In this document: piece by piece, positions 1 through 64,000 of the stretch | Numbering within the stretch: position 1 is the stretch's first letter | How the letters are laid out: each line of letters begins with the position of its first letter | IMG/VR virus record: IMGVR_UViG_3300012352_000355 | Span: 1 to 64,000 of that record | DNA: 64,000 bases | DNA from: a virus | Direction: 5' to 3' (one strand) | Made by a program: the position numbers and the translations under genes | The notes under the pieces: model-generated | What the model saw: the letters and a program-made list of their open reading frames with translations, nothing else | The model's database searches: none | Told to the model about the DNA's origin: nothing

Positions 1-362
1 TCTGTAAATTTTAAGTAGTTGTCTAAATAACTCTGTATGTTTTCTCTACCTACAGAGTTAGCTGAGTGTACAAAGTACTTTGGTAGCCTGACTGCATTAT
101 TCATACAGTAGTCTACTATCCACTTAGCACAATCTAAGCCTGTTTTTTCGTTTAACTCTGGATGATCTGTTAGTTCATTGCCTAAATCGTGGTCGAAGGA
201 GATAGCATAAGGCATTTCGTTATGCTTGAAGTACTTTACAAACTCATCATAACTTTTAACCCAAGTAACATCTAAGTTCTCTCCGAAAGCTAAGTTAAGC
301 CAGATTTTAAATTGCCCTTGACTAGGATCTCTTAGATCATCAAGCCACAGGACCTTTTCCAT
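1..362 (-). CDS. cyclic-phosphate-processing receiver-like domain protein (3' truncated by window edge)
   Basis: Not in ORF track. Manual translation MEKVLWLDDLRDP...WVKSYDEF...ISFDHDLG...TGLDCAKW...VHSANSVG shows the WLDD, SFDHDLG, TGxD and HSAN motifs of this phage receiver-like family. Confidence 0.8.
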   Translation of the reverse strand, partial: MEKVLWLDDLRDPSQGQFKIWLNLAFGENLDVTWVKSYDEFVKYFKHNEMPYAISFDHDLGNELTDHPELNEKTGLDCAKWIVDYCMNNAVRLPKYFVHSANSVGRENIQSYLDNYLKFT

Positions 363-564
363 TAGTCTTATACTTACGTTTGGGGTTAGTAGTAGACTTT
401 CTTCGCTTAACTACTTTCTTAGGTAACTCTTCTTCGATGTGATCATACACAATATCTCCTTCAGGCATGTTGTTAATGTTTCCTCTAAATAGAAGAAATA
501 GAATAGCCATAGAGATAGCAGATACACTGAATAAGATACAAAGACCTATAAATATATTTTCCAT
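340..564 (-). CDS. small membrane protein with basic C-tail
   Basis: N-terminal TM helix, KKVVKRRK...KRKYK tail; overlaps the start of the downstream gene. Confidence 0.75.
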   Translation of the reverse strand: MENIFIGLCILFSVSAISMAILFLLFRGNINNMPEGDIVYDHIEEELPKKVVKRRKSTTNPKRKYKTNGKGPVA

Positions 565-567
565 GTC

Positions 568-798
568 TTATTTAACTAAGTCTATTGTACCTGTAATAAA
601 GGTTAATCCTTCTGTTAAGTGCATTTCTCCGAAGCCACCTTTTTCTGCTTCGTAGCTGTCGGCAACATGCTTAATCTTATCGTTAATCTTGGTTTCTAAA
701 TGAGAATCATTTATCTGTTTCCAAGAATCTCCGACTTTCATACATAACATTAAGATAGACACATTGTGTTTGTCAAATTGGTAGTTAACTCTGTACAT
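568..798 (-). CDS. hypothetical protein
   Basis: Tightly packed in the minus-strand gene run. Confidence 0.65.
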   Translation of the reverse strand: MYRVNYQFDKHNVSILMLCMKVGDSWKQINDSHLETKINDKIKHVADSYEAEKGGFGEMHLTEGLTFITGTIDLVK

Positions 799-810
799 GA
801 TTAGTTTAGA

Positions 811-1038
811 TTAATTTAGATTAGTATATTTTCTGCTGATTTTTCTTTGTTCCCAGATAAGATGAAGCTGCCATCTGTACCACTTAATTAAGTCGATACC
901 TTTTTCATTACAATGATCAATGAATGCAGGAGTCATCTTACCTTGTAGGCATTTTAACTTACTCATGGTCAATTGATCTAACTTCATCGTCAGCAAATAT
1001 ACTAAATATTTGAGATTCAGGATCTTCTGTGTTTTCAT
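811..1038 (-). CDS. hypothetical protein (true start possibly near 966)
   Basis: ORF track; 5' part overlaps the upstream gene. Confidence 0.45.
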   Translation of the reverse strand: MKTQKILNLKYLVYLLTMKLDQLTMSKLKCLQGKMTPAFIDHCNEKGIDLIKWYRWQLHLIWEQRKISRKYTNLN

Positions 1039-1174
1039 TTATTTCAAATAAATTAAACACACTAGGACTGTTCTTAAAGTTTTCTAAGTCTTGTTTGGCT
1101 TTCTGAAAGTCCTGTTCAATTAAAATGTCCAGCTCGCAAATGAGCTGTTTGCATGATTTTTCTTTGTTTGTCAT
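959..1174 (-). CDS. hypothetical acidic protein
   Basis: Directly follows the helicase stop. Confidence 0.6.
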   Translation of the reverse strand: MTNKEKSCKQLICELDILIEQDFQKAKQDLENFKNSPSVFNLFEINENTEDPESQIFSIFADDEVRSIDHE

Positions 1175-1179
1175 ATTGA

Positions 1180-2253
1180 TTAGGTTAGGTGTGTAATTTT
1201 GTTCTGGTCGTAATTCTTTAAGTTATCTGATACCCACTTTTCATCTACTGTGTTACGATAACAAAGTATATGAACTGTAGCTGTTTGATCTGTTGGAAGA
1301 CGTAACATACGTCCAAACTTCTGCTGAGCCTTAGGAGAACCACCAGAATAAGAGTGTAGAATGATAGCATTTTTAAGATTAGGTATATTAATACCTTCGC
1401 TTAACTGCTCTACACATGATAAACGGTTGATTTCACCTGTTTTAAACGCTTCTAAGGGACTATTCTTGTTCTTAGAATGGTGAGAGTCCTTACACAGTCT
1501 TTCAGCTTGATCTATGGTGTTTGCAAAGATTAATACTTTCTCCTCTTGATTGAGTTGTTCTAGTAGATCTTTAGCATAATGTTCCTTAGTCTCAAACTGT
1601 TTTAGGAAGTTGATTCGTTGAATGGTTTTGAACATATAACTACTAGAGTTTGCTTGTTCAATTTCACGAGTAATCCAATCATACTGTGCTCTTTCACTGG
1701 TCATCCATCCTTGCTTAGTCTTAATTGTTTTGTTCTTGTTTAAGTCTAAGTAATGTACAAAGATGTGATAATCGTTAAGAATCTCGTTCTCTACGGCTTT
1801 ATCTGTCTTAAATACGTACTTAATTGGGTAATACTCTAACATGAGTTGACCTTTCTCTGAAGTCAAATACTTAGGAGGAGTACCTGTTAGGCCTAATATT
1901 CTTCCTCTGTAACGAAGAAGGAATGGCAAAGCAGTAGCCTTAAGAGAGTGAGCCTCATCTAATATGAGAATATCATACTCTTCAGGGTCATGTTTGGGGA
2001 GAGATAGATAAGTCGAGAATGTGATTCTGTCTAGCACTTGGGGAAACCCAAACTTACTAGCATCATCAATCCACGACTTAAATATATCTACCTTAGGTGC
2101 AACAACTAAGATTTTAGCTTCTTTGTTTAGACAGTTGATATAATCTAAACCAACTTTAGTCTTACCTGCACCTGTTGCTAACTGTAAACCACTTCTTTTA
2201 AACATTAAAGCCTCTCTAAGGGCTGCTTGTTGTACACTGTCTCTTGTTATCAT
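1180..2253 (-). CDS. superfamily 2 (DEAH-box) helicase
   Basis: Walker A ATGAGKT, DEAH, LTGT, EGINIP, QKFGRMLR motifs. Confidence 0.93.
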   Translation of the reverse strand: MITRDSVQQAALREALMFKRSGLQLATGAGKTKVGLDYINCLNKEAKILVVAPKVDIFKSWIDDASKFGFPQVLDRITFSTYLSLPKHDPEEYDILILDEAHSLKATALPFLLRYRGRILGLTGTPPKYLTSEKGQLMLEYYPIKYVFKTDKAVENEILNDYHIFVHYLDLNKNKTIKTKQGWMTSERAQYDWITREIEQANSSSYMFKTIQRINFLKQFETKEHYAKDLLEQLNQEEKVLIFANTIDQAERLCKDSHHSKNKNSPLEAFKTGEINRLSCVEQLSEGINIPNLKNAIILHSYSGGSPKAQQKFGRMLRLPTDQTATVHILCYRNTVDEKWVSDNLKNYDQNKITHLT

Positions 2254-2747
2254 TTGTAACTTTTTAATTTGCTTACATAGCTAGGGTCAGAAGCATATTT
2301 TCCATCAATGTTCTTAAGATACCTAGCCTGAATATGCGCATAGCATTTGATGTTGTCTCGATAAGAGTCATACTTAGCATAAACCCCATGTTTACCTGCT
2401 ACATGCTTACATCTGTGAAAGGTAATACCAAACAGATTTTTTGCTTGAATACCTACGTTAGATTTACCATGATTACTTTCAATTCTAGACTGTAAGCAAG
2501 CAACAGCAGCTAGGATTACTCCTTGCTTAGTTAACTCTGCTGTAATACCTGAATCAGTAAGAACAACATCTTTCTCTGTGACTACTTCTTTGATGATTTT
2601 AGTCTTAGTGATGATAGAGTCTTCTTTAGTGAAAGCCATAAGTAAAAGTGCTACAAAGATAACATTAATAGTTAATGATACGTACAATAATTTCTTGTAA
2701 TTAATAGCTTTTGAGAAGCTAAGGTCTTGATTTTGTTTGTAATACAT
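2250..2747 (-). CDS. membrane-anchored glucosaminidase/GH73-like peptidoglycan hydrolase
   Basis: QSRIESNHG...KNLFGI...YAKYDS...YASDPSY pattern; N-terminal TM segment. Confidence 0.75.
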   Translation of the reverse strand: MYYKQNQDLSFSKAINYKKLLYVSLTINVIFVALLLMAFTKEDSIITKTKIIKEVVTEKDVVLTDSGITAELTKQGVILAAVACLQSRIESNHGKSNVGIQAKNLFGITFHRCKHVAGKHGVYAKYDSYRDNIKCYAHIQARYLKNIDGKYASDPSYVSKLKSYK

Positions 2748-2844
2748 GATTTTTAATATTAGAAGTTAAACATAGGCAACAATTGTGCCATTAGACTAAA
2801 TTAGAACCTAGGGCAGGTATCTCTCCTACCCTAGATTGATGTCC

Positions 2845-3291
2845 TTAACGGACAATGATACTGTCTCCCTGTACTTCTACAGAGGAGATTTGAACTTGCA
2901 TGATAATACCCTTAAAGTCAATGGTAAGGGTTCTTTCAGTCATAAGAGCAGGCTTGCTCTCTTCAAAAGTAATTAAAGTCTCTGCTGGAGTAATAACTGG
3001 AGTAACATCAACCTTTGAGTGACGCTTAACATTAGCTTCTACAGCAGATCTCTTCTTAGAAACTAGATTGTTTTCGATAGCATACTTACGAATGGCTCTA
3101 AGAGCCTTAAGATTCATAGAAGTAGCTTTCTCAATCTTGGTTAAGCTTTTGCCTGTAGACATCAAAGTAATAGCTAATTTGTAGTCTTCTTGGTTAACAG
3201 ACAACTTTCTATTGATTACAATAGACTTTTTTGGACGACCTCTGCCAACAAATGCTCTTACAGGGGATTCTTTTTTTAATGAAATGCTCAT
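2845..3291 (-). CDS. basic putative DNA-binding protein (paralog of 3302-3745)
   Basis: GRGRPKK AT-hook-like motif, helical HTH-like segment, C-terminal beta-strands. Confidence 0.65.
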   Translation of the reverse strand: MSISLKKESPVRAFVGRGRPKKSIVINRKLSVNQEDYKLAITLMSTGKSLTKIEKATSMNLKALRAIRKYAIENNLVSKKRSAVEANVKRHSKVDVTPVITPAETLITFEESKPALMTERTLTIDFKGIIMQVQISSVEVQGDSIIVR

Positions 3292-3301
3292 ATTTTTAGG
3301 T

Positions 3302-3745
3302 TTAATTGATTACGATTTTGTCCTTAGTGATAACGATGTTAGCAGACTTTTCTACTACAACTTCTATTTCACCGAACTTAATGTTTACAAACTTAGAGTT
3401 AGACAAAGGCTCTTTTTCTAAAGGAGTGGTAATTTTAATACTTCTATTAACTTCCTTTGTAGGTTTTGCAAGCTTCTTAGTACGAGTTAGACCTACTTCT
3501 CTTCTCTTTTTTAGTGTTTCCATCATTCTTACAACACCTACTGGTCTCTCTAGTAAGCCCATAGAGATTGCTTTACTACGAATACAATTAATAGCTACTA
3601 AAGAATAATTAAACTCATCAGCTAATTTTCTACTCGGAGTTTTTTCGTTCTTTACTTTGTCTACAATAGAATAAAAAGTTGCTTCAGGAACAACTAGTTT
3701 AATGAGGGGGTGAAGGTTAATTCCTTCTTGATTTTGTGTTGTCAT
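3302..3745 (-). CDS. basic putative HTH protein (paralog of 2845-3291)
   Basis: SRKLADEFNYSLVAINCIR HTH-like segment; similar length and C-terminal beta pattern. Confidence 0.65.
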   Translation of the reverse strand: MTTQNQEGINLHPLIKLVVPEATFYSIVDKVKNEKTPSRKLADEFNYSLVAINCIRSKAISMGLLERPVGVVRMMETLKKRREVGLTRTKKLAKPTKEVNRSIKITTPLEKEPLSNSKFVNIKFGEIEVVVEKSANIVITKDKIVIN

Positions 3746-3773
3746 TTTGTTTAGGGTTTTTAGTTAGTTTTTT

Positions 3774-4316
3774 TTAATTTTTAGTTTTTAGTTTAAATAC
3801 ATAAAGTAGCATAGGAGACCTATTAGGACTTTGATATCTGCAAATAACAGATAGTCTGTAATCAGAGAAAGAAGATATTAACTCAGGAAATGTGTTAACT
3901 CTAAAATCCTCTAGATCTTTAGCTCCATAAAGCTGTAATACTTTGTCTATACCTTCTCTTTTAGCAAGAATAGTAAGACAGATAACTTTTGATTGTGATT
4001 GTTGAAAGTAAGAGATAAGAGTGTTAATAAGAGATACTTGAAAGGCTCCACATAAGTCAAACCAGACTAAACCAAACTTTCCCTTAACTGTGAAGATATC
4101 TTGATTAAGATAGGTCACATTAGAGGGTCTTCGCTTAAGTCCTTCTACATAAGTAAGTGGATCTCTTTCACAGCAAGTAATCTTAGCAAAAGGAAACTTC
4201 TGTTCGAATAAGAAATTATCAGCAGGGAGAGACAATATATCTCCCCCTTGATAATGTTCTTTAACAATCTCTCTAATCTCTTCCTTCACATCGTACTCTG
4301 AGTGTAAGAATGCCAT
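3774..4316 (-). CDS. SAM-dependent methyltransferase-like protein
   Basis: Rossmann-like strand order ILSLPA / ITCCERD / YLNQDIF / FGLVWFDLCG. Confidence 0.55.
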   Translation of the reverse strand: MAFLHSEYDVKEEIREIVKEHYQGGDILSLPADNFLFEQKFPFAKITCCERDPLTYVEGLKRRPSNVTYLNQDIFTVKGKFGLVWFDLCGAFQVSLINTLISYFQQSQSKVICLTILAKREGIDKVLQLYGAKDLEDFRVNTFPELISSFSDYRLSVICRYQSPNRSPMLLYVFKLKTKN

Positions 4317-4319
4317 AGA

Positions 4320-4712
4320 TTAAATTTCGTCTTTCCAATCAATTGCTTTTACTATCTCTGCTTCTTCAATGAAAGTCTTAAGATAGTTTTTACCTACTCT
4401 CATAGCACCAAGAACAATGTCTTGTACTACTTCGTAGTTTTGAGGTACAGCTACTTCTTTAACGAAAGTAACAGTTTGATCAATAGTAGAGCGTTCTCTT
4501 AAAGACCTTAAGTAGGTCTTTTCATCCATCATAGTCTTAACTGTGAGGTACTTGAACATTCTTCTGATTTCTCTTTCTTGAATCTTCTCTAATTTGTCTA
4601 GATTAGACCATTGTCTACCTTTTAACTTGAATGAGGTAAACATTTCTTCTGCAGGCTTAACAGAGTAAACCTTTTCTGCTACCGTAGTAGACTTACTGAT
4701 TCTTTTTCGCAT
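4320..4712 (-). CDS. hypothetical protein
   Basis: 130-aa ORF, A-rich leader. Confidence 0.75.
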   Translation of the reverse strand: MRKRISKSTTVAEKVYSVKPAEEMFTSFKLKGRQWSNLDKLEKIQEREIRRMFKYLTVKTMMDEKTYLRSLRERSTIDQTVTFVKEVAVPQNYEVVQDIVLGAMRVGKNYLKTFIEEAEIVKAIDWKDEI

Positions 4713-4756
4713 ATTATTAAGGGTTTATTTAGGTTCTTAAGGAATAGGATAAATTA

Positions 4757-4786
4757 AAAAAGGGGAGCTTACACTCTCCCCTTTTT
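4757..4786. terminator. intrinsic terminator (bidirectional)
   Basis: AAAAAGGGGAG-loop-CTCCCCTTTTT. Confidence 0.7.
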
Positions 4787-4874
4787 ACCCTAATATGATA
4801 TGGACTTGCCTTTGTACAGAATTGAGCAAAACTGTAGTGTAAGATCGGCAATATTTTTTGCTTAACTATAAGCT

Positions 4875-5008
4875 TGGTAGCACAGGTAGGACTTGCACCT
4901 ACAAGGTGTTACTTAGGAAGGTATAACTCCTAACACCAGTGATTATGAAAAATAAAAACAATTGTACAATATACCTTTTACTGCGGCTTCTGCTTTCGCC
5001 ACTGTGCT
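4875..5008 (-). ncRNA. tRNA-like RNA with expanded anticodon/variable region (134 nt)
   Basis: Acceptor AGCACAG/CTGTGCT + ACCA, D-arm-like TGGCGAAAGCAGAAGCCGC, T-arm GTAGG-TGCAAGT-CCTAC, extra hairpin GGTGTTA..TAACACC. Confidence 0.7.
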
Positions 5009-5012
5009 ATTT

Positions 5013-5139
5013 AAAAGAAAAGCTTCGGGTCTTACAGGGTTACTGATTGAGTGCAATGAGTGACGCCTACCTACTATTAACCCTTTTTCGGTATTTAAAA
5101 CACTCTACCTCTCAATTACAGCTTCACTACTTTTCTTTT
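5013..5139 (-). ncRNA. putative pseudoknotted structured RNA between two tRNA-like elements
   Basis: 10-bp closing stem AAAAGAAAAG/CTTTTCTTTT; crossing helices ATTGAG/CTCAAT and AGGGTTA/TAACCCT. Confidence 0.55.
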
Positions 5140-5140
5140 G

Positions 5141-5261
5141 TAGTCAGGACAGGATTTGCACCTGTATTTAAACGGAGGTGTTTTCACACTGCGTTTAATT
5201 TCTAACTGTGTTTTTACATACAGTAGTTGTAGAAGCGTCTATACTTTTCCGCCACCTGACT
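5141..5261 (-). ncRNA. tRNA-like RNA with expanded anticodon and variable arms
   Basis: Acceptor AGTCAGG/CCTGACT, D-arm TGGCGGAAAAGTATAGACGC, T-arm ACAGG-TGCAAAT-CCTGT; no canonical 7-nt anticodon loop. Confidence 0.7.
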
Positions 5262-5266
5262 ATAAA

Positions 5267-5311
5267 AAAAGTCCCACGAGCAGATCTTACGGTATGCAGG
5301 TGGGAACTTTT
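5267..5311 (-). other. hairpin at the 5' end of the RNA cassette
   Basis: AAAAGTTCCCAC..GCA..CGTAAGA..TGC..GTGGGACTTTTTT. Confidence 0.5.
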
Positions 5312-5345
5312 GGTCTTAGAAATGGAATCCTAAGAGAGTTTAATG

Positions 5346-5375
5346 CAAAGATAATAAATTACTTCAAAGCATCAA
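5346..5375 (-). promoter_or_regulatory. Bacteroidota sigma70-type promoter driving the RNA cassette
   Basis: TTG-N19-TATCTTTG on the minus strand. Confidence 0.7.
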
Positions 5376-5754
5376 CTATTGCACAGAACAGTCTGTCTTT
5401 CTTTTGTTGAAACTCTGGCAACTCATTGAATGGAACGATACAAGGATGAGTCTTCTTCTCAGCGTCCTTCACCTCACCGTACACCCAACCATCATCGGTT
5501 TTGTCTTTCATCCAAGCGTTGTGTTGAGCATCTTCCTTAGCATCTGGGTTTTCTATACGAAACTTAACTCCACTAACAGCTGATTGTATTTGCCATTGTT
5601 CTGCTTCAAGCCAGTCTTTTTGAGAATGATCTCCATCTGACTCACACCATGCTTTGTTTGCTTGGTGGCATACTTTAGCAATCCATCCAATTTTGTTTTG
5701 CTGGCGTAGAGCATCCCACTCTTCTTGAGTTCCTGTAAATGGTGCTGTTGTCAT
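5359..5754 (-). CDS. RyR-repeat domain protein
   Basis: HNAWMKDK..DGWVYGEVKDAEKKTHPCIVPFNELPEFQQKKD signature. Confidence 0.88.
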   Translation of the reverse strand: MTTAPFTGTQEEWDALRQQNKIGWIAKVCHQANKAWCESDGDHSQKDWLEAEQWQIQSAVSGVKFRIENPDAKEDAQHNAWMKDKTDDGWVYGEVKDAEKKTHPCIVPFNELPEFQQKKDRLFCAIVDALK

Positions 5755-5755
5755 C

Positions 5756-6031
5756 TTAGTCTAAAATTTTACGCCATTTCTTTTGTACTTTGTATGTATC
5801 ACCACACACATAAGCATTAATTTCTTCCATAGCCTTAGATACATCTTCAAAAGCGATTGATTTACATCCTACGCTTACAATACATCCCCTGCTTAGAAAT
5901 TTAATGCTGATTTCGTATTCTCTTAGTGCTTCTTTTTGAGTTGGTACATACTCTTTTTCCATTGGTTGTTCCATACATGGTTCAGTCAATCCCTGTGGTG
6001 CAGGCATTTCTGCCATTTCTTGTTCTATCAT
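5756..6031 (-). CDS. hypothetical protein
   Basis: ORF abutting its neighbours. Confidence 0.7.
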   Translation of the reverse strand: MIEQEMAEMPAPQGLTEPCMEQPMEKEYVPTQKEALREYEISIKFLSRGCIVSVGCKSIAFEDVSKAMEEINAYVCGDTYKVQKKWRKILD

Positions 6032-6058
6032 ATTTTAGTGTAAATTACTTAAAATACC

Positions 6059-6655
6059 TTAAAATGCTGCTTCTACGGCAGGAGCTTTTACTTTGTTCTC
6101 TTTGATATCTCCAATAGAAGCACCAGTAGACATGCTAGTAATACTACGAGACAAGTTTTGATCTTGCTTAATAGTAGCGTTAGACATACCTGGTTCAGCA
6201 AATTCTACAGTAGTGTAGATAAGAGCACCATCAAAGGTCAATTCTTGTCCGTTAACAGTCTTAACAGACCACTGAGGCTTAATAGAACCATCAGCATTCT
6301 TTACAATACCTTCGTCAGTAGTATCTACTCTGCGAAGGATTAAGTCTTCACCATACAATTGAGAAGTGCTTACGTTTACTTCTACTGCATCAGAATAACC
6401 ACCAGAGATATCATCAGCGTTGAATCCGAATTGTCCGAAGTCGCTGTTGAAGTTGTCTTCTGTGAAATTCAAGAGAGCAGTCATACGGTTAGTCAAGTTA
6501 CCACCAAGACCACGGCTTACCATGCGTTGGTGAACAGACAAGTTAGCAGGAGTGAAACACTCGAACATAACAGTAATAGGTGCTTTGATACCAGCATTGC
6601 GAAAAGCTTTGCTAGCAAAAGCAAGATTAGTTGATTTAAAATCGTCGTAAGTCAT
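6059..6655 (-). CDS. hypothetical protein (possibly ssDNA-binding)
   Basis: 198-aa ORF, beta-rich, flexible tail ending in F; function is a guess. Confidence 0.7.
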   Translation of the reverse strand: MTYDDFKSTNLAFASKAFRNAGIKAPITVMFECFTPANLSVHQRMVSRGLGGNLTNRMTALLNFTEDNFNSDFGQFGFNADDISGGYSDAVEVNVSTSQLYGEDLILRRVDTTDEGIVKNADGSIKPQWSVKTVNGQELTFDGALIYTTVEFAEPGMSNATIKQDQNLSRSITSMSTGASIGDIKENKVKAPAVEAAF

Positions 6656-6692
6656 AATTTTTAGTTTTATTTTATTTTAGTTTTAGTTTAGT

Positions 6693-7019
6693 TTAGTTAT
6701 CAGTTAATATTTCTACTTTATCTCCTCTATAGATGTAGATAGGTCCTATATATCCGTCTTTAATGACATAAGCCTTCTCACAATCAGTAAGTTTATAAGA
6801 GATAATGTAGTTCCACTCAGAGAACTTGATTACAAAGCAATCAAGAACAACTGGTGATGGGTGTAAACCTTCGCCTATTAGATCCTCTATGAACAGAGTA
6901 TCCTTTTTAGTCAAAGGCAGAGTTCCTTGCATACACTTCTCAGAACTTCTAATGGGAAATAGTTGGGCTTTAAGATTAGTGAAGCCACATAAGAATAAGA
7001 TTAAGAACAGTTTTTTCAT
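6693..7019 (-). CDS. small secreted protein
   Basis: Signal peptide MKKLFLILFLCGFTNLKA|Q. Confidence 0.7.
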   Translation of the reverse strand: MKKLFLILFLCGFTNLKAQLFPIRSSEKCMQGTLPLTKKDTLFIEDLIGEGLHPSPVVLDCFVIKFSEWNYIISYKLTDCEKAYVIKDGYIGPIYIYRGDKVEILTDN

Positions 7020-7021
7020 AG

Positions 7022-7234
7022 TTACTTAGTAATGTAGTCTGTAGCTACATGATACAATTCTTCCAAAGATTGAATCGCTTTCTCATGTAGTTTAATCAAT
7101 TCAGTTAGTTTAGGATCAGGATTATCATCATTTGCTTGGTTGATACCTTCGATTCCTACGTTTAAGGTTTGTACTGTTGACCTAATAACAAGATCTAACT
7201 CTAGTACATCTTGAAATACTCTTGTTGTTATCAT
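7022..7234 (-). CDS. hypothetical helical protein
   Basis: AACCAA-rich leader; 70-aa ORF. Confidence 0.7.
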   Translation of the reverse strand: MITTRVFQDVLELDLVIRSTVQTLNVGIEGINQANDDNPDPKLTELIKLHEKAIQSLEELYHVATDYITK

Positions 7235-7267
7235 TTGATTTGGTTTAGTTGGTTAGGTTAAAATTAA

Positions 7268-7464
7268 AAAACAAACTCTCTTGTACGCTCACCGTACTTA
7301 TAGATTTTACTGAACATAGTTTACTGTTCACCTGTTGTAGTGCACTACAGAGCAGGGTCCATCACATAACACTTCGAGGCATGTATCTTATTGGGTAATT
7401 ACTCCCATAAGTCGAAGATGGTCTTTCAACGGTGCTAATCCGTCCTATGTAAGAGAGTTTGTTT
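7268..7464 (-). ncRNA. putative structured RNA directly 3' of tRNA-Glu
   Basis: 14-15-bp closing stem AAAACAAACTCTCTT/AAGAGAGTTTGTTTT; nested CACCGT/ACGGTG, CCATC/GATGG, TTCGA/TCGAA, CTTAT..ATAAG, TGAACA..TGTTCA helices. Confidence 0.6.
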
Positions 7465-7539
7465 TGGTAGCCCCTGAGTGAATCGAACACATCTTTAACA
7501 GGATGAAATCCTGCTGTCCTACCAATAGACGAAAGGGCC
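7465..7539 (-). tRNA. tRNA-Glu(TTC), slightly non-canonical
   Basis: GGCCCTT/AGGGGCT acceptor + ACCA, GTCTATTGGTAGGAC D-arm, GCAGG-ATTTCAT-CCTGT anticodon arm, GTTCGATT T-loop with a bulged T-stem. Confidence 0.8.
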
Positions 7540-7548
7540 AAATAGGAG

Positions 7549-7695
7549 TTAAACTCCAAGTTCTTTAACAGAGTAATAAGCAGCAAAAGTCCTGCTTACT
7601 CCCTGTCTACGAAAGAACCTATAATACCATAGATAATCATCTACCATACCATAGGACTTCGCAACGTAATAGTTTTCTGCAAATTGATCTATCAT
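7549..7695 (-). CDS. small hypothetical protein (48 aa)
   Basis: Manual: MIDQFAENYYVAKSYGMVDDYLWYYRFFRRQGVSRTFAAYYSVKELGV; fills the gap exactly. Confidence 0.55.
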   Translation of the reverse strand: MIDQFAENYYVAKSYGMVDDYLWYYRFFRRQGVSRTFAAYYSVKELGV

Positions 7696-7700
7696 AATAG

Positions 7701-7907
7701 TTAAATTAAGTTAAGTTCTTCTTTAAGTTGATTAAACGGATTGTCTTTGCATAGCTCTTCAAGAGATTCTTCTATCTCTTTTCTTTCTTCCCAATAGGAA
7801 GAGTCGCTTATACGATTACCTCGCTTAAGCTCCTCTAACCTATCTAAGAAGTAATAATCTCTCTGAATAGCCATGATAGTAAAGTTAATAGTCAAATACT
7901 CTAGCAT
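7701..7907 (-). CDS. hypothetical protein (start possibly MAIQR near 7874)
   Basis: ORF track. Confidence 0.6.
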   Translation of the reverse strand: MLEYLTINFTIMAIQRDYYFLDRLEELKRGNRISDSSYWEERKEIEESLEELCKDNPFNQLKEELNLI

Positions 7908-7909
7908 AC

Positions 7910-8008
7910 TTACTTTTCAAAAGCTATCATATAAACTGCTAACCAAAACAATCCCCAACAAATAAACAGAGCAACAGCTCTTACACGGTCTTTAGTTGAT
8001 TCTTTCAT
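7910..8008 (-). CDS. small membrane peptide (32 aa)
   Basis: Manual: MKESTKDRVRAVALFICWGLFWLAVYMIAFEK; ATGA overlap with the upstream stop. Confidence 0.6.
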   Translation of the reverse strand: MKESTKDRVRAVALFICWGLFWLAVYMIAFEK

Positions 8009-8238
8009 GACTCAGCATCAATTACAAGGTAAATAATCCAAAGAAACAACGTAATAGTAGACATAACAAAAGTTACATCACCTAGCATGTTCTGAAAACA
8101 GCTAACGAAAGTGTTGTGTCCCATAAGAGAACCAACAAAAGAGAATAAAGCGCTTATAACAATAGCGCTTACAATAGCGAAGACAACAGGGACCACTATT
8201 ACCAATAGTGCTTTCCCAAAATAGATTATGTTTTTCAT
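8005..8238 (-). CDS. two-TM membrane protein
   Basis: Two hydrophobic segments. Confidence 0.7.
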   Translation of the reverse strand: MKNIIYFGKALLVIVVPVVFAIVSAIVISALFSFVGSLMGHNTFVSCFQNMLGDVTFVMSTITLFLWIIYLVIDAES

Positions 8239-9145
8239 ATTAGTTTTTGTTTATACTGATTGGTATTATACCATTAGGTATAAAAGTAATTCAATTGTAA
8301 TACAAGGCTTGTTGATCTATCTTGTATTTTAACACATTCATTTCCCCATAGTGTCTGATGAGGTAATGGAGAATTATTACTTGCTAAGATTAGCATCGTC
8401 CATTTTTTTTATCTAGCACCCTTATCTTTTATTTACATTAGCTACTGCAAATAAAGATTAGGTTACAATTGAATTTCTAATCGTCTCGTAGACTTAGTAA
8501 CCCTAACGCACATATTTACTGTGGTTGACGATTGCTAAGTCCCAGGAAACACTCCACTCTGCATTCAGTTGTAATCCGTATAGCATAACATCTATCTTGC
8601 ATCCTACAGGAACACTGCTTTACGGATTAAGGGATAGATTGAGTACTTGCTAATACTAATTAAGAATTACAACTGCTATCCCTTGTGAAGATAGAATGAT
8701 GCATTAAAGCAGCCAAGCCAAAAGTTCGCTTAACATTTGAAAGGACATCTCTATAACCAACGATAGAGATGTAATAAGAAGAATAGTATATAAGGATATA
8801 TACCACAAGAGAGTAATAGGGTTTTATTATTTTTAACCGTAATATAGCGTCAATATAACATATTGTGCATATCACAGCATAAAGCATTTTAAAATAGCCT
8901 ATTTTGTCTAGTAAGTTAGACACTTGGGGGATGTGGTCCCCTCTTTTCATACCTACATTTACACCTCAATTGTCATAAAAAAGTTAAACAAAATGACAAT
9001 TGTCTCCGATTTTCCCGGGTTTAGACAAACAAAAGTTAAACAAAACATGTTTTGACCTATTTTGATGACATTTCCCTGACAATTAATGAGAAGGTTTGAC
9101 ATTAAATATAACTCTTTACCCCCCCCCCCGAAGGGAGAAGTGTGG

Positions 9146-9469
9146 TTAGTCCCACACTTCTGCATCCGCCATTTTAAGGCGGAGTTGAGGAGTACAGCAC
9201 ACAAGTGCCTTGTGCCCTGTCTCTTTGAAGATTACCTCAAGGATTACAGAGTTTCCAGGAGCAGCCTTAAACTGTTGGTCTTCCCATTGAGCATTCAAAT
9301 TCTTACTCAACCAAACAAACACTTTCTGCTCTTTGCCATCAGCATCTTTCTCACCAGTGAGAATGTTAAAACCAGGAGCCTTTGTTTCACCGTTTGAGCG
9401 GAAGATTGGGGTCATTTCCAAACCAATTTCATTAATTGATTTACCGTCGAAGTCTAAATTCGTTTTCAT
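9146..9469 (-). CDS. hypothetical protein, first gene of the minus arm
   Basis: 107-aa ORF with A-rich leader. Confidence 0.65.
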   Translation of the reverse strand: MKTNLDFDGKSINEIGLEMTPIFRSNGETKAPGFNILTGEKDADGKEQKVFVWLSKNLNAQWEDQQFKAAPGNSVILEVIFKETGHKALVCCTPQLRLKMADAEVWD

Positions 9470-9489
9470 ATCTTTTTATATTAGGAAGC

Positions 9490-9635
9490 GGGGGCACCCC
9501 CCTCGCCAATTTTGGGATGGGGTATGTTAAATTGGTGTCCCCCAACCTCTCATACACCTGAAATGGTAGGGGGGTCTAAAAAATTTTGGGAAAAACTCCT
9601 GGGAAAAAAATTGACTGGGTTAAAAATTTGGGGGA
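9490..9635. other. G/C-tract divergence region (candidate terminus, packaging or origin site)
   Basis: GGGGGCACCCCC near-palindrome plus spaced GGG/A-tract units at the switch of coding strand. Confidence 0.4.
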
Positions 9636-9665
9636 AATTTTTGTTTTAGACTTATCTTCGTAAGT

Positions 9666-10247
9666 ATGAAAAAACTAATCTTTATTTTATCTTTATTCCT
9701 CTTCCTAGAAACCCACGCTCAAACTCTTCGAGACTCCGTATTCGTTAAAACTTCGATATACTCTTGTGTCTACTCAGAGATCTTACAACAACCTAAGAGA
9801 GTTTGGTACACTGTTCAGTGTCCTAGTGGAAGTTATCCTAGAAAAGGAATGGACTTCTACACTAACGACTCTATTAAGACGAGTGATGGGAAGGACTATG
9901 AGGCTAATGTATGGGATAAGGGACATTGTGCTCCAGCAGCTGACTTTAATTGCGACAGAGAGCGTCTATGGGCTACCTTTTCGTATTTAAATTGTGTCCT
10001 TCAACACGAAAGATTGAATAGAGGTGCTTGGAGACTCTTAGAAGTCAGAGAACGGGAGCTTTCTAAGTCTCAGAGTGTCGAGGTAGAGATTAAAATGGTC
10101 TACTCTAAAACAAGTCTAAGGCTACCAACAGGAGCTACTATTCCTGATGGCTTTTTAAAGACGATTAAATACGGTAAAGTAAAAGAAGTCTACTACTTTA
10201 AGAACGAAGATCCAGGTACTACAGATTATTTAAGATTTAGAAAGTAA
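9666..10247 (+). CDS. secreted DNA/RNA non-specific endonuclease (NucA-like)
   Basis: WDKGHCAPAAD and NCVLQHERLNRGAWRLLE motifs; signal peptide ..THA|Q. Confidence 0.9.
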   Translation: MKKLIFILSLFLFLETHAQTLRDSVFVKTSIYSCVYSEILQQPKRVWYTVQCPSGSYPRKGMDFYTNDSIKTSDGKDYEANVWDKGHCAPAADFNCDRERLWATFSYLNCVLQHERLNRGAWRLLEVRERELSKSQSVEVEIKMVYSKTSLRLPTGATIPDGFLKTIKYGKVKEVYYFKNEDPGTTDYLRFRK

Positions 10248-10256
10248 GATAAGATA

Positions 10257-10733
10257 ATGTATATAGATAACTTAAAAGAACACAGCTTAATTCAGGGACT
10301 CCTTAAAAGACTTCCTAGAGTAGACCCTTATGTAACCCTTGCGATAAACGTCTCTCCCGACTACTCCTCTAATGTGACCATGCAAATAGCCCACCATCTC
10401 TCAGAGGGAGGAAAGATGTTAGACTTATTTCATTTAGATGTTCCTTACCCTGGAGAAAAGAGAGATGTTTACGAGTACGAGTTTAAGCGGAATAGTGTTT
10501 TGATCCCTTACAAGTACGATAAAATAATTTTAGTAGAAGCAGCAGTCCTCTCAGGTAATAATTATACTTGGATCAAAGAAAGACTCTTAGACATGGGTTA
10601 TGAGAACGATGATATCATTACAGTAGCTCTTCTAGAAATGGAATCTAGTAAGTTTAAATGTGACTTTGTCGGAGAGTATATAAGTGATATGCCAGAGTTC
10701 TACTGGGAGAGATATAATAAACATTGGGATTAA
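10257..10733 (+). CDS. phosphoribosyltransferase-like protein
   Basis: KIILVEAAVLSGNN resembles the PRPP-binding loop, with EA replacing DD. Confidence 0.55.
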   Translation: MYIDNLKEHSLIQGLLKRLPRVDPYVTLAINVSPDYSSNVTMQIAHHLSEGGKMLDLFHLDVPYPGEKRDVYEYEFKRNSVLIPYKYDKIILVEAAVLSGNNYTWIKERLLDMGYENDDIITVALLEMESSKFKCDFVGEYISDMPEFYWERYNKHWD

Positions 10734-10755
10734 TCTTACTTTAGCTCTACTTTAC

Positions 10756-10785
10756 TTGACTTATTTTTTATAAACTCTATTTTTG
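10756..10785 (+). promoter_or_regulatory. Bacteroidota-type promoter
   Basis: TTGAC-N17-TATTTTTG. Confidence 0.65.
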
Positions 10786-10941
10786 TAATTAGGGAAAGGT
10801 CTGTGTTGTTTGGAGTTACGATTTCTTTTGTGACTAGTTTCTTTAGCCATTTTTTATGGAGGGTTGCTAGGTAGGGATTAGATCTTTCTCCTTTCATGTT
10901 GCCCTACCTACACCCTCTTTTTTTATTTCCTTTTTATTCTT

Positions 10942-11316
10942 ATGAGAAACAACTTCTTTCAGACCACAGGATATTCTACAGCACTTGTAGAGGTTATCAT
11001 TAAGGGGTTCTCAGAGAAGACTTATGTTTGTCCTCATGATTGGCAACAGCTATATCATAATAAGGAAAGGATAAACATCAAAATCCGAAAAGAAGGCCAT
11101 AGATGGTTTGTTCTTCTTAGAGGTGGAGATAACTATGGAGGAGAGTTTGAGACCCAAGTAATCGAGGATAACTCGGTAACTTGCTCCAAACCCAGATTTG
11201 AGGGACCCTATCAGAAACTAGGATTCTTAAAGTACGAAGGACAGTCAGCTAAAGGAACCTTCTTAGAAGACGGTTATATCTTAAACGAAGAAGGTCAATA
11301 CATAGTATACGAATAA
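10942..11316 (+). CDS. hypothetical protein
   Basis: 124-aa ORF. Confidence 0.65.
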   Translation: MRNNFFQTTGYSTALVEVIIKGFSEKTYVCPHDWQQLYHNKERINIKIRKEGHRWFVLLRGGDNYGGEFETQVIEDNSVTCSKPRFEGPYQKLGFLKYEGQSAKGTFLEDGYILNEEGQYIVYE

Positions 11317-11332
11317 ACAGTTAAAATTAATT

Positions 11333-11941
11333 ATGAATTATAAAGTTTCCCAACTACAACCCCTAACAGGACCTGAGATTGCGGGAGAAGACCTCTTATT
11401 ATTAATAGATGTCAATCCTGCTACTGGAAACGTGCGTTCTAGGAAAGTTAAAGTAGAGGATTTGGTAGACTTTCGTCTTCTTAATTCTAGTTTAACAAAT
11501 TTTGTGCTTTTATCAGGAGCATATGCTGATCCTTCCTTTATTACTTCGTTAGATTGGGCTAAAATAATAAACACTCCCGACACTTTAGATGGTTACGGTA
11601 TCACAGACGCCTACACTAAGACTGAAGTAGACGACCTTATCGACACTGTATCAGGTAACGAAGTAGTCTCTATGTCTATTACAGGAGCTGAAACCAAGAC
11701 ATTAAATCTTCACCAAGCCGATGGAGATACTGTAAGTGTTTCATATACAGACACTTACACTTTTACTCAACCTACTCCTTCAGCTACTTGGGTAGTAACT
11801 CACAACATGAACAAATTTCCTTCAGTAACTATTGTTGATTCAGCAGGAAATATCGTGGAAGGAGAGACAGTTTATAACACGTTAAATACTTGTACTTTAA
11901 CTTTCCAGGGATCGTTCAGTGGTAAAGCTTACTTTAACTAA
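11333..11941 (+). CDS. tail-fibre-associated structural protein
   Basis: PDTLDGYGITDAYTK fibre motif; C-terminal WVVTHNMNKFPSVTIVD..GKAYFN domain. Confidence 0.75.
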   Translation: MNYKVSQLQPLTGPEIAGEDLLLLIDVNPATGNVRSRKVKVEDLVDFRLLNSSLTNFVLLSGAYADPSFITSLDWAKIINTPDTLDGYGITDAYTKTEVDDLIDTVSGNEVVSMSITGAETKTLNLHQADGDTVSVSYTDTYTFTQPTPSATWVVTHNMNKFPSVTIVDSAGNIVEGETVYNTLNTCTLTFQGSFSGKAYFN

Positions 11942-11972
11942 AACAAAACAAAATAAATTAAACTAAATAGCT

Positions 11973-13406
11973 ATGGCAAAAAAATTCTTAACAGCGATAG
12001 ACCTCAACAAATGCGAACTGCAAAATGCGGTCATCCAAAACTTAGGTACTGCACCTGGATCTCCCAATGCAGGTCAAATTTACTTCAACTCTACCACTGG
12101 AGACAAATCTATCTACTTCTATGATGGAACTGCGTGGGTAGACGTAGGAGGTGATTTAAGGTCAATTGTTGCAGGGAATGCTATCTCGGTATCTGGAACA
12201 AGAGATATTACCATAAACGTCCTCTATGACGATTCTTCTATTGGTAAAAACGGTTCTAACCAACTCTACATTAAAGCAGGTGGTGTAACTAACGCAATGT
12301 TGGTTAACTCTTCTGTTTCTGTTGTTGCTGGTGCAGGTCTTACTGATGGAGGTTCTGTTGCTCTTGGAAGTTCCGTAACTCTTAACATTGGAGCAGGTAC
12401 AGGTATTACTGTAAATGCTGACAGCGTTCAGTTGGACACCGCTTCTACTCGTAACACTGATCACTCTGCAGTTACCTTGACAGCAGGTGCAGGTTTGACT
12501 GGAGGTGGAGACATTACAGCCTCTCGTACTTTTGCAGTAGGTGCAGGAACAGGTATCACAGTTAACGCAGATGACATTGCGATTACTGGTGCTAGTTCAT
12601 TGACTAACAACTACTTAACTAAGTGGAACGGAACTGGATTCGCTAATTCTACTATTACAGATGACGGAACTACTGTAACTATTGGAGGTAACTTAACAGT
12701 TAACGGTAATATTACTTACGTTAACTCTAACACAGTTGAAATCGGTGACTCTATCATCCTTTTAAACAGAGACGAAGCTGGTACTCCTTCACAGAACGGT
12801 GGTATTGAGATCGAAAGAGGAACAGCAACTAATGTTTCTTTCATCTGGAACGAAACTAATGACTACTGGTCTACCGTAACTGAACCTTTCCATATTGGTT
12901 CTATTGCTGACGCTACCTCTGCTTACACAGGTAACAAATACTTGGTAAGTGACGGAGGTGTAGTTAAATATTTGAGTGCTGCTGACTTGGCAGGTGATGT
13001 AGTAACAGGTATTACAGTTACAGGTTCTAACGGAGTTTCTGTTTCTGGTTCTGGAACTACCACTATTGCTATTTCTGGTACAAACGCTACCACAAGTGCA
13101 GTCGGAGTTGTTGAATTGGCTACTACAGCTGAAGCTTTGGCTATGGCAAGTTCTACTTTGGTAGTTACTCCTGCAGGTTTGGCCGCTTTGCGTTATGCAG
13201 TAACTGGTCCAGCTGCACCTGCTACTAGTCTTGTAGTGACTCATAACTTGGCTTCTAACGATGTTATGGTACGAGTTTACGAAGTAGCTACAGGAGCAGA
13301 CGTAGAGTGCGATGTAATCCGTACATCAACTAACGTAGTTACTCTAGGATTCTGTACTCCTCAAGCCACAAATAGCTTGAGAGTATTGGTAATCAAGATT
13401 GCTTAA
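11973..13406 (+). CDS. tail fibre/spike protein
   Basis: AGAGLTGGG repeats, GQIYFN..YDGTAW, ATTSAVGVVELAT, VTHNL C-terminal domain. Confidence 0.8.
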   Translation: MAKKFLTAIDLNKCELQNAVIQNLGTAPGSPNAGQIYFNSTTGDKSIYFYDGTAWVDVGGDLRSIVAGNAISVSGTRDITINVLYDDSSIGKNGSNQLYIKAGGVTNAMLVNSSVSVVAGAGLTDGGSVALGSSVTLNIGAGTGITVNADSVQLDTASTRNTDHSAVTLTAGAGLTGGGDITASRTFAVGAGTGITVNADDIAITGASSLTNNYLTKWNGTGFANSTITDDGTTVTIGGNLTVNGNITYVNSNTVEIGDSIILLNRDEAGTPSQNGGIEIERGTATNVSFIWNETNDYWSTVTEPFHIGSIADATSAYTGNKYLVSDGGVVKYLSAADLAGDVVTGITVTGSNGVSVSGSGTTTIAISGTNATTSAVGVVELATTAEALAMASSTLVVTPAGLAALRYAVTGPAAPATSLVVTHNLASNDVMVRVYEVATGADVECDVIRTSTNVVTLGFCTPQATNSLRVLVIKIA

Positions 13407-13428
13407 TTTAATTAATATCTTATCTTTG
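13399..13428 (+). promoter_or_regulatory. Bacteroidota-type promoter overlapping a terminator
   Basis: TTG-N19-TATCTTTG followed by GCTAGGGG..CCCCTAGC-T6 hairpin (13428-13457). Confidence 0.55.
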
Positions 13429-13474
13429 CTAGGGGCCTAAAAACCCCTAGCTTTTTTCGATTCTAAACAAACAC

Positions 13475-16400
13475 ATGAAGTCACTCAGCAGCAAAACCTA
13501 CCAATGTGGAGTAACCATAGAAGGTTTAACTACTCTTGCAGGAATTACTTATCTTACAGGAATAACCAATACAACTAGTTGGGACCACGTCATTGTAGGC
13601 ACAACAGCCCAAGGACAGATTTACACTAGAACTTACGCTCAGTTTATGACTGACGTAGCTACAGGAATAGGTTTGAGTGGCTATGTTCCTACTTCTAGAA
13701 CTCTGTCTATTAACGGAGTTACTTACGATCTTACAGCTAATAGAAGCTGGACAATCACTACTCCTTACGTTTCTAAGTTACAGCACAGTGTTAAGGCTGG
13801 TGTAGCGATTAATAAAGGTCAAGCGGTTTACGTAACAGGTGCAGATGGAACTAACATGGTTGTTGGTTTGGCTTCAAATGCTTCTGAGGCCACATCTTCT
13901 AAGACTATGGGTCTTTTGGATGCTACAGTTACTACAAATGGTTTTGCTAACGTAGTTACAGAAGGTCTTTTAGCAGGATTAGATACCTCAACAGCAGGTA
14001 CAGAAGGTGATCCTGTGTGGTTGGGAACAGGTGGTAATTTGATTTACGGCCTAATTAACAAACCTTACGCTCCTGCTCACTTAGTTTTTATAGGTATTGT
14101 AACCCGTAAGAACAATAGTAATGGAGAAATCTTTGTAAAGGTTCAGAATGGATTCGAACTTAATGAGATTCATGACGTAGATTTAAAGACAAATCTTCCC
14201 GTAAATGGAGAACTTTTAGGTTTTAACGGAACCCTTTGGGTAAATAAAACAATTGCAGGTTGGCTAGGATACACTCCTGCTAACGCAAGTGGTACTACTA
14301 ACTATCTTTCTAAGTTCACAGGATCTACTACTTTAGGTAACTCTTTAGTCTATGACAACGGAACTAACATAGGTATTGGTACTACAAGTCCAAGTCAAAA
14401 ACTAGATGTATCTAGCAATGGTGGAAGACTTCGGATTAGTCAAAATATCAATGCTTCAACATTTAATGGTTTAGAGTTTGCAGATTACACCGGGGTAGTA
14501 GACGGAGGTCTTATATGGAACCAAAACACAGGTGAAATAAGATTAAACGCTGCATCTTCCTACTTTCCTACATTTTATTCTAGTGGAGTAGAGGCAATGC
14601 GTATTGCTACTGGAGGTCAAGTCATTGTCGGAGGAACTACTGTTGGTTACGCTGGAACAAAACTTCAAGTTGGTAATACTAGTGATTCACAGAACGGATT
14701 AAACATTCTCACCTCTACTACAGGATACGGATACATTCTATTTGGAGATGGAGCAGGTGCTGATACATACGTTGGTCAGATATGGTATTACCACGGTGAT
14801 AATTATATGGGCTTCCAGACCAACGGAAGTGAAAAACTTCGCATCACCTCAACAGGTAACGTAGGTATAGGTACAACAACTCCAAGTTATAAACTAGAAG
14901 TAAATGGTGGACCAATTAATATAATTAACGGTTATTCTGATCCTACTGCAGAAGCTGGGTATAGATTAAAGTTTGCAGATAACGGAGGAATAAATAATGA
15001 TTCTGGTATAGGACTTAGTGGGTCTCTTGGAAGCGAAAGTTTATGGATTAATAAAGGTTCTGCTAATGGTAACATAAGATTTATGTTTGGAACCTTAGGA
15101 GAAAAAGTTACTTTTACTTCGGCAGGGAATGTGGGTATTGGTACAACTAATCCTCTTTTTACATTAGATGTTAATGGAAGTACAAAACTACGTACTGCTA
15201 CCTACTTTGGGCAAATAAGTCAACCTAGTGCTCCTACACTTGGTACAAACTCAACTACAGGAGGTACATTACCTGCAGACACTTATACTTATAGAATTAG
15301 TGCTTTAGATTTTTGGAATGCAGAAACTACTCCTTCTAACAGTCTTGTAGTAACTACTACGGGTTCTACTAGTAGTGTTAGCATGTCTTGGCCTTTAGTA
15401 CAAGGTGCTTACAACTATCGTATCTACAGAACTAACTCTGGAGGTACGACTGTTTATTTTACTAATGGTGGAACAAATGCTACTTCTTTTACAGATACTG
15501 GAGCAGCAGGCACAGTAGGAGTTACAGCCTCGGTAAATAGTACAGCTTATGGATTCTTTAATACAAATGGTACTTTTCGTTCTGGTAATATCGTAATTGC
15601 AAACAACGGTGTAGGAAACACTTCTTCGATTACTTTTGATAAGAGTACTGATGGGCCATCAATTAACGTAGTAGAATATGCAAATGATTCTACTATGTAT
15701 GAGTTTGCTCTTAGGGATAACCCTGACGGAGGTTCAGATTTCTTCCATTGGGTAATGCCTGACTGGCAAAACTCTTCTAGTGGTTGGAAACCTTTGAAAT
15801 TTTCTAACTTTGTTACTCAGATTGTAGGCCAAAGTTCAAATTTCTGGAGTTCTTTCTCTCTTCCTTCTAGCACTCCTTATTACACAACAAACCCAGAATC
15901 CTTAGCAAACGCCTCAATTAAGTGGGATCCGTATACAAGTACATCTTATAACTTACCAAAAGATAATGGTACAGGTACAGGAGTATTTAACGTAGACATT
16001 ACAGGATTTACAGGAACTAATAACACTATTTACTGGGTTATTATTCAAGCAGGTGCGACTACGTTTAACTGGGGTACAGGTTGGAGTGGAAATGCTCCAG
16101 TAGGAACTGGTGTTGCTATCACAGGCGGATGGCAAACTTTGGGTGACGGAGTCCAAGTTAGAATTATAGGCTCAGTAGCTGCTAGTGATCGTTGGGCATT
16201 TAGAGCATTCCCTGTACCTAAGATGGGTATCGGAACTACTACTCCAGTTGCTCCTTTGCAAGTAAGTACAACTGTTACTCCAACTTCTGCTGTAGCTAGG
16301 GGAGTTTACTTTAACCCTACGTTAGTTGCTACTGCAAATAATGACGTATTAGTAGGACTTGATATTGCTCCTACTTTTACTAATGGAGCATTTACAGGCA

Positions 16401-18313
16401 TAACTAATTATGCCTTAAGGACTGGTGGTATTATAGTACCATCTATAAATAACACTTATAGTTTAGGTAATGCGACACTTAGATTTTCAAGTACATTTTC
16501 TACTGCAATATATACTTCTATTGTAAGAGGAAATACAGTTACTTTTGGTGATGAAGTAGGAAACAATTATGCAAGATTTTTCTTGAGTACAACAGGAAAC
16601 TTGCTCCTCCAAAACGGAGGCACATTTACTGACGCAGGATATCGCCTAGATGTAAATGGTACTGGTATCTTTAGAGACAACTTAAAACTTGCTACAGGAG
16701 TACTTTCTTTTGACGGTGTAACTTCTTACTGGGGTAACTCTATTAAATATGAAAGTGGTCAGATTAGGATTTACCAAAGTGGAGACATTCATGCAGCTTT
16801 TGGTGGAAGTGCTAATTATTTATATAAGAACACTAAAATATCCCCTAATCTTTTACTTACTGCAGGAGGTTACTCTAATACTGACGGGATTACTATTTGG
16901 GGAACACAGAATGGAGCTAATGGTGGGGATGGATTCGTAGGAAGAAACTTATACTATAACGGTACAAACTACGTGTATGCTACCACAGATTCTAGTAGTC
17001 TTTGGGGAACTGTTGCTGGGGTAAGAGTATTAGGTAGTTCCAGTAATGCTTTAGAATTTGTTGCTAGACCTGCTACGAATTCAGGGCTTAATGTAGTTGC
17101 AAGTGATATTGCGAGTTACACTCGTATGGTAATTTCCTACTCTGGAAATGTGGGAATAGGTACTACTAGTCCATCAACTAAGTTTGTTGTAAGCAATGCT
17201 GGTGCAAGTGGACTTGAAGTTGATCCTGCAGGAGGTGTAGGTAGTGGGGTATTACTACAGGCATATAATAGAAGTACGTCAGCCTACATGGCTCAATCTT
17301 ATTATGCTTTAACACATACATTTAATGTTGGTAGTGGAGCAGGAACAAGAGCATTGGATATAACAAGTGCAGGTAATGTTGGTATAGGAACTACTTCCCC
17401 GGCCTACTCTTTAGATGTTGTAGGGTATATTAGATCTTCACAAGGATACAGATTTACACCCTCATCGTTAGGACAATTTACTATATCAGGAGGGAATACT
17501 TATTTTGATTACGAAGGCAGTTTCTTTCTTAGAGCAGTTCCTGGATACAGTAACCCCCTAACAGTTACCGCTGGGGGTAACGTAGGTATCGGGACTACTT
17601 CTCCAGCAACTAAATTAGACGTAAGCGGAGTTATCACAGCTACAGGCGGTAATAGTACCAACTGGAATACTGCGTATGGCTGGGGTAATCATAGTTCTGC
17701 AGGATATGTTCCTCAAGCAAGAACACTTACTATTAACGGAACAACCTATGATCTAAGCGCAAACAGAAGTTGGACTATAGCAACAACAACTCCAGGAGGA
17801 TCTAATACCCAATTTCAATATAATAGTTCTGGAACATTGGCAGGAGCTTCTGCGCTTACCTATGATTCAGGAACTAACAGAGTAGGTATTAATCAAGCAT
17901 CCCCAGGATATGACTTAGACGTAAATGGTCAAGTAAGAGTACAAGATAAACTAAGAGTAGGTAATGTTAACTCTGGTAACGGAGTAGTACATATGTCATC
18001 TACTGCTACTATTAATCCTAGTGCTACTACTATTGTTTGGTCTCAGAATGTAAGCGTAGGTATGTGTGCGTTTATCGAATATTACATTTTAAACAACAAT
18101 ACAACTACAGACCAAAGAGCAGGTACAATTATGGTTACTTGGAATCAGTCAGGAACGCCTACAATCGCTCACACTGAAACAACTACACCTGATATAGGGT
18201 CAACTACCCCTGTGATCTTTACAAGCTCTCTAGTGGGCTCAGATGCACGAATTAATGCAGTTAACTCAAGTTCTGCTCCTTACACCATAGTAATGAGTTA
18301 TAAATATTTCTAA
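13475..18313 (+). CDS. long mosaic tail fibre with FN3-like insert
   Basis: About 8 GNVGIGTTxP repeats; FN3-like PSAPTL..TYTYRISA..SWPLVQGAYNYRIYR segment. Confidence 0.85.
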   Translation: MKSLSSKTYQCGVTIEGLTTLAGITYLTGITNTTSWDHVIVGTTAQGQIYTRTYAQFMTDVATGIGLSGYVPTSRTLSINGVTYDLTANRSWTITTPYVSKLQHSVKAGVAINKGQAVYVTGADGTNMVVGLASNASEATSSKTMGLLDATVTTNGFANVVTEGLLAGLDTSTAGTEGDPVWLGTGGNLIYGLINKPYAPAHLVFIGIVTRKNNSNGEIFVKVQNGFELNEIHDVDLKTNLPVNGELLGFNGTLWVNKTIAGWLGYTPANASGTTNYLSKFTGSTTLGNSLVYDNGTNIGIGTTSPSQKLDVSSNGGRLRISQNINASTFNGLEFADYTGVVDGGLIWNQNTGEIRLNAASSYFPTFYSSGVEAMRIATGGQVIVGGTTVGYAGTKLQVGNTSDSQNGLNILTSTTGYGYILFGDGAGADTYVGQIWYYHGDNYMGFQTNGSEKLRITSTGNVGIGTTTPSYKLEVNGGPINIINGYSDPTAEAGYRLKFADNGGINNDSGIGLSGSLGSESLWINKGSANGNIRFMFGTLGEKVTFTSAGNVGIGTTNPLFTLDVNGSTKLRTATYFGQISQPSAPTLGTNSTTGGTLPADTYTYRISALDFWNAETTPSNSLVVTTTGSTSSVSMSWPLVQGAYNYRIYRTNSGGTTVYFTNGGTNATSFTDTGAAGTVGVTASVNSTAYGFFNTNGTFRSGNIVIANNGVGNTSSITFDKSTDGPSINVVEYANDSTMYEFALRDNPDGGSDFFHWVMPDWQNSSSGWKPLKFSNFVTQIVGQSSNFWSSFSLPSSTPYYTTNPESLANASIKWDPYTSTSYNLPKDNGTGTGVFNVDITGFTGTNNTIYWVIIQAGATTFNWGTGWSGNAPVGTGVAITGGWQTLGDGVQVRIIGSVAASDRWAFRAFPVPKMGIGTTTPVAPLQVSTTVTPTSAVARGVYFNPTLVATANNDVLVGLDIAPTFTNGAFTGITNYALRTGGIIVPSINNTYSLGNATLRFSSTFSTAIYTSIVRGNTVTFGDEVGNNYARFFLSTTGNLLLQNGGTFTDAGYRLDVNGTGIFRDNLKLATGVLSFDGVTSYWGNSIKYESGQIRIYQSGDIHAAFGGSANYLYKNTKISPNLLLTAGGYSNTDGITIWGTQNGANGGDGFVGRNLYYNGTNYVYATTDSSSLWGTVAGVRVLGSSSNALEFVARPATNSGLNVVASDIASYTRMVISYSGNVGIGTTSPSTKFVVSNAGASGLEVDPAGGVGSGVLLQAYNRSTSAYMAQSYYALTHTFNVGSGAGTRALDITSAGNVGIGTTSPAYSLDVVGYIRSSQGYRFTPSSLGQFTISGGNTYFDYEGSFFLRAVPGYSNPLTVTAGGNVGIGTTSPATKLDVSGVITATGGNSTNWNTAYGWGNHSSAGYVPQARTLTINGTTYDLSANRSWTIATTTPGGSNTQFQYNSSGTLAGASALTYDSGTNRVGINQASPGYDLDVNGQVRVQDKLRVGNVNSGNGVVHMSSTATINPSATTIVWSQNVSVGMCAFIEYYILNNNTTTDQRAGTIMVTWNQSGTPTIAHTETTTPDIGSTTPVIFTSSLVGSDARINAVNSSSAPYTIVMSYKYF

Positions 18314-18356
18314 AATACAGATTATAAACATTGTTGGATAGTGAAAACAATAAAAA

Positions 18357-21300
18357 ATGGCAAACGAATTTAAAGTCAAAAACGGTCTTATAGTAATAGG
18401 TGACCTAACTACATCAGGAACTATTACTATTAATGGAGCTCTTGCAGCTACACAATCTTGGGTTACATCTCAAGCTTATTTAACTTCTGCTAGTTTAAGC
18501 GGATATGCTACACAGTCTTATGTGACTAGTGCAATAGCTGCTTTAATAGACTCAGCTCCTGCAGCGTTAGACACTCTTAATGAGTTAGCAGCAGCACTTG
18601 GAGACGATGCTAACTTCTCTACAACTATTACTACAGCTATAGGAAACAAAGTCTCTAAGAGTGGTGATACAATGACTGGTAACTTAAGTTTTGGTGCTAC
18701 ATCAAACTTAGGTTTAACATGGGGATTGAATACCGATGCTGCTTTTATCAAATTTGTATCTACAGGTAACCAAGCTGGAGGATCATATCTAGAGATTGGT
18801 ACTCAAGATGATCTTGATGAGGAAATTAAGTTTACACAATCAGGTAGTCTTCGTTTCTACTTAGCAACAGACGGGTTTCTTAAGAATGGTAGTGGTTACA
18901 AGTATGTTTTTGAGAACGGTACTTGGGGAATAAACATTAGTGGAAATGCAAGTACAGCAACTACCTTTTCTACAACTAGAAGTAACTATAAAGGAGTTAC
19001 AGATGGTGCAGTAGCAGGCCAGTTAATGTGGAAGAACTATGGTAACGGACACACCATATTTGACGCTTCTCAAGGTACATCTCCTGATGGAGGTAGTATA
19101 AATAACACAAACTCAGCAGCAGCATGGAGTGCTACGTATCCTACCCTTATGGGTTGGAATGGCAGTCAGACTTACGGAGTTCGTGTAGATAGTGCAAGAA
19201 TAGCAGATAGTGCGACTACAGCAGGTACTGCAGGTGCACTGACCTCAATGAACATATCACAATTCACTAATAACAGTGGATATTTTGGTCCAGGTTCTTA
19301 TTCTTGGACTAGTCCTGTATTTGGTCAGTATGGTATTAAGTCTAACTTAATTGACAACGTACTGTACAGTGCAGCAGATAGATTTGAGGTATTTAGGGAC
19401 GGAGTAGCTTGGAATACTAATACTCCATTTAATCTAAATTATGACTCAACTGCTGATATTATTCCAGTAAACACTTCTCGTACTTATTCTATTGTATTAA
19501 ATACAAAAGGAAATGGTTCTTCTGGAATTACCTATACAGAAGGTAATGTATATCTTTCTTTCTATTATGTACAAATTCCTGCATCTGTTTCAGGAAGAGT
19601 AAAGGATCAAAGTGGTACTTGGAGAAATATAAATAACTGGACTAATGTAGCTAATAGTGGTTCTTATGCCGTGTGGAGAGGTAACGTTCCTACTTTCAAC
19701 TATATGGTTGAAATAGAGATCACTATTAACTCAGGCTCTTCAGTTGCTACTTGGTTTTCTCAATGGGAATATGTAATGGGTAGACCTGGTCAATATGAAT
19801 TAGGAATTATCAACAAAGCACAAGACAACTCTCTTTGGAGAAACATGTACTTTAGAGATAGTTCTAATAATTCTCAGGTCTCAATTGGTCCAGGTGGTAT
19901 TAGTACAGGTCAAAACTTAAATATTAGTGGAACCTCTGGTCTTAATTTTAATAGTTATGGTGGTGGATTCTACATGCAAGATTCTTCTTGGATTAGAACT
20001 GTAAACTATAAATCTATCTGGACTCAATCAGGACTATTAGGAACTGATGGAGGACTTACTGTAGGATATGGAGGAGCTACTCCTCCTACTGGTGGAGCTA
20101 TTATATCAGGGAATGTTGGAATAGGAACTGGTAGTCCTACTCAAAAACTTCATGTTGATGGAGGTAAAGGATTTGTTAGAACTAGTAGCTCTAGCTGGGG
20201 TCAATTTGCAGTAGTGAATCCAGTTGATAATGAGGTAGGTTTAACTTGGGCTGCAGAGGGAACTGGATATCCTGGAATTGATTCTACATATACAAGACAA
20301 TGGATAGCAGGCTTGAATCCTTTTGGAACAGGAATGGATAGATGGTCTCTGACTAATAAAACCCTAGGATCTAATACGGCTATTACTGTTTTAGTAGGAG
20401 GTAACATAGGAATAGGAACTACTAATCCAGGGACAAAACTCCACGTAGCTGGTAATGCCTGGATTAATAGGCCGTCTAATAAAGTAGACAATGCTAGTTG
20501 TACAGAGTTGCCTTCTAGGGTAGAATTTAACAACTCATTTGCATCAGGACAATCTGGATACATGATATTCAGATATCCTACTTACAATAACTTCTTAATT
20601 TCTGGTGATTATGATGGTAATGTAGGAGGAGCAATTCCTAATATCCAGTTTGGTAGACAGTCTACTGTTCATTTCCATATGAATAGTAGTAATGGTAATA
20701 TAGGAATAGGAACTACTAGTCCTTCAGTAAAACTCGATATTATAGGGTCAATTAGAAGCGAAATAGGGTCAGATGGTAATTTTGTAACATTACAGGCTAC
20801 AGGACAAAGAGTTCACTATATAAAAAGATCAGGGCAAATTCTACAATTTACATCTGATGGAGCTAATACATATGATGTACGGTTTGATTCATCTAATGGA
20901 TCTGCCTACTTTGCAACAGGTAACGTAGGTATTGGCACCACTAATCCAGAAACAAAACTTCATGTTGCAGGTGGTAAAATTACCTTAAAAGGAGGTTCTT
21001 CTACTGATCAACAGATTGTATTTAACTATGCTAGAGAGTACGTTAACGGAATTTATAATAGCAGTGGTCACTTTAGACTTCAAGATAATTCTCTTGGAGG
21101 AACTGTATACCAGTGGGACGGAAGTACTTTTGCATTTCCTAATGGAAATATAGGTATCGGCACCACTAGTCCAACAGGCAAACTAGATATAGTGCCAGTT
21201 GCTCAGAATGCTATTAATATTTCTCGTGCAGGCGGATATGCTTCCTTATATAGTAGCAATGATTTAGTTTTTGAAACAGATAGCGTCTTTTACTTTGGTG

Positions 21301-24071
21301 TTTATACTCCAAGATTATTTTCTGTTAATGGTAGTTTTTATACTACGGCAGCAGGGAGTGTAGGTATCGGAACTAGCAGCCCTAGTACTAAACTTGAAGT
21401 TGTAGGTAACTTTAGGTTAAATACCTACATGATGATGAATGCCAATTCTACTAATATGGGAATTATTGGATTCAATAGGAATGTAGACAATGGCGGAATA
21501 TTCAATTCATCCTACGGAGGTTATCAATTACAAAACTATATTGGGGAATTCCAACTTCAAGTATATAATAGTGCTGGAGCTCCCGTAACCATACATAGAT
21601 TACATAGCAATGGTAACGTATTATGGATGGGTAATGTTGGAGTATCAGTTTTAACTCCAACAGCATCCCTATCTTTAGGTGCTTCCTCTTATGATAGCAA
21701 TCCATTAACGGGACTACAATACTCCCAGGTAAGCGGAGGAGGTAGATTAGATCTAAAGGTACAAACTTGGGGTTCTACTTCTGATTATGGTTTAACTACT
21801 GGTCTTACTGTGGTTACTCCAGGATTTGATACAAATAATGTACGTGTAGGTATTGGTACTGTAAGTCCAGGATATAAACTTGAAGTAAATGGAAGTGTTG
21901 GAGGTTCTCCTGTTAATATAGCTAGATTTACATCGGGAGGAGCTGGTGGAGGGACAAGAGGACTTACTATGTATTCTGACGGTTCTCAACTTAAACTGCA
22001 GGTAAGTGATAATGTAGGAGGAATTGGAACTTGGGCATTCTTAAACTTAAACCCAGATGGAGGTAATGTTGGTATTGGTACTACTAGTCCAACTTCTAAA
22101 CTATTTATTCGAGGAAATGGTACATATAATACATCTACGAGTGAAATTTTAGCATCTGATGTAACTATATTCTCATCAGAGATGAGTAATGATGCTTATA
22201 ACTCTATACTGCAACTTGTTTCTGTACGACAGTCTTTAAGTACAGGAAATGCTTCTAATGGATTTTTAGGATTTTCAACATTAGATGACTCAAACGCACA
22301 AGGCGTACGGGATGCAGGAAGGATAGCTATTGTAAACGAAGTTGGTACTTCAAGAAACTCTGCAACTGCTTTAAGTTTTTGGACAAATGCTGGAGGTACA
22401 AATACAACAGCGGCTATAGAAAAAATGCGTATCACCTCTGGTGGAAACGTAGGTATAGGAACAACTGGTCCTGGTTCTAAATTGTCTATTTTAGGAAATA
22501 ATGATGTATTGAATGTTACATCTCAGACTGGAGATACATCATTGCCTACTAAGATGCTTGCACAATATGTAGGCTTATTTAACAATGGATCTAATGGACA
22601 CCATCTATATATTAATTCTTCTCAGGAATTAGGTTCACCCGAATTTAATATTACAAAAACTTGGGGAGGTTATTTGACCTTTGGGGTTTCTGGAGATGGA
22701 ACAGCAAGAACAAGAGCACTTTATATTAATAATAATGGTTATGTAGGTGTCAATGTAAACCCTATTTCTGGCGATAGATTTGAAGTTGCTGGCTCAGTTA
22801 GAATACACACAGGTAATAACTGGGATGCAATTCAGATTTATAGTGATGGTGCAAACGGATATATCCAAGGTCTTGGTGATGAGACAGGCTTAAGAATCCG
22901 TTCTGAGGCTGGAAATATATTACTTGCAGATAATAGAGGTAATGTAGGTATTGGAGTAACAAGTCCTCAAAAGAAACTTGATGTTTTTGGAAGTGCTGGA
23001 ATTATTGCTTCTATTGGAGCTACCATCAGTCCAGGACAATTTGCAGGATTACATTTTGGTTATAGTGAGTCTTATGTAAACAACGACAGTTATAAAAAAT
23101 CTGCCTTAGTATTTGAAAGAACAGACAATCATGGGCAAGGAGGAAATGCTTCAGGTAGAATTCATTTCTTACTTAATAATATAGCATCAGGTTCAGCAAC
23201 GTCTCTTTCACATTCTGTAATGGTTATTGATACTGACTCGGCAGCAACACAAGGTTCTGCTAGAGTAGGTATCGGTACTACTTCGCCTTCTACCACTTTA
23301 ACAGTTAATGGAATTATCACAGCAACTGGAGGAAATAGCACCAACTGGAATACCGCTTATTCATGGGGCAACCATGCTTCTGCTGGTTACGCTACTACAT
23401 CTTATGTAACTACTCAAATCAATAACTTAATTGCAGGGGCACCAGGAGCACTAGATACACTAGACGAATTGGCTGCTGCATTAGGAGATGATTCAAACTT
23501 TGCTACTACAGTAACTAATAGTCTTGCAGGTAAGGTATCTAAGTCTGGTGATACCATGACAGGTAATCTCCAAGTCAATGCTAAAGTAGGAACTTTGGAT
23601 AACCAGGGGATATACTTAAGAGGCATTGGAGACGCAACACACAAGATTTATTATAGAACTTCAGACGGAGGTAATGTTTGGGAATATAATAGCCCAATAA
23701 AGTTTGAGTACTACAATGGTGGAAATCCACTTACTAGATTAACCCTTGATATAGCTGGCAATCTAACTATAGGTGGATTCCTTACAGAATCTTCTTCACT
23801 TAAACTAAAAGAAAATGTAGAAACAAGTGAGGGAAATTTGGAAAAGGTAGTAAATTTGAGACCAGTCACTTATAATAAAATTGGGTCTGAAACTAAAGAA
23901 TTAGGACTTATTGCAGAAGAAGTTGCTGAAGTCTACCCAGAGTTTGTACAATATGATGAGAACGGAGAACCTATAGGGGTTAACTACTCACGCTTAACGG
24001 CTGCTCTTATTGGTGCAGTAAAAGAATTAACTAATCAAGTTCAAGAATTAAACAAAAAGATAAATGGCTAA
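18357..24071 (+). CDS. long tail fibre with C-terminal intramolecular chaperone (peptidase S74-like)
   Basis: About 13 GxVGIGTxxP repeats; two APxALDTLxELAAALGDD motifs; SSLKLKENV..LRPVTY..GLIAEEV..VNYSRL + coiled coil. Confidence 0.9.
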   Translation: MANEFKVKNGLIVIGDLTTSGTITINGALAATQSWVTSQAYLTSASLSGYATQSYVTSAIAALIDSAPAALDTLNELAAALGDDANFSTTITTAIGNKVSKSGDTMTGNLSFGATSNLGLTWGLNTDAAFIKFVSTGNQAGGSYLEIGTQDDLDEEIKFTQSGSLRFYLATDGFLKNGSGYKYVFENGTWGINISGNASTATTFSTTRSNYKGVTDGAVAGQLMWKNYGNGHTIFDASQGTSPDGGSINNTNSAAAWSATYPTLMGWNGSQTYGVRVDSARIADSATTAGTAGALTSMNISQFTNNSGYFGPGSYSWTSPVFGQYGIKSNLIDNVLYSAADRFEVFRDGVAWNTNTPFNLNYDSTADIIPVNTSRTYSIVLNTKGNGSSGITYTEGNVYLSFYYVQIPASVSGRVKDQSGTWRNINNWTNVANSGSYAVWRGNVPTFNYMVEIEITINSGSSVATWFSQWEYVMGRPGQYELGIINKAQDNSLWRNMYFRDSSNNSQVSIGPGGISTGQNLNISGTSGLNFNSYGGGFYMQDSSWIRTVNYKSIWTQSGLLGTDGGLTVGYGGATPPTGGAIISGNVGIGTGSPTQKLHVDGGKGFVRTSSSSWGQFAVVNPVDNEVGLTWAAEGTGYPGIDSTYTRQWIAGLNPFGTGMDRWSLTNKTLGSNTAITVLVGGNIGIGTTNPGTKLHVAGNAWINRPSNKVDNASCTELPSRVEFNNSFASGQSGYMIFRYPTYNNFLISGDYDGNVGGAIPNIQFGRQSTVHFHMNSSNGNIGIGTTSPSVKLDIIGSIRSEIGSDGNFVTLQATGQRVHYIKRSGQILQFTSDGANTYDVRFDSSNGSAYFATGNVGIGTTNPETKLHVAGGKITLKGGSSTDQQIVFNYAREYVNGIYNSSGHFRLQDNSLGGTVYQWDGSTFAFPNGNIGIGTTSPTGKLDIVPVAQNAINISRAGGYASLYSSNDLVFETDSVFYFGVYTPRLFSVNGSFYTTAAGSVGIGTSSPSTKLEVVGNFRLNTYMMMNANSTNMGIIGFNRNVDNGGIFNSSYGGYQLQNYIGEFQLQVYNSAGAPVTIHRLHSNGNVLWMGNVGVSVLTPTASLSLGASSYDSNPLTGLQYSQVSGGGRLDLKVQTWGSTSDYGLTTGLTVVTPGFDTNNVRVGIGTVSPGYKLEVNGSVGGSPVNIARFTSGGAGGGTRGLTMYSDGSQLKLQVSDNVGGIGTWAFLNLNPDGGNVGIGTTSPTSKLFIRGNGTYNTSTSEILASDVTIFSSEMSNDAYNSILQLVSVRQSLSTGNASNGFLGFSTLDDSNAQGVRDAGRIAIVNEVGTSRNSATALSFWTNAGGTNTTAAIEKMRITSGGNVGIGTTGPGSKLSILGNNDVLNVTSQTGDTSLPTKMLAQYVGLFNNGSNGHHLYINSSQELGSPEFNITKTWGGYLTFGVSGDGTARTRALYINNNGYVGVNVNPISGDRFEVAGSVRIHTGNNWDAIQIYSDGANGYIQGLGDETGLRIRSEAGNILLADNRGNVGIGVTSPQKKLDVFGSAGIIASIGATISPGQFAGLHFGYSESYVNNDSYKKSALVFERTDNHGQGGNASGRIHFLLNNIASGSATSLSHSVMVIDTDSAATQGSARVGIGTTSPSTTLTVNGIITATGGNSTNWNTAYSWGNHASAGYATTSYVTTQINNLIAGAPGALDTLDELAAALGDDSNFATTVTNSLAGKVSKSGDTMTGNLQVNAKVGTLDNQGIYLRGIGDATHKIYYRTSDGGNVWEYNSPIKFEYYNGGNPLTRLTLDIAGNLTIGGFLTESSSLKLKENVETSEGNLEKVVNLRPVTYNKIGSETKELGLIAEEVAEVYPEFVQYDENGEPIGVNYSRLTAALIGAVKELTNQVQELNKKING

Positions 24072-27000
24072 TTTATTATCCAATACCACAGTAGGCGGAA
24101 GTGCCGTAATCACAACAAGTAATATTGGGAGTTATGCTTTAACTAGTATTACCTCTGGTAATGTAACAACAGCTCTAGGATACACTCCCTATAATGCTAC
24201 TAATCCTTCAGGGTATATTAGTAGTATAACAAGTGGTAATGTTACAACTGCTTTGGGGTACACACCTTACAATGCTACCAATCCTAGTGGATACATTACT
24301 TCCTCTGCTTTAAGTTCTTATTTACCTCTAACTGGAGGAGCACTTACAGGTGGTTTGTATATAAACAATGCAGACCCAACTATTTTCTTACAAGATACAA
24401 ATCACAGATCTGCGATGATTCACGTTAACAGTAATGTGTTTTATGTATTGCGTGGTACAGGAACTAACTCTACAGGGTGGTCTACTTATAATGGGTACTG
24501 GCCTTTAGAAATTAATTTAGAAAATAATAACGCTCAATTTGGCGGAAGTGTATCAGCACCTGTTGGAGATTTTAGGGCTCCAATATTTTACGATTCTCAG
24601 AATACTAGCTATTATTTAGATCCTAATAGCACAAGTAATTTAAACGTAGTAAATTTAAGTACTTTAAATGCTAGTGATACTAACGCAAGATATTATTACC
24701 AAGGTACAAACGGTGTTCCATCAAATAACTTAGGTAATCCTACAGTTACAGAGATGGCTTTGTTTGATGAGCAGTTTAACAATAAAACTGCTTTTTACAA
24801 TCCTGCTTCTTTAACTTTTTGGACATCTTCTGATGGAACTAATTACACAGAATATACAGGATTTGATACTACTACTAAGAAGAGATTCTTAGGAGGAGAT
24901 AACGATTCAGGAGTATTTATTCCTAATCTTACAAATAGATTTAGAATTGAACTTGAGAATAGTGCAGGATATGTATTCTTAAATCAACTTTACATTTATT
25001 GGAGTTCTAACTCCCATAGTACAAAAGTACATATCTGGGTAAGACGTTGCGATAACAATCAGTGGTATCAGTGGACAAACAGCAATACACAAGTATCTTC
25101 TTGGCCTGGTCACCTTTACTTACCTTTTGGTGGTATTCCTTTTTACCCTGGCTATTTAGACTCTACTGGTCACTATAATAGAATCCGTATTGAGTTTATT
25201 CCTTCTTGGGCTAGTGGAACATATTCTTACACTAATATCAGTCTCATGCGTATGCAGATATGGGGTGGATACCCTGCAGGTAAGCGTAATATCTATAGCA
25301 CTGACGAGAATCAGAACGTAACATTCCCTGCTAGTATTACTTCTGGTAACAGTGTTATATCTACTAATTATCAAGCAACAAACGCTTACTACTTAAATGG
25401 TACTTCATATTTCTTAAACTCAACTAACGGAGGTATTTATACTAACGCCAGATTTGAAACAGCTGGTAACTTGGTAGTAGGAGGAACTACTTTCTTGGGT
25501 AACGCCAATGGGGACGAAGTTCATATCAATGATGTTTTGAGATTAGGAGCAACTGATTCAGGTGATGCACACTTCTTCTTTGGTGAGGGTAGTTCTGCAG
25601 GTTCTGATTATGGTTCGCACTGGTATTGGGACTCAGGTTACACCTTTACTTGGAATACAAGAAACAATGGTACAGACACTGCTTTATTTGACTATGTAAC
25701 AAACGATACTACATATCTTAACTGGAGACGTCACTTCCATATGCAGAATCGTGAAATTAACTATGTTAGTCAACTTCACTTTAATTCAGGTACTAGGTTT
25801 GTTAATTACAATAGTAATTACTTATACTTTCAGGCAGGATCTGCTTCTGAAGGAGCGATTATTGTGAGAGACGCTAACACTAGCGTAAGAGGATATAGTG
25901 GATATTTTGATAGCAATGGATTTGGTCTTCTTAATTCTAGTGGAGGTTGGGGTATAAGATTAAATCCAGGAAGTGCAGGTACTCTTTTGTACTTTGCAGG
26001 TTCTGAAAGACTAAGAACAGATAGTTCTGGTGCATATATAACAGGTCGCTTAGATGTATCTTCTTATGTCTATACTCCTGGAGCAATTATAGCAAGTAAT
26101 ATTCAAGGTGGTTACCAAGTATTAAGCCTTGATACAATTAAGAATCCTGGTCTTTATCAATACGATGGAGGTATTGGAGGTACACAACCTTTAGGAGCAG
26201 AATGGTCTAATGTTAAAACGATTGAAATAGGTTCTGGTGGTAGGTATAGTCAGTTTGTAATGCCTTATGCTAACAGTAGAATATTCTATCGTATTCATCT
26301 TAATGATGCTTGGCAATCCTATGTGGAATTGATTACTTCTGGTAACATTGGGTCTCAGAGCGTTAACTATGCCACTACAGCAGGAGCATTAACCTCAATG
26401 AACATTTCTCAGTTCACAAATAACTCTGGATATATTACATCTGGAGATACAACAACAGGAATATTTACTACTTACCTAGGAAATGGAACTAGTAATATTA
26501 GCAGTGGTTACACCAGAGTAATCAGGAATGAAAATGGCGCAGGAGGTAATCCTACTTATGCGCCTATCTTACACGTGGCTGCTTCTGATACCATGTGGCA
26601 AATAGCAGGGGCTCATGCTGGTGGGACTACTTTAGTTTGGAGGTCTGGATATTCTGGAGCATGGAATACTCCTTGGTGGACTATTTATCATAGTGGTAAT
26701 TTTACAGATAATTCTTCTAATTGGAATACGGCTTACGGATGGGGAAATCATGCTAGCGCAGGTTATGCTTCTACTTCAGCTTCTTACGCCAATCCAGTTT
26801 GGATTACTTCTTTAGCTTATTCTAAATTAACTGGTGTTCCAGCATTCTTAACTGCTGAGTCCGATACCTTAGCCACCGTAACTGGAAGAGGTGCTACTAC
26901 TACAAATAACATTACAGTAGGTACCCTAAGTACAAGTAAAACAGCAGGAAATACGTTAATTCAAGGATTTAATGCTACTGAAAGTTCTTTTTCCTATAAG

Positions 27001-28239
27001 ATTTACAATAATGGAAGTAGTACTCTTAGTTCAGCAGTATTTACTCAGTCCTTAGATTACTCAGGAACTACAAATGGATATATAAGTTTTACTAGAGGAG
27101 GAGGGGGATCAGATGGATTCTTGATATTTGGAGATAATGGTGGCGAGAGAATGAGATTGGCTTATGGCGGTAACTTAGGTATTGGAACAACTTCCCCAGG
27201 AAGTTATAGACTATACGTAAACGGAGGTCAATATGGAACAATGTTAAGAGGAGGTGATTTAGGAACAGGTAGTGATGTAGTTAGGATGATAAAATCAGAC
27301 AATTCTGTTGCGATGCTTGTAAGAGGGGACGGCAATGTAGGTATAGGAACAACTAGTCCTGGAGCAAAATTAGATGTTAATGGTACTGTTAGTGTAGCAT
27401 CTAGTTTTAATGGATTAGGATATGGTTCATTTGGTAGAACAGTTGATGGATCATATAGACTTATAGTAGCAGGAACTGACGCAACTTCTGGTTCTTATGG
27501 ATTATCTATTACAGATAGTAATGGTATACAAAACTTATGGGTAAGAAATGATGGAGTTACTTACTTAAGAGGAAACGTAGGTATTGGGACTACTAGTCCT
27601 GGATCTAAGCTACACGTAAATGGTGATGTAAAGATTGGAACTTATCTATATTTAGGTTCTGAAGGATCTGGATCTGTATTGGGAGATATTTCAACAGGAA
27701 ACTACTTGAGATTCTTAGTGTCTAATGGTGAGAGAATGCGTATTAATGCATCTGGCAGCGTAGGTATAGGTACTACTACACCTACGGCTCCAGTAGATGC
27801 ATTCGGGGTTAGGATCGGTAGAAACTTCTCTATAACAGATAGAGCTACAGTTAGACTTGATTCTAATACTTCTGCTTACCCAGCTGATATTCTATTTGGG
27901 CACACTAGTGCAGCTAACCAAAGTGCTTGGGATGGAGTATACTGGTCTCTATCTTCAAGGGCAGCAAATGATAATAACAACTTCTACATATATAGAGGAG
28001 GAGGTAATCCAGGTGGAAGTGGAGAGTCAGTTGTTATGGCATTACAACCCAACGGTAATGTAGGAGTGGGAACTACAACTCCTGCAGAAAAACTGGATGT
28101 AAATGGAAGCATTAATGCAACTGGATACAAAGTAAATGGAGTAGCAGGATATACTGGAATGGTTACTATACAACAAGCTCCTCCAATGCCTCCAGTTACT
28201 TTTGATATTCAGAATGGTATAATTGTTAACGTCCTATAA
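24064..28239 (+). CDS. long tail fibre protein
   Basis: GNVGIGTT repeats, RAPIFYDS motif, modules shared with neighbouring fibres. Confidence 0.85.
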   Translation: MANLLSNTTVGGSAVITTSNIGSYALTSITSGNVTTALGYTPYNATNPSGYISSITSGNVTTALGYTPYNATNPSGYITSSALSSYLPLTGGALTGGLYINNADPTIFLQDTNHRSAMIHVNSNVFYVLRGTGTNSTGWSTYNGYWPLEINLENNNAQFGGSVSAPVGDFRAPIFYDSQNTSYYLDPNSTSNLNVVNLSTLNASDTNARYYYQGTNGVPSNNLGNPTVTEMALFDEQFNNKTAFYNPASLTFWTSSDGTNYTEYTGFDTTTKKRFLGGDNDSGVFIPNLTNRFRIELENSAGYVFLNQLYIYWSSNSHSTKVHIWVRRCDNNQWYQWTNSNTQVSSWPGHLYLPFGGIPFYPGYLDSTGHYNRIRIEFIPSWASGTYSYTNISLMRMQIWGGYPAGKRNIYSTDENQNVTFPASITSGNSVISTNYQATNAYYLNGTSYFLNSTNGGIYTNARFETAGNLVVGGTTFLGNANGDEVHINDVLRLGATDSGDAHFFFGEGSSAGSDYGSHWYWDSGYTFTWNTRNNGTDTALFDYVTNDTTYLNWRRHFHMQNREINYVSQLHFNSGTRFVNYNSNYLYFQAGSASEGAIIVRDANTSVRGYSGYFDSNGFGLLNSSGGWGIRLNPGSAGTLLYFAGSERLRTDSSGAYITGRLDVSSYVYTPGAIIASNIQGGYQVLSLDTIKNPGLYQYDGGIGGTQPLGAEWSNVKTIEIGSGGRYSQFVMPYANSRIFYRIHLNDAWQSYVELITSGNIGSQSVNYATTAGALTSMNISQFTNNSGYITSGDTTTGIFTTYLGNGTSNISSGYTRVIRNENGAGGNPTYAPILHVAASDTMWQIAGAHAGGTTLVWRSGYSGAWNTPWWTIYHSGNFTDNSSNWNTAYGWGNHASAGYASTSASYANPVWITSLAYSKLTGVPAFLTAESDTLATVTGRGATTTNNITVGTLSTSKTAGNTLIQGFNATESSFSYKIYNNGSSTLSSAVFTQSLDYSGTTNGYISFTRGGGGSDGFLIFGDNGGERMRLAYGGNLGIGTTSPGSYRLYVNGGQYGTMLRGGDLGTGSDVVRMIKSDNSVAMLVRGDGNVGIGTTSPGAKLDVNGTVSVASSFNGLGYGSFGRTVDGSYRLIVAGTDATSGSYGLSITDSNGIQNLWVRNDGVTYLRGNVGIGTTSPGSKLHVNGDVKIGTYLYLGSEGSGSVLGDISTGNYLRFLVSNGERMRINASGSVGIGTTTPTAPVDAFGVRIGRNFSITDRATVRLDSNTSAYPADILFGHTSAANQSAWDGVYWSLSSRAANDNNNFYIYRGGGNPGGSGESVVMALQPNGNVGVGTTTPAEKLDVNGSINATGYKVNGVAGYTGMVTIQQAPPMPPVTFDIQNGIIVNVL
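24145..24300 (+). repeat. tandem 26-aa repeat in tail fibre
   Basis: SITSGNVTTALGYTPYNATNPSGYI x2, protein-identical but synonymously diverged DNA. Confidence 0.85.
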
Positions 28240-28244
28240 CCCTC

Positions 28245-28274
28245 TTGACAAATTAACCAATAACATTATCTTTG
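28245..28274 (+). promoter_or_regulatory. Bacteroidota-type promoter
   Basis: TTGAC-N17-TATCTTTG. Confidence 0.7.
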
Positions 28275-28310
28275 TAATGTATACAAATCTAAAATTATAA
28301 TTTTACAACA

Positions 28311-28817
28311 ATGGCACTTAAAATCACAAAAAGCATTGGTACCGATAAAGGTATTACCAATGAGGCATACGTACGTATTGCCGACTATCAAATCTCTAAG
28401 TCTGGTAACGCTAACTTCCGTATCCAGTTGTACATGAGCGAATCTGACGCTACTCCTGCTTCTGCTTCTATGGGTCCTATGGGTGGAGATCAAGCACGTA
28501 ACCAACAAATTGGTGAGTACTTGTCTATTCCTTTGACTAAGCAAGTAGACGAAGTTAAGACTCGTACTATGATGCGTCCTGTAGAGACTGAAGTTACTAG
28601 AACTCGCACAGTAACTAACGAAGCTGGTGAGGAAGTAGAAGAAGAGTACACTGTAATGGAATACTCTACTGAAGAAGTTACCGAGGAATACACAGTAACT
28701 AATACAGTTCCTGATTTGTCTTCTGCAGAAGGTGTTGACATTTTTGCATTTGGTTATAGCCATTTGAAAGCAAAACTTGTCAGCTTATTCTCTGCTGCAA
28801 AGGTAGAAGACTGTTAA
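28311..28817 (+). CDS. putative tail fibre assembly protein
   Basis: MALKI..AYVRI..YSHLK pattern, follows the fibre genes. Confidence 0.65.
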   Translation: MALKITKSIGTDKGITNEAYVRIADYQISKSGNANFRIQLYMSESDATPASASMGPMGGDQARNQQIGEYLSIPLTKQVDEVKTRTMMRPVETEVTRTRTVTNEAGEEVEEEYTVMEYSTEEVTEEYTVTNTVPDLSSAEGVDIFAFGYSHLKAKLVSLFSAAKVEDC

Positions 28818-28885
28818 TTTGGCAGGATTTATAAGTATTTATAAAAAAGCATTATATTTGCATAAACCAACTAAATATATAAATC

Positions 28886-29185
28886 ATGGCTACTAAATTA
28901 AACGAACAAGAAATTGAAGCAATCAAAGGCTTCCAGCAAAAGACTCAAAACGTAATTATGGATTTGGGTAAGATCGAACTCCAGATGAATGACTTGCTTT
29001 CTGTAAAAGAGAAAGTAAAAGAAGCAATGGCAGAAGTAGTTAAAGAACAAAATGAGTTCTTCCAAACTATCGAGTCTAGCTACGGTAAAGGTCAAATCAA
29101 CTTGGATTCATTTGAATTCATTCCTGCTGAAGCACCTGCTAACGAAACTCCTGTAGTTCCTTTTACTCAGGCAGAAGTATTGTAA
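28886..29185 (+). CDS. coiled-coil protein, putative tail-fibre chaperone
   Basis: Heptad helix then YGKGQINLDS. Confidence 0.7.
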   Translation: MATKLNEQEIEAIKGFQQKTQNVIMDLGKIELQMNDLLSVKEKVKEAMAEVVKEQNEFFQTIESSYGKGQINLDSFEFIPAEAPANETPVVPFTQAEVL

Positions 29186-29203
29186 TTGAACCTTAGTTCT
29201 AAG

Positions 29204-29233
29204 AAAACCCTCAGAGAAATCTGGGGGTTTTTT
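29204..29233 (+). terminator. intrinsic terminator
   Basis: AAAACCCTCAGA-GAAA-TCTGGGGGTTTTTT. Confidence 0.75.
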
Positions 29234-29250
29234 GTTTTATAGCCAACTAG

Positions 29251-29280
29251 TTGACTTATTTTTTTAAAGGTTTATCTTTG
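29251..29280 (+). promoter_or_regulatory. promoter of the lysis/envelope operon
   Basis: TTGAC-N17-TATCTTTG. Confidence 0.7.
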
Positions 29281-29455
29281 CCATAACCAACCTTTTCTCA
29301 CCTTAAGTACCATCTATGAAAGTCCGAAGTTGCTTTGAACATTCTTTCAGATATCACTATACTGGTGAGTTTAACTGTTTTTCTCACTGCCCTACTTTGT
29401 AAGTGGGTTATAGAAGACATTATTAAATTCTTACGAAATAAAAAAAGGTAACTAT

Positions 29456-29704
29456 ATGAAACTATTAAACTTTATTGGCGGACTCTTCAAAGATGAGAAG
29501 GGTGTTGTCTCCATGAAACGATTGTGCGGATTAGCATGCACAGTTACACTATGCGCTACATTGTACGCTAACTCTTTTACTGAAGCTCACTTTGCTCCTT
29601 CTGTTCCTTTGGTGGATGCGGTTGCTTTGTTGGCTTTTGGTTGTCTAGGTTTGACTTCTGTTGAGAAAATCATGAAGAAGCCAGAAGCACCTAGCGAAGA
29701 CTAA
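29456..29704 (+). CDS. holin-like two-TM protein
   Basis: SMKRLCG motif, two TMs, GLTSVEK; directly upstream of the endolysin. Confidence 0.65.
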   Translation: MKLLNFIGGLFKDEKGVVSMKRLCGLACTVTLCATLYANSFTEAHFAPSVPLVDAVALLAFGCLGLTSVEKIMKKPEAPSED

Positions 29705-29734
29705 TTTACTATAAACTATAAACTATAAACAACT

Positions 29735-30322
29735 ATGAGCTACACAAGAGAACAAATCGAAGCGGCTATGAAAGCCAAAGGTTATAAGTACTTTGAGAAT
29801 GGAGACTTCAACGTAAACATTATCGGTGTACGTAACTCTGCTACTGGTACTAAAGTAACTAATGTATTTGATGATCACTTAACTATTTCTTACAAAGAAG
29901 GTGGTGAGTGGAAATTTAAAATTTGGCCTGCTACTACAGATCCAGGAACTAAGGGTGTTAAAGAATTCCATAACGCTGCAGGTGTTGCACGTTTGGTACC
30001 TGGTCAATACTCAGGTTCACACCATGTAGGATTGCACCAAGGTAAGTACGAAGCCCTTAAGCAAAAGGCTAATGTTAAAGTTTACCGTGATGCTAACAAA
30101 GACATGAACTATGACGAGTCCAAGATACAAGAAGGCATCTTCGGTATTAATATTCATAAAGCTGGTGCAGACTCTACCTACGTTGAAAACTGGAGCGAAG
30201 GTTGCCAAGTGTTCAAGAAGTCTGCTGACTTCGATGCATTCATGGTTATCTGTAAGAAGGCTGCGGCATTGGGTGGTAACTCTTTCACTTATACTCTTAT
30301 TGAATCTAAAGATATCAAGTAA
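29735..30322 (+). CDS. endolysin, L,D-transpeptidase-like catalytic fold
   Basis: NIIGVRN, ATTDPG, GINIH...WSEGCQ (His/Cys dyad). Confidence 0.75.
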   Translation: MSYTREQIEAAMKAKGYKYFENGDFNVNIIGVRNSATGTKVTNVFDDHLTISYKEGGEWKFKIWPATTDPGTKGVKEFHNAAGVARLVPGQYSGSHHVGLHQGKYEALKQKANVKVYRDANKDMNYDESKIQEGIFGINIHKAGADSTYVENWSEGCQVFKKSADFDAFMVICKKAAALGGNSFTYTLIESKDIK

Positions 30323-30793
30323 ATGAAAGGACTTCTAGTAAGTCTTTTTCTAATTCTCTCTATCCCCTGTTCTTCTCAAATCAATGTGATGAAGGCAGGG
30401 GATGGTTGGGATTTAAAGGTAGACTCGGCCTTAGCATTAATTGCTCAAACTGATGTCAACGCTTATACTAGAGTAATAGATGTCTGCCAAGTAATAGACT
30501 TCTGGATTAGTCCCTATTCCTCTAATACAATCTCCCAAGATGGTGGAACTATATTTATCGCTACAGGAGACATAAAAACGAATTCACTCAATAACCTAGC
30601 TTGTGTTATTGTACATGAAAGTCTTCACTTATACTACTTGTTACATCCAGTAGAACAGTCACAGGACGAAGAAGAACTTAAGTGTTATATCTACGAGTTA
30701 GACTTTATAAAAAAACTACCAACCCCAGAGCCTTGGTTACAGGCAAATGCAATTGAACAATTACATAAATTAACTAAAACAAAAACAAAATGA
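30323..30793 (+). CDS. secreted zincin-like (HExxH) protein
   Basis: Signal peptide ..CSS|Q; VIVHESLH followed by EE..CY..E. Confidence 0.7.
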   Translation: MKGLLVSLFLILSIPCSSQINVMKAGDGWDLKVDSALALIAQTDVNAYTRVIDVCQVIDFWISPYSSNTISQDGGTIFIATGDIKTNSLNNLACVIVHESLHLYYLLHPVEQSQDEEELKCYIYELDFIKKLPTPEPWLQANAIEQLHKLTKTKTK

Positions 30794-32688
30794 ATAAACT
30801 ATTTAAAGTAATCATCGGGGTGTTGACATTGTTGGTTGGCAATGCATCAGCACAATCTTCTGCCACCTCTCCAGGTACAGGTCACTGGGTTGTAATTGAC
30901 TCAGGTTATCAAGTAGCTACAAACACTGTAGGACAGACTGTAGCGCCTCTTCACTTCTACAATACCTCTACTTCTGAAAAGATCACAGGTATGCAGTTCC
31001 GTGTATTCTACGATAAGACAGCTTTTACAGCAGTTGTTCCTTCTCTTAAAATCTCTTCTACTGATCAATACTTGCAGTACGTAGATAGTAACACACAAGG
31101 TTTCTTAACTGTTACATTGGCTTACACTGGATCTAGCTCAACATTTAACTATTCTAACGGAGCTACATTTGATCTTACCTTCACGCACGCAGGTGCTGCT
31201 GTATGGAACACATTGGATTCTATTAAAACTCTTAAGGTATCAGGTGTTAAATCATTTGCAAACAAAGCTGCTACTAGCTGGGGTAACGATACTACATTGG
31301 TAGTTTACTCTTATGGTGGTCGCTTCAATCAGAAGGTATTGAGATTTGCTGCTAAGTTTAAAAACGTAACAGGTTCTGACGCTAAGAACTTGTGGGTGTC
31401 TTTGGAAAAGAAAGCTCCTTCAGGATCTTGGACTCAAGTAGAAGCTAAAGCAACTAACTCTAGTGGTGTTGTTGTATTCCGTAAATTCTTGGATACTACT
31501 TACTGGGATGTACGTATGGTTGTTAAGGGAGATACTATGACTCCTGGTAATGTATTCTCTACTGCAGATGCACAGAAGATTAATCAATCTATCTTAGGTC
31601 AATATGTTGCTTCAGGATTTGACTACTACACTATGGACGTAAACGGAACTGATGGAACTATTTCTATTGCCGATGTTTACTCTGTATACGGACGTTTGGC
31701 AGGTAGATTCTCTGCATGGCCTAATTCTAAGAAGGATGTAATGTTCTTTACAGTTGCTGAGTACAATTCAATTAACGGATCTGCTACCAACTTAACTTCT
31801 ACTTACTCTACTATTAATAACTTTAACTACACAATTGACGGTCAAGATTCTATCACTTACTACGTAGCTGTTAAAGGTGATGCTAACTCTACAGGATTTA
31901 AGATGGCTCGTTTGACTCCTATCAAAATTGTTAATCCAGCTAACGCTAAACGTTACATCATTGACGAGACTGTAGAATACGACTTCCCTGCAGAAACTAT
32001 AGAGATCAATATGCCTAAAGTAACTGTAGATGAAGGTAACTTAGTTAACGTACCAGTTAAAGTATTGACTAACGGAAAGAACTTAGGTGCACTACAATTA
32101 GACTTGCGTTATGACACTGCTTACTTAGAGTTTAAGAAAGTAGAAAACACTGAGAAGATGATGAAGTGGACTTCTTACTTGAACCCTTCTAACGGAATCA
32201 TCTCTTGGGGAGCTGCTGATTTGACTAACGAGAACATGCTTAATGACGGAGAGCAAGTATTCACTCTTCAATTCATTGCTAAGAAGCCACAAGACTCTTG
32301 GGCTACTGCAGCTTTGTGGACAGGTGCTAAATACGTAGGAGACAAAAACTCTAAAGACATGAACATTACCCCTGCTATGGGAGTAATTGAAGTACGTAGA
32401 ATCAACAAAGGAGTTGTTTCACTTAATGATTTGAATTCTATTATCACTTTTCCTAACCCTACAGAAGGTCCAGTACAAATCCAATTCAAGATCAAAGAAG
32501 ATAGTGAAGTAGACGTAGCTATCTCTGATGAGGTAGGAAGACGTGTACAAACGATTCTAAGCGAAAGAATGCCTGCAGGTAAGTACAAGTATAATACAAA
32601 CCTAGATCGTCTTCCTAATGGCTTCTATGTGCTTTCTGTAACAACTCAAAAAGAAATCTTACACTCCAAAATAATCGTACAAAAATGA
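30790..32688 (+). CDS. secreted cohesin/dockerin-like protein with T9SS C-terminal sorting domain
   Basis: SP ..ASA|Q; two cohesin-like domains (GMQFRVFYDK; VNVPVKV..GALQLDLRYDTAYLEF); DVNGTDGTISIAD dockerin-like loop; FPNP...G+Y...LPNGFYVL...KIIVQK CTD. Confidence 0.85.
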   Translation: MNKLFKVIIGVLTLLVGNASAQSSATSPGTGHWVVIDSGYQVATNTVGQTVAPLHFYNTSTSEKITGMQFRVFYDKTAFTAVVPSLKISSTDQYLQYVDSNTQGFLTVTLAYTGSSSTFNYSNGATFDLTFTHAGAAVWNTLDSIKTLKVSGVKSFANKAATSWGNDTTLVVYSYGGRFNQKVLRFAAKFKNVTGSDAKNLWVSLEKKAPSGSWTQVEAKATNSSGVVVFRKFLDTTYWDVRMVVKGDTMTPGNVFSTADAQKINQSILGQYVASGFDYYTMDVNGTDGTISIADVYSVYGRLAGRFSAWPNSKKDVMFFTVAEYNSINGSATNLTSTYSTINNFNYTIDGQDSITYYVAVKGDANSTGFKMARLTPIKIVNPANAKRYIIDETVEYDFPAETIEINMPKVTVDEGNLVNVPVKVLTNGKNLGALQLDLRYDTAYLEFKKVENTEKMMKWTSYLNPSNGIISWGAADLTNENMLNDGEQVFTLQFIAKKPQDSWATAALWTGAKYVGDKNSKDMNITPAMGVIEVRRINKGVVSLNDLNSIITFPNPTEGPVQIQFKIKEDSEVDVAISDEVGRRVQTILSERMPAGKYKYNTNLDRLPNGFYVLSVTTQKEILHSKIIVQK

Positions 32689-33035
32689 ACATTAAAAAAG
32701 CACTTGGTTTTAGCCAAGCAGAACCAGTAGTAGTAGATCCTAAGAATAGGTTCTATTATATGCTACAACAAATGCAAGCCAATCGTTGGAAAATTACAGC
32801 TATCGTATTGGGCTTGTTTACTCTAATCATTGTCGGAATCAACGCAGCAGTATTCATGGGAGCTGCTATTGGTGAAGACTGGAAAGAAATGTTGCTTATC
32901 CTTTTAGGTGCATTTGTAGGTAATCTGAACAAAGTAGTAGACTACTGGTTTAACTCAGAAGATCGTGACAAGATGTTGATCCAAAAAGTGGATGAGGAAG
33001 ACGGTGAATCATTATCAAACACAACTAATCCATAA
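32685..33035 (+). CDS. two-TM membrane protein
   Basis: Two TMs, LLGAFVGNLNKVVDYWF. Confidence 0.75.
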   Translation: MNIKKALGFSQAEPVVVDPKNRFYYMLQQMQANRWKITAIVLGLFTLIIVGINAAVFMGAAIGEDWKEMLLILLGAFVGNLNKVVDYWFNSEDRDKMLIQKVDEEDGESLSNTTNP

Positions 33036-33039
33036 TATC

Positions 33040-33360
33040 ATGTCAGAAGAACAAGAAGAAAGCGTAATGTCGGCTACTAAGAAAGCTATCATTGGCGCAG
33101 TCACCACTGCTGTAACTGCAGGAGGTGCATGGTTCGCTACTCACTTTGGTGGTGGCGAAGAACCTAAAGAAGAAGCTAAAACAGAACAGAGTGCTGCTCC
33201 TGTTATTAACTTGAATCTAGAGAACAACAACACTAACCAGCAGAAACAATCTTCAGGTGGAACTACTACTATCATCAAAGAAAGAACAGTAGAGAAACCT
33301 GCAGCTCAACCTGCTGCTCCTGCAACCAAACCACAAGAGGAGGAATCTGATCCATGGTAA
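33040..33360 (+). CDS. membrane-anchored low-complexity protein
   Basis: Start MSEEQ at 33040; AIIGAVTTAVTAGGAWF TM; Q/P/E-rich tail ending DPW. Confidence 0.75.
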   Translation: MSEEQEESVMSATKKAIIGAVTTAVTAGGAWFATHFGGGEEPKEEAKTEQSAAPVINLNLENNNTNQQKQSSGGTTTIIKERTVEKPAAQPAAPATKPQEEESDPW

Positions 33361-33950
33361 AAACCTGTAATATATGTTTTGTAGAAAAGACTTTAGATGA
33401 TTTTTATAAATCTAAGTCTGGTAGAGACGGTCTGGAGTCTTTTTGTAAATTATGCAAAAGAGAGAAGTCTAGGAAAACTTATTTAGACAACAGAGAATAT
33501 AGACTACTACAAAGCAAATCATATTACTACTCTAATCACGAAAAACAAAAGGAAGTAAAAAGTAATTGGAAGAAGAATAATCCAGACTTAAACCGAGCAA
33601 TTAATAATGCCTGGGAAAGAAATAAGAGGAAGGAAGATAAATTCTGGGCTTGTAAAAAGGCACTAAGAACAAGATTTCTAGGAGCTTTGTCTGGAAGGGT
33701 GAAATCCGACTCTACTCTAAAACTAGTGGGACTACCTTCTTGGGACACATTAAAATTCTATCTGGAAACTCTTTGGTCTGAAAATATGTGTTGGAGTAAC
33801 TATGGTTATGGCGAAGGATGTTGGGTAATAGATCATATTATCCCACTAGCCTCTGCTTCTAGTTTAGAGGAATTGGAAAAACTTCAACACTATACTAACT
33901 TACAGCCTTTGTGGTGGAGGGATAATTTAATAAAAGGAACAAGTATATGA
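33354..33950 (+). mobile_element. HNH homing endonuclease-like gene
   Basis: CxxC..CxxC N-terminus, WVIDHIIPL, HYTNLQPLW..DNLIK; overlaps both neighbours. Confidence 0.85.
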
Positions 33951-34651
33951 AGACAGTAAAAAAATGGTTTAACAAGTTCATGGCTCTTGTAGTCTTGACC
34001 TTGGCAGGTTGTGGTTCTATGAAGACTACTACCGAAGAAGATAAAGTGGAGGTGAAAGACATCTCCACTGTATCTAATTATAGTGATTCTATTAAAAAAA
34101 CAGTACAAGTGGTAAGCGTAGATATGACCAAGGTACTTGCTCTTTATCCTGCTCTTCAGGAAAAGAACGTAGGTCTTGGATTTGCAGAATCTGTTTTGGA
34201 TTATTTGGATGAAACAAACAGATTTATATTTACGGAAGAAAAATCAGAGATCAAAGAAAGAATGGTCACTCAATTCAAAGCATCAAAGAAAGGCGTATTC
34301 GATGAACCAATTGATGGGAAAGGTAAGATTAAGCCTGCTCACTACTTTGTGTATGTTACTGTGGCTGATTTTGCTGTTGATGAAGACGAGCAAGTTGATG
34401 GCCTTAAGTCAAAAGTTGTTGTCACTACCTTCATACGTTTACAAGTTCGCTTTGTGGACGCTAAGACAGGTCAGATCTATATTGGATCTGGCGAAGGAGA
34501 GTCGACTAAGACTGGTGAATCATTCTTAAAATCTTTAGATGATATGAAGTTCTCTCAAAGCACAGTAGGTAAAGCTACACGTAAATCTTTGGAGACAGCT
34601 TGTACTAATGTGATTCAAAATCTCATTAAGTCAGGTGTATTTAAAAACTAA
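33947..34651 (+). CDS. CsgG-like (curli-channel/TolB-N fold) lipoprotein
   Basis: Lipobox LAGC; LGFAESVLDYLDETNRFIFTE, LQVRFVDAKTGQIYIGSGEG, KATRKSLETA pattern. Confidence 0.75.
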   Translation: MKTVKKWFNKFMALVVLTLAGCGSMKTTTEEDKVEVKDISTVSNYSDSIKKTVQVVSVDMTKVLALYPALQEKNVGLGFAESVLDYLDETNRFIFTEEKSEIKERMVTQFKASKKGVFDEPIDGKGKIKPAHYFVYVTVADFAVDEDEQVDGLKSKVVVTTFIRLQVRFVDAKTGQIYIGSGEGESTKTGESFLKSLDDMKFSQSTVGKATRKSLETACTNVIQNLIKSGVFKN

Positions 34652-36119
34652 AATACTAATACTATTTATGATAGCTCTGTCTCTTCGGGGGCAGAGCTTT
34701 ATTTATTCGTACACAGATCCTTGTACTCAGGAGTTAAAGTTTATTAACGCAGACATGTCTAGTCCTATAGTAATTGCTTACTATGGACAGGTTAAGACTT
34801 TCTCCTACACAGAGTTACAAGATGGTACGTTTGATAATTGGATAAATAGTGTATATTTGAAGTATCAAAGTACATCACCCTGTCAAGGAGTTGGAGTAAC
34901 AACTACTACAACTACAACAACGAATACTACCCTAAACATTGTAAGCAATGTTATGAACCTAGGGGCTATTTCAAATGTTGGTAGTGTAAATGTAGATGTA
35001 GGCTCTAGCACCTCTTCAGGAACAAACATAGGAACAACAAAAACCAATAATAACAATGACAATCGAACTAGCTCTCGGAATCGTACTAGCAGTAGCTCTA
35101 GTCGTTCTGGTTCTTCTGGCAGCTCGTCAGGAGAAGGTGGACAATCAAGTGGTGGAGGAAACTCCTCAGAGACCCCAGGAACCTCAAGTGGAAACTCTCC
35201 AGACCCCAATCCAGGAAGCAGCGGAGAAGGTAATGGAGGAAGCAGTGGCTCCAGCTCCAGTTCCAGCTCCAGTAGTAGTGGAGGAAACTCCAGTGGTAGT
35301 GGAAGTAGTGGAAGTAGTAGCGGAAGCTCCCAAGGTGGAGGCGGAAGTGGTGGTAAAACCGAAGAAAAAACGGAAGTACAAACCGAGGAACCCACAGAAC
35401 AAAAAGTAGAGGAAACTAAAACTGAGACTCAAAAATCTCAGTCTTCTGGTACTGCAAAAGCTGCAGGAAAAGCTAAAGCCGAAGTTGCTAAGCCTGCGAT
35501 CTTAGTAACTGGTGATTTAGTTGGTATTCAGACTAAGTCTGATGGAGCACAAGATGCAAGAGGTACTGCCTCTTTTACTAGAGTAAAGGGAGACGGTACT
35601 TCTTCTCTTGGGTTTTCAGCCGACTACATGGTTAACGCTAGGATAGGAAATATCTCTTGCGTACGCTCTTGGATAGGAGCAAACAAAAAAGGAAACAAAC
35701 ACATTAGTGTTGTATCTGATGGACTTAGCATAATGCCTAAGTCAATGTCAAACACTCTTCTATTTGTAAGAGTTAATTCAGTTAAAAACTTTACAGCTCT
35801 CTACGGAGCAGCGGGAACTTACGGTAAACTATTTGGAGAAGAAATGATTTCTACTATTGCTATCGGAGGTTTTATGTACAAAGGTAAACTTACTAAAAGT
35901 ATAGATGCTACAATTATTGCAGCTGGTATCTACTCTCCGTACTCTAAGTATTACACAGAATCTATATTTGAGGCTAAGCCTATTGTGATTCCTTTCTTTA
36001 ACTTTACATACAGAATGACCAAGACTTTTGGCTTAGGTATTACTGGAGGAGGAACATATGTAGCAGGACAGGATATATTAAACTTTCAACTATTGATGGG
36101 AGCTAAGTTATTAATATGA
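34635..36119 (+). CDS. secreted protein with Ser/Gly linker and beta-rich (outer-membrane barrel-like) C-domain
   Basis: GTG start, SP ..LRG|Q; T/S/G-rich linker; amphipathic strands in the last ~200 aa. Confidence 0.75.
   Translation: MYLKTKILILFMIALSLRGQSFIYSYTDPCTQELKFINADMSSPIVIAYYGQVKTFSYTELQDGTFDNWINSVYLKYQSTSPCQGVGVTTTTTTTTNTTLNIVSNVMNLGAISNVGSVNVDVGSSTSSGTNIGTTKTNNNNDNRTSSRNRTSSSSSRSGSSGSSSGEGGQSSGGGNSSETPGTSSGNSPDPNPGSSGEGNGGSSGSSSSSSSSSSGGNSSGSGSSGSSSGSSQGGGGSGGKTEEKTEVQTEEPTEQKVEETKTETQKSQSSGTAKAAGKAKAEVAKPAILVTGDLVGIQTKSDGAQDARGTASFTRVKGDGTSSLGFSADYMVNARIGNISCVRSWIGANKKGNKHISVVSDGLSIMPKSMSNTLLFVRVNSVKNFTALYGAAGTYGKLFGEEMISTIAIGGFMYKGKLTKSIDATIIAAGIYSPYSKYYTESIFEAKPIVIPFFNFTYRMTKTFGLGITGGGTYVAGQDILNFQLLMGAKLLI
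35056..35409 (+). CDS. nested +1-frame membrane protein
   Basis: ATG after A-rich leader; TM, E/V/P-rich stalk, KPKKKRKYKP tail; same architecture as 340-564. Confidence 0.6.
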   Translation: MTIELALGIVLAVALVVLVLLAARQEKVDNQVVEETPQRPQEPQVETLQTPIQEAAEKVMEEAVAPAPVPAPVVVEETPVVVEVVEVVAEAPKVEAEVVVKPKKKRKYKPRNPQNKK

Positions 36120-37099
36120 GGTGGGTTATTGTTCTATTCTTCTTTGTGAACGCACTGAGTGCACAATTCACTTATTCTGGGTACTTGTATAATGCAAATG
36201 GATCTGGGGCCAACAACGTAGCTGTAAAGCTGTATAGAAGAACAAACTCTACTATATCAGGATTCACCTCTCAAAACAACTATAATGGACACTCTTACTA
36301 TCGTTCTACAGGAACAGCCAACTGGACTACAGCTAAGTCTAACTGTGCTGCTATGGGTGGGCACTTAGTAACTGTTACTAGTTCAGGAGAAAATAATTTT
36401 CTATTTAACTTGTGGCCCTCAGGATGGATAGGATTGACAGATGAAGTTACTGAGGGAACTTGGAAATGGGTTACAGGAGAGACTTACTCTTACTCAAACT
36501 GGAACTCTGGAGAACCCAATAACTCAGGTAACGAAGATTATATTCAGTTTGTAGGTAGTGGTAAATGGAACGACTTAAATAATAATAATAGCTTGGCTTA
36601 CGTAATTGAGTTTGATTACATAGTAACAACCTCTTCCTGGGCCCTTTACAAAACAATCTATACTAACTCTTCGGGTTACTATTCTATCTCTGAGACTTAC
36701 GATCCTTCTAAGGAGTACTATATACAGATAGATGCTCCTACTAGAATTCAATCCTACACTACTTCAGATATACAAGGAGTCTCCAATACTATACTAGGAA
36801 GAACTACCAGGAATGGTTTGTCTTTTCATATGTTTGATGTTAATGACGATGGAGTAATTTCTATAGCAGATAAGTATTATGTAGCTGCGAGGAAAGCTGG
36901 CTTATTCTCTAGATGGAGAACAGCTCCTGATGTAAGGATCTTTACTACTGCTCAATACAATTCAATTAAAGCAGCAACAACAAACGTAAGAGCAACTTAT
37001 CCTGGAGTCACTACTCATACAACTTCTACTTTAACTAGTGGAGGAACTTTAAATCTCTACATAATAGCTCCTGGTTATGCTGGAGCAGTAACTTACTAA
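36116..37099 (+). CDS. secreted C-type lectin / dockerin-like protein
   Basis: SP ..LSA|Q; CTL motifs GHSYY, C..GGHL, WIGLTD, EPN, WND; DVNDDGVISIAD loop. Confidence 0.88.
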   Translation: MRWVIVLFFFVNALSAQFTYSGYLYNANGSGANNVAVKLYRRTNSTISGFTSQNNYNGHSYYRSTGTANWTTAKSNCAAMGGHLVTVTSSGENNFLFNLWPSGWIGLTDEVTEGTWKWVTGETYSYSNWNSGEPNNSGNEDYIQFVGSGKWNDLNNNNSLAYVIEFDYIVTTSSWALYKTIYTNSSGYYSISETYDPSKEYYIQIDAPTRIQSYTTSDIQGVSNTILGRTTRNGLSFHMFDVNDDGVISIADKYYVAARKAGLFSRWRTAPDVRIFTTAQYNSIKAATTNVRATYPGVTTHTTSTLTSGGTLNLYIIAPGYAGAVTY

Positions 37100-37163
37100 A
37101 CCTATAGGTTGCCAAAACTGTTTTATTTTTATACTTTTGGCAGAATATAAATTATCCTAAAAC

Positions 37164-37610
37164 ATGAAAAAACTATTTATACTTTCCGCTTTAGTCACTA
37201 TGATGACTTCTCTGAGTGCTCAATGCTATAAAGTTGACACTGTAACATCAATTGCTTCTGTAACAGAAATAGGAGGAAGACCTATAATCTTTGGAGCACA
37301 AACAACTCTAGAAGAGATTGCCTCCTCAAAGTACCAATTATGTAATGAGGGCAGTCCTATTTCAGGAACAATCAAATCCATTGCTATGCCTGAAGAACTC
37401 TTAAATATCGTAGGGTTACAGTTTCTCAAGAGAGACTATATTGTAGTCACTGAGATAAACTTAAATGGAGTAACTGTTCTTGGAGAGGCTAAAAAGACTG
37501 TCTATGTTAATGCTATGTTTGTTTCTGTAGAAGGTATTCCTCATAACAGAAAAGCTTATTCTAAGGCATTGGAGAAGTCTTTCAAGAATGGGTTTGAGAA
37601 TTTGAAATAG
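37164..37610 (+). CDS. small secreted protein
   Basis: SP ..LSA|Q; own promoter TTG-N20-TACTTTTG at 37109-37139. Confidence 0.75.
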   Translation: MKKLFILSALVTMMTSLSAQCYKVDTVTSIASVTEIGGRPIIFGAQTTLEEIASSKYQLCNEGSPISGTIKSIAMPEELLNIVGLQFLKRDYIVVTEINLNGVTVLGEAKKTVYVNAMFVSVEGIPHNRKAYSKALEKSFKNGFENLK

Positions 37611-37659
37611 TTTTCTTTCCTTCTCATTCTGAGAAGTAGTCTATTTTGACTTTCTATTC

Positions 37660-37892
37660 TAACTTATATTGCAGCAGTTTTTAACCAAATAGCTCTCGGA
37701 GCTAAGTCTCTGTTCTGTCCACTTATTGCCTACGGTCTATTACTTGTAGGTCAGAGCACTGCAAACTTCATTAGAACATTTTGACACTATCGGAGAAACC
37801 TCTTTTCACCTCTGAGGGCTACTCATACTATCCAACTTCTAGCAGATTACTTTTTAATCCTCGTCTGCGAACATTAAGAAATGGTGTCGGGG
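37660..37892 (-). ncRNA. putative structured RNA
   Basis: Minus-strand TATCTTTG at 37896-37903; helices GACAC/GTGTC, GATTA/TAATC, CTCTG/CAGAG, CCTAC/GTAGG, TAGCTC/GAGCTA; no ORF. Confidence 0.45.
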
Positions 37893-37964
37893 GATCAAAG
37901 ATAAAGCGACTTACGTGTAAGTAGATGTCTCTGTGGAAAATTTGTGAAATAAAAGACAGCTAGA

Positions 37965-38237
37965 CTAGAGTCCAGCTACATCCTGAGCATGCATGTAGTC
38001 TGTCTGCTGCATAGGTTGATCATCTCCTAGAATAGATTCTAGAGCATAGTCAATATAATCGAAGAGCATTTCTTCTGTGTACTTCTTTCTATAGGTAAAA
38101 TCTTTGAATCCTTGATAAAGGGCATCCTTGAATCCACCTATGTCTCCTGCTATTTTGACCTCTTCATCCTGTAAGGCTAAAAGGAAGAACTCGAATACTT
38201 CTTCTGAGGTCGGCTTTTTAACTTTTTCCATCGACAT
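37965..38237 (-). CDS. small acidic protein
   Basis: Lone minus-strand gene with its own TATATTTG promoter (38256-38263); ATG at 38237 or 38231. Confidence 0.7.
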   Translation of the reverse strand: MSMEKVKKPTSEEVFEFFLLALQDEEVKIAGDIGGFKDALYQGFKDFTYRKKYTEEMLFDYIDYALESILGDDQPMQQTDYMHAQDVAGL

Positions 38238-38394
38238 AGCAGTAATTGTTTGATACAAATATAGGTTTAAATAAAGTTTTGTCTATAGTGTTTATCTAAT
38301 TCCCTGAGACATCTAAAATAATTATCTAGGTTACAAATTGAGTTAACACGTGTAACATTTGATATTAATTACTGGTTTAGACTTAACATTTAAC

Positions 38395-38424
38395 TTGACT
38401 TTTTTTGTTACAATCGTATATTTG
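38395..38424 (+). promoter_or_regulatory. promoter of the packaging/head operon
   Basis: TTGAC-N17-TATATTTG. Confidence 0.7.
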
Positions 38425-38448
38425 TTTAGCAAAAAACAAACCAAACCA

Positions 38449-38805
38449 ATGAAAGTAGCACGTAGATATGAAGAAGGAGTTAAGTTACATCAAGCATATA
38501 TTGATGTATTGCTTAGACTTGCAGGGTATAGATTATCAGATCTATACACTAGTATATTAGCCCATAGTTCCTACTACGGCACTTTAGACAAAGAAGTAAA
38601 AGAAAGAATCGCTGGTGAGTTTAACACATCAATTCAGGTAATCTCTAATGGAATTACCAGATTAAGAAAGATGGGCATCTTAGAAAAAAACATAGTCAAC
38701 CCAAGACTGTGTCCTACTAGCAAGCAAGGTGTTACACTCACATTGGTTCTTTCAACAGGCAACGGAGTAACTGAGAATAAGGCAGAGAGCGCAATAGCAG
38801 TATGA
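38449..38805 (+). CDS. winged-HTH DNA-binding protein
   Basis: KERIAGEFNTSIQVISNGITRLRKMGILEK; start reassigned to the ATG after the AACCAA leader. Confidence 0.7.
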   Translation: MKVARRYEEGVKLHQAYIDVLLRLAGYRLSDLYTSILAHSSYYGTLDKEVKERIAGEFNTSIQVISNGITRLRKMGILEKNIVNPRLCPTSKQGVTLTLVLSTGNGVTENKAESAIAV

Positions 38806-39344
38806 GGAAAGTAAAAGATAGGTATGAAGGTATTGAAATAAAAACTTATGCAGCTTACTCAGAAGTTGCTAAGGAAACTGGAATGACTATCGACCAAGTA
38901 AGCACTATCTACGAATGGTACTTAAAGAAGACCATAGACGAGATAAGAGATCTTCCTACTGTGAAAGTAAGAATGTCTGGCTTAGGAGTACTTGTATTTA
39001 ATCCTAACAAAGCAATCAAGATCATTGCTACTAAGATTAAGTCTGAGTATTTGATTACCCAGGAATCCAGAGAAGACTGTACAGCACTTAGAGGATATAA
39101 CAATTATTATATGCTCAAAGACTGGCTTAGGATTTTTGAAGAAAGGTACGAAAGAGGAAAGAGCAAGAAACTATACACAGACGTAGTAGTAGATTACATG
39201 GACAGAGAATTACTAAGACAAAAACAAAACCACAAAAATTTATATGAATCCTTACAAAGAGTACATGGCCCTGAGCCTGAAGGGTCTGAAGAATTTGAAC
39301 AAAGTCTTGGAGGGGGTAGCAACAAAGACAGCGAATCAATTTAA
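38802..39344 (+). CDS. HU/IHF-like protein
   Basis: SEVAKETGMTIDQVSTIY...VRMSGLGVL. Confidence 0.6.
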   Translation: MRKVKDRYEGIEIKTYAAYSEVAKETGMTIDQVSTIYEWYLKKTIDEIRDLPTVKVRMSGLGVLVFNPNKAIKIIATKIKSEYLITQESREDCTALRGYNNYYMLKDWLRIFEERYERGKSKKLYTDVVVDYMDRELLRQKQNHKNLYESLQRVHGPEPEGSEEFEQSLGGGSNKDSESI

Positions 39345-39627
39345 ACTATTGAGTAATGAAAAACAGAACGTTATCGCAGAGAGAATGGATATTTGTATCA
39401 AGTGTCCCTACAATTCAACAAACGCAGTCACTTCCCCTGAGTACCTACAACTTACGGGCGAACACTACAGCACCACAAGGACAGAACTACACTGTTCGTT
39501 TTGTGGTTGCATCTGCACCTACAAAACAGCATCCCTATCTTCAGATTGTGGAATAGAAACTTGGAATAACTCCAACCCTAACAACCCAGAAAAACACTTA
39601 GAATTATTATGGAAAAGAACAGAGTAA
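39244..39627 (+). CDS. Zn-finger protein
   Basis: CIKCP, CSFCGC, C..W motifs. Confidence 0.75.
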   Translation: MNPYKEYMALSLKGLKNLNKVLEGVATKTANQFKLLSNEKQNVIAERMDICIKCPYNSTNAVTSPEYLQLTGEHYSTTRTELHCSFCGCICTYKTASLSSDCGIETWNNSNPNNPEKHLELLWKRTE

Positions 39628-39740
39628 AAAAGACCACAATCAAGAATGGTTGTGACAAAAAGCCAGGAAGCAAGTGTGGAGTACAAATTTACTTCTTGCC
39701 TGCTGACAAACCTCTAACACAGGTTTCTTCTAAAAAATAA
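39609..39740 (+). CDS. small basic protein (43 aa)
   Basis: Manual: MEKNRVKKTTIKNGCDKKPGSKCGVQIYFLPADKPLTQVSSKK. Confidence 0.5.
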   Translation: MEKNRVKKTTIKNGCDKKPGSKCGVQIYFLPADKPLTQVSSKK

Positions 39741-39744
39741 GATT

Positions 39745-39951
39745 ATGGAAAACCACCAAGCCCCTAGTCCTCAACCTCACGTAGCCAATACTCTCCAAGA
39801 TAACTTATTTGAAACATTTAAGATCTTCTGGAAAGCAGGTTACTCTTATGGAAAGACAGGAAGGGATGAAGATTTTTATGCACGTGTCCTAGAAGACATT
39901 ATGAATATGAATCAGATCGACTTCCTAAAAAAGTACAACAATGGCAACTAA
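39745..39951 (+). CDS. hypothetical protein
   Basis: ORF track, tight packing. Confidence 0.65.
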   Translation: MENHQAPSPQPHVANTLQDNLFETFKIFWKAGYSYGKTGRDEDFYARVLEDIMNMNQIDFLKKYNNGN

Positions 39952-40258
39952 GAAATTATCATACATATCAGCAGAGTTAGAATGGGCAGAACAACGCCTA
40001 ACTGAGTGGAGGGCATACATTGATAACAATCCTATCAACGGACTCAAAGATAGGATTGAATGGAAGCCAACAGCTAAGGGAGGAACTATGCCTATGGTTA
40101 TTGCTAGCCAAGAATCTCAAATCAAATCTTTAAGAGATACTATGAAAGAGTACTTAGCTCTTTTAGAAGTAGTAGATAGATTGAGAGAGAAAGAAGAGCA
40201 GAAAGCAGAAGCTAGAGGTTCCCAAGAGATTAATGGTAAGATGAAACAGTTTAGTTAA
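39941..40258 (+). CDS. putative terminase small subunit
   Basis: Helical protein directly upstream of TerL, ending EARG; inferred from position. Confidence 0.5.
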   Translation: MATKKLSYISAELEWAEQRLTEWRAYIDNNPINGLKDRIEWKPTAKGGTMPMVIASQESQIKSLRDTMKEYLALLEVVDRLREKEEQKAEARGSQEINGKMKQFS

Positions 40259-40263
40259 TAGTT

Positions 40264-42273
40264 ATGTATCCAAATCTAGATAGTCCTGAATTCCTAATTA
40301 ACGTACAGAATCTCCCTGATATCACTTCAGAGGAGTATACTGCATTCTGGGAAAACGAGGACAAAAAGATTACAGAGGGTGTAACTATTAACGGATTCTA
40401 CTTTTCTCCTTTTATTTACTGGCACTTAAACTACTGGTCTATTTATGTGGACACTATGATAGGTAAGCGTCAGGTTCGTAAACTAGATAAGCCTCAGTTG
40501 TGGGATACCTACCTAGCAGTAGATGAGACTATCCACAAAGCTGAGAATCACGAAGACGGAAAGAAAGGAGTTGTAATGGTAGGATCTAGACGTATTTCTA
40601 AGTCAGTTCTTACTTCTTCTTACATGGCTCACAAGGCTGTAACACAGAAAGGATCTGACAATCTTATATCTGCGCTTAATCAACCTGACTTAAAAGTAAT
40701 CACAGACTACGTAGACTTAGGTCTTAGAAACCTTCCTGACTATTTTAGATTTCCCCGTATTGAGGATGACTGGAAGAAGCAGGTAACTTTAGGTTTTAAA
40801 GATAAAAAGACTAACGCTCGTAATGAGTGGTCTAAGTTTCATGTACGTAACTTCGATGAAGGTAACAATACGGAAGCAGCGGCAGGTCTTACTCTATCTT
40901 CGTTTCTTTTGGAAGAAGGAGGAAAAGGAAAGATCCTTAGTTGTCTAGCGGCAACTACTCCGTGTTTTGACAGTCCTTATGGATGGCGTTGTTCTCCTTT
41001 TGTAATTGGAACTTCTGGAGACATGAGTAAAGCAGCTGACCTAGAAGAACTTTTCAATAACCCAGAAGCTTATAACTTTCTTCCTGTAGAATCTAACGAA
41101 TCAGGAAAGTCTTACGGATTGTTTATTCCAGGAACTCGTTCTTTGAAAGTACCAAAAGAAGAAAAGCCTTTAGGACTTTACTTAGGTAAAGATGCTCCTT
41201 CTGAGTTAGATCTAATTAAGATCTGGGTAGCAGACGAAGAAAAAGGCAAAGACCAAATTCTTAAATCTAGAGAACAGATTAAAAAGTCTAGTGGATTAGA
41301 GACTTATTTGAAAGAAGTAATGTACTACCCACTTACTCATGAAGAGTGTTTCTTAGAACTGTCTCAGAATATCTTTCCAGTAGATTTACTTCAGGAACAA
41401 TTACAGAAACTAACAGCCCAGGAGATTGTAGCTGACAACGTAGAACTGTATACAGGATCTGAAGGAACCATTAGACACAAGTTTACAGATAAGAAAGCCG
41501 TTACAATGTTCCCAGTGAAGCCAACAGACGACATTGAGGGTTGCGTACAGATTTGGGAATATCCTCTCTCAGATGCTCCCTATGGGCTTTATACAGCAGG
41601 AACGGATCCATACAAACAATCACAGGCTCACTACTCAACTTCTTTAGGGTCTACTTATATCTACAAAAGAGTACATAGTCTTAATGGAGAAGGGTGGCAG
41701 AATATGGTTGTTGCTTGTTATACAGGTCGTCCTAAGAAGATTGAAACTTGGTACGAGACTACTAAGATGCTTCTTAAGTATTACAATGCTAAGACTCTTT
41801 GTGAAAACATGGACTACGGTTTTATCCAACACTGTGTAGATAAGAACGAATCTCCTAGAGTACTTGAGAAGACACCTAGATTCCTAAATGATATTCACCC
41901 TAACTCTACAGTTAATCGTGACTATGGTATTCACATGACTAAAGATATTAAAAACTATTTAATGTCTCTTATCATTGAATACATTACCGAAGTAGTAGAG
42001 ATAGAAAGAGATGCAGATGGAAACATAGTAAAAGAACGCTTAGGAGTAACCAGGATTCTAGATCCTGTACTGATTAAGGAATTAATTAAGTTCACACCTA
42101 AGTTAAACGTTGACCGAGTTATATCTTTTGGCTTGACATTGGCAATGGCTAAATCATTGAACACTCAGGTAATCATATCTGATGCAAGTCAAGACACTAG
42201 AATGCAAGCATACTTTAGAGAGAAGAAAGGGAACTCTCTATTCCGTACTTCATCATCTCCCTTCCGCTATTAA
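40264..42273 (+). CDS. terL: terminase large subunit
   Basis: GSRRISKS Walker A-like, LLEEGG Walker B, GTSG, GTDPY nuclease Asp, NVDRV. Confidence 0.92.
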   Translation: MYPNLDSPEFLINVQNLPDITSEEYTAFWENEDKKITEGVTINGFYFSPFIYWHLNYWSIYVDTMIGKRQVRKLDKPQLWDTYLAVDETIHKAENHEDGKKGVVMVGSRRISKSVLTSSYMAHKAVTQKGSDNLISALNQPDLKVITDYVDLGLRNLPDYFRFPRIEDDWKKQVTLGFKDKKTNARNEWSKFHVRNFDEGNNTEAAAGLTLSSFLLEEGGKGKILSCLAATTPCFDSPYGWRCSPFVIGTSGDMSKAADLEELFNNPEAYNFLPVESNESGKSYGLFIPGTRSLKVPKEEKPLGLYLGKDAPSELDLIKIWVADEEKGKDQILKSREQIKKSSGLETYLKEVMYYPLTHEECFLELSQNIFPVDLLQEQLQKLTAQEIVADNVELYTGSEGTIRHKFTDKKAVTMFPVKPTDDIEGCVQIWEYPLSDAPYGLYTAGTDPYKQSQAHYSTSLGSTYIYKRVHSLNGEGWQNMVVACYTGRPKKIETWYETTKMLLKYYNAKTLCENMDYGFIQHCVDKNESPRVLEKTPRFLNDIHPNSTVNRDYGIHMTKDIKNYLMSLIIEYITEVVEIERDADGNIVKERLGVTRILDPVLIKELIKFTPKLNVDRVISFGLTLAMAKSLNTQVIISDASQDTRMQAYFREKKGNSLFRTSSSPFRY

Positions 42274-42298
42274 CTAAAACTAAAATAAATATACTGAA

Positions 42299-44752
42299 AT
42301 GATTATTGAATCTCTCAAAGAGTACACTGATCCACTAAATCACGCTTATTTCTACCCTGAGCAATTTGTAAGCTTATCGGAGAAAGAGAAAGAGCAGTGG
42401 ATTAAGTCTACTATGGACTACTTTGCAAATATTGCATTCTCGCAGTATAAGCAAAATATCAACTTCAGAAAGAACTACCGTTTGCTTAACGGTGAATTCA
42501 ACTTTGCTGACTACACAAACGTTCCTGAGTATCAGGAGTTGATGAGTTATTTAAGTGATGTTCCAGATCAGGAACCTGAGGTACCTCAACACTTGAAGCA
42601 CTACCCAATAGTGAACCCTCCTATCAACCAGTTGAAGGGTGAATTGATTAATCGCCCTCACAAATACAAAGTAAAAGCTGTAGATGATGAGGCTATCAAT
42701 GAGACTATTGACTTTAGAACTGAATTGATTAAGGAACACTTTCTTCAGAAGTTGCAAGCACAGTTAGAAGGACAACCTATAGATCCAGAACAAGAGGCTC
42801 AAATGCAAAAAGAGATTCAGGATAAAATCTTGGATTATACTTCAGTTGCTGAAGAATGGGGTAACAAAACTCTTAACGCTCTTAAGTACCACTTTAACTT
42901 TAGAGAAAAGTCACAAGGATCTTTCTTAGATTTCTTGGTAACGGGTAAAGAGTTTCACCACTTCTACCCTGATAACTCTCGCTTAGGTTTTAACTATAAA
43001 GTAGAGAACCCATCTAACGTATGGTACTTGGCTAACCGTAATGCTCAGTATACTTCTGATTGTTGGGCATTAGGTCTTATCGAAGTTCTTTCTATGACTG
43101 AGATTGTAGAACGTTACAATCTAACAGGAGAAGAAGTAGAACATCTTAAGAATCGTTCTCTGCAAAACCTAAGAAACAATGAGTACTCTCCTTTGGCTCC
43201 TGCTCTTCCAGATCCTAACGATCCTTTGTGGCAGTTGACATTTGAGAACGTAGGTGACTTTGCTAACGGAGGTATTGACCATAACGTATTCTCATTTAAC
43301 TCTCAGCACTCTTACACAGTTGTTACTTCTTACTGGCAGTCTAAAAAGAAAATCTTCAAAAGAACTTACTTAGACGAAGAAGGATTCCAACAAGAGATGT
43401 TTGTATCTGAAGACTACAAGATGGACAAAACTCTAGGTGATGTTAGTCTGGAAGAACTTTGGATTAACGAATGGTGGAGGGGTATCAAGATTGGAGCAGA
43501 CATCTACGTATGCGTAGAACCCCTAGAGTTTACTCAACAGGCTCCTATCGTAGGTATCATCAATACTACTCGTAATACTCAAGGTAAATCTCTTCTAGAT
43601 CTTCTTAAGCCTTATCAGGTTCTTTACAACATCTGTATGAACCAGTTGTGGGAGTTGCTTGAAAAAGAGATTGGAGTTGTGTTCTTAGGTGACCTTAAAG
43701 TTGTTCCTAAGAAAGATTCTCAAGATCCAATCGAGACAATGTTGTGGAATGCTAAGAACAGAGGTACTCTTTTGATTGATACTTCTATCGAGAATACAGG
43801 AGGAGCTGTACAGTTCAACCAGTTCTCTCGTTTAGATCTTACACGTTCTCAAGAAATCCAAGCACGTATCCAATTAGCTCAGCAACTTCGTTTAGAAGCC
43901 TATGAACTAGTAGGTCTTACTCGTCAACGTCTAGGTAACTCTCAAGCATCAGATACAGCAACAGCTGCTAACAATGCTTTGATTCAATCCTTTGCTCAGA
44001 CAGAGACTTGGTTTGCTTGGCATGATAACATCTTGCAGAAGGTTTACCAGACTATCCTGGATATGGCTCAATACATTGAGTTGCAGAAACCTACTTCTAC
44101 GCTTAACTATCTGAACTCTGAACTAGAGACTGTATTCTTACAAGTAAGCAAGAACGAACTTCTTCATGAACTATTTGTGTTTGTTTCTTCTTACGCTGAG
44201 GATAAAGTAACACTAGAACAATTGAAGCAACTGGCTCAGCCTGCTATGCAGAATGGAGCAGAGCTTTCTGAGATGGTAGATTTGTTTACTGCTAACTCTG
44301 AAAGAAGTCTTCGTAAGACCTTGGCCGATGTACAGACTCGTAAAGAAGCTATTCGTCAACAAGAGCAAGCAATCAAGCAACAACAGTTGGAACAACAACA
44401 AGCACAATTCGAACAGAAAATGCAGATGGATGCAGCTCAAAAAGCAGAGGATGCACGCAGAGAAGATATGAACAAGCAGCTTGATCGTGAGAACAGACTT
44501 CAGGTAGTACAGCTTCAAGGTATTGCTAACGAGGGTTCTTATAATCCTGAAGTAGATACTACTGGACTCCTAATTGAACAAACTAAAATAGCTCAAGATA
44601 TTTCTAAGCAAACTTTTGAAAAAGTAACTAAGAATAAAGAGCTAAGTTTAAAGGAGAAAGAGTTGTCTCTCAAGGAGAAAGACATAGATACTAAGTTAAA
44701 AATAGCTCAAACAAATAAAAATAAATACGATTCAAGCTCAAAAAAGAAATAA
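42299..44752 (+). CDS. portal protein
   Basis: 817 aa after TerL; HYPIVNPPINQLKGE, LLKPYQVLYNI, GLTRQRLG, Q-rich C-terminal coil. Confidence 0.9.
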   Translation: MIIESLKEYTDPLNHAYFYPEQFVSLSEKEKEQWIKSTMDYFANIAFSQYKQNINFRKNYRLLNGEFNFADYTNVPEYQELMSYLSDVPDQEPEVPQHLKHYPIVNPPINQLKGELINRPHKYKVKAVDDEAINETIDFRTELIKEHFLQKLQAQLEGQPIDPEQEAQMQKEIQDKILDYTSVAEEWGNKTLNALKYHFNFREKSQGSFLDFLVTGKEFHHFYPDNSRLGFNYKVENPSNVWYLANRNAQYTSDCWALGLIEVLSMTEIVERYNLTGEEVEHLKNRSLQNLRNNEYSPLAPALPDPNDPLWQLTFENVGDFANGGIDHNVFSFNSQHSYTVVTSYWQSKKKIFKRTYLDEEGFQQEMFVSEDYKMDKTLGDVSLEELWINEWWRGIKIGADIYVCVEPLEFTQQAPIVGIINTTRNTQGKSLLDLLKPYQVLYNICMNQLWELLEKEIGVVFLGDLKVVPKKDSQDPIETMLWNAKNRGTLLIDTSIENTGGAVQFNQFSRLDLTRSQEIQARIQLAQQLRLEAYELVGLTRQRLGNSQASDTATAANNALIQSFAQTETWFAWHDNILQKVYQTILDMAQYIELQKPTSTLNYLNSELETVFLQVSKNELLHELFVFVSSYAEDKVTLEQLKQLAQPAMQNGAELSEMVDLFTANSERSLRKTLADVQTRKEAIRQQEQAIKQQQLEQQQAQFEQKMQMDAAQKAEDARREDMNKQLDRENRLQVVQLQGIANEGSYNPEVDTTGLLIEQTKIAQDISKQTFEKVTKNKELSLKEKELSLKEKDIDTKLKIAQTNKNKYDSSSKKK

Positions 44753-44887
44753 AATGAGCTTAAAGTAGGGGGTTTTTGAGCCTGAAAATCCCCTATTTTA
44801 ACTTAATGTGTATATCATAACCAAAATTATTAATCTCTTGTGTTAATTTTTTAAAATATTACTTTTGAATTAAACCAAACTAACCTT

Positions 44888-46021
44888 ATGACACCTAATA
44901 GTTCTTTAGAGAATCTAGAGTTCTTTGACAGTTTTTCCGTAGATGATCCAATTGATTTGGATACTCCTGTTGAAGATCCCAATGCAAACATCAAACCCGA
45001 TATCCTAGGAGGAGAAGAGTTTGATCCTTTGGAAGAAGAGGAAGAAGATAATCCTCCAACACCACCAACACCGCCTAAGACTCCTGCCCCTGCACCCGCA
45101 GAAGAAGAGGAAGAAGAAATAGATCTAGAAGACGATAACGAAGACGAAGAAGAAAATTACTTTGAAGTATTCGGTAAAGGTCTTGCCAAAGCAGGAATGC
45201 TTAACGTAGAAGAAGGAGAAGAAATTGAGTGGACTGAACAAACGTTCTTAGATAAGATGAATGAAACCATCGAAGACAGAGCATGGAATCAGTTAGAGCA
45301 ATTGGCTACAGAGACCTACGGAGAAGCAGGAGTACAAATGATCGAAGATATCTTCATCAACAAAGTCCCTGTTCAAGAATACTTACAGATGTTCTCTAAT
45401 GAACAGATTGTAGAGAATGTAGACTTGAGCGTAGAAGCAAACCAAGAAAGAGTTTTCCGTTTGTATCTAGCTAAAACAGGAATGGACGAGGATGAGATTA
45501 CAGATCAACTTAACTACGCTAGAGACAATGATCGCCTAGAAGCATACTCTCAGAAATACCACGGTAAACTGGTAGAGAAGATGCAGCAGGAAAGAGCAAC
45601 ACTCGCACAAGAGAGTGAAGCACGAGTACAGGCGATGAGACAGAAAGAAGAAGAAAGAGAGCAGTTATATGCTGACGTACTTGATGGAGCAATTGCTTCT
45701 GGAGCTATCGAAGGATACCCAATCAATGAACAGTCTGCAAGTGAGCTTTTTGATTTCGTTCTTTCTAAACCACACGTTCTTCCCAATGGTCAGCGTATTA
45801 GTGAGTTTGAATACAAACTAGCTAAGATGCGTCAAGAAGATCCAAGTAAGTTCTTAGCTGTAGCAAAACTTGTTCAAAGTGATTTGGACTTGACTCCTGT
45901 AAAAAGAAAAGCTGTTACGGATGAGACTAATTCTCTCTTCAATGATTTAAAGACCAAGAGCAAAAAGTCGACTAAGCCCTCAAAATCTAATGACGACCTA
46001 TTCTCAAGGTACTTCAAATAA
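44888..46021 (+). CDS. acidic scaffolding-like protein
   Basis: Very acidic N-terminus; between portal and MCP. Confidence 0.7.
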   Translation: MTPNSSLENLEFFDSFSVDDPIDLDTPVEDPNANIKPDILGGEEFDPLEEEEEDNPPTPPTPPKTPAPAPAEEEEEEIDLEDDNEDEEENYFEVFGKGLAKAGMLNVEEGEEIEWTEQTFLDKMNETIEDRAWNQLEQLATETYGEAGVQMIEDIFINKVPVQEYLQMFSNEQIVENVDLSVEANQERVFRLYLAKTGMDEDEITDQLNYARDNDRLEAYSQKYHGKLVEKMQQERATLAQESEARVQAMRQKEEEREQLYADVLDGAIASGAIEGYPINEQSASELFDFVLSKPHVLPNGQRISEFEYKLAKMRQEDPSKFLAVAKLVQSDLDLTPVKRKAVTDETNSLFNDLKTKSKKSTKPSKSNDDLFSRYFK

Positions 46022-46052
46022 AAACACAAAAACAAAAAAATAAATTACTACT

Positions 46053-47576
46053 ATGCCTAATCAAAGTATTCCACATGTTAATGGGAGAGTTATAGCTAAC
46101 GCTCACATGACAAGCTCATTCTATTCTAAGAATGGTTTGGGTAAATTGACAGACAAGAATTTTGTTGAAACTATGTTGCGCACTAAGCCTGACCAGTATG
46201 ACAAAATGATGATCCGTCTTTTCACTGACACTAAATTGTACAAGAACGACCTTTTGGATTTGGTCATGAAGACTGGTAAGCCTTTCATGGTTAACGATCC
46301 TAACGGTGTCTTCACCTACAAAATCAAGAAGCGTGCTGAGTTGCCTAAAATCATCATCAGTACTGGTGCTTCTAATCCTGGTAGAGATGGTTCTGTATTC
46401 GAATTAGTGTTTGACAAGAACGTATTCGTTGTAAACGATATCGTAACTGCTCACCGCTACGAGCAAGAGACTCAAATCCAGATCGTATCTGAGGGAGAGA
46501 AATTCCAAAACGGTTTCAAATATAAGTGTACTGCTGTTGGCGCTTCTGCTGCTGATTTCGTAGATGCTCGTTTCTTGGCTGTAGGAGTTGAGTACTTCAA
46601 GATCGGTAACGTATTGGGTGAGTACACCACTTCATTCTCTAGCTTGGGATTGTTCGATGGTAACTTGGAAGTAATGGCTGACGTATTGCAACAGTATGGT
46701 GTTGAACACACTATCACTGACTGGGCTGATGCTACTAAATTGGGTATGCAAACTGATGCAGCTGGTAATCCTATGGATATCACTTACTACTCAGTTTCTG
46801 ATCCTATGGCTGAAGGCGAAAAGACCAAGATTGTTGGTTGGGAGCCTACTGTATCTCGTTTGTTGCGTATGGAAATGTTGCGTATGAAGGCTAACACTTT
46901 GATGTGGGGTCGTCAAGGTAACGGTAAAGACGAAAAAGGTCGTCCTACTCGTGCCAAGCAAGGTTTGTGGCAGCAATTGCACTTGGGTAACGTTATCTAC
47001 TATGATCGTGGCCAGTTCTCTTTGAACTTGATTCGTACTGCTATCGGTGACTTGTTCTACAACCGTGTGTTGATTAAAGATCGTAGCGTGAAGATCTACA
47101 CTAACCGTTCTGGTATGGAGTTGGCTTCTACTGCTATCCGCAAAGACTTCAACGGTCAGAACTTTACTGTATCTGCTGATAAGTTCTTGGATGGTAAAGA
47201 TCGTACCAAGCAAGGTTACGCTTTCCAATTCGATCACTTCATGACCACTGAAACTGGTCCTGTAGAATTCGTAGAATTGGAACAGTTGAACGAGCATGCT
47301 ACTTTCTTGGAGTTGGGTCCTAACAAGAAGACTCCTCCAATCTTCATCATCTTGGATGTAAGTGGTCAAGAAGACGCTGGTATCCGTGAGGTAAAATTGT
47401 CTACTCGCCCTAACATGTACTACCAGTACATTGCAGGTTCAGTAGGATTTGGTGCTCAACAGACATCAATCGCTAACAAAGATCCTTACAGTACCTACAT
47501 CATGAAGGACTTCTGTGGTATCTTCTTGGAAGATCCTACCAAGACTGTAATCATTAAAGAATTCCCTCGCATCTAA
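46053..47576 (+). CDS. major capsid protein (crAss-like)
   Basis: 507 aa, strongly biased codons, GEYTT, LMWGR, QGLWQQL, DPTK C-terminal motifs; synteny. Confidence 0.88.
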   Translation: MPNQSIPHVNGRVIANAHMTSSFYSKNGLGKLTDKNFVETMLRTKPDQYDKMMIRLFTDTKLYKNDLLDLVMKTGKPFMVNDPNGVFTYKIKKRAELPKIIISTGASNPGRDGSVFELVFDKNVFVVNDIVTAHRYEQETQIQIVSEGEKFQNGFKYKCTAVGASAADFVDARFLAVGVEYFKIGNVLGEYTTSFSSLGLFDGNLEVMADVLQQYGVEHTITDWADATKLGMQTDAAGNPMDITYYSVSDPMAEGEKTKIVGWEPTVSRLLRMEMLRMKANTLMWGRQGNGKDEKGRPTRAKQGLWQQLHLGNVIYYDRGQFSLNLIRTAIGDLFYNRVLIKDRSVKIYTNRSGMELASTAIRKDFNGQNFTVSADKFLDGKDRTKQGYAFQFDHFMTTETGPVEFVELEQLNEHATFLELGPNKKTPPIFIILDVSGQEDAGIREVKLSTRPNMYYQYIAGSVGFGAQQTSIANKDPYSTYIMKDFCGIFLEDPTKTVIIKEFPRI

Positions 47577-47591
47577 TTGCGAATCTATGAC

Positions 47592-47616
47592 GGAGGGGGT
47601 TTAATATCCCCCTCCT
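47592..47616 (+). terminator. hairpin after MCP
   Basis: GGAGGGGG-loop-CCCCCTCC. Confidence 0.6.
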
Positions 47617-47655
47617 AATTAGATAAAGTTAGAACTAAACCAAAAACCAAACCAA

Positions 47656-48594
47656 ATGAGTAAACAAATAGCACAGGGAGTGCGTATTATTCGTCCCTTC
47701 AAACGTCAACCATCTAGCATGCGCACCTTAGAGGGTTCATTGTACCAGAATGGATACAACTTCATTCCAGGAACAGTAAGAAAATTTTTCCCACGAGTTG
47801 ATTCACGTGGAGTAATTCGGACAGGATTAGACGAGAACTCTCCAAAGTTCCGTGGAATCTTCGACCTAAAAGTTAGAGAGCAAGAGATTCAAAGAGTTAC
47901 CCAACTTAGAGAATACTACGAGTCTATCCTAGACGAGTCCTTGTTGCCTAACAGTACGTTCTATGACGAAATCAAAGAAAATGGCTATACTCTAGAAGAT
48001 GGTGACAACCTCTTCAATATGGAGAATCCAAGAGACGCAATCAACTTCTATTGGTTAATGGAAACTGATATGGTTGCTGCTTCTATGGATGATATAGAAA
48101 GTGGTAAGGTCGATACATCAATTGTAAAATTCTACGTTTACAATGGTGATGTTGAAACCAAGACAACCTTTGAGCGTAAGAAGAAGATCAACAGCGCTAT
48201 TGCATCTCTTGATAAGATGACTGCAAGCAAGCGTAAGAAGGTTCAGAAACTTATCGGCTTAGGTTTGCCTATGGATGCTACAGAAGAAGAAGTTTACAAT
48301 GCAGTAGATGAATTCCTCCGTACACCTGCCTCTGCTCTAGATAGAGACCCTATCGAACAGTTTAACAGAATCATGGCTTACAGTGATGATTTGTTAGATG
48401 TTAAGTCTCTAGTTAGAGATCTAGTAGATAAAAACATAGTTAGAATTAAAGGTTCTATTGTATACGAAGGTGAGCATGTGTGGTCTAAGTCAATTGAAGA
48501 GTTTGAACTTTTCTTGGCAGATCCTAAGAACACTGAAGAGTACACAGCCTTTAAAGAAAAACTAAAGAACAAAGCACGAATTGACGCTCTATAA
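47656..48594 (+). CDS. conserved crAss-like protein following MCP
   Basis: RTGLDE motif, synteny. Confidence 0.7.
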   Translation: MSKQIAQGVRIIRPFKRQPSSMRTLEGSLYQNGYNFIPGTVRKFFPRVDSRGVIRTGLDENSPKFRGIFDLKVREQEIQRVTQLREYYESILDESLLPNSTFYDEIKENGYTLEDGDNLFNMENPRDAINFYWLMETDMVAASMDDIESGKVDTSIVKFYVYNGDVETKTTFERKKKINSAIASLDKMTASKRKKVQKLIGLGLPMDATEEEVYNAVDEFLRTPASALDRDPIEQFNRIMAYSDDLLDVKSLVRDLVDKNIVRIKGSIVYEGEHVWSKSIEEFELFLADPKNTEEYTAFKEKLKNKARIDAL

Positions 48595-48611
48595 TAAACT
48601 AAATAACTGAT

Positions 48612-49328
48612 ATGATCCCTGTTGAGGAACTCATCTATGAGTTTAAACTAACTTTAAATAAAATCAATCGCCAGGATAACATTGATATCCCGATTGAAGA
48701 TATTATAGTTTACCTCAACAAGGCTCAGATTAGCTGGGTTAAAACAAAGATTAACCCTAACAATGTTTACAAAGTAGGGTACGATTCGATAAGGAAACGG
48801 GTTGATGATCTTCAGGTTCTGAAGGAAAGCAATGTTCCCTTAAAGCCAATAAAAACAAACGATCTCTTTCATGTCGGATATGATTGTCCTTTGAAAGATG
48901 CAGCAAACTATATGTTCTATATTTCGTCTTATGCTATGGCTAAAAACGGCACTTGTGTTGAGCCAATAACAGTAGACTTAATTAGACATGGGGAACTTAC
49001 GACTAAGTATCTAGATGCAAATTACAACCCTTCGTTTGAGTGGAGAACAACTATAGCCACACTGGGGAACGATAATTTGACTATATATACTGATAGTAAG
49101 TTTCAGATTCAAAAAGTGTTTATGACGTACTTACGTTATCCCCTCAATATAGATGTAGAGGGCTACGTTAAGTTTGACGGAACAACATCTAAGAATCAAA
49201 ACTCAGAACTTCCTGAGTATGCTAAGTCAGACCTAGTCGATTTAGCTGTGAAGTTCGCTGCTCAATCTACAGATAATCAAGCTCAGGCAGTGTTTGCCGA
49301 AGATCGTTTAAACAAAAATACTGAATAA
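48612..49328 (+). CDS. head-tail ring/connector protein
   Basis: LNKAQ, KRVDDLQVL, YLRYP, ELPE..LVDLAV; synteny. Confidence 0.7.
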   Translation: MIPVEELIYEFKLTLNKINRQDNIDIPIEDIIVYLNKAQISWVKTKINPNNVYKVGYDSIRKRVDDLQVLKESNVPLKPIKTNDLFHVGYDCPLKDAANYMFYISSYAMAKNGTCVEPITVDLIRHGELTTKYLDANYNPSFEWRTTIATLGNDNLTIYTDSKFQIQKVFMTYLRYPLNIDVEGYVKFDGTTSKNQNSELPEYAKSDLVDLAVKFAAQSTDNQAQAVFAEDRLNKNTE

Positions 49329-49339
49329 TATATAAAACT

Positions 49340-50404
49340 ATGAATCACAAGATCACACAAATCTTTGTACCTAACGCAGTATCTGCTGCTACTAGTACTT
49401 TTGCAATGGCTGAAAAGTCTGTTGCTGCTTTTAATGCAGACTTGACTTCCAACTTGGGAGCAACTCCTGCTGTTCCTGCATCTTTCCAATTGGTTTTCGG
49501 AACAGGTACCAACAACAAATATGGTACTTTCAAAACTGGTGTTATCAAGCAAAGCAACATTTTGTCTGTAACTAAGACAAATGCTGACTTGACTGTAACT
49601 CAGCAAGTTTCTTACATTGGTTGGGATGAAGCTTCTGCTGCTACTCCTGTTTTCAAATGTGACGAAGAGTATGTTGTTACTTTGAAAATTGACGAGTACT
49701 GGAGCAAAGGCATCTATCAACCAATGATCCAAGAGTCAGTAGTAGTTAAAACTGCTTGCTGCTCTGATTGTGGTGGTGACTGCGATGCTTTGTCTGCATC
49801 TACTTACATGACTGCTATCGTAACCAAGATCAACGCTTCTCCTTTGTTGAGCAAGTATGTAGTTGCTTCTTTGGTATCTAGCGGCTCTAACTACGGTGTT
49901 AAATTGGTAGGTAAGGCTTTGGATGAATTCGGAAACTCTTGTGTTCCTGATGCAGTTCCTTACGTATTCAACTTGGTACGTTTCAAGGCTCACGTACATG
50001 CTGGTCCTTACAACACTCAAGATTTCGATATCGAAGATTCTTGCGCTGCTTGGACTATCACTTACACTACTCCTGTTAAATACCCAGTAGGTGCTAAAGC
50101 AGCTATGGCTGAAATGGAGCGTAACTACTTCACTAACAACTTGCCTGCTGTTGCTGAAGCTCGCTACTACTGGAACCCTATCTACAACGAGGATGCTAAC
50201 AAGTTCATGTATGTTCCTACTTACACTGCCGCTACAGGTTTTGAAATGTATGAAATTACTTTCTTGGAAGATTCTCCTGTAGGTTTCGAGAAGAAGACTC
50301 AAAACACTCACTCAGTTATTTTGTTGAGTGAAGAAGGTGGAGCAAACGAAGCTGCCATCCGTGCTTTGATCAATGCTTTGACTGGTCAGTCTTTCGTAGA
50401 CTAA
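49340..50404 (+). CDS. abundant structural protein (auxiliary capsid-like)
   Basis: MCP-like codon bias, followed by terminator; Cys clusters. Confidence 0.65.
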   Translation: MNHKITQIFVPNAVSAATSTFAMAEKSVAAFNADLTSNLGATPAVPASFQLVFGTGTNNKYGTFKTGVIKQSNILSVTKTNADLTVTQQVSYIGWDEASAATPVFKCDEEYVVTLKIDEYWSKGIYQPMIQESVVVKTACCSDCGGDCDALSASTYMTAIVTKINASPLLSKYVVASLVSSGSNYGVKLVGKALDEFGNSCVPDAVPYVFNLVRFKAHVHAGPYNTQDFDIEDSCAAWTITYTTPVKYPVGAKAAMAEMERNYFTNNLPAVAEARYYWNPIYNEDANKFMYVPTYTAATGFEMYEITFLEDSPVGFEKKTQNTHSVILLSEEGGANEAAIRALINALTGQSFVD

Positions 50405-50416
50405 TCTAAAGAATAT

Positions 50417-50444
50417 GTGGGGGATTGAGTTCCCCCACTTTTTC
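50417..50444 (+). terminator. intrinsic terminator
   Basis: GTGGGGGA..TCCCCCAC-T6. Confidence 0.75.
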
Positions 50445-50466
50445 TAACCTATTAATTTAAATCGAA

Positions 50467-50763
50467 ATGAAAGATATCACTCTAAAACCTGGAACATTCA
50501 GTGAACCCTTGGAAAATGCTTCTGGCAAAGGTCCTGGGAAATCACTTGTAAAATTTATCCTGAAGGTTTTGTCTAGTAGCTCTACTTGCTGCGACAAAAC
50601 TTTTGCTTACGGAACAGTTAACAATTCTACCGTTACTCTTTTGTCTTACACCACTGCAGAATTGGCTGCATTGACTACTAAGCCAGAAGGTACCTTGGCA
50701 TACGATACTACTTTGAACAAAGTACACGTATACAATGGTTCTACTTGGGTAGCTCTCCACTAA
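50467..50763 (+). CDS. small head-fibre-like protein
   Basis: EGTLAYDTTLNKVHVYNGSTW fibre motif. Confidence 0.6.
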   Translation: MKDITLKPGTFSEPLENASGKGPGKSLVKFILKVLSSSSTCCDKTFAYGTVNNSTVTLLSYTTAELAALTTKPEGTLAYDTTLNKVHVYNGSTWVALH

Positions 50764-50809
50764 TCACTAAATAAAAGGGGGAGGTAATACTCCCCTCTTT
50801 TTAAAAACT

Positions 50810-51316
50810 ATGAACGTACAACTCAACTTAGAAGCACTTAAAGCAAAGGATTGTTCTTACTTGTCAATCCTTGATACATCAGTATATCCATTAGCTCCTG
50901 ATACAGCAGAGATCTCTATCTCAGTACCAGGGTATGATAATCCATTTACCTTTGATTACACTATCGGTGAGATCAATGTATTTAACTCTTACAACTTTGG
51001 ATTTACTACTTCGTCTACTACTGGCTTTACTGCTCTACCTGATGGCGTTTATACATTAACTATTACTACTTGTCCTGATACAGGAGTCAACACTCGTTAT
51101 CACTTGAGGACTTGTAAAATTGATTGTCGTCTAGGCGTACAGTGGGCTAAGTATGTAGACTGCTGTGAAGATGAGAAGACACTTTATTACTTAGACAAAA
51201 TTGAGTTTTTGTTGAAGGGAGCTGAGGCACATGCTGACCTTTGCAACCCTGCAAAAGCTACTGAATTATATAAGAAAGCCGATGACCTACTCAAACGAAT
51301 TGAGCTTGACTGTTAA
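50810..51316 (+). CDS. structural protein (tail hub-like)
   Basis: LPDGVYTL motif, Cys-rich helical C-terminus. Confidence 0.65.
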   Translation: MNVQLNLEALKAKDCSYLSILDTSVYPLAPDTAEISISVPGYDNPFTFDYTIGEINVFNSYNFGFTTSSTTGFTALPDGVYTLTITTCPDTGVNTRYHLRTCKIDCRLGVQWAKYVDCCEDEKTLYYLDKIEFLLKGAEAHADLCNPAKATELYKKADDLLKRIELDC

Positions 51317-51470
51317 GAAAAAACTTGCTAATGCTGCCTACAAAGAACTACAGCATATCAAGTACTTAACAAAACCCTATTACAAAAAGTCTAGAGCATT
51401 AGCACGCTTCCTTAAGTATGCTGATTGTCTAGATTGCGACACACAAGCAACCTTGAAAATTAAACTTTAA
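51282..51470 (+). CDS. small basic protein
   Basis: Start MTYSNEL at 51282. Confidence 0.55.
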   Translation: MTYSNELSLTVKKKLANAAYKELQHIKYLTKPYYKKSRALARFLKYADCLDCDTQATLKIKL

Positions 51471-51474
51471 AACA

Positions 51475-51999
51475 ATGACTAACTGCTGCCCCAATAACAA
51501 CTGCGTAGAAATCGTTCCTTCTGGGTGCGTAAAGTATACAGGTACTCCTACTACAGGAGGTCTGATTGATTCCTTTAATTCTTGTGACCCTTATCTGAAT
51601 GACTTGCTTAAGTTGTTGGATGATAATGTTACTACACTTGATGCACGAGTAGGTTTAGATAAAACTACTTTTGATGCAGCTAATACTGCTTGTGGTACTA
51701 CTCCAGTTATCTCAATGACAGGAGTAACAGTTAAGGATGATAAGTACTACTCTGCTGATGTAGTTATTAAGTTGGTAGGAGTTATTTGTGAATTGCGTTC
51801 TCGTCTCAACTACCTTACTACAGAAGACATTAACTCTAATCTAGGTAATCTCCACTGGGAAGACTTGCCTTTGAGTCCTTCTTTTAAAGCTTGGTTGACA
51901 GATAAATGTCTTGGAGATGATCCATGTGGTACAGGTGCTCCTACTACATTGGGTGGATTATTGAGAGCTATCATTACTAAACTTTGTACTTGCTGCTAA
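51475..51999 (+). CDS. Cys-rich structural protein
   Basis: CC termini, CVKYTG motif shared with the next gene. Confidence 0.7.
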   Translation: MTNCCPNNNCVEIVPSGCVKYTGTPTTGGLIDSFNSCDPYLNDLLKLLDDNVTTLDARVGLDKTTFDAANTACGTTPVISMTGVTVKDDKYYSADVVIKLVGVICELRSRLNYLTTEDINSNLGNLHWEDLPLSPSFKAWLTDKCLGDDPCGTGAPTTLGGLLRAIITKLCTCC

Positions 52000-52001
52000 T
52001 T

Positions 52002-53678
52002 ATGTCTACTTGTCTTGATTGTTTCGGAACATATACAAACACTCCCTGCGATTCAGTAGGGTGTTTGTCAACTAACTACGGTAAGTGTATCACTTACTCT
52101 GGTTTGCCCTTAGCCTGTGGAACAGGTGCTATTTCAACTGTTAGCAAAGCAGGTTTAGCTTTAAGTCCTACTGTAATAACTGAGTACACCGTTTCTCCTA
52201 CAGGAGGATCAGGTTCATCTGCCTCTGTAAAAGTTACACGTACTCCTGGTTCTAACGCTTACACAGTAACTCTTCTTAACGGAGGTTCAGGTTATACAGT
52301 AGGTAACTTCCTCACTGTATTGGGAACTTCTTTGGGTGGAGCGACTCCTGCAAATGATTTGACATTGCAAGTAACAACTCTTGCAGCTATTATCAATACT
52401 GGAGCTAACTTAGACGTTGTAGTATCAAATCTACACCAACGTATCTGTAACCTTACAGCATCAGGTTTAGATTACTCTGCATACTCATACAGTTGTTTGA
52501 GAGTAGGTGGAGCATTGACAGGTATTGGTACACCCATTACAAGTGCTCAACAATTTGTAGAATCTACTGCAAGTGCTTTGTGTTCTTTGAATACTCGTAC
52601 TCTTGCTTTAGAGACTCCTACCTTTACAGTTCCTGGTTGTATCTCTTTGACTTCTGGGGTATCTACTCTTAGTCAGATCTTGACTGCATACGGATCTAAA
52701 ATCTGTACTATCAATACAAGTGTTGATATGACTGGGATTTTGGGTAATCCTTGTATTGCTTTTGCATTCTCTACTAAGCCTACTTCTACTGTAGTTTCTG
52801 ATTACTTTAACTGGGTAACTAGTAACATGTGCTCAATGTACCAAGATCTTTCAAGTGACTTGGTTACTACAGGCGCAACTGTAGCTAGTTTGAAAACTTA
52901 CGTAGCAGGTGTAGGATCTATTCCTGCATCTATTAATACTTCTTGTATCCCTGGTGGTTCTAGCACAAGTACTTTGAGTGCAGCAGCTATCTTGTTTACT
53001 AGTCAGATCTGTGCTATCAACACGGCATTGGCTTCTATTCCAGCTACTAACTACGCTTTGACTTGGGCTACTAACTTTGGTTCTACTGCTTACTATGGTT
53101 ATACTTTTAACTATACTAACACAAGCACTACTCTTCAAACACAATTGGATCGTGTAGTAGCTACTTTGGGTAGAATGAAGCTTAAGTTGAATCCTGCTCA
53201 CTTTACTGCTACCAGTGATTCAGATGGTCTTAACATCTCTCTAGTTAGTACAGGTGGTGGCGCTACCCCAAGTTTTGTAAACTTGACAGCTGGCACTCTT
53301 ACTAACGCTGTAGTAGTCTCTTCTGCAAGATTCCCTATTGGTAGTTTGCCTAAACTTCAGAAGTATGGTAACGTTGTTACTATCATTGGAAGTTTGGCTG
53401 TAAATGCTACTGGTTCATTTACTTGGACTCACGGACAATCTTTAACTATTGCAAACATTCCTGCAGGTTATGCACCTCTCTATACTCAAGTGTTCGATGT
53501 ATTGATTCTTAAGTATGCTACAACTTCTGGTACTCCATCTACGGCTGTATACCATGGTGCATGCTATTTGAACGGTACTGATCTTGTTGTAGAGTTGAAT
53601 AACCCAGCAGCTTCAGTGACATTATCTGGTACAGAATCCCTCGAAATTTTTGTCGGAGGAAGATCGTACGCAGTTTAA
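52002..53678 (+). CDS. Cys-rich tail fibre/collar protein
   Basis: CITYSG, NGGSGYTVG motif, repeated coiled ICxL segments, KYGNVVTI C-domain. Confidence 0.75.
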   Translation: MSTCLDCFGTYTNTPCDSVGCLSTNYGKCITYSGLPLACGTGAISTVSKAGLALSPTVITEYTVSPTGGSGSSASVKVTRTPGSNAYTVTLLNGGSGYTVGNFLTVLGTSLGGATPANDLTLQVTTLAAIINTGANLDVVVSNLHQRICNLTASGLDYSAYSYSCLRVGGALTGIGTPITSAQQFVESTASALCSLNTRTLALETPTFTVPGCISLTSGVSTLSQILTAYGSKICTINTSVDMTGILGNPCIAFAFSTKPTSTVVSDYFNWVTSNMCSMYQDLSSDLVTTGATVASLKTYVAGVGSIPASINTSCIPGGSSTSTLSAAAILFTSQICAINTALASIPATNYALTWATNFGSTAYYGYTFNYTNTSTTLQTQLDRVVATLGRMKLKLNPAHFTATSDSDGLNISLVSTGGGATPSFVNLTAGTLTNAVVVSSARFPIGSLPKLQKYGNVVTIIGSLAVNATGSFTWTHGQSLTIANIPAGYAPLYTQVFDVLILKYATTSGTPSTAVYHGACYLNGTDLVVELNNPAASVTLSGTESLEIFVGGRSYAV

Positions 53679-53687
53679 TATAAACCT

Positions 53688-53757
53688 TGACAGGGTTTTT
53701 TTGGTTGGTTTTCCTGTCATCTTGCTAGTAGGAGCCTGCGAAAGTGGGCTCTTCTAG
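53688..53757 (+). ncRNA. double-hairpin element with TTGGTTGGTTTT loop
   Basis: TGACAGG-loop-CCTGTCA, then CTAG..GAGCCTGC-GAAA-GTGGGCTC..CTAG. Confidence 0.5.
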
Positions 53758-53771
53758 TTCTTAAATAACAC

Positions 53772-53802
53772 TTGACTTAACTTTAAAATTAAATTATATT
53801 TG
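53772..53802 (+). promoter_or_regulatory. Bacteroidota-type promoter
   Basis: TTGAC-N18-TATATTTG. Confidence 0.65.
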
Positions 53803-53838
53803 TATTAGACCTTAAATTGACCCAAACTATATTCTGAC

Positions 53839-54480
53839 ATGTACACGAATTCGGATTTAATTGCCAGAGTCAAAAGCGCTAACAAGTTTGTTAGTGATGA
53901 TGACATGATTAGTGATCGTTATATATACGGGTTACTTAAGACTAAAGCTTCTACATTATTGAGAAGAGAGATCAACCTAAGAAGGTTGCTTACTTCAGAT
54001 AATGTTTACCAAGCTTATGAATGCGTACACTTAATCGAAGCTCCTGGTTCAGAGTGTGATTTGAAATGCCCTATACGTAGAACTAAAAACAAACTACCTA
54101 AAATTGATGAGGGCTTGTATTCTTACTTTATCCAGGGTGTGTTCAACACTTCTAACTCGGAGGAACTTTTTCCTACTACTATTAGAGATTTTATTAATCA
54201 TAGTTCTTTACGTTTTAAGACCCCTAAAAAATACTATACTATCCGCAATGGATACCTTTATGTTTTAGACCCTGATGTAGAGTGTGTGAATATGTATGCT
54301 TACTTTACAGAGTCTATTGAAGACTTAGACGGTAGTCAGTGCATGAGCATGTACGATAAACAGTTTAAGTTTCCTGGATACTTAACTGATACATTAATCG
54401 AGATGTGCAATCAGTCGCTTATCAACTATCATAAGTTACCTTATGAGACAGAGGATAACAACAGAGACGAACCCAACTAA
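53839..54480 (+). CDS. tail ring protein
   Basis: SDD..SDR, RTKNKLPK, NGYLY, FPGYL motifs; synteny. Confidence 0.65.
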   Translation: MYTNSDLIARVKSANKFVSDDDMISDRYIYGLLKTKASTLLRREINLRRLLTSDNVYQAYECVHLIEAPGSECDLKCPIRRTKNKLPKIDEGLYSYFIQGVFNTSNSEELFPTTIRDFINHSSLRFKTPKKYYTIRNGYLYVLDPDVECVNMYAYFTESIEDLDGSQCMSMYDKQFKFPGYLTDTLIEMCNQSLINYHKLPYETEDNNRDEPN

Positions 54481-54482
54481 TT

Positions 54483-54986
54483 ATGTCGAAAGACTTTATA
54501 AAACCAAACAAACAAACCTACGTTAGACTTAAAGAAAGAGACACTAGTTCTGATACTAATTATCTCAGTCTTAAAGCCTATCATCTGTTCTTAAAAGAAA
54601 CTAAACGTAAAGACATTACCTATAAGCAGTTTTGTGGTGTTCCTAAAAAGATCCACTTAAAACTTGTGGAGAGGTTGTTACGAGGAAGATACTCTCTGAG
54701 GTTCCCAAACTTCGGATCAATTAAAATTGTAAAAACTGAAAATGCACTTAAAGAAGGTAAACATACAATTATTAATTGGAAATACTATAAAGAAACAGGT
54801 ATCAAAGTGCCTTATAGAAACTCACATACCGATGGTGCCATCTATAAGTTTCACTTGTATCCATATTCTAAACGAGTAGCACAATTTGGTTTCTATGACT
54901 TACGAATGTCTAACAGACATAAGAAAGCCTTAGCAGACGCAATTAATAATAACAAGATAAACATTTCACCACCTCCCCAATACTAA
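54483..54986 (+). CDS. IHF-like protein of the crAss structural block
   Basis: LRFPNFGSIKI, INWK..KETG..YRNSHTDG. Confidence 0.65.
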   Translation: MSKDFIKPNKQTYVRLKERDTSSDTNYLSLKAYHLFLKETKRKDITYKQFCGVPKKIHLKLVERLLRGRYSLRFPNFGSIKIVKTENALKEGKHTIINWKYYKETGIKVPYRNSHTDGAIYKFHLYPYSKRVAQFGFYDLRMSNRHKKALADAINNNKINISPPPQY

Positions 54987-54990
54987 AAAA

Positions 54991-55833
54991 ATGAAATACG
55001 ATAACACTAACTTTATTTCTTCTGAACCTCTAGTTGCTGAAGTTAAGCAGGAGCTTAAGTCGTACTTTGAAGCTGGTGCTATCAGTGAGGTTTTGATTCC
55101 CACCATTATAGATCAGGCACTCCGTAAACTTAGAGTTATGGTACTTAAGCCTGAAGAAGTTGTACTTACATTCTCTGGATATAAATCTGAATTACCTTGT
55201 GACTTTGCTTTACTTGATCATGCTTTGTTGTATGAAGCAGATGTAGAGTGGTATGCAGGAGTTAATTCTATGAGAGGGTACTGGTGGCAAAACCTCGAAT
55301 GCACAGGAGGTTGTGATGGAGGAGATTGCGTTAAGCAAGAAAACTACTACGAGACTATCAGCGTACCTACTCCTGGATTTAAACTTACAATGAAGCACCC
55401 TAAGATGCTTCGTGTTTACCATGGCTCTAAAGCCTTGTGTACAGAAGGGTGTGAGAACTTAAGTGTTTCCTCTCCTGATGTTTTACAAATTTTCCCGAAT
55501 AAAAGCATTACTGCTACGTTTGAAACAGGCTGTGTTTACCTTAGATATTACTCACGTCCAATGGACGATGATAACTTACCTATGGTGCCAGAAATTCTTG
55601 AGGTTGAAGAGTATGTCAAGTCTTATCTTAAGTTTAAATTTTTTGAGCAGCTTTGGCATTCAGTAGTTGATGAGAGTCAGCGTCAGGTAGAAGCTAAGTT
55701 TCAGTACTACAGACAAGATCAATTGAATAAACTACAAGCTGCTAATGGATTCTTGTTGACTTACACTAAGCAACAGATGGCAGATAACGTAGCTAGAACC
55801 AGAACTCGCTTTAATAAGTTCTACATCTCCTAA
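54991..55833 (+). CDS. tail tubular/ring protein
   Basis: ELPCDF, YYSRPMDDDNLPMVPE; precedes the muzzle gene. Confidence 0.7.
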   Translation: MKYDNTNFISSEPLVAEVKQELKSYFEAGAISEVLIPTIIDQALRKLRVMVLKPEEVVLTFSGYKSELPCDFALLDHALLYEADVEWYAGVNSMRGYWWQNLECTGGCDGGDCVKQENYYETISVPTPGFKLTMKHPKMLRVYHGSKALCTEGCENLSVSSPDVLQIFPNKSITATFETGCVYLRYYSRPMDDDNLPMVPEILEVEEYVKSYLKFKFFEQLWHSVVDESQRQVEAKFQYYRQDQLNKLQAANGFLLTYTKQQMADNVARTRTRFNKFYIS

Positions 55834-55838
55834 TTTTA

Positions 55839-58800
55839 ATGCAAAACAAAATCAATCAGAACACGGCAGGTTTAAACCTTGATTCGGTTAATTACCAGAT
55901 CAAGGAAAACATGATTACGTATGCCTTGAATGCAAACGTGCAGTCTCATGATGGTAACTCAACCACATATACTAACGAGCCTTCAAACCAAATCTGTTAT
56001 GATTTTAGTTTAACTTATCCTGGATTTAAAATACTTAATGTTTTAAGTATTACAGAACAGTCTAAGTTAGTTGTTTTCTTAGCTCACCCTGATGGCAGAT
56101 CTCTTATTGGAGAGTTAACTAATCTAAATAAAGATTGTACTACACTAACAGAAACAGAAACAGATTGTGGTTGTATCTCTGGAACAGTAGTAACTAACGT
56201 AGTGAATAGTGCAACAGGTTGCTGCACTTTTACCCCATTGATTGTAGATAACTGTTGTGATTGTACAGATTGCTACACATACTCTGCTCAATCAATAAAC
56301 AATACTCCTTACTCTATAACCTACGTAAACTGTAACGGAGTAGAAGTAACAGATACTTTTCCTTCAGGTATAGGAACATTCACTGCTAGAAAGAACAAAT
56401 ATATTCTTCCTTCAGATGTTGAGATACTTGATAGCAATCTAGAGTCTCAAGGACAGTGTGTTCCTAAAACTTCTGACTGCTGTCTAAAATTGTCTACGGA
56501 TTTTCCTGTGTACGCTGAGTACAGAATTGATAACTGTGAAACAAAGGTCTACTTTATTGCAAGAAATATACAACCTCGTTACTTCTCTTTAGAAGAACCT
56601 TTGGGTCGTGATCAATGTGGAGATGCCCTTGACTGTCTTACAGACGCTTGTGAGCGCTTAAAACTATTCCCTGACTTCTGTCAAGCAGATATCTATCCAA
56701 CAGCAATTGACTCAGGTGGAAGACTTAAGGGAGGTGTATACTCTTTCTCAGTGGCTTATGCAGATGAGAATGGAAAAGAACTTACAGATTACGTAGACTT
56801 CAGTAATCCTATTGCAATCTTTGAGAGAGCTATTACTGAACAAACAGAGTACGAAACCTCTAAGTCTATCAGAGTATCAATAGACCACAGTACTACAATC
56901 TTTGATTACTTTAATCTAGTTGTAGCAGAAAATATAAATGAAGTAACTACATACCAACTGGTAGGTACTTACAGAGTAAATCAATCTACCTATAGAGACT
57001 CTTTAGTTTATACTGGAGACTATTCTTCTACTTTCTCTTCTATTGTTCCTCTCATTCGCAGTCCTCACTACGAGACAGCAGAGATTATTGAGAAACAGAA
57101 TGACATCTTGATGTTAGCTGATTTGGTAGAGACTCCTAAGTATAACTTTCAATTACTTGCTAATAAGATTAAACTTCGCTGGGAAACTGTAAAGATGCCA
57201 GTTGATAATAAGTTTGATTACTCTAATCCAGAAATCGCTTACTTCTTTAGAACTTATCAGAGGGATGAAGTTTATCCTTTTGGTATTAAGTTTAAACTAA
57301 AGAACGGTAAGTATACAGATGTATTTCATATTCCAGGTAGAGAAGTATTTCCAAACTCAGATGAGAGATCACTTATCTATCATGATAGTAACCCAGATGC
57401 ATTTGGTACAGTTAACGATTGTATAGTTACAGACAGAGAAGAGAAATGGAAAGTATACAACACAGCTACAACTGGTATTACTCCTCCTAACAATACTCCT
57501 TCTTTACAAGAAGCTCAATACTCTTGTAAGATTACAGTAGAAACTGGTGGAGAATTTGCTTACTGGGAATCTACTGAAACTTATCCTTGTTATGAAGAAG
57601 TATGGGGAGCCTTAGCAGGTCAACCTATTCGTCACCACAAGTTTCCAGAAAATGCTAAGTCACATATCCACGCAGATGGGGATGACTTTATCTATCCTAT
57701 CGGAGTACGTCTCTGGAGTGAAAGTTTGTTTGCATCTATCCTAGATACAGAAACAGTTTACGATCCTTTGAATACTTACGGTAATCATCAGATACCTGTT
57801 AAAGAGTTGATCTGTGGTTATGAGTTAGTAAGAGGTAATCGTGTAAACAATAAGTCAGTAGTAGCTAAAGGACTTGTTTATGATGTAGGATCTTTCAAAG
57901 ATGTTAAGTCAGGTAAAGAATTCTACTACCCTAACTATCCTTACAACTCTTTGGAGGATGACGCTTACATCAAATCTACTCCAGACTGGTATAACAAAGC
58001 TGATAGAGGTATTGATGATCCTGACTATGGAATGGCTTTGCATAAGGGATTCAATGTTATTGGTTCTCGTTACACATTTCACTCACCTGATACACACTTC
58101 CAGTATCCTAAGATTGGTACAGAACTTAAACTAGAAACTGTAGAGTATGGTAAAGTACAGGGTAAGTTTATTCCTGTATTAGATCATCCACAGTATAAGT
58201 TTTTGACAACTGCAGACTATGCGGTTACTGCAGTATTAGCAGATGCTTTATCTTTAGCTTTTGAATCAGAACTTACAACTACTCCTACTCCAGGAGCTGC
58301 AACTAGGTGGAAAGCAGATGCCCTAGCTATACTTACAAATAACCAGATATTTATAGATCTACTTGAAAAGTTAATTCCTAACACAAACTTTGCTTATCAG
58401 TTTAATTCAGTAGGAGAATACAAAAGATTCCTTCCTATTACAACTATAGGCAATAGAAGAAGATTCTTAGATATTGGTCTATACGCTAATGACAAGATTG
58501 TAGAACTGAACGATGACAAACCTCTTCACAACAGACTAAGAGAAACTTCAGTTTATCTCAAGACTAGTGGATCATTCTCTACAGAGTATGCTAGTATTGT
58601 AGATAATAGTCGTTACACAATAGGACAAAAGAACCTTCAAGATAATCCAGAACAAATTGTTGAGAGTGACACAAGGGCATACTACGCTTCTATTAAAAGA
58701 AACTTCCCTAATCAGTATGGACAGATTGAAAATATTAAATACGTTTCTACTGGTTACTCCTGTTCTGTCTACACAGATATTACTGGTACTTTGCAAATTA

Positions 58801-60890
58801 AGACTAAGTACTATCCTGCATTTGGTGGAGACACATTCATTAACAAGTTTGCACTTAAGCGTAAGCATTCTTTCTTTACTCGTAACCTTGCTAATCTTCC
58901 TGCTAAAGTAGACAATGTTCCTTTTGATTATTGGTTGTATCCTAACTTAGGTTATCCTACGTACTACATTGGAGAGTCTCCTGCTACTATTGATAATGCA
59001 GCTTACACAGCATTACTTGCAGGACTATCTGCAGGGATTGCAGCAGCATTATTAGCATCCGCTGCAGGAGCTCCTTCTGGGGTTGCACTAAACTCTGCAA
59101 TTTCTGGATCACTAGCTGCAGCTTACTCCTTGTTTGTTAAAAAGAATAACCTAGATGCAGATCCTAACTCTTTCTTCTACCAAAAAGGTTTCTTCTATAC
59201 AGCTTCTTACGGTATTCCTGTATTCTATGTAGAGTCTGATATCAACGTAGACCTACGCCATGGAAGAAATGACTTAGAAGAGAATTTCTATCCTAACGTA
59301 GGAGATGGTATTCCAGATGAGTGGTTGCATGAAGTTAATGTACCTATTAAGTTTGACAACTTCTATAGTTACAATGCTACTTATTCTGCACAGAACTTAA
59401 GTCCTAATCTTCCCTACAGATTAAAGTATCCTTCACTAGAGTGTTTGTCTATCCATAACAACAGAGTAATTTACTCAGATCCTGCAAACTCTTCTAACTA
59501 TCTCTCTGATGCTTGGAGAGTATTCCGTCCAGGAAACTTCTATGACTTTCCTAAGCAAGGTGGTCGCTTAATTGATCTGAATGCGGGAGAAAACGAAAGA
59601 GTGTATGCTAGATTTGAGAATACAACTAAAGTATACAACTCTCGTATCACCTTAAGTACTACTTCTCCTTATCAATTAGAAATAGGTAATGCAGAGATGT
59701 TCAAACAAAAACCTGTAGATCTTGCTAAAACAGATCTGGGTTACATAGGAACTCAACACAAAGCTTACGTTAAGTGTGAGTATGGAACATTCTGGGTAGA
59801 CGCTAAACGTGGTCACATCTATCAGATCACAGGAGACGGCTTCAACGAAATTAAAACAGAAAATAACTTTAACTGGTTTAAGCAAAATCTTCCTTTCCAA
59901 ATCCTAAAAGATATTCCAAATGCAGACATAGACAATCCACCGATTGGCTTAGGCATTGTTATGGGATGGGATGAAAGATACGAGAGGGTATTTATTACTA
60001 AGTTAGACTACAGAGTTAAACCTGAATTTAGAGCAGGCAATCCTTCAGTAGTTAAATACATTACAGATACTTCTGATACTAACTATAGAAGATATGTACT
60101 AGAGAGTGGAAGTACTCAAGTAGAGATTACTTTTGGTGATCCTGCATTTTTTGAGAATAAGTCTTGGACAGTTGCTTACTCACCCAAACTTAAAAACTTT
60201 ATTTCTTTCTACTCATTCCTTCCAAACTTCTTTGTTCCTATGTTGGGTAACTTCCAGACAGTTATCAATACTTCTGCAGGAGCATCTACTTGGAACCATA
60301 ATCTTTCTATCTTTACTTACCAGACTTACTACAACAAACTTTATCCTTACATCATAGAGTATAACGTAAACTCATTCCCTCAAGTATCTACTGTTAACTC
60401 TGTTACTTTGATGCAAGACATCCAAGAGTATTATTCTGACTACGAGTACTACTCTTTGTCTACTGCAAATAAAAAGAACTTAGCAAACTTTACTAAGGCT
60501 ATTATCTATAACAAAGAACAGTCATCTGGTATCATTAAGTTGATTCCTGAAGAGTTTGGTAACACAAGACAAAAGATTACCTATCCTAGAATGACTACAA
60601 CGGGCATAGAAGCGCTTATCTCTCGCAGAGAACACTTGTATACCTTTAACGGATTTTGGAACGTTGCAGCGCAAGGAAATGGGCAACCACTTTGGTCTAC
60701 TCAATGGAGTGACTTGATTACTCAGTATCCAATAGATAAGATACCGAACACTAAGAGTGTGAGACCTGTATCTGTATCTTACCAGAAGTCTAAGATTAAA
60801 TCAGACTTTGCTAAAGTAAGATTGATTCAAGATCAGTACTCTAGATTTAAGTTTATTAATACAATCCAAATAACTCAAACCAACCCATAA
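55839..60890 (+). CDS. tail stabilization/muzzle protein
   Basis: GLNLD..YALNA, YQRDEVYPFGI, IRHHKFP, FGGDTFI, SWTVAYS..FISFYSFLP. Confidence 0.85.
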   Translation: MQNKINQNTAGLNLDSVNYQIKENMITYALNANVQSHDGNSTTYTNEPSNQICYDFSLTYPGFKILNVLSITEQSKLVVFLAHPDGRSLIGELTNLNKDCTTLTETETDCGCISGTVVTNVVNSATGCCTFTPLIVDNCCDCTDCYTYSAQSINNTPYSITYVNCNGVEVTDTFPSGIGTFTARKNKYILPSDVEILDSNLESQGQCVPKTSDCCLKLSTDFPVYAEYRIDNCETKVYFIARNIQPRYFSLEEPLGRDQCGDALDCLTDACERLKLFPDFCQADIYPTAIDSGGRLKGGVYSFSVAYADENGKELTDYVDFSNPIAIFERAITEQTEYETSKSIRVSIDHSTTIFDYFNLVVAENINEVTTYQLVGTYRVNQSTYRDSLVYTGDYSSTFSSIVPLIRSPHYETAEIIEKQNDILMLADLVETPKYNFQLLANKIKLRWETVKMPVDNKFDYSNPEIAYFFRTYQRDEVYPFGIKFKLKNGKYTDVFHIPGREVFPNSDERSLIYHDSNPDAFGTVNDCIVTDREEKWKVYNTATTGITPPNNTPSLQEAQYSCKITVETGGEFAYWESTETYPCYEEVWGALAGQPIRHHKFPENAKSHIHADGDDFIYPIGVRLWSESLFASILDTETVYDPLNTYGNHQIPVKELICGYELVRGNRVNNKSVVAKGLVYDVGSFKDVKSGKEFYYPNYPYNSLEDDAYIKSTPDWYNKADRGIDDPDYGMALHKGFNVIGSRYTFHSPDTHFQYPKIGTELKLETVEYGKVQGKFIPVLDHPQYKFLTTADYAVTAVLADALSLAFESELTTTPTPGAATRWKADALAILTNNQIFIDLLEKLIPNTNFAYQFNSVGEYKRFLPITTIGNRRRFLDIGLYANDKIVELNDDKPLHNRLRETSVYLKTSGSFSTEYASIVDNSRYTIGQKNLQDNPEQIVESDTRAYYASIKRNFPNQYGQIENIKYVSTGYSCSVYTDITGTLQIKTKYYPAFGGDTFINKFALKRKHSFFTRNLANLPAKVDNVPFDYWLYPNLGYPTYYIGESPATIDNAAYTALLAGLSAGIAAALLASAAGAPSGVALNSAISGSLAAAYSLFVKKNNLDADPNSFFYQKGFFYTASYGIPVFYVESDINVDLRHGRNDLEENFYPNVGDGIPDEWLHEVNVPIKFDNFYSYNATYSAQNLSPNLPYRLKYPSLECLSIHNNRVIYSDPANSSNYLSDAWRVFRPGNFYDFPKQGGRLIDLNAGENERVYARFENTTKVYNSRITLSTTSPYQLEIGNAEMFKQKPVDLAKTDLGYIGTQHKAYVKCEYGTFWVDAKRGHIYQITGDGFNEIKTENNFNWFKQNLPFQILKDIPNADIDNPPIGLGIVMGWDERYERVFITKLDYRVKPEFRAGNPSVVKYITDTSDTNYRRYVLESGSTQVEITFGDPAFFENKSWTVAYSPKLKNFISFYSFLPNFFVPMLGNFQTVINTSAGASTWNHNLSIFTYQTYYNKLYPYIIEYNVNSFPQVSTVNSVTLMQDIQEYYSDYEYYSLSTANKKNLANFTKAIIYNKEQSSGIIKLIPEEFGNTRQKITYPRMTTTGIEALISRREHLYTFNGFWNVAAQGNGQPLWSTQWSDLITQYPIDKIPNTKSVRPVSVSYQKSKIKSDFAKVRLIQDQYSRFKFINTIQITQTNP

Positions 60891-60894
60891 TACC

Positions 60895-61275
60895 ATGAAA
60901 GAAAAAGAACTTTTCACTACAGTCAAACCCGAGATAGTAATTGGACAGTTGTTCCAATCTCGTGACATCATCCACATCGCACACTTGCAGACAACTTCTT
61001 TTAGTGAGCACAAAGCACTAGATGGCTACTACACTGAGATTATTGACCTAATTGATGATATCATAGAGTCTTACTTCGGTACAATAGGTAAAAGACTTAA
61101 CTTTAAGATTCCTGCATCTGAGTACATGAATGCAAGAACTCACTTGATCTACATGAAAGACTACATGATGAAGCATCGTGGAGTATTCGGTATGGAGAAC
61201 ACTCACTTACAAAACTCAATTGATGAGGTAATTAGTTTGATCACTAGTACCTTATATCAACTTACTCTAACTTAA
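60895..61275 (+). CDS. ferritin/Dps-like protein
   Basis: HLQTTSFSEHKALDGYY..IDDIIESYFG..IDEV..YQL four-helix pattern. Confidence 0.75.
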   Translation: MKEKELFTTVKPEIVIGQLFQSRDIIHIAHLQTTSFSEHKALDGYYTEIIDLIDDIIESYFGTIGKRLNFKIPASEYMNARTHLIYMKDYMMKHRGVFGMENTHLQNSIDEVISLITSTLYQLTLT

Positions 61276-61290
61276 ACTAAATAAAACTAT

Positions 61291-62223
61291 ATGAATCGCT
61301 TAAAGAATTCTTACTCAACTTGCATGAGTTGCGGTGGTAAGAAAATGAAATCAGGAGGTAAATGGATTCAGTCTGCTATTAAGAAGCCAGGCTCTTTCAC
61401 AGCACAAGCTAAAAAAGCTGGAATGTCTGTACCTGCTTTCCGTGATAAAGTACTAAGTAATAAAGGCGCTTACTCTTCTACTACAGTAAAGAGAGCTAAC
61501 TTGGCTAAGACTCTTTCTAAGATGCGTAAGGGGGAAGATGGTATGATTACACGTAAGGGAGTAAAAGATGTAATAAAATATTCTTCACTTGTAGAACCTA
61601 GAGGTATTACTAGCGAATCTTCTATGGGCATGCCTGCTACCCCTACTCCTATTGAAAGTCCTGCAAACTGGTACAACGAGTCTACTTGGGATACTGCACA
61701 AACAGAAAATGCTGCTCGTTCTGCAGTTAATAGTCCAGCAGCATCTGCCAAAGGTCCTCTTGCTAAAGGTGGTTCTGAGAAAGTAAGAGCTTATCAAGAA
61801 ATGCTTCGTAGCAAAGGTTATGATATTGCAGCTGATGGTGCTTGGGGTCCCAAGACACAAGAGGCTTATGAGACTTATATTAAATCTAAAACTGCAGCTG
61901 TTACTAATCCTCCAGCAAATAAGACTACTAGTACTTCTTCTTCACAGACTTGGAACTACACTCCAGAGCAATGGGATAAGTCTATGGCAGAGAATAAAGC
62001 AAGACCAGCTGTTAATAGTGTAATGGCTACAGCAGACAACATGAAAAAGACCCCTATTACAACCAAAGAAGTTCTTAAGACTCCAGAGCCTATTCAGGTT
62101 ACTCAAGCTGTGAATAATGTGAGCAAACTCAAAAAGGCTAAGAGTAAAGTAAGTTCTGCAGAAGCACTCATACGTAGAAAAATTGCTAAAATGAATTCTG
62201 GCAAGTCTATATACGGAGATTAA
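61291..62223 (+). CDS. basic virion-associated protein with peptidoglycan-binding-like motif
   Basis: KWIQSAIKKPG module; VRAYQEML..GYDIAADGAWGPKTQEA. Confidence 0.7.
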   Translation: MNRLKNSYSTCMSCGGKKMKSGGKWIQSAIKKPGSFTAQAKKAGMSVPAFRDKVLSNKGAYSSTTVKRANLAKTLSKMRKGEDGMITRKGVKDVIKYSSLVEPRGITSESSMGMPATPTPIESPANWYNESTWDTAQTENAARSAVNSPAASAKGPLAKGGSEKVRAYQEMLRSKGYDIAADGAWGPKTQEAYETYIKSKTAAVTNPPANKTTSTSSSQTWNYTPEQWDKSMAENKARPAVNSVMATADNMKKTPITTKEVLKTPEPIQVTQAVNNVSKLKKAKSKVSSAEALIRRKIAKMNSGKSIYGD

Positions 62224-62225
62224 TT

Positions 62226-62909
62226 ATGTTTGTTCCAGGAGTAAATGGTTCTGTAATTCCTAGTGCACCCTCAGGTTCAAGACTTAAGGGTGCATATAGG
62301 AATTCTAAAAAGCGTAAGATGCCTAATGGTGGAATAGAAGTTGCCTTAGATGCAGCTTCTTTTATCCCACCACCAGTAGGTACAGTAGCTTCACTTCTTG
62401 GTGCAGGTTTAAATGCTTATCAAGGGGATTATACGGGAATGAGTTTAGATTTAGCTAGTGCTGCTAGTGGTGGGGCATCTAAGTGGTTTGGTGCAGCTGC
62501 AGATGCTGCAAAGATGGCTAACTCTGGAAAACTTGCTTCAAATATGGCATCTAAAGCTAAAACATTTCAAACTCTTTCTAATCCTGTAATATCTAAAAGT
62601 GCATCTGCGGGAAGAGATTACTTAGGCACAGTAGGGTCTTCTTCATATAATAATACTATGAGAGTTCCTCAAAGAGATAATGCTCAAGTACAATTTAGAC
62701 CTAATCCTAACTTACGTAGAATGGAAGAAGGCGGAGAAGTAGAGGATGACGATAAGGAAATGGTTAATGGAGTAGCAAGTATCTTACGCAGAGTAAAAGA
62801 TAAGAAGAACAGATTACAACTAGCTAATCAACTCGCTAAACAGTTTAACAGAGAAAAGGTAAAATATGATTTACCTTCATTCCTAGCTAAATCTAAAGTA
62901 AAAAAATGA
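62226..62909 (+). CDS. putative cargo/internal virion protein
   Basis: LDAASFIPPPVGTVAS hydrophobic segment, MxxGG motifs. Confidence 0.65.
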   Translation: MFVPGVNGSVIPSAPSGSRLKGAYRNSKKRKMPNGGIEVALDAASFIPPPVGTVASLLGAGLNAYQGDYTGMSLDLASAASGGASKWFGAAADAAKMANSGKLASNMASKAKTFQTLSNPVISKSASAGRDYLGTVGSSSYNNTMRVPQRDNAQVQFRPNPNLRRMEEGGEVEDDDKEMVNGVASILRRVKDKKNRLQLANQLAKQFNREKVKYDLPSFLAKSKVKK

Positions 62910-63478
62910 AACAGATGATAAAACGTAAAGACGGATCTTACTCACAAAGAGGATTGTGGGATAACATCCGTGCTAAAAGAGGTTCTGGAAAGAAACCTAC
63001 TCCAGAGATGCTTAAGCAAGAACGTAAGATTAAACGTAACATGGCTGAAGGCGGTAAAATGCCTACCAGTGTTGCTAAGGCTAGATTTGTAGCAGCTAAC
63101 AAAGGAAATGTATCTGAGGCTAGACAAGACGCTTCTAAATACGGATACAAGTTTATGGTTGGTGGTAGACTTAAAGCAGCTTATATGGCTAAGGGTGGAA
63201 CTATTGCTAAGACAACTAAAGGCCCAGGTGCTAACTATCGTCCTACCAAGCAAGGTGCTGGTATGACTAAGAAGGGAGTTATGGCTTATCGTAGAGCTAA
63301 CCCAGGTTCTAAGTTAAGCACTGCTGTTACAGGTAAGGTAAAGCCAGGTAGCAAAGCAGCTGGTCGTAGAAAGTCCTACTGTGCTCGTTCATTAGGTCAA
63401 TTGCGTAGATCCTCACAAGCTACACAGAATGATCCTAATAGCAGAATCAGACAAGCACGTAGGCGTTGGAAGTGTTAA
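62906..63478 (+). CDS. basic multi-module protein
   Basis: GLWDNIRAKR module; AYRRANPGSKL..RRKSYCARS..RRWKC module; three xxGG linkers. Confidence 0.75.
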   Translation: MKQMIKRKDGSYSQRGLWDNIRAKRGSGKKPTPEMLKQERKIKRNMAEGGKMPTSVAKARFVAANKGNVSEARQDASKYGYKFMVGGRLKAAYMAKGGTIAKTTKGPGANYRPTKQGAGMTKKGVMAYRRANPGSKLSTAVTGKVKPGSKAAGRRKSYCARSLGQLRRSSQATQNDPNSRIRQARRRWKC

Positions 63479-63499
63479 ACTAAAACTAAAACTAAATAT

Positions 63500-63658
63500 A
63501 TGGCAACTAAAGCATCTAAAACTAAATCAACCTCTACAGCTTCTAAGTTCAAAGTTAAACCTAAGATCAGAAGAAAGGGAGTTGTAGCAAAGACTAAAGC
63601 TTCAAAGTTAAAGTCTAGCAAAAATTATCTTAAAAAAAGCAGAGGACAAGGGAGTTAA
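63500..63658 (+). CDS. small Lys-rich protein (52 aa)
   Basis: Manual: MATKASK...SKNYLKKSRGQGS; followed by terminator CAAGGGAG..CTCCCTTG-T8. Confidence 0.7.
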   Translation: MATKASKTKSTSTASKFKVKPKIRRKGVVAKTKASKLKSSKNYLKKSRGQGS

Positions 63659-63665
63659 TTCTCCC

Positions 63666-63695
63666 TTGCTTTTTTTTATTAATCTTGTATATTTG
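63666..63695 (+). promoter_or_regulatory. Bacteroidota-type promoter
   Basis: TTG-N19-TATATTTG. Confidence 0.6.
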
Positions 63696-63758
63696 TATAA
63701 CTAGCTTATTCTCAAGCAGTTATTAACTTTCTATGTTAATAACATAAATAATTAAAAC

Positions 63759-64000
63759 ATGTTAAGATACTCACTGTATAAGAAATTTGTAAACGGGGGT
63801 GGAGTAGATCCTGAGGTTGAAAAAATCCAACCAAAAGGAATTACTGCTCCTATACCTACTATGGAAGAGTACCTGTCTAACAATCAGGAATTTAGCAATA
63901 CAAGTTCTTATCAAGATGCCTTTCAAATTCCTAACTTATCTCTAACAGGATTTAAGACCTCAGACTCTCCTGAAGGTACGGTAACTGATAAGCAAAAATC
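63759..64000 (+). CDS. partial ORF (likely cargo protein)
   Basis: MLRYSLYKKFVNGGGVDP..., open to the window end. Confidence 0.6.
   Translation, partial: MLRYSLYKKFVNGGGVDPEVEKIQPKGITAPIPTMEEYLSNNQEFSNTSSYQDAFQIPNLSLTGFKTSDSPEGTVTDKQK

Follow-up and report, generated by a model that had tools for sequence, protein, structure and literature searches.

Phage tRNA islands are usually taken as codon-usage helpers, and an intergenic stretch that resembles tRNA genes without any recognizable anticodon raises the question of what else such an island may encode. The window analyzed here is the first 64 kb of a 111,405-bp IMG/VR virus record, in which terminase, portal and major head genes were found and whose genome completeness is estimated at 94%. 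Within it, an RNA array occupies a 645-bp minus-strand gap without genes, bordered on one side by an RyR-domain gene (5359–5754) and on the other by a 130-aa ORF (4320–4712). An initial annotation had described this gap as a promoter-driven cassette in which two tRNA mimics flank a structured RNA. The RNA elements of that description are supported by their predicted folds and by conservation; the promoter is not, as no consensus site was found.

A probable array of RNA modules in a phage tRNA island

The stretch 4757–5335 (minus strand, intergenic) is read here, with a probability of roughly two in three, as part of a phage tRNA island in which portable non-coding RNA modules are closely packed into an array. 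The modules are, in order, a two-hairpin unit, a first tRNA-shaped RNA (el1), a pseudoknotted RNA, a second tRNA-shaped RNA (el2) with an encoded CCA, a short 3' module and a terminator. Every module family is spread over many unrelated phage contigs.

The sole ARAGORN call is a tRNA-Glu (7465–7539), and at gathering score Rfam reports this tRNA, a freshwater-1 RNA (7305–7366) and nothing else. Apart from the RyR gene, no look-alike of the locus was found in GenBank phages. Relatives were gathered through the neighboring RyR-domain protein, which yielded 46 loci. Antisense action on the phage's own genome was considered and rejected, since complementarity of the el1 core, the el2 core, the middle RNA and the 3' module to that genome is not above chance.

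Two tRNA-shaped RNAs without a decoding arm

The two elements el1 (5141–5261, minus strand) and el2 (4875–5008, minus strand) are tRNA-Leu-type shells that share a 7-bp acceptor stem, a tRNA-Leu-type D arm and a 5-bp T arm. As the initial annotation had claimed, these arms are intact in both (7/7 and 5/5 acceptor and T-arm pairs), and a long insert stands where the anticodon arm would be; this core, 67 nt in el1 and 80 nt in el2, replaces the variable arm as well. When both strands of the 64-kb window were scanned for this pattern, el1 and el2 were the only shells with perfect 7/7 and 5/5 pairing, and chance matches in the same scan reached 6 and 4 pairs.

The acceptor stem of el1, AGTCAGG/CCTGACT, pairs 5255–5261 with 5142–5148, its T arm is ACAGG-TGCAAAT-CCTGT, and the discriminator A5141 is followed by CAA, giving the trailer ACAA. 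A cloverleaf is predicted for el1 (MFE −32.5 kcal/mol, z = −3.25), with the core folded into two extended hairpins in place of the anticodon and variable arms. The acceptor stem of el2, AGCACAG/CTGTGCT, is a perfect 7-bp pairing of 5002–5008 with 4879–4885, its T arm is GTAGG-TGCAAGT-CCTAC, and the discriminator A4878 precedes a CCA (4875–4877) that is encoded in the sequence, as previously noted. The third acceptor pair is U:A in el1 and C:G in el2. The fold z-score of el2 is only −1.2, and an AU-rich part of its core is largely unpaired by prediction. A 21-mer from that core has no other copy in IMG/VR; with no homolog, the predicted fold of the el2 core lacks comparative support.

ARAGORN calls neither element, with introns (0–200 nt allowed) or without them, and reports no tmRNA at either, so that the check suggested in the initial annotation agrees with its view of the elements as non-decoding. 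The Rfam tRNA model (RF00005) gives el1 29.7 bits against a cut-off of 29 in a more permissive search of the phage's own genome; otherwise el1 is unlisted by cmscan at gathering score and shows a 15.6-bit partial match on a short stretch. RF00005 searches never report el2. The loop of the arm at the anticodon position of el1 has 10 nt and begins CA, and the sole 7-nt loop of el2, AAAGGUA, has A33 and U37. A 7-nt loop on a 5-bp stem with U33 and a purine at position 37 is therefore absent from both. Among the 131 related shells described below, a canonical anticodon arm stands at the expected place in only 3 (2%), compared with 69 of 80 control class II tRNAs (86%) taken from the same contigs. 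The shells have lost any decoding arm.

The part of the frame that forms the tRNA elbow also deviates. The D-loops GAAAAGTATAGA and AAAGCAGAAGC contain no GG in el1 or el2, and the canonical elbow contacts (D-loop GG, T-loop TTCRA) are absent from both elements, whose elbow is either altered or relaxed. With the GG missing and the T-loops unusual, the elbow may be weakened and with it efficient recognition by RNase P, RNase Z and LeuRS. The TGCAA T-loop to which attention had been drawn is indeed found in el1 (TGCAAAT) and el2 (TGCAAGT); it is not a feature of the family, as the el1 orthologs L004:522-644 and L015:3456-3597 carry the 8-nt T-loop TTCACAAT. For the same reason, tertiary covariation A18:G55 was dropped as an explanation of the TGCAA loops.

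A family of shell RNAs with diverse cores

At least 120 IMG/VR contigs contain the exact 15-mer AGTCAGGTGGCGGAA, nearly all of them being matches to the shell model R1 above 50 bits, and the family as collected comprises 131 distinct shell copies from at least 120 contigs, with a median length of 107 nt (range 61–202). Its members are recognized by an acceptor strand AGTCAGG or a variant of it, a D arm that starts TGGCGRAA, an NCAA-type trailer and a non-homologous core; these traits are found in el1 and el2 and in independent members. A Leu-type D arm follows the acceptor strand although it was not required in the first scan. R1 scores el1 at 69 bits and el2 at 61 bits, both being seeds of the model, and among true tRNAs its top matches are the tRNA-Leu of T4 and T5 (51.8 and 44.6 bits). 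Canonical tRNAs stand beside shells in relatives, and most shells stand in arrays without the middle RNA. No published description of the family was found.

The frame is shared and the cores are diverse. Many RyR-linked loci carry the same shell around very different middles, 62–168 nt in total, and the 129 cores analyzed form 114 similarity clusters that have no k-mer in common; no enriched word or motif common to these cores was found. In six clusters that do share a core, the whole element is 84–100% identical, and the 300-nt flanks cannot be aligned, with the exception of one downstream flank that aligns at 78%. Core identity is 83–100% where flanks are unalignable. Retention of the cores beside such flanks indicates that shell and core form a conserved portable unit rather than decaying DNA.

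The relatives of el1 and el2 follow the same pattern. The el1 ortholog L004:522-644 is about 97.5% identical to el1, with an adjacent gene region that aligns at about 80% and diverged flanks. In L015, whose RyR gene is 77% identical to that of the window, the first 28 nt of el1 and 5 leader bases (33 nt) are 100% identical and the core is unrelated. The el2 acceptor sequence recurs in L003:2665-2789 and L011:3719-3820 with different cores.

The 3' ends of the shells resemble those of ordinary tRNA genes in the same phages. Position 73 is A in 85% of shell trailers, position 74 is C in 95%, position 75 is A or T, and position 76 is A in 69%; the commonest trailer is the ACAA of el1, and el2 has ACCA. 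The same unusual N-C-A/T-A pattern, and not CCA, is found in 443 canonical tRNAs from shell-bearing contigs. Because the shell trailers mirror those of canonical phage tRNAs, the comparison argues that the shells may mature through the 3' pathway of the true tRNAs. Among the 131 shells, those that have lost the D-loop GG tend also to have a non-canonical T-loop (107/6/6/12; Fisher p = 8e-9), an association in which copies are phylogenetically non-independent and at least 8 separate lineages are counted. The TGCAA T-loop belongs to a minority without the D-loop GG and is not conserved in the family.

A 25-mer of the shell was found on no more than 8 MAG contigs, which belong to mixed taxa and include three from Chitinophagaceae or Sediminibacterium; this restricted occurrence indicates that the shell is not a host tRNA gene. 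No protein family is common to more than 9 of 120 shell loci.

These observations bear on an explanation in which the core is irrelevant and the shells are decoys that soak up a host factor or a defense enzyme, such as a toxin modifying the CCA end, whose target is the acceptor end or elbow of tRNA. Shell sequence kept across phages with unrelated neighboring genes, a tRNA-like discriminator and 3' trailer, and the failure to find a phage-encoded partner protein would all suit a decoy, as would the occurrence of mini shells with nearly no core. The anticodon nucleases named in the initial annotation are unlikely targets because the shells have no anticodon loop. Nor does a pure decoy explain cores that are 83–100% identical beside unalignable flanks, and the canonical elbow contacts are lost in el1 and el2. 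The decoy explanation is considered unlikely, and shells that carry conserved cores as portable units are preferred.

A conserved pseudoknotted RNA between the shells

The main new result is the element between el1 and el2 (5013–5139, minus strand), which belongs to a conserved pseudoknotted phage RNA family that is absent from Rfam 15. A search with 416 nt at E values up to 10 gave no Rfam 15 match to it, the best score being that of IMES-2 (10.9 bits against a cut-off of 54.7), and no published description was found. Its closing stem P1 pairs 5129–5137 with 5015–5023, and the pseudoknot pairs GGGUUA (5078–5083) with UAACCC (5037–5042). Taken alone, 5013–5139 folds no better than shuffled sequence (z = −1.24); it is alignments that back the structure, which consists of P1, a 3-bp P2, a variable arm P3–P5 and the pseudoknot GGGUUA/UAACCC.

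An internal 19-mer of the middle RNA is present in 27 IMG/VR contigs, and a pattern made of the pseudoknot strands and the 3' tail in at least 120. Among 77 distinct sequences, 95% of cells are paired, versus 42–51% when the partners are slid, and both sides change in 30 of 36 pairs, so that the structured RNA proposed at 5013–5139 is real and conserved; the 77-sequence alignment was fitted to the model, which inflates these counts somewhat, and for the covariation counts on alignments A1 and A3 the structure had already guided the selection or alignment of the sequences. AU, UA and CG are all seen at the pseudoknot pair.

Members are about 105–135 nt long and are recognized by P1, an AGUnAAG joiner, P2 (CUG/CAG), the GGGUU/AACCC pseudoknot and a YGAAAGACCC tail, all of which are present in the window copy; the family model R2 gives this copy 158 bits in its own genome, but the copy is an R2 seed. 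Divergent members keep P1, the AGUnAAG joiner, P2, GAAAAAGGGUU and a CAGnAACCCyGAAAGACCC tail, and have the P3–P4 arm replaced. Invariant joiners within a covarying frame suggest an RNA of the aptamer or ribozyme type rather than an antisense RNA. A cellular origin was rejected, since a 21-mer of the middle RNA was found in none of 185,579 bacterial and archaeal genomes. No neighboring protein is common to more than 10 of 28 middle-RNA loci.

The position of the middle RNA relative to tRNAs is regular. Of 80 distinct members with full flanks, 32 begin 1–4 nt after an ARAGORN tRNA, 51 end 3–8 nt ahead of one, and 60 have a canonical tRNA within a few nucleotides on at least one side. Shells or 10-bp minihelices ending in ACC adjoin several of the other members; such a minihelix takes the place of el2 in L175, L176, L185 and L187. 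In the window, P1 begins 2–4 nt past the el1 discriminator and ends 4–6 nt short of el2. This arrangement supports release of the middle RNA by a tRNA-type processing, as judged from its position.

The initial annotation had raised the possibility that the tRNA-like elements serve as punctuation, at which RNase P and RNase Z would cut to set the middle RNA free. The adjacency of tRNAs, shells or minihelices to the middle RNA in most relatives, and the minihelix that replaces el2, are as expected of such a function. As an account of the shells as a whole, in which they would be processing sites for their neighbors and nothing more, it is quite unlikely: most shells stand where there is no middle RNA, their long, folded cores are each conserved as a unit, and a minihelix would suffice for cutting. 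Punctuation cannot, on this evidence, be the only role of the shells, and the array is again best described as one of RNA modules, some of which may also guide processing.

Introns or decayed tRNA genes as improbable alternatives

Two further explanations treat the elements as tRNA genes. In the first, small introns would be removed to give working tRNAs, for which insert-bearing phage tRNA genes offer a published precedent in the "enigmatic introns" of Lak megaphages (PMC6784885), and the intact acceptor, D and T arms would be in keeping with it. Splicing to canonical tRNAs had been named beforehand as the outcome opposed to non-decoding RNAs, and neither ARAGORN with introns of 0–200 nt nor a reading of the loops yields such a tRNA. 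The one 7-nt loop of el2 has the wrong bases at positions 33 and 37, and because the el1 loop begins CA, removal of one internal segment cannot give U33. The inserts moreover span both the anticodon and the variable regions, 128 of the 131 relatives also have no anticodon arm, and no RtcB gene was found in the 94%-complete genome; a search for T4 Rnl1 gave no match in the genome, but its control also matched nowhere. An intron origin is very improbable. That the shells are functionless, decaying pseudo-tRNAs is just as hard to credit, for although the D-loop GG is lost, the T-loops are non-canonical and differ between orthologs, and the el2 core is a singleton, all stems are still perfectly paired, el1 is closer to L004:522-644 than the adjacent gene region is (about 97.5% and 80%), the 33 nt at its 5' side match L015 exactly where the RyR gene is 77% identical, and family elements of 84–100% identity stand beside unalignable flanks.

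Upstream hairpins, 3' module and terminator

A single hairpin had been reported upstream of el1; two are present. Hairpin 1 (5314–5335, minus strand) has an 8-bp stem and a 6-nt loop and forms the first half of a two-hairpin unit, and the succession of hairpin 1, ACCRAAAGT and hairpin 2 is also found in L206, L218, L221, L222 and L256. Hairpin 2 (5264–5311, minus strand; z = −3.87) consists of a variable outer stem, an invariant apex and a T run. The invariant 18-nt apex (5280–5297) has a GUAA tetraloop and a stem with fixed mismatches, and its 18-mer is found unchanged in at least 119 IMG/VR contigs. The outer stem has at least 5 bp in 78 of 90 copies and covaries, with 59 distinct 5' strands; a T-rich tail follows hairpin 2 in 44 of the 90 copies. 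At the hairpin-2 sites of 18 loci, Rfam gave no family that reached its gathering score. Relatives have hairpin 2 directly 3' of the stop codon of the RyR gene, and a tRNA is nearby for only 24 of 101 copies. Hairpin 2 is closed by a run of seven T (5264–5270) that ends two bases ahead of el1, for which reason it looks like a terminator and not a leader; it is best read as a terminator-like module.

The host-type promoter proposed for the array was not found. Between the RyR gene and el1, 5340–5375 included, there is neither a sigma-70-like site nor a Bacteroidota-type TTTG...TAnnTTTG; a lone TAtcTTTG stands at 5346–5353, and the stretch 5340–5375 is not conserved in relatives.

An intrinsic terminator (4757–4786, minus strand) with an 11-bp stem, 5 G-C pairs and a following T run is present as had been claimed; it does not follow el2 directly, lying about 88 nt beyond it with a conserved module between. 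This 3' module (4787–4874, minus strand) is made up of a small hairpin and a nested stem-loop; 70 nt of it (4787–4856) recur with 100% identity in L175:965-1034 and L182, two loci with a minihelix at the position of el2.

Comparison with known RNAs

The nearest annotated relative of the shells is RNA1 of phage T5, which together with RNA2 is annotated as a "tRNA-like stable RNA with unknown functions" (AY543070, misc_RNA 30501-30644 and 32959-33083). T5 RNA1 resembles the shells in its plan, with an acceptor stem, a Leu-type D arm, a T arm, a greatly enlarged anticodon arm and a variable arm, and both T5 RNAs, like the shells, are situated in a phage tRNA island. RNA1 matches R1 with 33.4 bits (E = 6e-6) and RNA2 with only 20 bits. 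The T5 RNAs differ from the shells in their acceptor and core sequences and have an E. coli host; their stability is known from the annotation, whereas el1 and el2 are known from sequence alone. Species 1 RNA of T4 (rnaC, AF158101 70908-71046), a small stable RNA that ends the T4 tRNA cluster, has a tRNA-like T arm and 3' end, but it matches R1 weakly (19.6 bits, E = 0.011) and has no Leu-type D arm.

Like the shells, tmRNA has a tRNA-like acceptor and T domain, and a large insert stands where the anticodon arm would be. The shells, unlike tmRNA, have no G3:U70 pair, no tag reading frame and no tmRNA match by ARAGORN or Rfam. Leu identity, like alanine identity, is independent of the anticodon. 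YrlA RNA ends in a Ro-binding stem and not in an acceptor stem; el1 and el2, by contrast, end in an acceptor stem, and have no Rfam match. YrlA, considered here together with Ro60, is a bacterial non-coding Y RNA that mimics the elbow and acceptor of tRNA (PMC4201824). No match to TROVE/Ro60 (PF05731) was found in the 94%-complete genome, in which search the control was positive.

The design of the shells has a man-made parallel in the engineered "tRNA scaffold" of Ponchon and Dardel, in which a cargo RNA replaces the anticodon arm and the chimera is processed and stabilized like a tRNA (PMC3753655). The principle is the same and the likeness is functional only; the natural frame is of Leu type, and both the anticodon and variable arms are replaced. 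The inserts of Lak megaphage tRNA genes are short, and their removal restores a typed tRNA with an anticodon, which removal of the el1 and el2 inserts does not. GOLLD and ROOL are structured, pseudoknotted phage-encoded RNAs of unassigned function, 580–800 nt or more in length, that form cages and are often near tRNA islands (PMC12286853). The middle RNA shares with them only this genomic niche; it is much shorter and has no sequence or Rfam relation to either.

A model for the array

The following steps can be proposed for the array. A single precursor would cover all of it, with transcription probably reading through from the RyR-domain gene upstream. As there is no promoter consensus between that gene and el1, read-through or an unrecognized promoter is assumed, and transcription into the array is an assumption in itself, given a terminator-like hairpin with seven T two nucleotides before el1. 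Host RNase P would cut the 5' end of each shell, and trimming after the discriminator would fall to the 3'-end machinery of the host, with RNase Z or exonucleases acting before the CCA-adding enzyme. Cut in this way, the precursor would release the pseudoknotted RNA with only a few additional bases on either side, and the shells would persist as stable, tRNA-shaped, non-decoding RNAs displaying a gene-specific folded core.

The best guess for the division of labor is that the shell serves as a frame for processing and stability and that the cores and the pseudoknotted RNA are the active parts. These would act on host factors and not on a phage-encoded partner; no conserved neighboring protein was found for the shell or the middle-RNA family. 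A more specific proposal is that the modules form a phage toolkit exploiting host tRNA maturation, in which the Leu frame is a natural scaffold for more than 100 cores and the middle RNA is a new ligand-binding or catalytic class freed by RNase P and RNase Z. The shells might even be chargeable, because LeuRS ignores the anticodon. This proposal is tentative and is put forward as one possibility.

Implications for phage tRNA islands

The RNA families described here are missing from Rfam 15 and from the literature searched, and each is present in at least about 120 uncultured phage contigs. Since their boundaries, structures and many natural variants are defined, both the shells and the middle RNA are directly testable, and the pseudoknotted RNA offers biochemistry a specific new candidate to study. 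With the tRNA-shaped shells, the engineered tRNA scaffold would have an equivalent in nature, and the shells provide a link to the stable RNAs of phages T5 and T4, the function of which has long been unexplained. The locus indicates that phage tRNA islands, besides tRNA genes, also hold several conserved and portable families of non-coding RNA.

Minihelices and the 3′ module

At positions occupied elsewhere by tRNAs or by the tRNA-Leu-type shell RNAs, nearly all of which lack a canonical anticodon arm, several of the phage contig loci from IMG/VR used for comparison (L-numbers) have tRNA minihelix-like elements. These are 10-bp hairpins, and they lie 3′ of the conserved pseudoknotted middle RNA in L175, L176, L185 and L187, and 3′ of hairpin 2 in L201, L207 and L264. 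Their strands, AGTCAAGATA...TATCTTGACT or AGTTAGGATA...TATCCTAACT, resemble the acceptor sequence of the shells, and ACC or GC comes after them. Between the second shell, el2, and the terminator lies a 70-nt module (4787-4856, minus strand) that recurs with 100% identity in L175 (965-1034) and L182 (1650-1719). Both of these contigs also possess the middle RNA, and in both the el2 position is taken by a minihelix.

tRNA genes and neighboring RNAs

Among 443 ARAGORN tRNAs from loci L003-L323, the canonical genes encode N-C-A/T-A, not CCA, 3′ of the acceptor stem; trailers include ACAA (160), ACTA (55) and TCAA (45), and C74 is retained in 98%. The island containing the array also includes, 2 kb upstream, a freshwater-1 RNA (RF02979; 7305-7366, minus strand, 82.7 bits) and a tRNA-Glu gene (7465-7539, minus strand). 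The counterpart of the freshwater-1 stretch in L015 (3690-3842) is ~90 nt past the ortholog of the first shell, el1. Phage tmRNA genes are present in L263 (2704-3074) and L234 (1387-1793), with Rfam scores of 83 and 77 bits, respectively, and both contigs also carry the GUAA hairpin module.

Hairpin 2

Other conserved-looking structured stretches with GGGATCG...AAA... motifs replace the window's hairpin unit immediately 3′ of the stop of the RyR-domain gene in L004 (387-520), L015 (3322-3450) and L042 (1457-1530). The apex sequence GTAAGATC of hairpin 2 (5283-5290, minus strand) is the exact complement of GATCTTAC (4839-4846, minus strand) in the 3′ module, which could reflect a long-range contact or chance. 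Hairpin 2 itself (5264-5311, minus strand) is terminator-like; within its 18-nt apex, the stem has fixed mismatches and is capped by a GUAA tetraloop. Searches of 18 loci with hairpin 2 gave no Rfam family at or above the gathering score at its sites. The outer stem covaries, in contrast to the apex, which is unchanged across at least 119 IMG/VR contigs. Hairpin 2 may be a site for protein binding or antitermination.

Follow-up and report, generated by a model that had tools for sequence, protein, structure and literature searches.

The rightward gene run that follows the lysis genes of this crAss-like phage of Flavobacterium-type bacteria raises the question of what a phage gains from eight closely packed, envelope-directed genes adjoining its holin and endolysin. 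The window analysed is a 64,000-nucleotide stretch (IMGVR_UViG_3300012352_000355:1-64000), and these genes, here referred to as the cassette, span 30323-37610 on the + strand. A preliminary description had proposed that they build a scaffolded, lectin-displaying complex on the infected cell; we confirm the underlying observation and find the interpretation partly supported. Adhesion, receptor masking and a lysis-linked job are the candidate roles, and the cassette seems to be undescribed in print.

Organization of the cassette and its neighbours

Downstream of the hairpin that ends the tail-fibre block there begins a single unit of holin-like gene, endolysin gene and cassette, with the tail-fibre genes on one side of it and the terminase-portal-capsid genes on the other (Table 1). 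The endolysin shares 48-50% identity with proteins of Bacteroides crAss-like phages and its stop codon abuts the first cassette gene (30322/30323); the stop/start contacts at 30790-30793, 32685-32688, 33354-33360, 33947-33950, 34635-34651 and 36116-36119 are similarly abutting or overlapping. All of the envelope-targeted genes listed previously are present and in the same orientation, but the list had overlooked an HNH/endonuclease VII-like gene inside the run. This gene is found only in L054 among 80 related loci, and is a mobile insert that interrupts the run and lies outside the cassette proper. The gene reported as a transmembrane stalk is also present, although its probable start is at 33040 (MSEE...) and not at 32992.

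Five of the products have SPI-type signal peptides, all predicted to be cut just before Q (SS/Q, SA/Q, RG/Q, SA/Q and SA/Q, with the slash marking the cut), and a sixth has a lipobox. Cleavage just before Q is the Q-rule of the Bacteroidota (PMC5837995). All of the cassette products are predicted to be envelope-directed.

Table 1. Features of the cassette and adjoining genes in the window.
Feature	Size or residues	Coordinates	Strand	Remarks
Terminator-like hairpin		29202..29233	+	Strong; 14-bp stem, T run; closes tail-fibre block
Holin-like membrane protein	82 aa	29456..29704	+	Context; same run as cassette; kept beside lysin or cassette in related loci
Endolysin	195 aa	29735..30322	+	Context; phrog_3000 E 9e-39, phrog_33083 endolysin E 6e-14
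Secreted HESxH protein	156 aa	30323..30793	+	Signal peptide ...CSS/Q
Scaffold	632 aa	30790..32688	+	Signal peptide, cohesin-like 1, beta-sandwich, dockerin-like loop, X region, cohesin 2, T9SS type-A CTD
Cohesin-like domain 1	aa 44-154	30919..31251	+	Pfam Cohesin E 6.4e-5, 23.6 bits, just under cut-off 24.1
Scaffold dockerin-like segment		31522..31725	+	Helix, then DVNGTDGTISIAD loop and helix
Cohesin domain 2	aa 405-534	32002..32391	+	Best Pfam Cohesin stretch, model positions 2-138 of 139
T9SS type-A C-terminal sorting domain	aa 554-630	32449..32679	+	Por_Secre_tail PF18962 38.1 bits (cut-off 27)
Inner-membrane protein	116 aa	32685..33035	+	Two TM segments; highly conserved, 70-98%
Single-pass membrane protein	about 107 aa	33040..33360	+	Acidic N-terminus, one TM, Pro/Ala/Glu/Lys-rich tail
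HNH / endonuclease VII-like gene	198 aa	33354..33950	+	phrog_1035 E 5e-22
CsgG-fold lipoprotein	234 aa	33947..34651	+	Lipobox LAG/C
Stalked barrel protein	494 aa	34635..36119	+	Signal peptide, 75-aa N-domain, linker, 12-strand barrel
12-strand outer-membrane barrel	aa 288-492	35496-36110	+	Predicted structure, C-terminal ~205 aa, pLDDT 77.8
Head protein	327 aa	36116..37099	+	C-type lectin inserted in beta-sandwich, then dockerin-like segment, conserved tail
C-type lectin domain	aa 68-163	36317-36604	+	Lectin_C E 1e-16
Head dockerin-like segment		36722-36925	+	
Small secreted protein	148 aa	37164..37610	+	Last cassette gene, least conserved

Predicted properties of the cassette products

The scaffold matches Pfam Cohesin over two stretches (whole-protein E 1e-15, 58.6 bits). 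Of the two cohesin-like domains previously proposed, the second is well supported by this match, whereas the first falls short of the family threshold; it is nonetheless the best-conserved domain of the scaffold (mean pairwise distance 0.153). The T9SS sorting domain assigned earlier is upheld by two families, TIGR04183 also scoring above its threshold (32.1 bits, cut-off 23). Divergent scaffolds (24-30% identical) keep this architecture, with Cohesin and Por_Secre_tail still above their cut-offs. In the cultured Flavobacterium myophage Immuto the scaffold is represented by two genes (363 + 243 aa), an adaptor with cohesin 1 and the dockerin-like part and an anchor with cohesin 2 and the CTD, a layout that requires non-covalent docking.

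The scaffold and the head protein have in common a 162-aa module (31% identical, E 2e-18) that holds the dockerin-like loop. The two best PDB matches to a profile of the segment are dockerin chains (8.4e-5 and 2.4e-4), but the loops are sub-threshold in Pfam (13.4 bits here and up to 19.3 in relatives, the latter for Dockerin_1 in the L116 scaffold homologue; cut-off 22.9) and there is one canonical calcium loop, so that the module counts as dockerin-like only. The C-type lectin of the head protein stands as described, and its EPN and WND motifs, which are of the mannose type, are invariant in 25 homologues. Across 61 loci the heads on one conserved base are C-type lectins (30), an unknown 400-aa type (20), GEVED (10) and PA14 (1). 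In L116 PA14 scores E 5e-11, and a weak GLEYA match accompanies PA14. Calcium-dependent sugar binding is a property of both C-type lectin CRDs and PA14 flocculin domains, and swapping among lectin-type domains fits a binding or display function. Head type does not track the nearest tail-fibre gene, with one fibre cluster accompanied by lectin, 400-aa or PA14 heads, in a comparison of the C-terminal part of that gene that is a weak test because the phage has three fibre genes.

The lipoprotein is the best-conserved cassette gene (mean pairwise distance 0.108). It has no Pfam match itself, though 17 of 40 relatives match CsgG; its profile matches PDB CsgG (1.3e-5), and CsgG chains are its best fold matches (Z 13.4-14.5 over 169-197 residues), with PelC, a lipoprotein ring serving the PelB barrel, also represented (Z 9.7). 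Compared with Escherichia coli CsgG, the segments equivalent to the transmembrane hairpins carry more charge and are shorter, at 20 against 26 aa and 27 against 39 aa. The CsgG-like assignment in the preliminary description holds, but the outer-membrane channel is on that account not established. Family profile searches of the cassette region found no CsgA/B/E/F-like curli partner genes, and the Immuto homologue has an SPI-type signal in place of the lipobox. The single-pass membrane protein gene is always directly upstream of the CsgG-fold gene in cassette loci (in the window the HNH insert intervenes); the protein is low-complexity, not coiled-coil, and ends in an invariant (E/D)(E/D)xPW. 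Profile searches found no family match for the 116-aa inner-membrane protein.

The barrel protein has an N-domain with two Cys residues and a conserved QSFxYxYxDPC motif, and a linker of ~180 aa that is low-complexity, rich in Ser/Gly/Thr/Glu/Lys and forms a disordered stalk. Every structural match of its C-terminal domain is an outer-membrane barrel, in agreement with the earlier assignment; the top 50 are generic and point to no particular family, and the matches include the polymer exporters PgaA (Z 14.6) and PelB (Z 14.4), and also FapF. The 156-aa protein, for which profile searches gave no significant family, has invariant HESxH, KAGDGWD and PEPWL motifs in 12 homologues and is a putative mini-zincin; it is an accessory member, missing from part of the cassette loci. 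The 148-aa small secreted protein has relatives in viral clusters only, and its comparison with the CsgG-like family found no link.

Distribution and mobility

Co-conservation across phages, which the preliminary description had made a test of its proposal, is strong: the same gene order is seen in at least 370 IMG/VR contigs, in another 58 whose copies are much more divergent, and in Immuto, where it is placed among replication and nucleotide-metabolism genes. The backbones that carry it otherwise share nothing; contigs with no flanking match to the 111-kb genome have a cassette that is 70-87% identical. It is missing from sister phages that share the backbone (terL 94%, lysin 93-96%), in which the slot after the endolysin holds two other genes, one for a 93-aa protein with a TM segment and a coiled coil and one for a 146-aa secreted coiled-coil protein; no homologues of these two were found in the 111-kb genome or in 80 cassette-bearing loci. 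A search of 185,579 species genomes gave one match, a mis-binned phage contig. At the level of genome comparison these distributions show the cassette to be optional, horizontally mobile and restricted to phages. Endolysins of two unrelated families adjoin it, that of other backbones being phrog_181 (E 1e-61 to 1e-69); in some other backbones it is abutted by a holin-like gene, and L120-type phages have the cassette and an spA-like gene together. This repeated linkage to lysis genes and the occupation of the coiled-coil slot, both missed earlier, open a lysis-related alternative.

Possible roles and relationship to known systems

We tentatively favour, at somewhat less than an even chance, the idea that a T9SS-exported cohesin scaffold displays swappable glycan-binding heads on the envelope of the infected Bacteroidota cell. 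The host Sec pathway would export all cassette products but the two membrane proteins, and the CTD would direct the scaffold to the host type IX secretion system and so onto or outside the outer membrane, where its cohesins could capture the dockerin-like module of the head and thereby display a calcium-type sugar-binding head that is open to exchange and in this phage is a C-type lectin. The CsgG-fold lipoprotein, the stalked barrel and the DPW-tail (single-pass) inner-membrane protein may form an outer-membrane platform or conduit. Since the cassette of the present phage shares a run with holin and endolysin, it would be made late, and its most likely effect would be that infected cells and their remnants turn sticky for particular glycans in a flocculin-like manner; if so, progeny would stay close to new hosts or on particles. 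Display is favoured by what the domain identities, the export signals, co-conservation, mobility, the swapping of heads and phage restriction show, and phage-encoded T9SS cargo including a PA14 gene has precedent in Cryophage (PMC7468147). Against it, the dockerin-like module is weak as noted above, the head would have to cross the outer membrane by a route that is unexplained, as it lacks a T9SS CTD, the CsgG-fold protein is possibly no pore, for five of the eight proteins the proposed role is a guess, a display made together with lysis proteins would have only a short time before the cell dies, and head type does not track the type of the nearest tail-fibre gene.

The adjacency to two endolysin families and the replaced coiled-coil genes also fit a lysis-linked envelope device, in which the DPW-tail protein, lipoprotein and barrel would form an envelope-spanning unit that replaces the spanin-like genes of the sister phages and opens or loosens the outer membrane after holin and endolysin, or sets lysis timing. 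We regard this as rather unlikely. The terminator-bounded run of abutting genes, the contact with phrog_181 endolysins or holin-like genes in other backbones and the constant order of inner-membrane before outer-membrane lipoprotein gene, as in spanin pairs, are in its favour, and a lysis-timing role has been proposed for CsgG/CsgF of phage Melnitz (PMC9004378). However, the DPW-tail protein is low-complexity and lacks a coiled coil, the lipoprotein (234 aa) dwarfs o-spanins and in Immuto has no lipobox, an spA-like gene coexists with the cassette in L120-type phages, the Immuto cassette lies away amid replication and nucleotide-metabolism genes, and it is hard to see what a cohesin, a T9SS tag and exchangeable lectin heads would contribute to membrane rupture. 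Lysis-gene neighbourhoods also commonly host accessory genes; in lambdoid phages the regions beside the lysis genes are common landing sites for them.

The same display anatomy could serve receptor masking, with the lectin binding the producing cell's own glycans in cis to block superinfection and spare progeny from loss on debris, much as the phage T5 lipoprotein Llp masks FhuA. Head swapping resembles the turnover of receptor-recognition modules, late synthesis suits protection from debris, and the cassette is optional like exclusion genes; but head type shows no co-variation with the C-terminal region of whichever of the three fibre genes is nearest (a weak test), and masking would need no two-cohesin scaffold, barrel or CsgG-fold protein. 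We consider masking unlikely. That the lipoprotein and barrel secrete an unfolded protein or polymer to form a matrix, with the small secreted protein or the Ser/Gly-rich stretch of the barrel protein as possible cargo, is suggested by the matches to CsgG, PelC, PgaA, PelB and FapF and recalls the 'sibling capture' idea for pelagimyophage CsgG/CsgF, as quoted in PMC9004378. It is very unlikely given the short, charged hairpin segments, the failure of profile searches to find a CsgA/B/E/F-like gene, the generic character of the barrel matches, and a cassette without an amyloid-type repeat protein or polysaccharide synthase. Decoration of the virion by the lectin and cohesin proteins, after the manner of Ig-like or lectin-fold capsid or fibre decorations, would agree with the position between fibre and capsid genes and with known virions that have lectin folds and Ig-like domains (PMC9853417). 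It is nevertheless highly improbable: six products have a Sec signal peptide or lipobox, one a T9SS tag and one an outer-membrane barrel, while virion assembly is cytoplasmic; the cassette is missing from sister phages whose structural genes are the same, that of Immuto sits amid replication genes, and no cohesin or dockerin domain was found in the tail-fibre proteins.

Among known systems, cellulosome-type and non-cellulosomal cohesin-dockerin assemblies resemble the cassette in having a Pfam cohesin on a predicted surface-anchored protein with a second cohesin-like module, and dockerin-like calcium-loop modules on an adaptor-like part and on cargo; the separate anchor and adaptor genes of Immuto have the classic two-tier layout. 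The cassette differs in being phage-encoded and not found in the cellular species genomes searched, in its T9SS CTD anchor rather than an SLH domain or sortase signal, in a lectin-type binder rather than an enzyme as cargo, and in its single-loop, sub-threshold dockerin-like module. Yeast flocculins with PA14/GLEYA heads and C-type lectin adhesins hold calcium-type sugar-binding heads away from the cell on a stalk or scaffold, as the cassette would do, a functional analogy only, with carrier, anchoring and organism unrelated. In Cryophage, genes with T9SS type-A sorting domains, one with PA14, vary between phage variants (Bellas et al. 2020; PMC7468147); those genes lie singly in flexible islands and encode an enzyme or a PA14 protein, and neither a cohesin-dockerin scaffold nor a CsgG-fold lipoprotein, a barrel or a multi-gene set of fixed order is described.

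The lipoprotein has the fold, lipobox and family-level homology of the E. coli curli channel CsgG (type VIII secretion; PDB 4uv2/4uv3/6l7a), but is under Pfam CsgG threshold, its equivalents of TM1 and TM2 have more charge and are shorter by 6 and 12 residues, and csgA/B/E/F partners are absent from the cassette. Pelagimyophages and the Methylophilales phage Melnitz, lytic aquatic phages, have CsgG/CsgF without curlin genes, for which the Melnitz report gives sibling capture or lysis timing as guesses (PMC9004378, citing Zaragoza-Solas et al. 2020); their hosts are Proteobacteria and CsgF is present, whereas the cassette has no CsgF and its lipoprotein, with shortened hairpins, lies within a cohesin/T9SS/lectin/barrel gene set. 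Two-component Rz/Rz1-type spanins of phages of Gram-negative hosts share the inner-membrane gene directly before a lipoprotein gene near holin and endolysin, and two coiled-coil envelope genes occupy the cassette's slot in sister phages; the cassette differs from spanins in a membrane protein without coiled coil, a lipoprotein consisting of a folded CsgG-like domain, coexistence with an spA-like gene in some phages, and six further genes with binding and display domains.

Genome setting and distribution of the cassette

The window covers positions 1 to 64,000 of an IMG/VR virus record of 111,405 bp with an estimated completeness of 94%, and its terminase, portal and capsid proteins match those of crAss-like and Cellulophaga phi4:1-like phages. 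The giant tail-fibre genes include one whose product ends in a Peptidase_S74 domain, the self-cleaving chaperone of endosialidase-type fibres. To the 3' side of a strong terminator-like hairpin, a single unbroken plus-strand run leads from a holin-like gene through an endolysin gene, the product of which shares 48-50% identity with proteins from Bacteroides crAss-like phages, into the cassette of envelope-directed genes, so that the cassette lies with the lysis genes in one terminator-bounded run. All of the genes in the preliminary description are present with abutting or overlapping starts and stops, and the two membrane proteins among their products are both real and conserved. That list lacked a ninth gene within the run, coding for an HNH / endonuclease VII-like protein; since L054 alone among 80 related loci contains it, we regard it as a mobile insert, and it looks like a homing-endonuclease insertion. 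It also gives the sole PHROGs match in the cassette run, there being no PHROG family for any of the cassette proteins.

Coordinates of features in and around the cassette (window positions unless a related locus, L-number, is given)
Feature	Position	Strand	Description
Three giant tail-fibre genes	13475-28239		
1904-aa tail-fibre protein	18357-24071	+	Peptidase_S74 intramolecular chaperone domain at C-terminal end, aa 1813-1864, E 1e-8
Strong terminator-like hairpin	29202-29233		
82-aa holin-like gene	starts 29456	+	
Endolysin	29735-30322	+	phrog_3000 and phrog_33083
Scaffold	30790-32688	+	signal peptide, Cohesin, second cohesin-like domain, dockerin-like loop-helix, T9SS CTD
HNH / endonuclease VII-like gene	33354-33950	+	phrog_1035, E 5e-22; between TM-protein and CsgG-fold genes
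Lipoprotein	33947-34651	+	234 aa, CsgG fold
494-aa protein	34635-36119	+	signal peptide, two-Cys domain, stalk, barrel
Lectin	36116-37099	+	C-type lectin domain
Sister-phage coiled-coil gene pairs	L153:9588-10331, L151:9615-10315, L152:9591-10317		adjoin endolysin

Glutamine occupies the +1 position in each of the cassette's five type-I signal peptides, as in the Bacteroidota Q-rule for signal peptide cleavage (PMC5837995). From these five signal peptides and the T9SS tag on the scaffold we infer that the host is a T9SS-bearing member of the Bacteroidota. The Bacteroidota-type promoter motif TTTG..TAnnTTTG is uninformative, with 3 matches against 2.06 expected in the window, and sigma-70-like sites show no enrichment there. 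The sole tRNA found in the window, a tRNA-Glu (TTC) at 7465-7539 on the minus strand, lies within an early-looking minus-strand block. A gap of ~750 bp follows the cassette (37611-38358) and contains weak hairpins at 37620-37636 and 37690-37704, together with a single 97-aa minus-strand ORF (37965-38258) that has its own terminator-like hairpin.

Judged from sequence comparison, the cassette genes form a unit. Proteins closely related to the lipoprotein are encoded on at least 370 IMG/VR contigs, and in the 80 loci that were compared the order (HExxH)-scaffold-(2TM)-TM-lipoprotein-barrel-head-small protein is invariant wherever the stretch reaches, where 2TM is the two-TM protein and the head is the exchangeable protein at the lectin gene position. 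Searches with divergent CsgG-like queries (30-45% identical) add 58 more viral loci, most of which have the same partners in the same order, and their scaffolds still score above the Cohesin and Por_Secre_tail cut-offs. Conservation of the genes together across phages, on which the proposal of a novel system had been made to depend, is thus borne out by the gene order kept on many viral contigs. A DNA search also led to a cultured carrier of the cassette, the 160-kb Flavobacterium myophage vB_FspM_immuto (Immuto) from the Baltic Sea. Its cassette homologues adjoin one another and are surrounded by replication genes; they comprise the lectin (47% identical), the CsgG-like protein (42%), the TM, barrel and small secreted proteins, and a scaffold that is divided between two genes, one for the N-half and one for the cohesin/CTD half. 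The GenBank record of Immuto labels two of the cassette genes.

Many cassette-bearing contigs, up to 176 kb long, have flanks with no detectable match in the 111-kb genome and a cassette that is 70-87% identical, and the cassette is missing entirely from sister phages that share the backbone, with 94% identity in the terminase and 93-96% in the endolysin. A pattern scan of cellular genomes, which used close-relative patterns and covered 185,579 prokaryote species by a single genome apiece, gave one match. This match (L084, RFPL01000028.1) is a 16.5-kb contig in a 'Sphingomonadaceae' MAG with holin, endolysin and cassette in window order at 65-90% identity, and evidently comes from a Bacteroidota phage and was wrongly binned with an alphaproteobacterial MAG. 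Since the order is kept on unrelated flanks, sister phages are without the cassette, and the sole cellular match is a phage contig, the cassette is an optional, mobile set that is phage-restricted so far.

The scaffold and its exchangeable heads

The 632-aa scaffold begins with a Sec signal peptide (MNKLF...NASA|Q) and matches Cohesin (PF00963) above the curated cut-off (58.6 bits and E 1e-15 for the whole protein), with the best stretch at residues 405-534 covering positions 2-138 of the 139-position model. Two cohesin-like domains had been proposed, and whereas the C-terminal copy is well supported, the N-terminal copy taken alone scores marginally below the cut-off (23.6 bits versus 24.1). 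A T9SS type-A CTD occupies the extreme C-terminus (residues 554-630), with scores of 38.1 bits to PF18962 (cut-off 27) and 32.1 bits to TIGR04183 (cut-off 23), and the CTDs of the divergent scaffold homologues in loci L094 and L116 likewise exceed the cut-off. With the signal peptide this agrees with the earlier assignment, and T9SS-dependent secretion of the scaffold is predicted.

A 162-aa stretch in the middle of the scaffold is related to the lectin protein (31% identity, E 2e-18), and consists in both of a beta-sandwich followed by a dockerin-like loop-helix, which reads DVNGTDGTISIAD in the scaffold and DVNDDGVISIAD in the lectin. A profile of the dockerin-like segment finds as its best PDB matches two dockerin chains whose complexes with cohesin have been solved (2y3n_B, 8.4e-5; 4fl4_A, 2.4e-4). 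However, the Dockerin type I (PF00404) cut-off of 22.9 bits is reached nowhere, with scores of 13.4 for the window lectin, 17.0 for the head of locus L006 and 19.3 for the L116 scaffold; moreover, only one of the two loops of the tandem Ca loop-helix repeats is seen (DxNxDGxIxxxD), the alignment showing that the first repeat keeps its helix (..D...i.n.iLG) and has no loop. The sub-threshold scores and single canonical Ca loop lead us to name this module dockerin-like rather than dockerin in spite of its PDB matches, and the claim of a dockerin is retained in this weaker form. A prediction of cohesin 2 in complex with the mature lectin, run without controls, gave an ipSAE of 0.00 against a mark of 0.32 and bears neither way on binding.

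The lectin assignment is secure, with a C-type lectin domain (PF00059) scoring 62 bits against a cut-off of 22.6 (E 1e-16), and EPN (residues 133-135 of the full-length protein) and WND sugar/Ca motifs that are invariant in 25 homologues. The 327-aa protein contains one cysteine, so the canonical CTLD disulfide pairs are absent. Across 61 loci the lectin gene position is occupied by a C-type lectin in 30, by an unknown 400-aa type in 20, by a GEVED protein in 10 and by a PA14 protein in one; all four head kinds have a common signal peptide, sandwich start and dockerin-like base. An additional PA14 head, with a weak GLEYA match, is present in a divergent locus. The C-type lectin fold is a known target of diversity-generating retroelements. 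Head type does not co-vary with the nearest tail-fibre type.

Correlations between pairwise-distance matrices, aimed at choosing the cohesin partner of the lectin's dockerin-like module, fall into two blocks. In the first, cohesin 1 goes with the scaffold dockerin region (r 0.88), and the second joins cohesin 2 and the CTD to the lipoprotein, barrel and small protein (r 0.63-0.86). The base of the lectin varies almost independently of the two (r 0.19-0.41), and the partner cohesin therefore cannot be named in this way. By this measure the head base recombines freely, and linked blocks with swapped heads form the pattern expected where an exchangeable binding tip is mounted on a conserved platform.

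The lipoprotein, the stalked barrel and the smaller proteins

The window lipoprotein does not itself match Pfam CsgG (PF03783) at E <= 0.1, and the assignment of its fold comes from its relatives and its model. Among 40 diverse relatives 17 match Pfam CsgG (best 1.9e-25), and a PDB search with the family profile recovers E. coli CsgG (1.3e-5). The AF2 model (pLDDT 82.7) has CsgG as its best Foldseek matches (E 3e-7), and aligns by VIA-align with CsgG chains at Z 13.4-14.5 over 169-197 residues; the rmsd is 3.5-4.8 A in seven of the eight listed chains and 7.7 A for the membrane-bound 4uv3_A, and the next families (LptE, PelC and other lipoproteins) follow at Z of about 9-12. The CsgG pore is built of 36 strands from two amphipathic hairpins per subunit. 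In the lipoprotein the equivalent segments are 20 and 27 residues long, 6 and 12 shorter than those of E. coli CsgG (26 and 39), and the first, which reads AVDEDEQVDGLKSKVVVTTF, belongs to a family with a median of 30% charged residues versus 19% in E. coli. With hairpin segments that are shorter and more charged, we accept the modelled CsgG fold and treat the pore as a candidate; of the CsgG-like outer-membrane channel proposed earlier, the fold stands and the channel is putative. Anchoring of the CsgG-fold protein differs by lineage: the window type has a lipobox, the Immuto protein an SPI-type signal (ASA|Q), and a third group a hydrophobic, anchor-like N-terminal start (MRTR.DEI...) (variation at L094:7929-8669, L101:7971-8711, L110:7932-8672 and L001:11055-11768).

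The 494-aa protein has no Pfam match. Its two-Cys domain keeps a QSFxYxYxDPC start even in distant relatives, and is followed by a low-complexity stalk of ~180 residues rich in Ser, Gly, Thr, Glu and Lys. The C-terminal domain is modelled by AF2 (pLDDT 77.8) with 12 strands as assigned by DSSP, and its best 50 structural matches are all outer-membrane barrels, none of the families standing out (Z 17.1 for CymA, 16.5 for OmpG, 14.6 for PgaA, 14.4 for PelB, 12.1 for AIDA-I and 11.7 for EstA), consistent with its earlier description as a beta-barrel-like secreted protein. The helix before the barrel is modelled at pLDDT below 50. A 117-aa ORF in another frame (35056-35409, plus strand) spans the Ser/Gly-rich linker of this gene, and divergent loci have similar ORFs in the corresponding position, L094 9086-9574 and L101 9146-9529 being examples; low-complexity codon repeats may be the simple cause.

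The second membrane protein (TM protein, probable start 33040) has a low-complexity tail rich in Pro, Ala, Glu and Lys that ends in an invariant (E/D)(E/D)xPW, and its gene is always directly 5' of the CsgG-fold gene. The HExxH protein has no significant Pfam, NCBIfam or PDB match, with motif-level hints only of SprT-like and Tox-MPTase2 proteins. The 148-aa small secreted protein has no sequence match in the PDB and a probability of 6.5% in a profile comparison with the CsgG-like family; in the Atlas it falls among unnamed viral clusters only, with weak leads to Lipoprotein_16 and DUF4410.

Linkage to lysis, possible functions and comparison with known systems

In other backbones the endolysin gene that lies within about 300 bp 3' of the cassette belongs to an unrelated family (phrog_181, E 1e-61 to 1e-69), or alternatively a holin-like gene flanks the cassette. 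In the sister phages, the genes directly 3' of the endolysin encode a 93-aa protein with a TM segment and coiled coil and a 141-146-aa secreted coiled-coil protein; neither has a PHROG family, nor a homologue in the 111-kb genome or the 80 cassette-bearing loci, and we consider them candidate spanin-like genes of Bacteroidota phages. A classic two-component spanin was rejected as an identity for the cassette's own membrane protein and lipoprotein, since the tail of the former is of low complexity without a coiled coil and the latter is a 234-aa CsgG-fold domain; the Immuto lipoprotein homologue, which has no lipobox, is a further point against it.

Our preferred reading, to which we give somewhat less than even weight, is that the cassette is a surface-display device by which the infected cell, and later its envelope fragments, would bind particular glycans. 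The scaffold would be routed via Sec and T9SS carrying its cohesin sockets, and the dockerin-like plug of the cargo would dock to it, displaying the Ca-type sugar-binding head. We are led to this by the combination of cohesin sockets on a Sec/T9SS-routed protein, dockerin-like cargo with a swapped Ca-type sugar head, and adjoining outer-membrane proteins; we hold it tentatively because the evidence ends at targeting, the head protein lacks a T9SS tag, and roles are assigned for three of the eight proteins. The benefit to the phage would most likely be adhesion or flocculation, C-type lectin EPN sites and PA14 flocculin domains both being Ca-dependent sugar binders.

Among the alternatives, a lysis-linked envelope device is the foremost, although unlikely: the repeated linkage to lysis genes and the replacement, at one slot, of the sister-phage coiled-coil genes argue for it, but phages of the L120 type carry holin, cassette and spA-like gene all together, so that exclusion between the cassette and spanin-like genes is not absolute, and the Immuto cassette has no recognisable lysis genes adjoining it. 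Receptor masking we consider less likely again. Below this we place the bolder proposal, a doubtful one, that the eight proteins are a single envelope-spanning machine linking surface contact to the co-transcribed lysis genes, in which the exchangeable lectin heads, carried by the T9SS-anchored cohesin scaffold, would act outside together with the stalked barrel, the CsgG-fold lipoprotein and the inner-membrane DPW-tail (TM) and 2-TM proteins would form the relay across the envelope, and the outcome would be either contact-dependent lysis timing, with a burst near host-type glycans, or a spanin-independent opening of the Bacteroidota outer membrane. A curli-like export conduit is more improbable still; the CsgG fold is present, and no cassette protein has a Pfam or NCBIfam match to csgE or csgF or to the curlin csgA/csgB partners. 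Decoration of the virion is the least probable of all, and ordinary virion proteins are rejected on the anatomy of the cassette products.

If surface display is correct, the cassette would use the type IX secretion system of the host, with plug-and-socket modules in the style of a cellulosome, to place exchangeable sugar-binding heads on the infected cell. It is common in aquatic Bacteroidota phages, on hundreds of viral contigs and several unrelated backbones, and the hosts of such phages are bacteria that recycle algal polysaccharides. Whichever role applies, be it cell clumping, progeny protection or a new route for opening the outer membrane, the spread of infection on particles and in blooms should be affected. 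Immuto, grown on Flavobacterium sp. LMO8, has a version of the cassette in culture, the cassette-less sister phages offer natural controls, and the cohesin/dockerin-like pairs and T9SS tag could serve as surface-display parts for Bacteroidota.

There are precedents for individual components, in single phage-encoded T9SS cargo genes in Cryophage (PMC7468147) and in phage-encoded CsgG/CsgF of unknown function (PMC9004378). The 494-aa protein resembles type Va autotransporters and FapF-like stalked barrels in its predicted C-terminal 12-strand outer-membrane barrel. A literature search, with most subscription journals outside its scope, found no phage cohesin-dockerin/T9SS/lectin cassette nor any phage cohesin-dockerin system. 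For each module there is a known family that it belongs to or resembles, and in its composition and conservation, its function being predicted only, the cassette as a system appears to fit no described kind. Phages alter the host surface by single genes, such as those for exclusion lipoproteins and O-antigen modifiers, and a conserved multi-protein set differs in kind from such changes.

Follow-up and report, generated by a model that had tools for sequence, protein, structure and literature searches.

Background

In the lambda Rz/Rz1 pair one gene lies wholly within another, on the same strand and in the +1 frame, and both products are targeted to the envelope. The outer product is an inner-membrane coiled-coil i-spanin, and the nested one carries a lipoprotein signal. 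E of phiX174, which lies inside D, and L of MS2 act as single-gene lysis proteins in phages with tiny genomes; both are short one-helix proteins read in an alternative frame, with a charged or basic remainder. Among small phage membrane proteins, phi29 p16.7 has an N-terminal anchor and a C-terminal nucleic-acid-binding part, and holins have charged C termini.

The locus described here has a comparable nested layout. It belongs to a 64,000-nt stretch of viral DNA (positions 1 to 64,000 of IMG/VR record IMGVR_UViG_3300012352_000355), referred to below as the window. According to the comparisons presented below, positions 35056–35409 very probably form a genuine overprinted gene, read in the +1 frame of the linker of a gene for an autotransporter-like outer-membrane protein (hereafter the host gene).

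Structure of the locus

The initial annotation had placed a 117-aa ORF in the +1 frame inside the gene that starts at 34635, and the ORF is present exactly there. The features of the locus are as follows.

33947–34651, plus strand: upstream lipoprotein gene with lipobox LAGC, overlapping the start of the host gene by 17 nt, same operon
34635–36119, plus strand: host gene, 494 aa, with signal peptide, N domain of ~100 aa, linker and C-terminal barrel
about 35010–35420, plus strand: S/G/T/N linker of ~130 aa, part of the host gene
35026–35055, plus strand: A-rich unstructured leader of the nested gene, host codons T-K-T-N-N-N-N
35056–35409, plus strand: probable nested gene, ATG start, 117 aa and then TAG, +1 frame of the host gene
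35062–35124, plus strand: predicted transmembrane (TM) helix, residues 3–23, KD 3.0–3.3, followed by R-Q-E-K
35218–35259, plus strand: conserved block AAEKVMEEAVAPAP, residues 55–68, predicted helix, near-invariant in clade G1
35353–35406, plus strand: polybasic C-terminal tail VKPKKKRKYKPRNPQNKK, residues 100–117, with PKKKRKY invariant
35412–36116, plus strand: 12-strand beta-barrel predicted by AF2, the C-terminal 235 residues of the host protein

The nested product is composed of the hydrophobic residues 3–23, a middle rich in E/V/A/P/Q, and a KPKKKRKYKPRNPQNKK tail, and the form found in the window has no F, C, S, H, or W residues. AF2 predicts a helix over residues 2–35 (pLDDT 85–93 across the first 20 residues), a second helix over AAEKVMEEAVA (residues 51–63), a disordered E/V/A/P region, and a moderately confident tail. 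Since K and R are confined to the C-terminal side of the TM helix and the N terminus is very short (2–4 residues) and acidic, the topology is predicted to be N-out/C-in, and the product would be a single-pass membrane protein. The family is single-copy in the genome of this uncultured phage (a 111-kb record, estimated to be 94% complete), the host of which belongs to Bacteroidota; its nearest cultured matches are Flavobacterium phages.

As for the host protein, its modeled barrel has 12 long strands (pLDDT 67), and the top Foldseek matches are the NalP autotransporter translocator (E 4.9e-5, TM 0.50), FapF, and NanC/KdgM, which suggests an autotransporter-like outer-membrane protein. Searches of the host gene against Pfam, including its autotransporter families, PHROG, and NCBIfam gave no match, and these collections together with ESM Atlas also gave no family for the nested protein or for its free-standing homolog; no family or fold match points to a function for the nested product.

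The same module, consisting of a lectin, a cohesin protein, a 237-aa protein, and gp018, is found in Flavobacterium phage immuto, an unrelated 160-kb myovirus. Its gp018 (474 aa) is a homolog of the host gene, 29% identical and 29.5% in the barrel, in which the N-domain motifs and the barrel recur together with a long S/T/G/Q/N linker. The +1 frame of gp018 is open for 83 codons, hydrophilic, and has neither a TM segment nor similarity to the nested family. The linker thus occurs without a nested gene and, contrary to the possibility raised in the initial annotation, is not a by-product of one; judging by this comparison, it is an old feature of the host family. The upstream lipoprotein likewise has an immuto homolog at the same position (gp017), and gives only a weak LpoB-like N-terminal match. 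A neighbouring 632-aa gene of the window encodes cohesin domains and a T9SS C-terminal sorting domain.

Expectation from linker composition

Stops in the +1 frame require host codons xTA or xTG (Val/Leu/Ile/Met) and are therefore rare in the linker stretch, which contains only two Val/Leu/Ile/Met/Phe residues. In addition, the Ser, Gly, Asn, and Thr codons of the linker mostly end in T, so a hydrophobic +1 frame is expected. When host codons were resampled synonymously with phage usage (TCT 0.48, AGT 0.24, GGT 0.46), an ATG-initiated ORF of at least 100 aa arose in 52% of resamples, essentially whenever Asn was encoded by AAT and not AAC. Regarding the best window of Met plus 20 aa, the observed KD values are 2.2–3.4 vs null medians of 1.3–2.1 (p from 0.0015 to 0.29 in 22 lineages). 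The minus-strand frames across the same linker are likewise open, over 82–170 codons, and the basic tail is also expected from host composition and codon usage.

Taken alone, the ORF at 35056–35409 is no more than chance. Because synonymous resampling yields the ORF, its ATG, and its TM-like start by chance, all three were dropped as evidence. These figures are what one would expect if the ORF were a non-functional by-product of the linker, in which +1 stops do not occur, T-ending codons give hydrophobic residues, and the A-rich end encoding Lys/Thr/Glu becomes basic. The open yet meaningless +1 frame of immuto gp018 points the same way.

Constraint in the host frame across homologs

Of the more than 1200 homologs of the host gene, 80 loci (63–98% identity) were taken, giving 62 unique full genes. 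Their linkers are unalignable between clades. Near the linker start, 62 of 62 have an ATG with a hydrophobic +1 stretch behind it, which is not decisive since composition alone could give that pattern.

A +1-frame motif, EE[ITM]HQKIK[AV]G, is present in 39 of the 62. On the tree of these motif carriers 8 of the 11 host third positions in the motif never change, and the total number of third-position changes is 12 vs 52.4 expected (Poisson P 2e-11), the expectation being set by the third positions of the barrel (4.76 changes per site on the same tree). These host-synonymous positions are the second positions of nested codons, which would explain why they are frozen; a by-product of composition leaves them unexplained. 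What variation there is falls on host first positions (Pro/Ser/Ala/Thr, Pro/Ser, and Gly/Ser, with 9, 7, 4, and 5 changes), which coincide with the nested wobble sites of ATN, CAY, AAR, and GGN. Moreover, the variation obeys the +1 code, with Y at CAY, R at AAR, and all four bases at ATN, and every variant at the motif sites is synonymous or conservative in the nested frame, without exception. Both frames are under constraint, the tolerated swaps in the host linker (Pro/Ser/Ala/Thr or Gly/Ser) being those that are synonymous in the nested frame.

Outside the motif, the signal is confined to blocks. In clade G1, to which the window itself belongs, host third positions change 0.5–0.8 times per site in the TM segment, 0.33–0.5 in AAEKVMEEAVAPAP, and 0.1–0.4 in the tail, compared with 1–2.5 elsewhere, and some blocks (the tail and AAEKVMEEAVAPAP) are conserved at three of three codon positions. 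Parsimony counts over the whole ORF in G1 reveal no nested-frame periodicity (55, 81, and 63 changes at nested positions 1, 2, and 3, respectively). The frame-specific substitution analysis proposed in the initial annotation supports dual coding in the motif and blocks, and not in the whole-ORF sum. In the post-TM segment of clade G2 dNS is 0.55 (about neutral), dSN 0.20, and dNN 0.13, and dSN in the overlap is 0.20–0.26 vs 0.49–0.68 in the domains; the OLGenie-like dNN/dNS ratio is biased low, reaching 0.46–0.68 in non-overlapped control domains, and is to be read relative to these controls.

Matches to the family profile come from clades G1 and G2 and lineages L071 and L076. The +1 ORFs of G3, G4, and other lineages are unmatched by the profile despite their TM-like stretches; they may be diverged copies or by-products, and look-alike by-product ORFs do exist in this linker. 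Clade G2 also has second hydrophobic +1 runs without family similarity, which agrees with a compositional origin of such runs. PKKKRKY is invariant in 13 of 13 members, nested and free-standing aligned together, and the G2 gene is shortened by a stop to about 50 aa.

Start site and upstream signals

Start sites in Bacteroidota depend on A-rich unstructured leaders and not on a Shine-Dalgarno sequence. At −30 to −1 of the nested ATG the A content is 63%; none of the 670 ATGs internal to long genes of the window reaches this value (mean 0.31), and it falls inside the range covered by 40 true starts, whose mean is 0.46. The minimum free energy at −20 to +20 is 0.0 kcal/mol for the nested ATG, compared with −5.2 at internal ATGs and −1.1 at true starts; among the internal ATGs its leader also ranks as the least structured. 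A leader surpassing every one of the internal ATGs is left unexplained if the ORF is a mere product of composition. Further, the T of the nested ATG is a host-synonymous site and is kept in 62 of 62 homologs, with the host dipeptide varying among ND, NG, DG, DD, and DA. Most likely, ribosomes would start independently at the internal ATG after this structure-free, A-rich leader, of a kind typical of the gene starts of this phage. As for transcription, a Bacteroidota-type promoter candidate (TTTG-N18-TATATTTG at 34830–34859, ~200 nt upstream) was given no weight, the window having 3 matches to this pattern vs 2.1 expected.

A free-standing homolog in a sister phage

Against 1.84 billion cluster representatives, an HMM built from the nested proteins retrieved only 7 called proteins. 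They include members of 73–99 aa with normal composition (containing F, Y, N, D, and S), and one such member lies on a contig of 34 kb. Scanning viral contigs with the called family proteins located an 81.5-kb contig, L081, on which positions 2930–3217 encode a free-standing 95-aa homolog of the nested gene (BLASTP E 3e-14 against the window ORF). This gene is overlapped by no other ORF of at least 50 aa, and the frame equivalent to that of the host gene has 9 stops. The AAEKVMEEAVAPAP block is also found in free-standing homologs, and the start-site sequence aacaATGACAAT.GAACTA is common to the window and L081.

Between the L081 gene and the window copy, nested-frame dN/dS is 0.31 at dS 0.82. 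In the last 19 sense codons (residues 99–117) there are 7 synonymous and 0 nonsynonymous differences, and the peptide is identical. Codon usage differs between the two states: CAI is 0.72 for the free-standing gene, like that of normal genes, vs 0.46 for the nested one. In the overlap both frames have a CAI of about 0.44–0.53, which is the off-frame level, with the nested frame marginally better than the host frame; low CAI in both frames is a price that dual coding should entail.

L081 comes from a sister phage in synteny with that of the window. On its upstream side, an 82-aa TM gene and a 195-aa endolysin-like gene share 77% and 87% identity with window genes 29456 and 29735, respectively, and the genes downstream are 71–88% identical to window genes 37965–39627. 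The cassette between these shared flanks is 2.3 kb in L081, with the small gene at its end, and 7.6 kb in the window, with the small gene within the barrel gene. The free-standing state was read at the DNA level in this one member. Scans of viral and JGI metagenome contigs for the DNA of members P0126 and P0127 found no relative, the small protein has no relative among GenBank phages, and a word-index search among proteins of 27–88 aa, with the 50-aa form of clade G2 as query, returned nothing.

Because the sister phage has the same protein as a stand-alone gene, the nested ORF is very probably a real second gene. The initial proposal of a dual-coding region is upheld by this homolog under purifying selection together with the frozen host-synonymous sites and the genuine-looking start context, and the nested gene is presumably translated in vivo. 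Conversely, a non-functional by-product would leave the free-standing homolog, its dN/dS, and its normal CAI unexplained; given also the motif constraint and the synonymous-only differences in the tail, that reading is largely refuted, and little probability remains for it.

State of the window copy and nature of the conserved blocks

A second explanation, about equally improbable, is that the family is real and the window copy is drifting or inactive, for want of the EEIHQKIKAG motif. The best-constrained motif of the family is indeed absent from the window copy, and likewise from L016-type sequences, and constraint in G1 is moderate outside the tail. What speaks against inactivity is that the ATG, leader, TM helix, AAEKVMEEAVAPAP block, and tail are all intact in what is the sole copy in the genome. 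In addition, the middle segment of the window copy, TPQRPQEPQ, resembles the free-standing IPQKPEAPK (the L081/P0125 form, PQKPE/PQKPQ), so that this copy is a regular member of the family from end to end, and the variant is common to at least 10 further contigs (L082, L085–L089, L103–L104, and P0122).

Finally, conservation of the tail and AAEKVMEEAVAPAP at all three codon positions might suggest that the conserved blocks act as nucleic acid (an RNA structure, an internal promoter, or a recombination site) and not as protein. This is very improbable, given that the free-standing and nested tails differ at 7 third positions while encoding one peptide and that variation in the motif tracks the degeneracy of the +1 code.

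Possible function, origin, and significance

With a genuine overprinted gene as the preferred reading, the C-in topology would give the KPKKKRKYK tail a cytoplasmic location, in which binding to a polyanion, such as nucleic acid, an acidic lipid, or an acidic host protein, would be possible. Tentatively, the product might be anchored in the membrane, bind a polyanion through this polybasic tail, and act late, with the envelope/lysis-proximal cassette. This role is suggested only by the position of the gene in that variable cassette, downstream of holin-like and endolysin-like genes (4.7 kb from the endolysin-like gene in the window and 1.6 kb in L081).

As for the origin, one possible but doubtful course is de novo birth by overprinting in a pre-existing linker, subsequent selection, and later release as a free-standing gene in the sister phage. 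T-ending Ser, Gly, and Asn codons would supply Met and a TM peptide automatically, in a context where stops cannot arise, and the released gene would have regained normal codon usage and composition. This order of events is favoured by the immuto outgroup and by the ease with which Met and TM peptides appear in the linker.

If this course is true, a complete trajectory from birth to independence is visible in extant genomes. On the same reading, the invariant KPKKKRKYK tail would represent a new short motif, with a function shared with the unrelated family of window gene 340–564. Gene finders never call the nested gene because it lies wholly inside another one; long Ser/Gly linkers of phage proteins can thus hide real genes, although most such ORFs are artefacts. 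The nested form and the free-standing form in a syntenic sister provide a natural experiment on the cost of dual coding. Moreover, a host-silent single base change, AAT to AAC at 35055–35057, would remove the nested protein alone.

Comparison with known systems

Within the window, gene 340–564 had been noted as sharing the architecture and the KRKYK motif of the nested product. The likeness stands for architecture and for KRKYK, which is conserved in both families; it does not extend to homology, since BLASTP aligns KRKYK only (5 residues, E 0.11) and hhalign of the two families gives 8 columns with a probability of 9%.

The comparison with Rz/Rz1 in the initial annotation is apt for the gene layout, and the locus also resembles that of lambda in being downstream of holin-like and endolysin-like genes and in that both products are predicted to go to the cell envelope. 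The proteins, however, differ. The host gene encodes a signal-peptide outer-membrane barrel and no i-spanin. The nested product has a TM helix in place of a lipoprotein signal, and the overlap falls in a low-complexity linker. An Rz1-like o-spanin identity was rejected, because the 117-aa product has no lipobox, as already remarked, and no Cys; within the family Cys occurs in L081 only, and P0125–P0127 are without it. An Rz-like i-spanin identity was rejected as well, as beyond the TM helix there is one short helix and a disordered E/V/A/P region, and the K/R placement suggests C-in. No partner o-spanin for the nested product was seen.

With phiX174 E and MS2 L the nested product has in common a short one-helix architecture with a charged or basic remainder, an alternative frame, and a composition skewed by dual coding. 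It differs from these single-gene lysis proteins in having no sequence similarity to them, in being encoded by a genome of ~111 kb in which a separate endolysin-like gene is present, and in belonging to a family that is also free-standing. Regarding holins, its size, TM helix, and charged tail fit; a separate 82-aa holin-like gene with 2 TM segments directly adjoins the endolysin-like gene. To our knowledge the nested product has no homology to holins or phi29 p16.7, and its likeness to them lies in small size and architecture only, i.e., an N-terminal TM segment, a spacer, and a basic C terminus.

The host gene, in turn, is closest in plan to Type Va autotransporters, the translocator of NalP among them, with which it would share a signal peptide, an N-terminal passenger, a linker, and a C-terminal 12-strand barrel with NalP-, FapF-, and NanC-like folds, as far as a model of this confidence and without a Pfam match allows. 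It departs from them in a passenger of only ~100 aa and in having, where they have a helix, the long Ser/Gly linker that would carry the nested gene.

Other reading frames and the promoter-like match

In clade G2, where the nested gene is cut to about 50 aa, the +1 frame is open again past the truncating stop, starting with GTG or ATG, at L025:3820-3960 in one locus of this clade and at the equivalent positions, and encodes a second hydrophobic run followed by a basic tail. Clear constraint is not seen on this reopened frame, with a dSN of 0.52 versus 0.59-0.68 for neutral. Two Pro/Leu/Glu-rich antisense ORFs over the nested-gene linker are taken as by-products of composition:

34883-35395 (-), antisense ORF of 170 aa
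35184-35432 (-), antisense ORF of 82 aa

Upstream of the nested gene, the third-position rate of the host gene in clade G1, the window's own, drops to 0.2-0.3 per site within the N domain (~34824-34914), where the +1 frame is closed. This low-rate stretch contains a Bacteroidota-type promoter-like match, TTTG-N18-TATATTTG (34830-34859), located ~200 nt 5' of the nested ATG; across the window the pattern is not above chance (3 matches versus 2.1).

The gene 340-564 family

The nested family has the same architecture and motif as the family of the following gene:

340-564 (-), 74-aa TM protein, family with 86 relatives

In the tail of this second family N-x-K-R-K-Y-K is invariant and preceded by an acidic stretch. 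Homology between the two families is not detectable, and their KRKYK-type tails may represent a common short linear motif.

Gene neighborhood

The window carries a likely holin-endolysin pair, also kept in the syntenic sister phage contig L081, and a 632-aa protein that would be a phage-encoded T9SS cargo:

29456-30322, 82-aa two-TM protein, then 195-aa protein (PHROG endolysin family match, E 6e-14)
30790-32688, 632-aa protein, cohesin domains by Pfam (E 1e-15), C-terminal T9SS sorting domain (E 2e-9)

Comparison with L081 reveals a variable cassette between conserved flanks, namely the endolysin-like gene upstream and a convergent 97-aa gene downstream; the cassette takes up 7.6 kb in the window versus 2.3 kb in L081:

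Window 30323-37610, cohesin/T9SS protein, HNH, lipoprotein, barrel, lectin
L081:1276-3217, two DUF2589 proteins, 86-aa TM and coiled-coil protein, small gene (free-standing homolog of the nested protein)

The module of lectin, cohesin, 237-aa protein, and barrel protein is common to the window and Flavobacterium phage immuto (NC_055915, 10527-15868), with barrel identity equal to 29.5%. Immuto is a cultured 160-kb Flavobacterium myovirus unrelated to the window phage, and the presence of the same module in both suggests that it is a host-surface module mobile across Flavobacterium phages.
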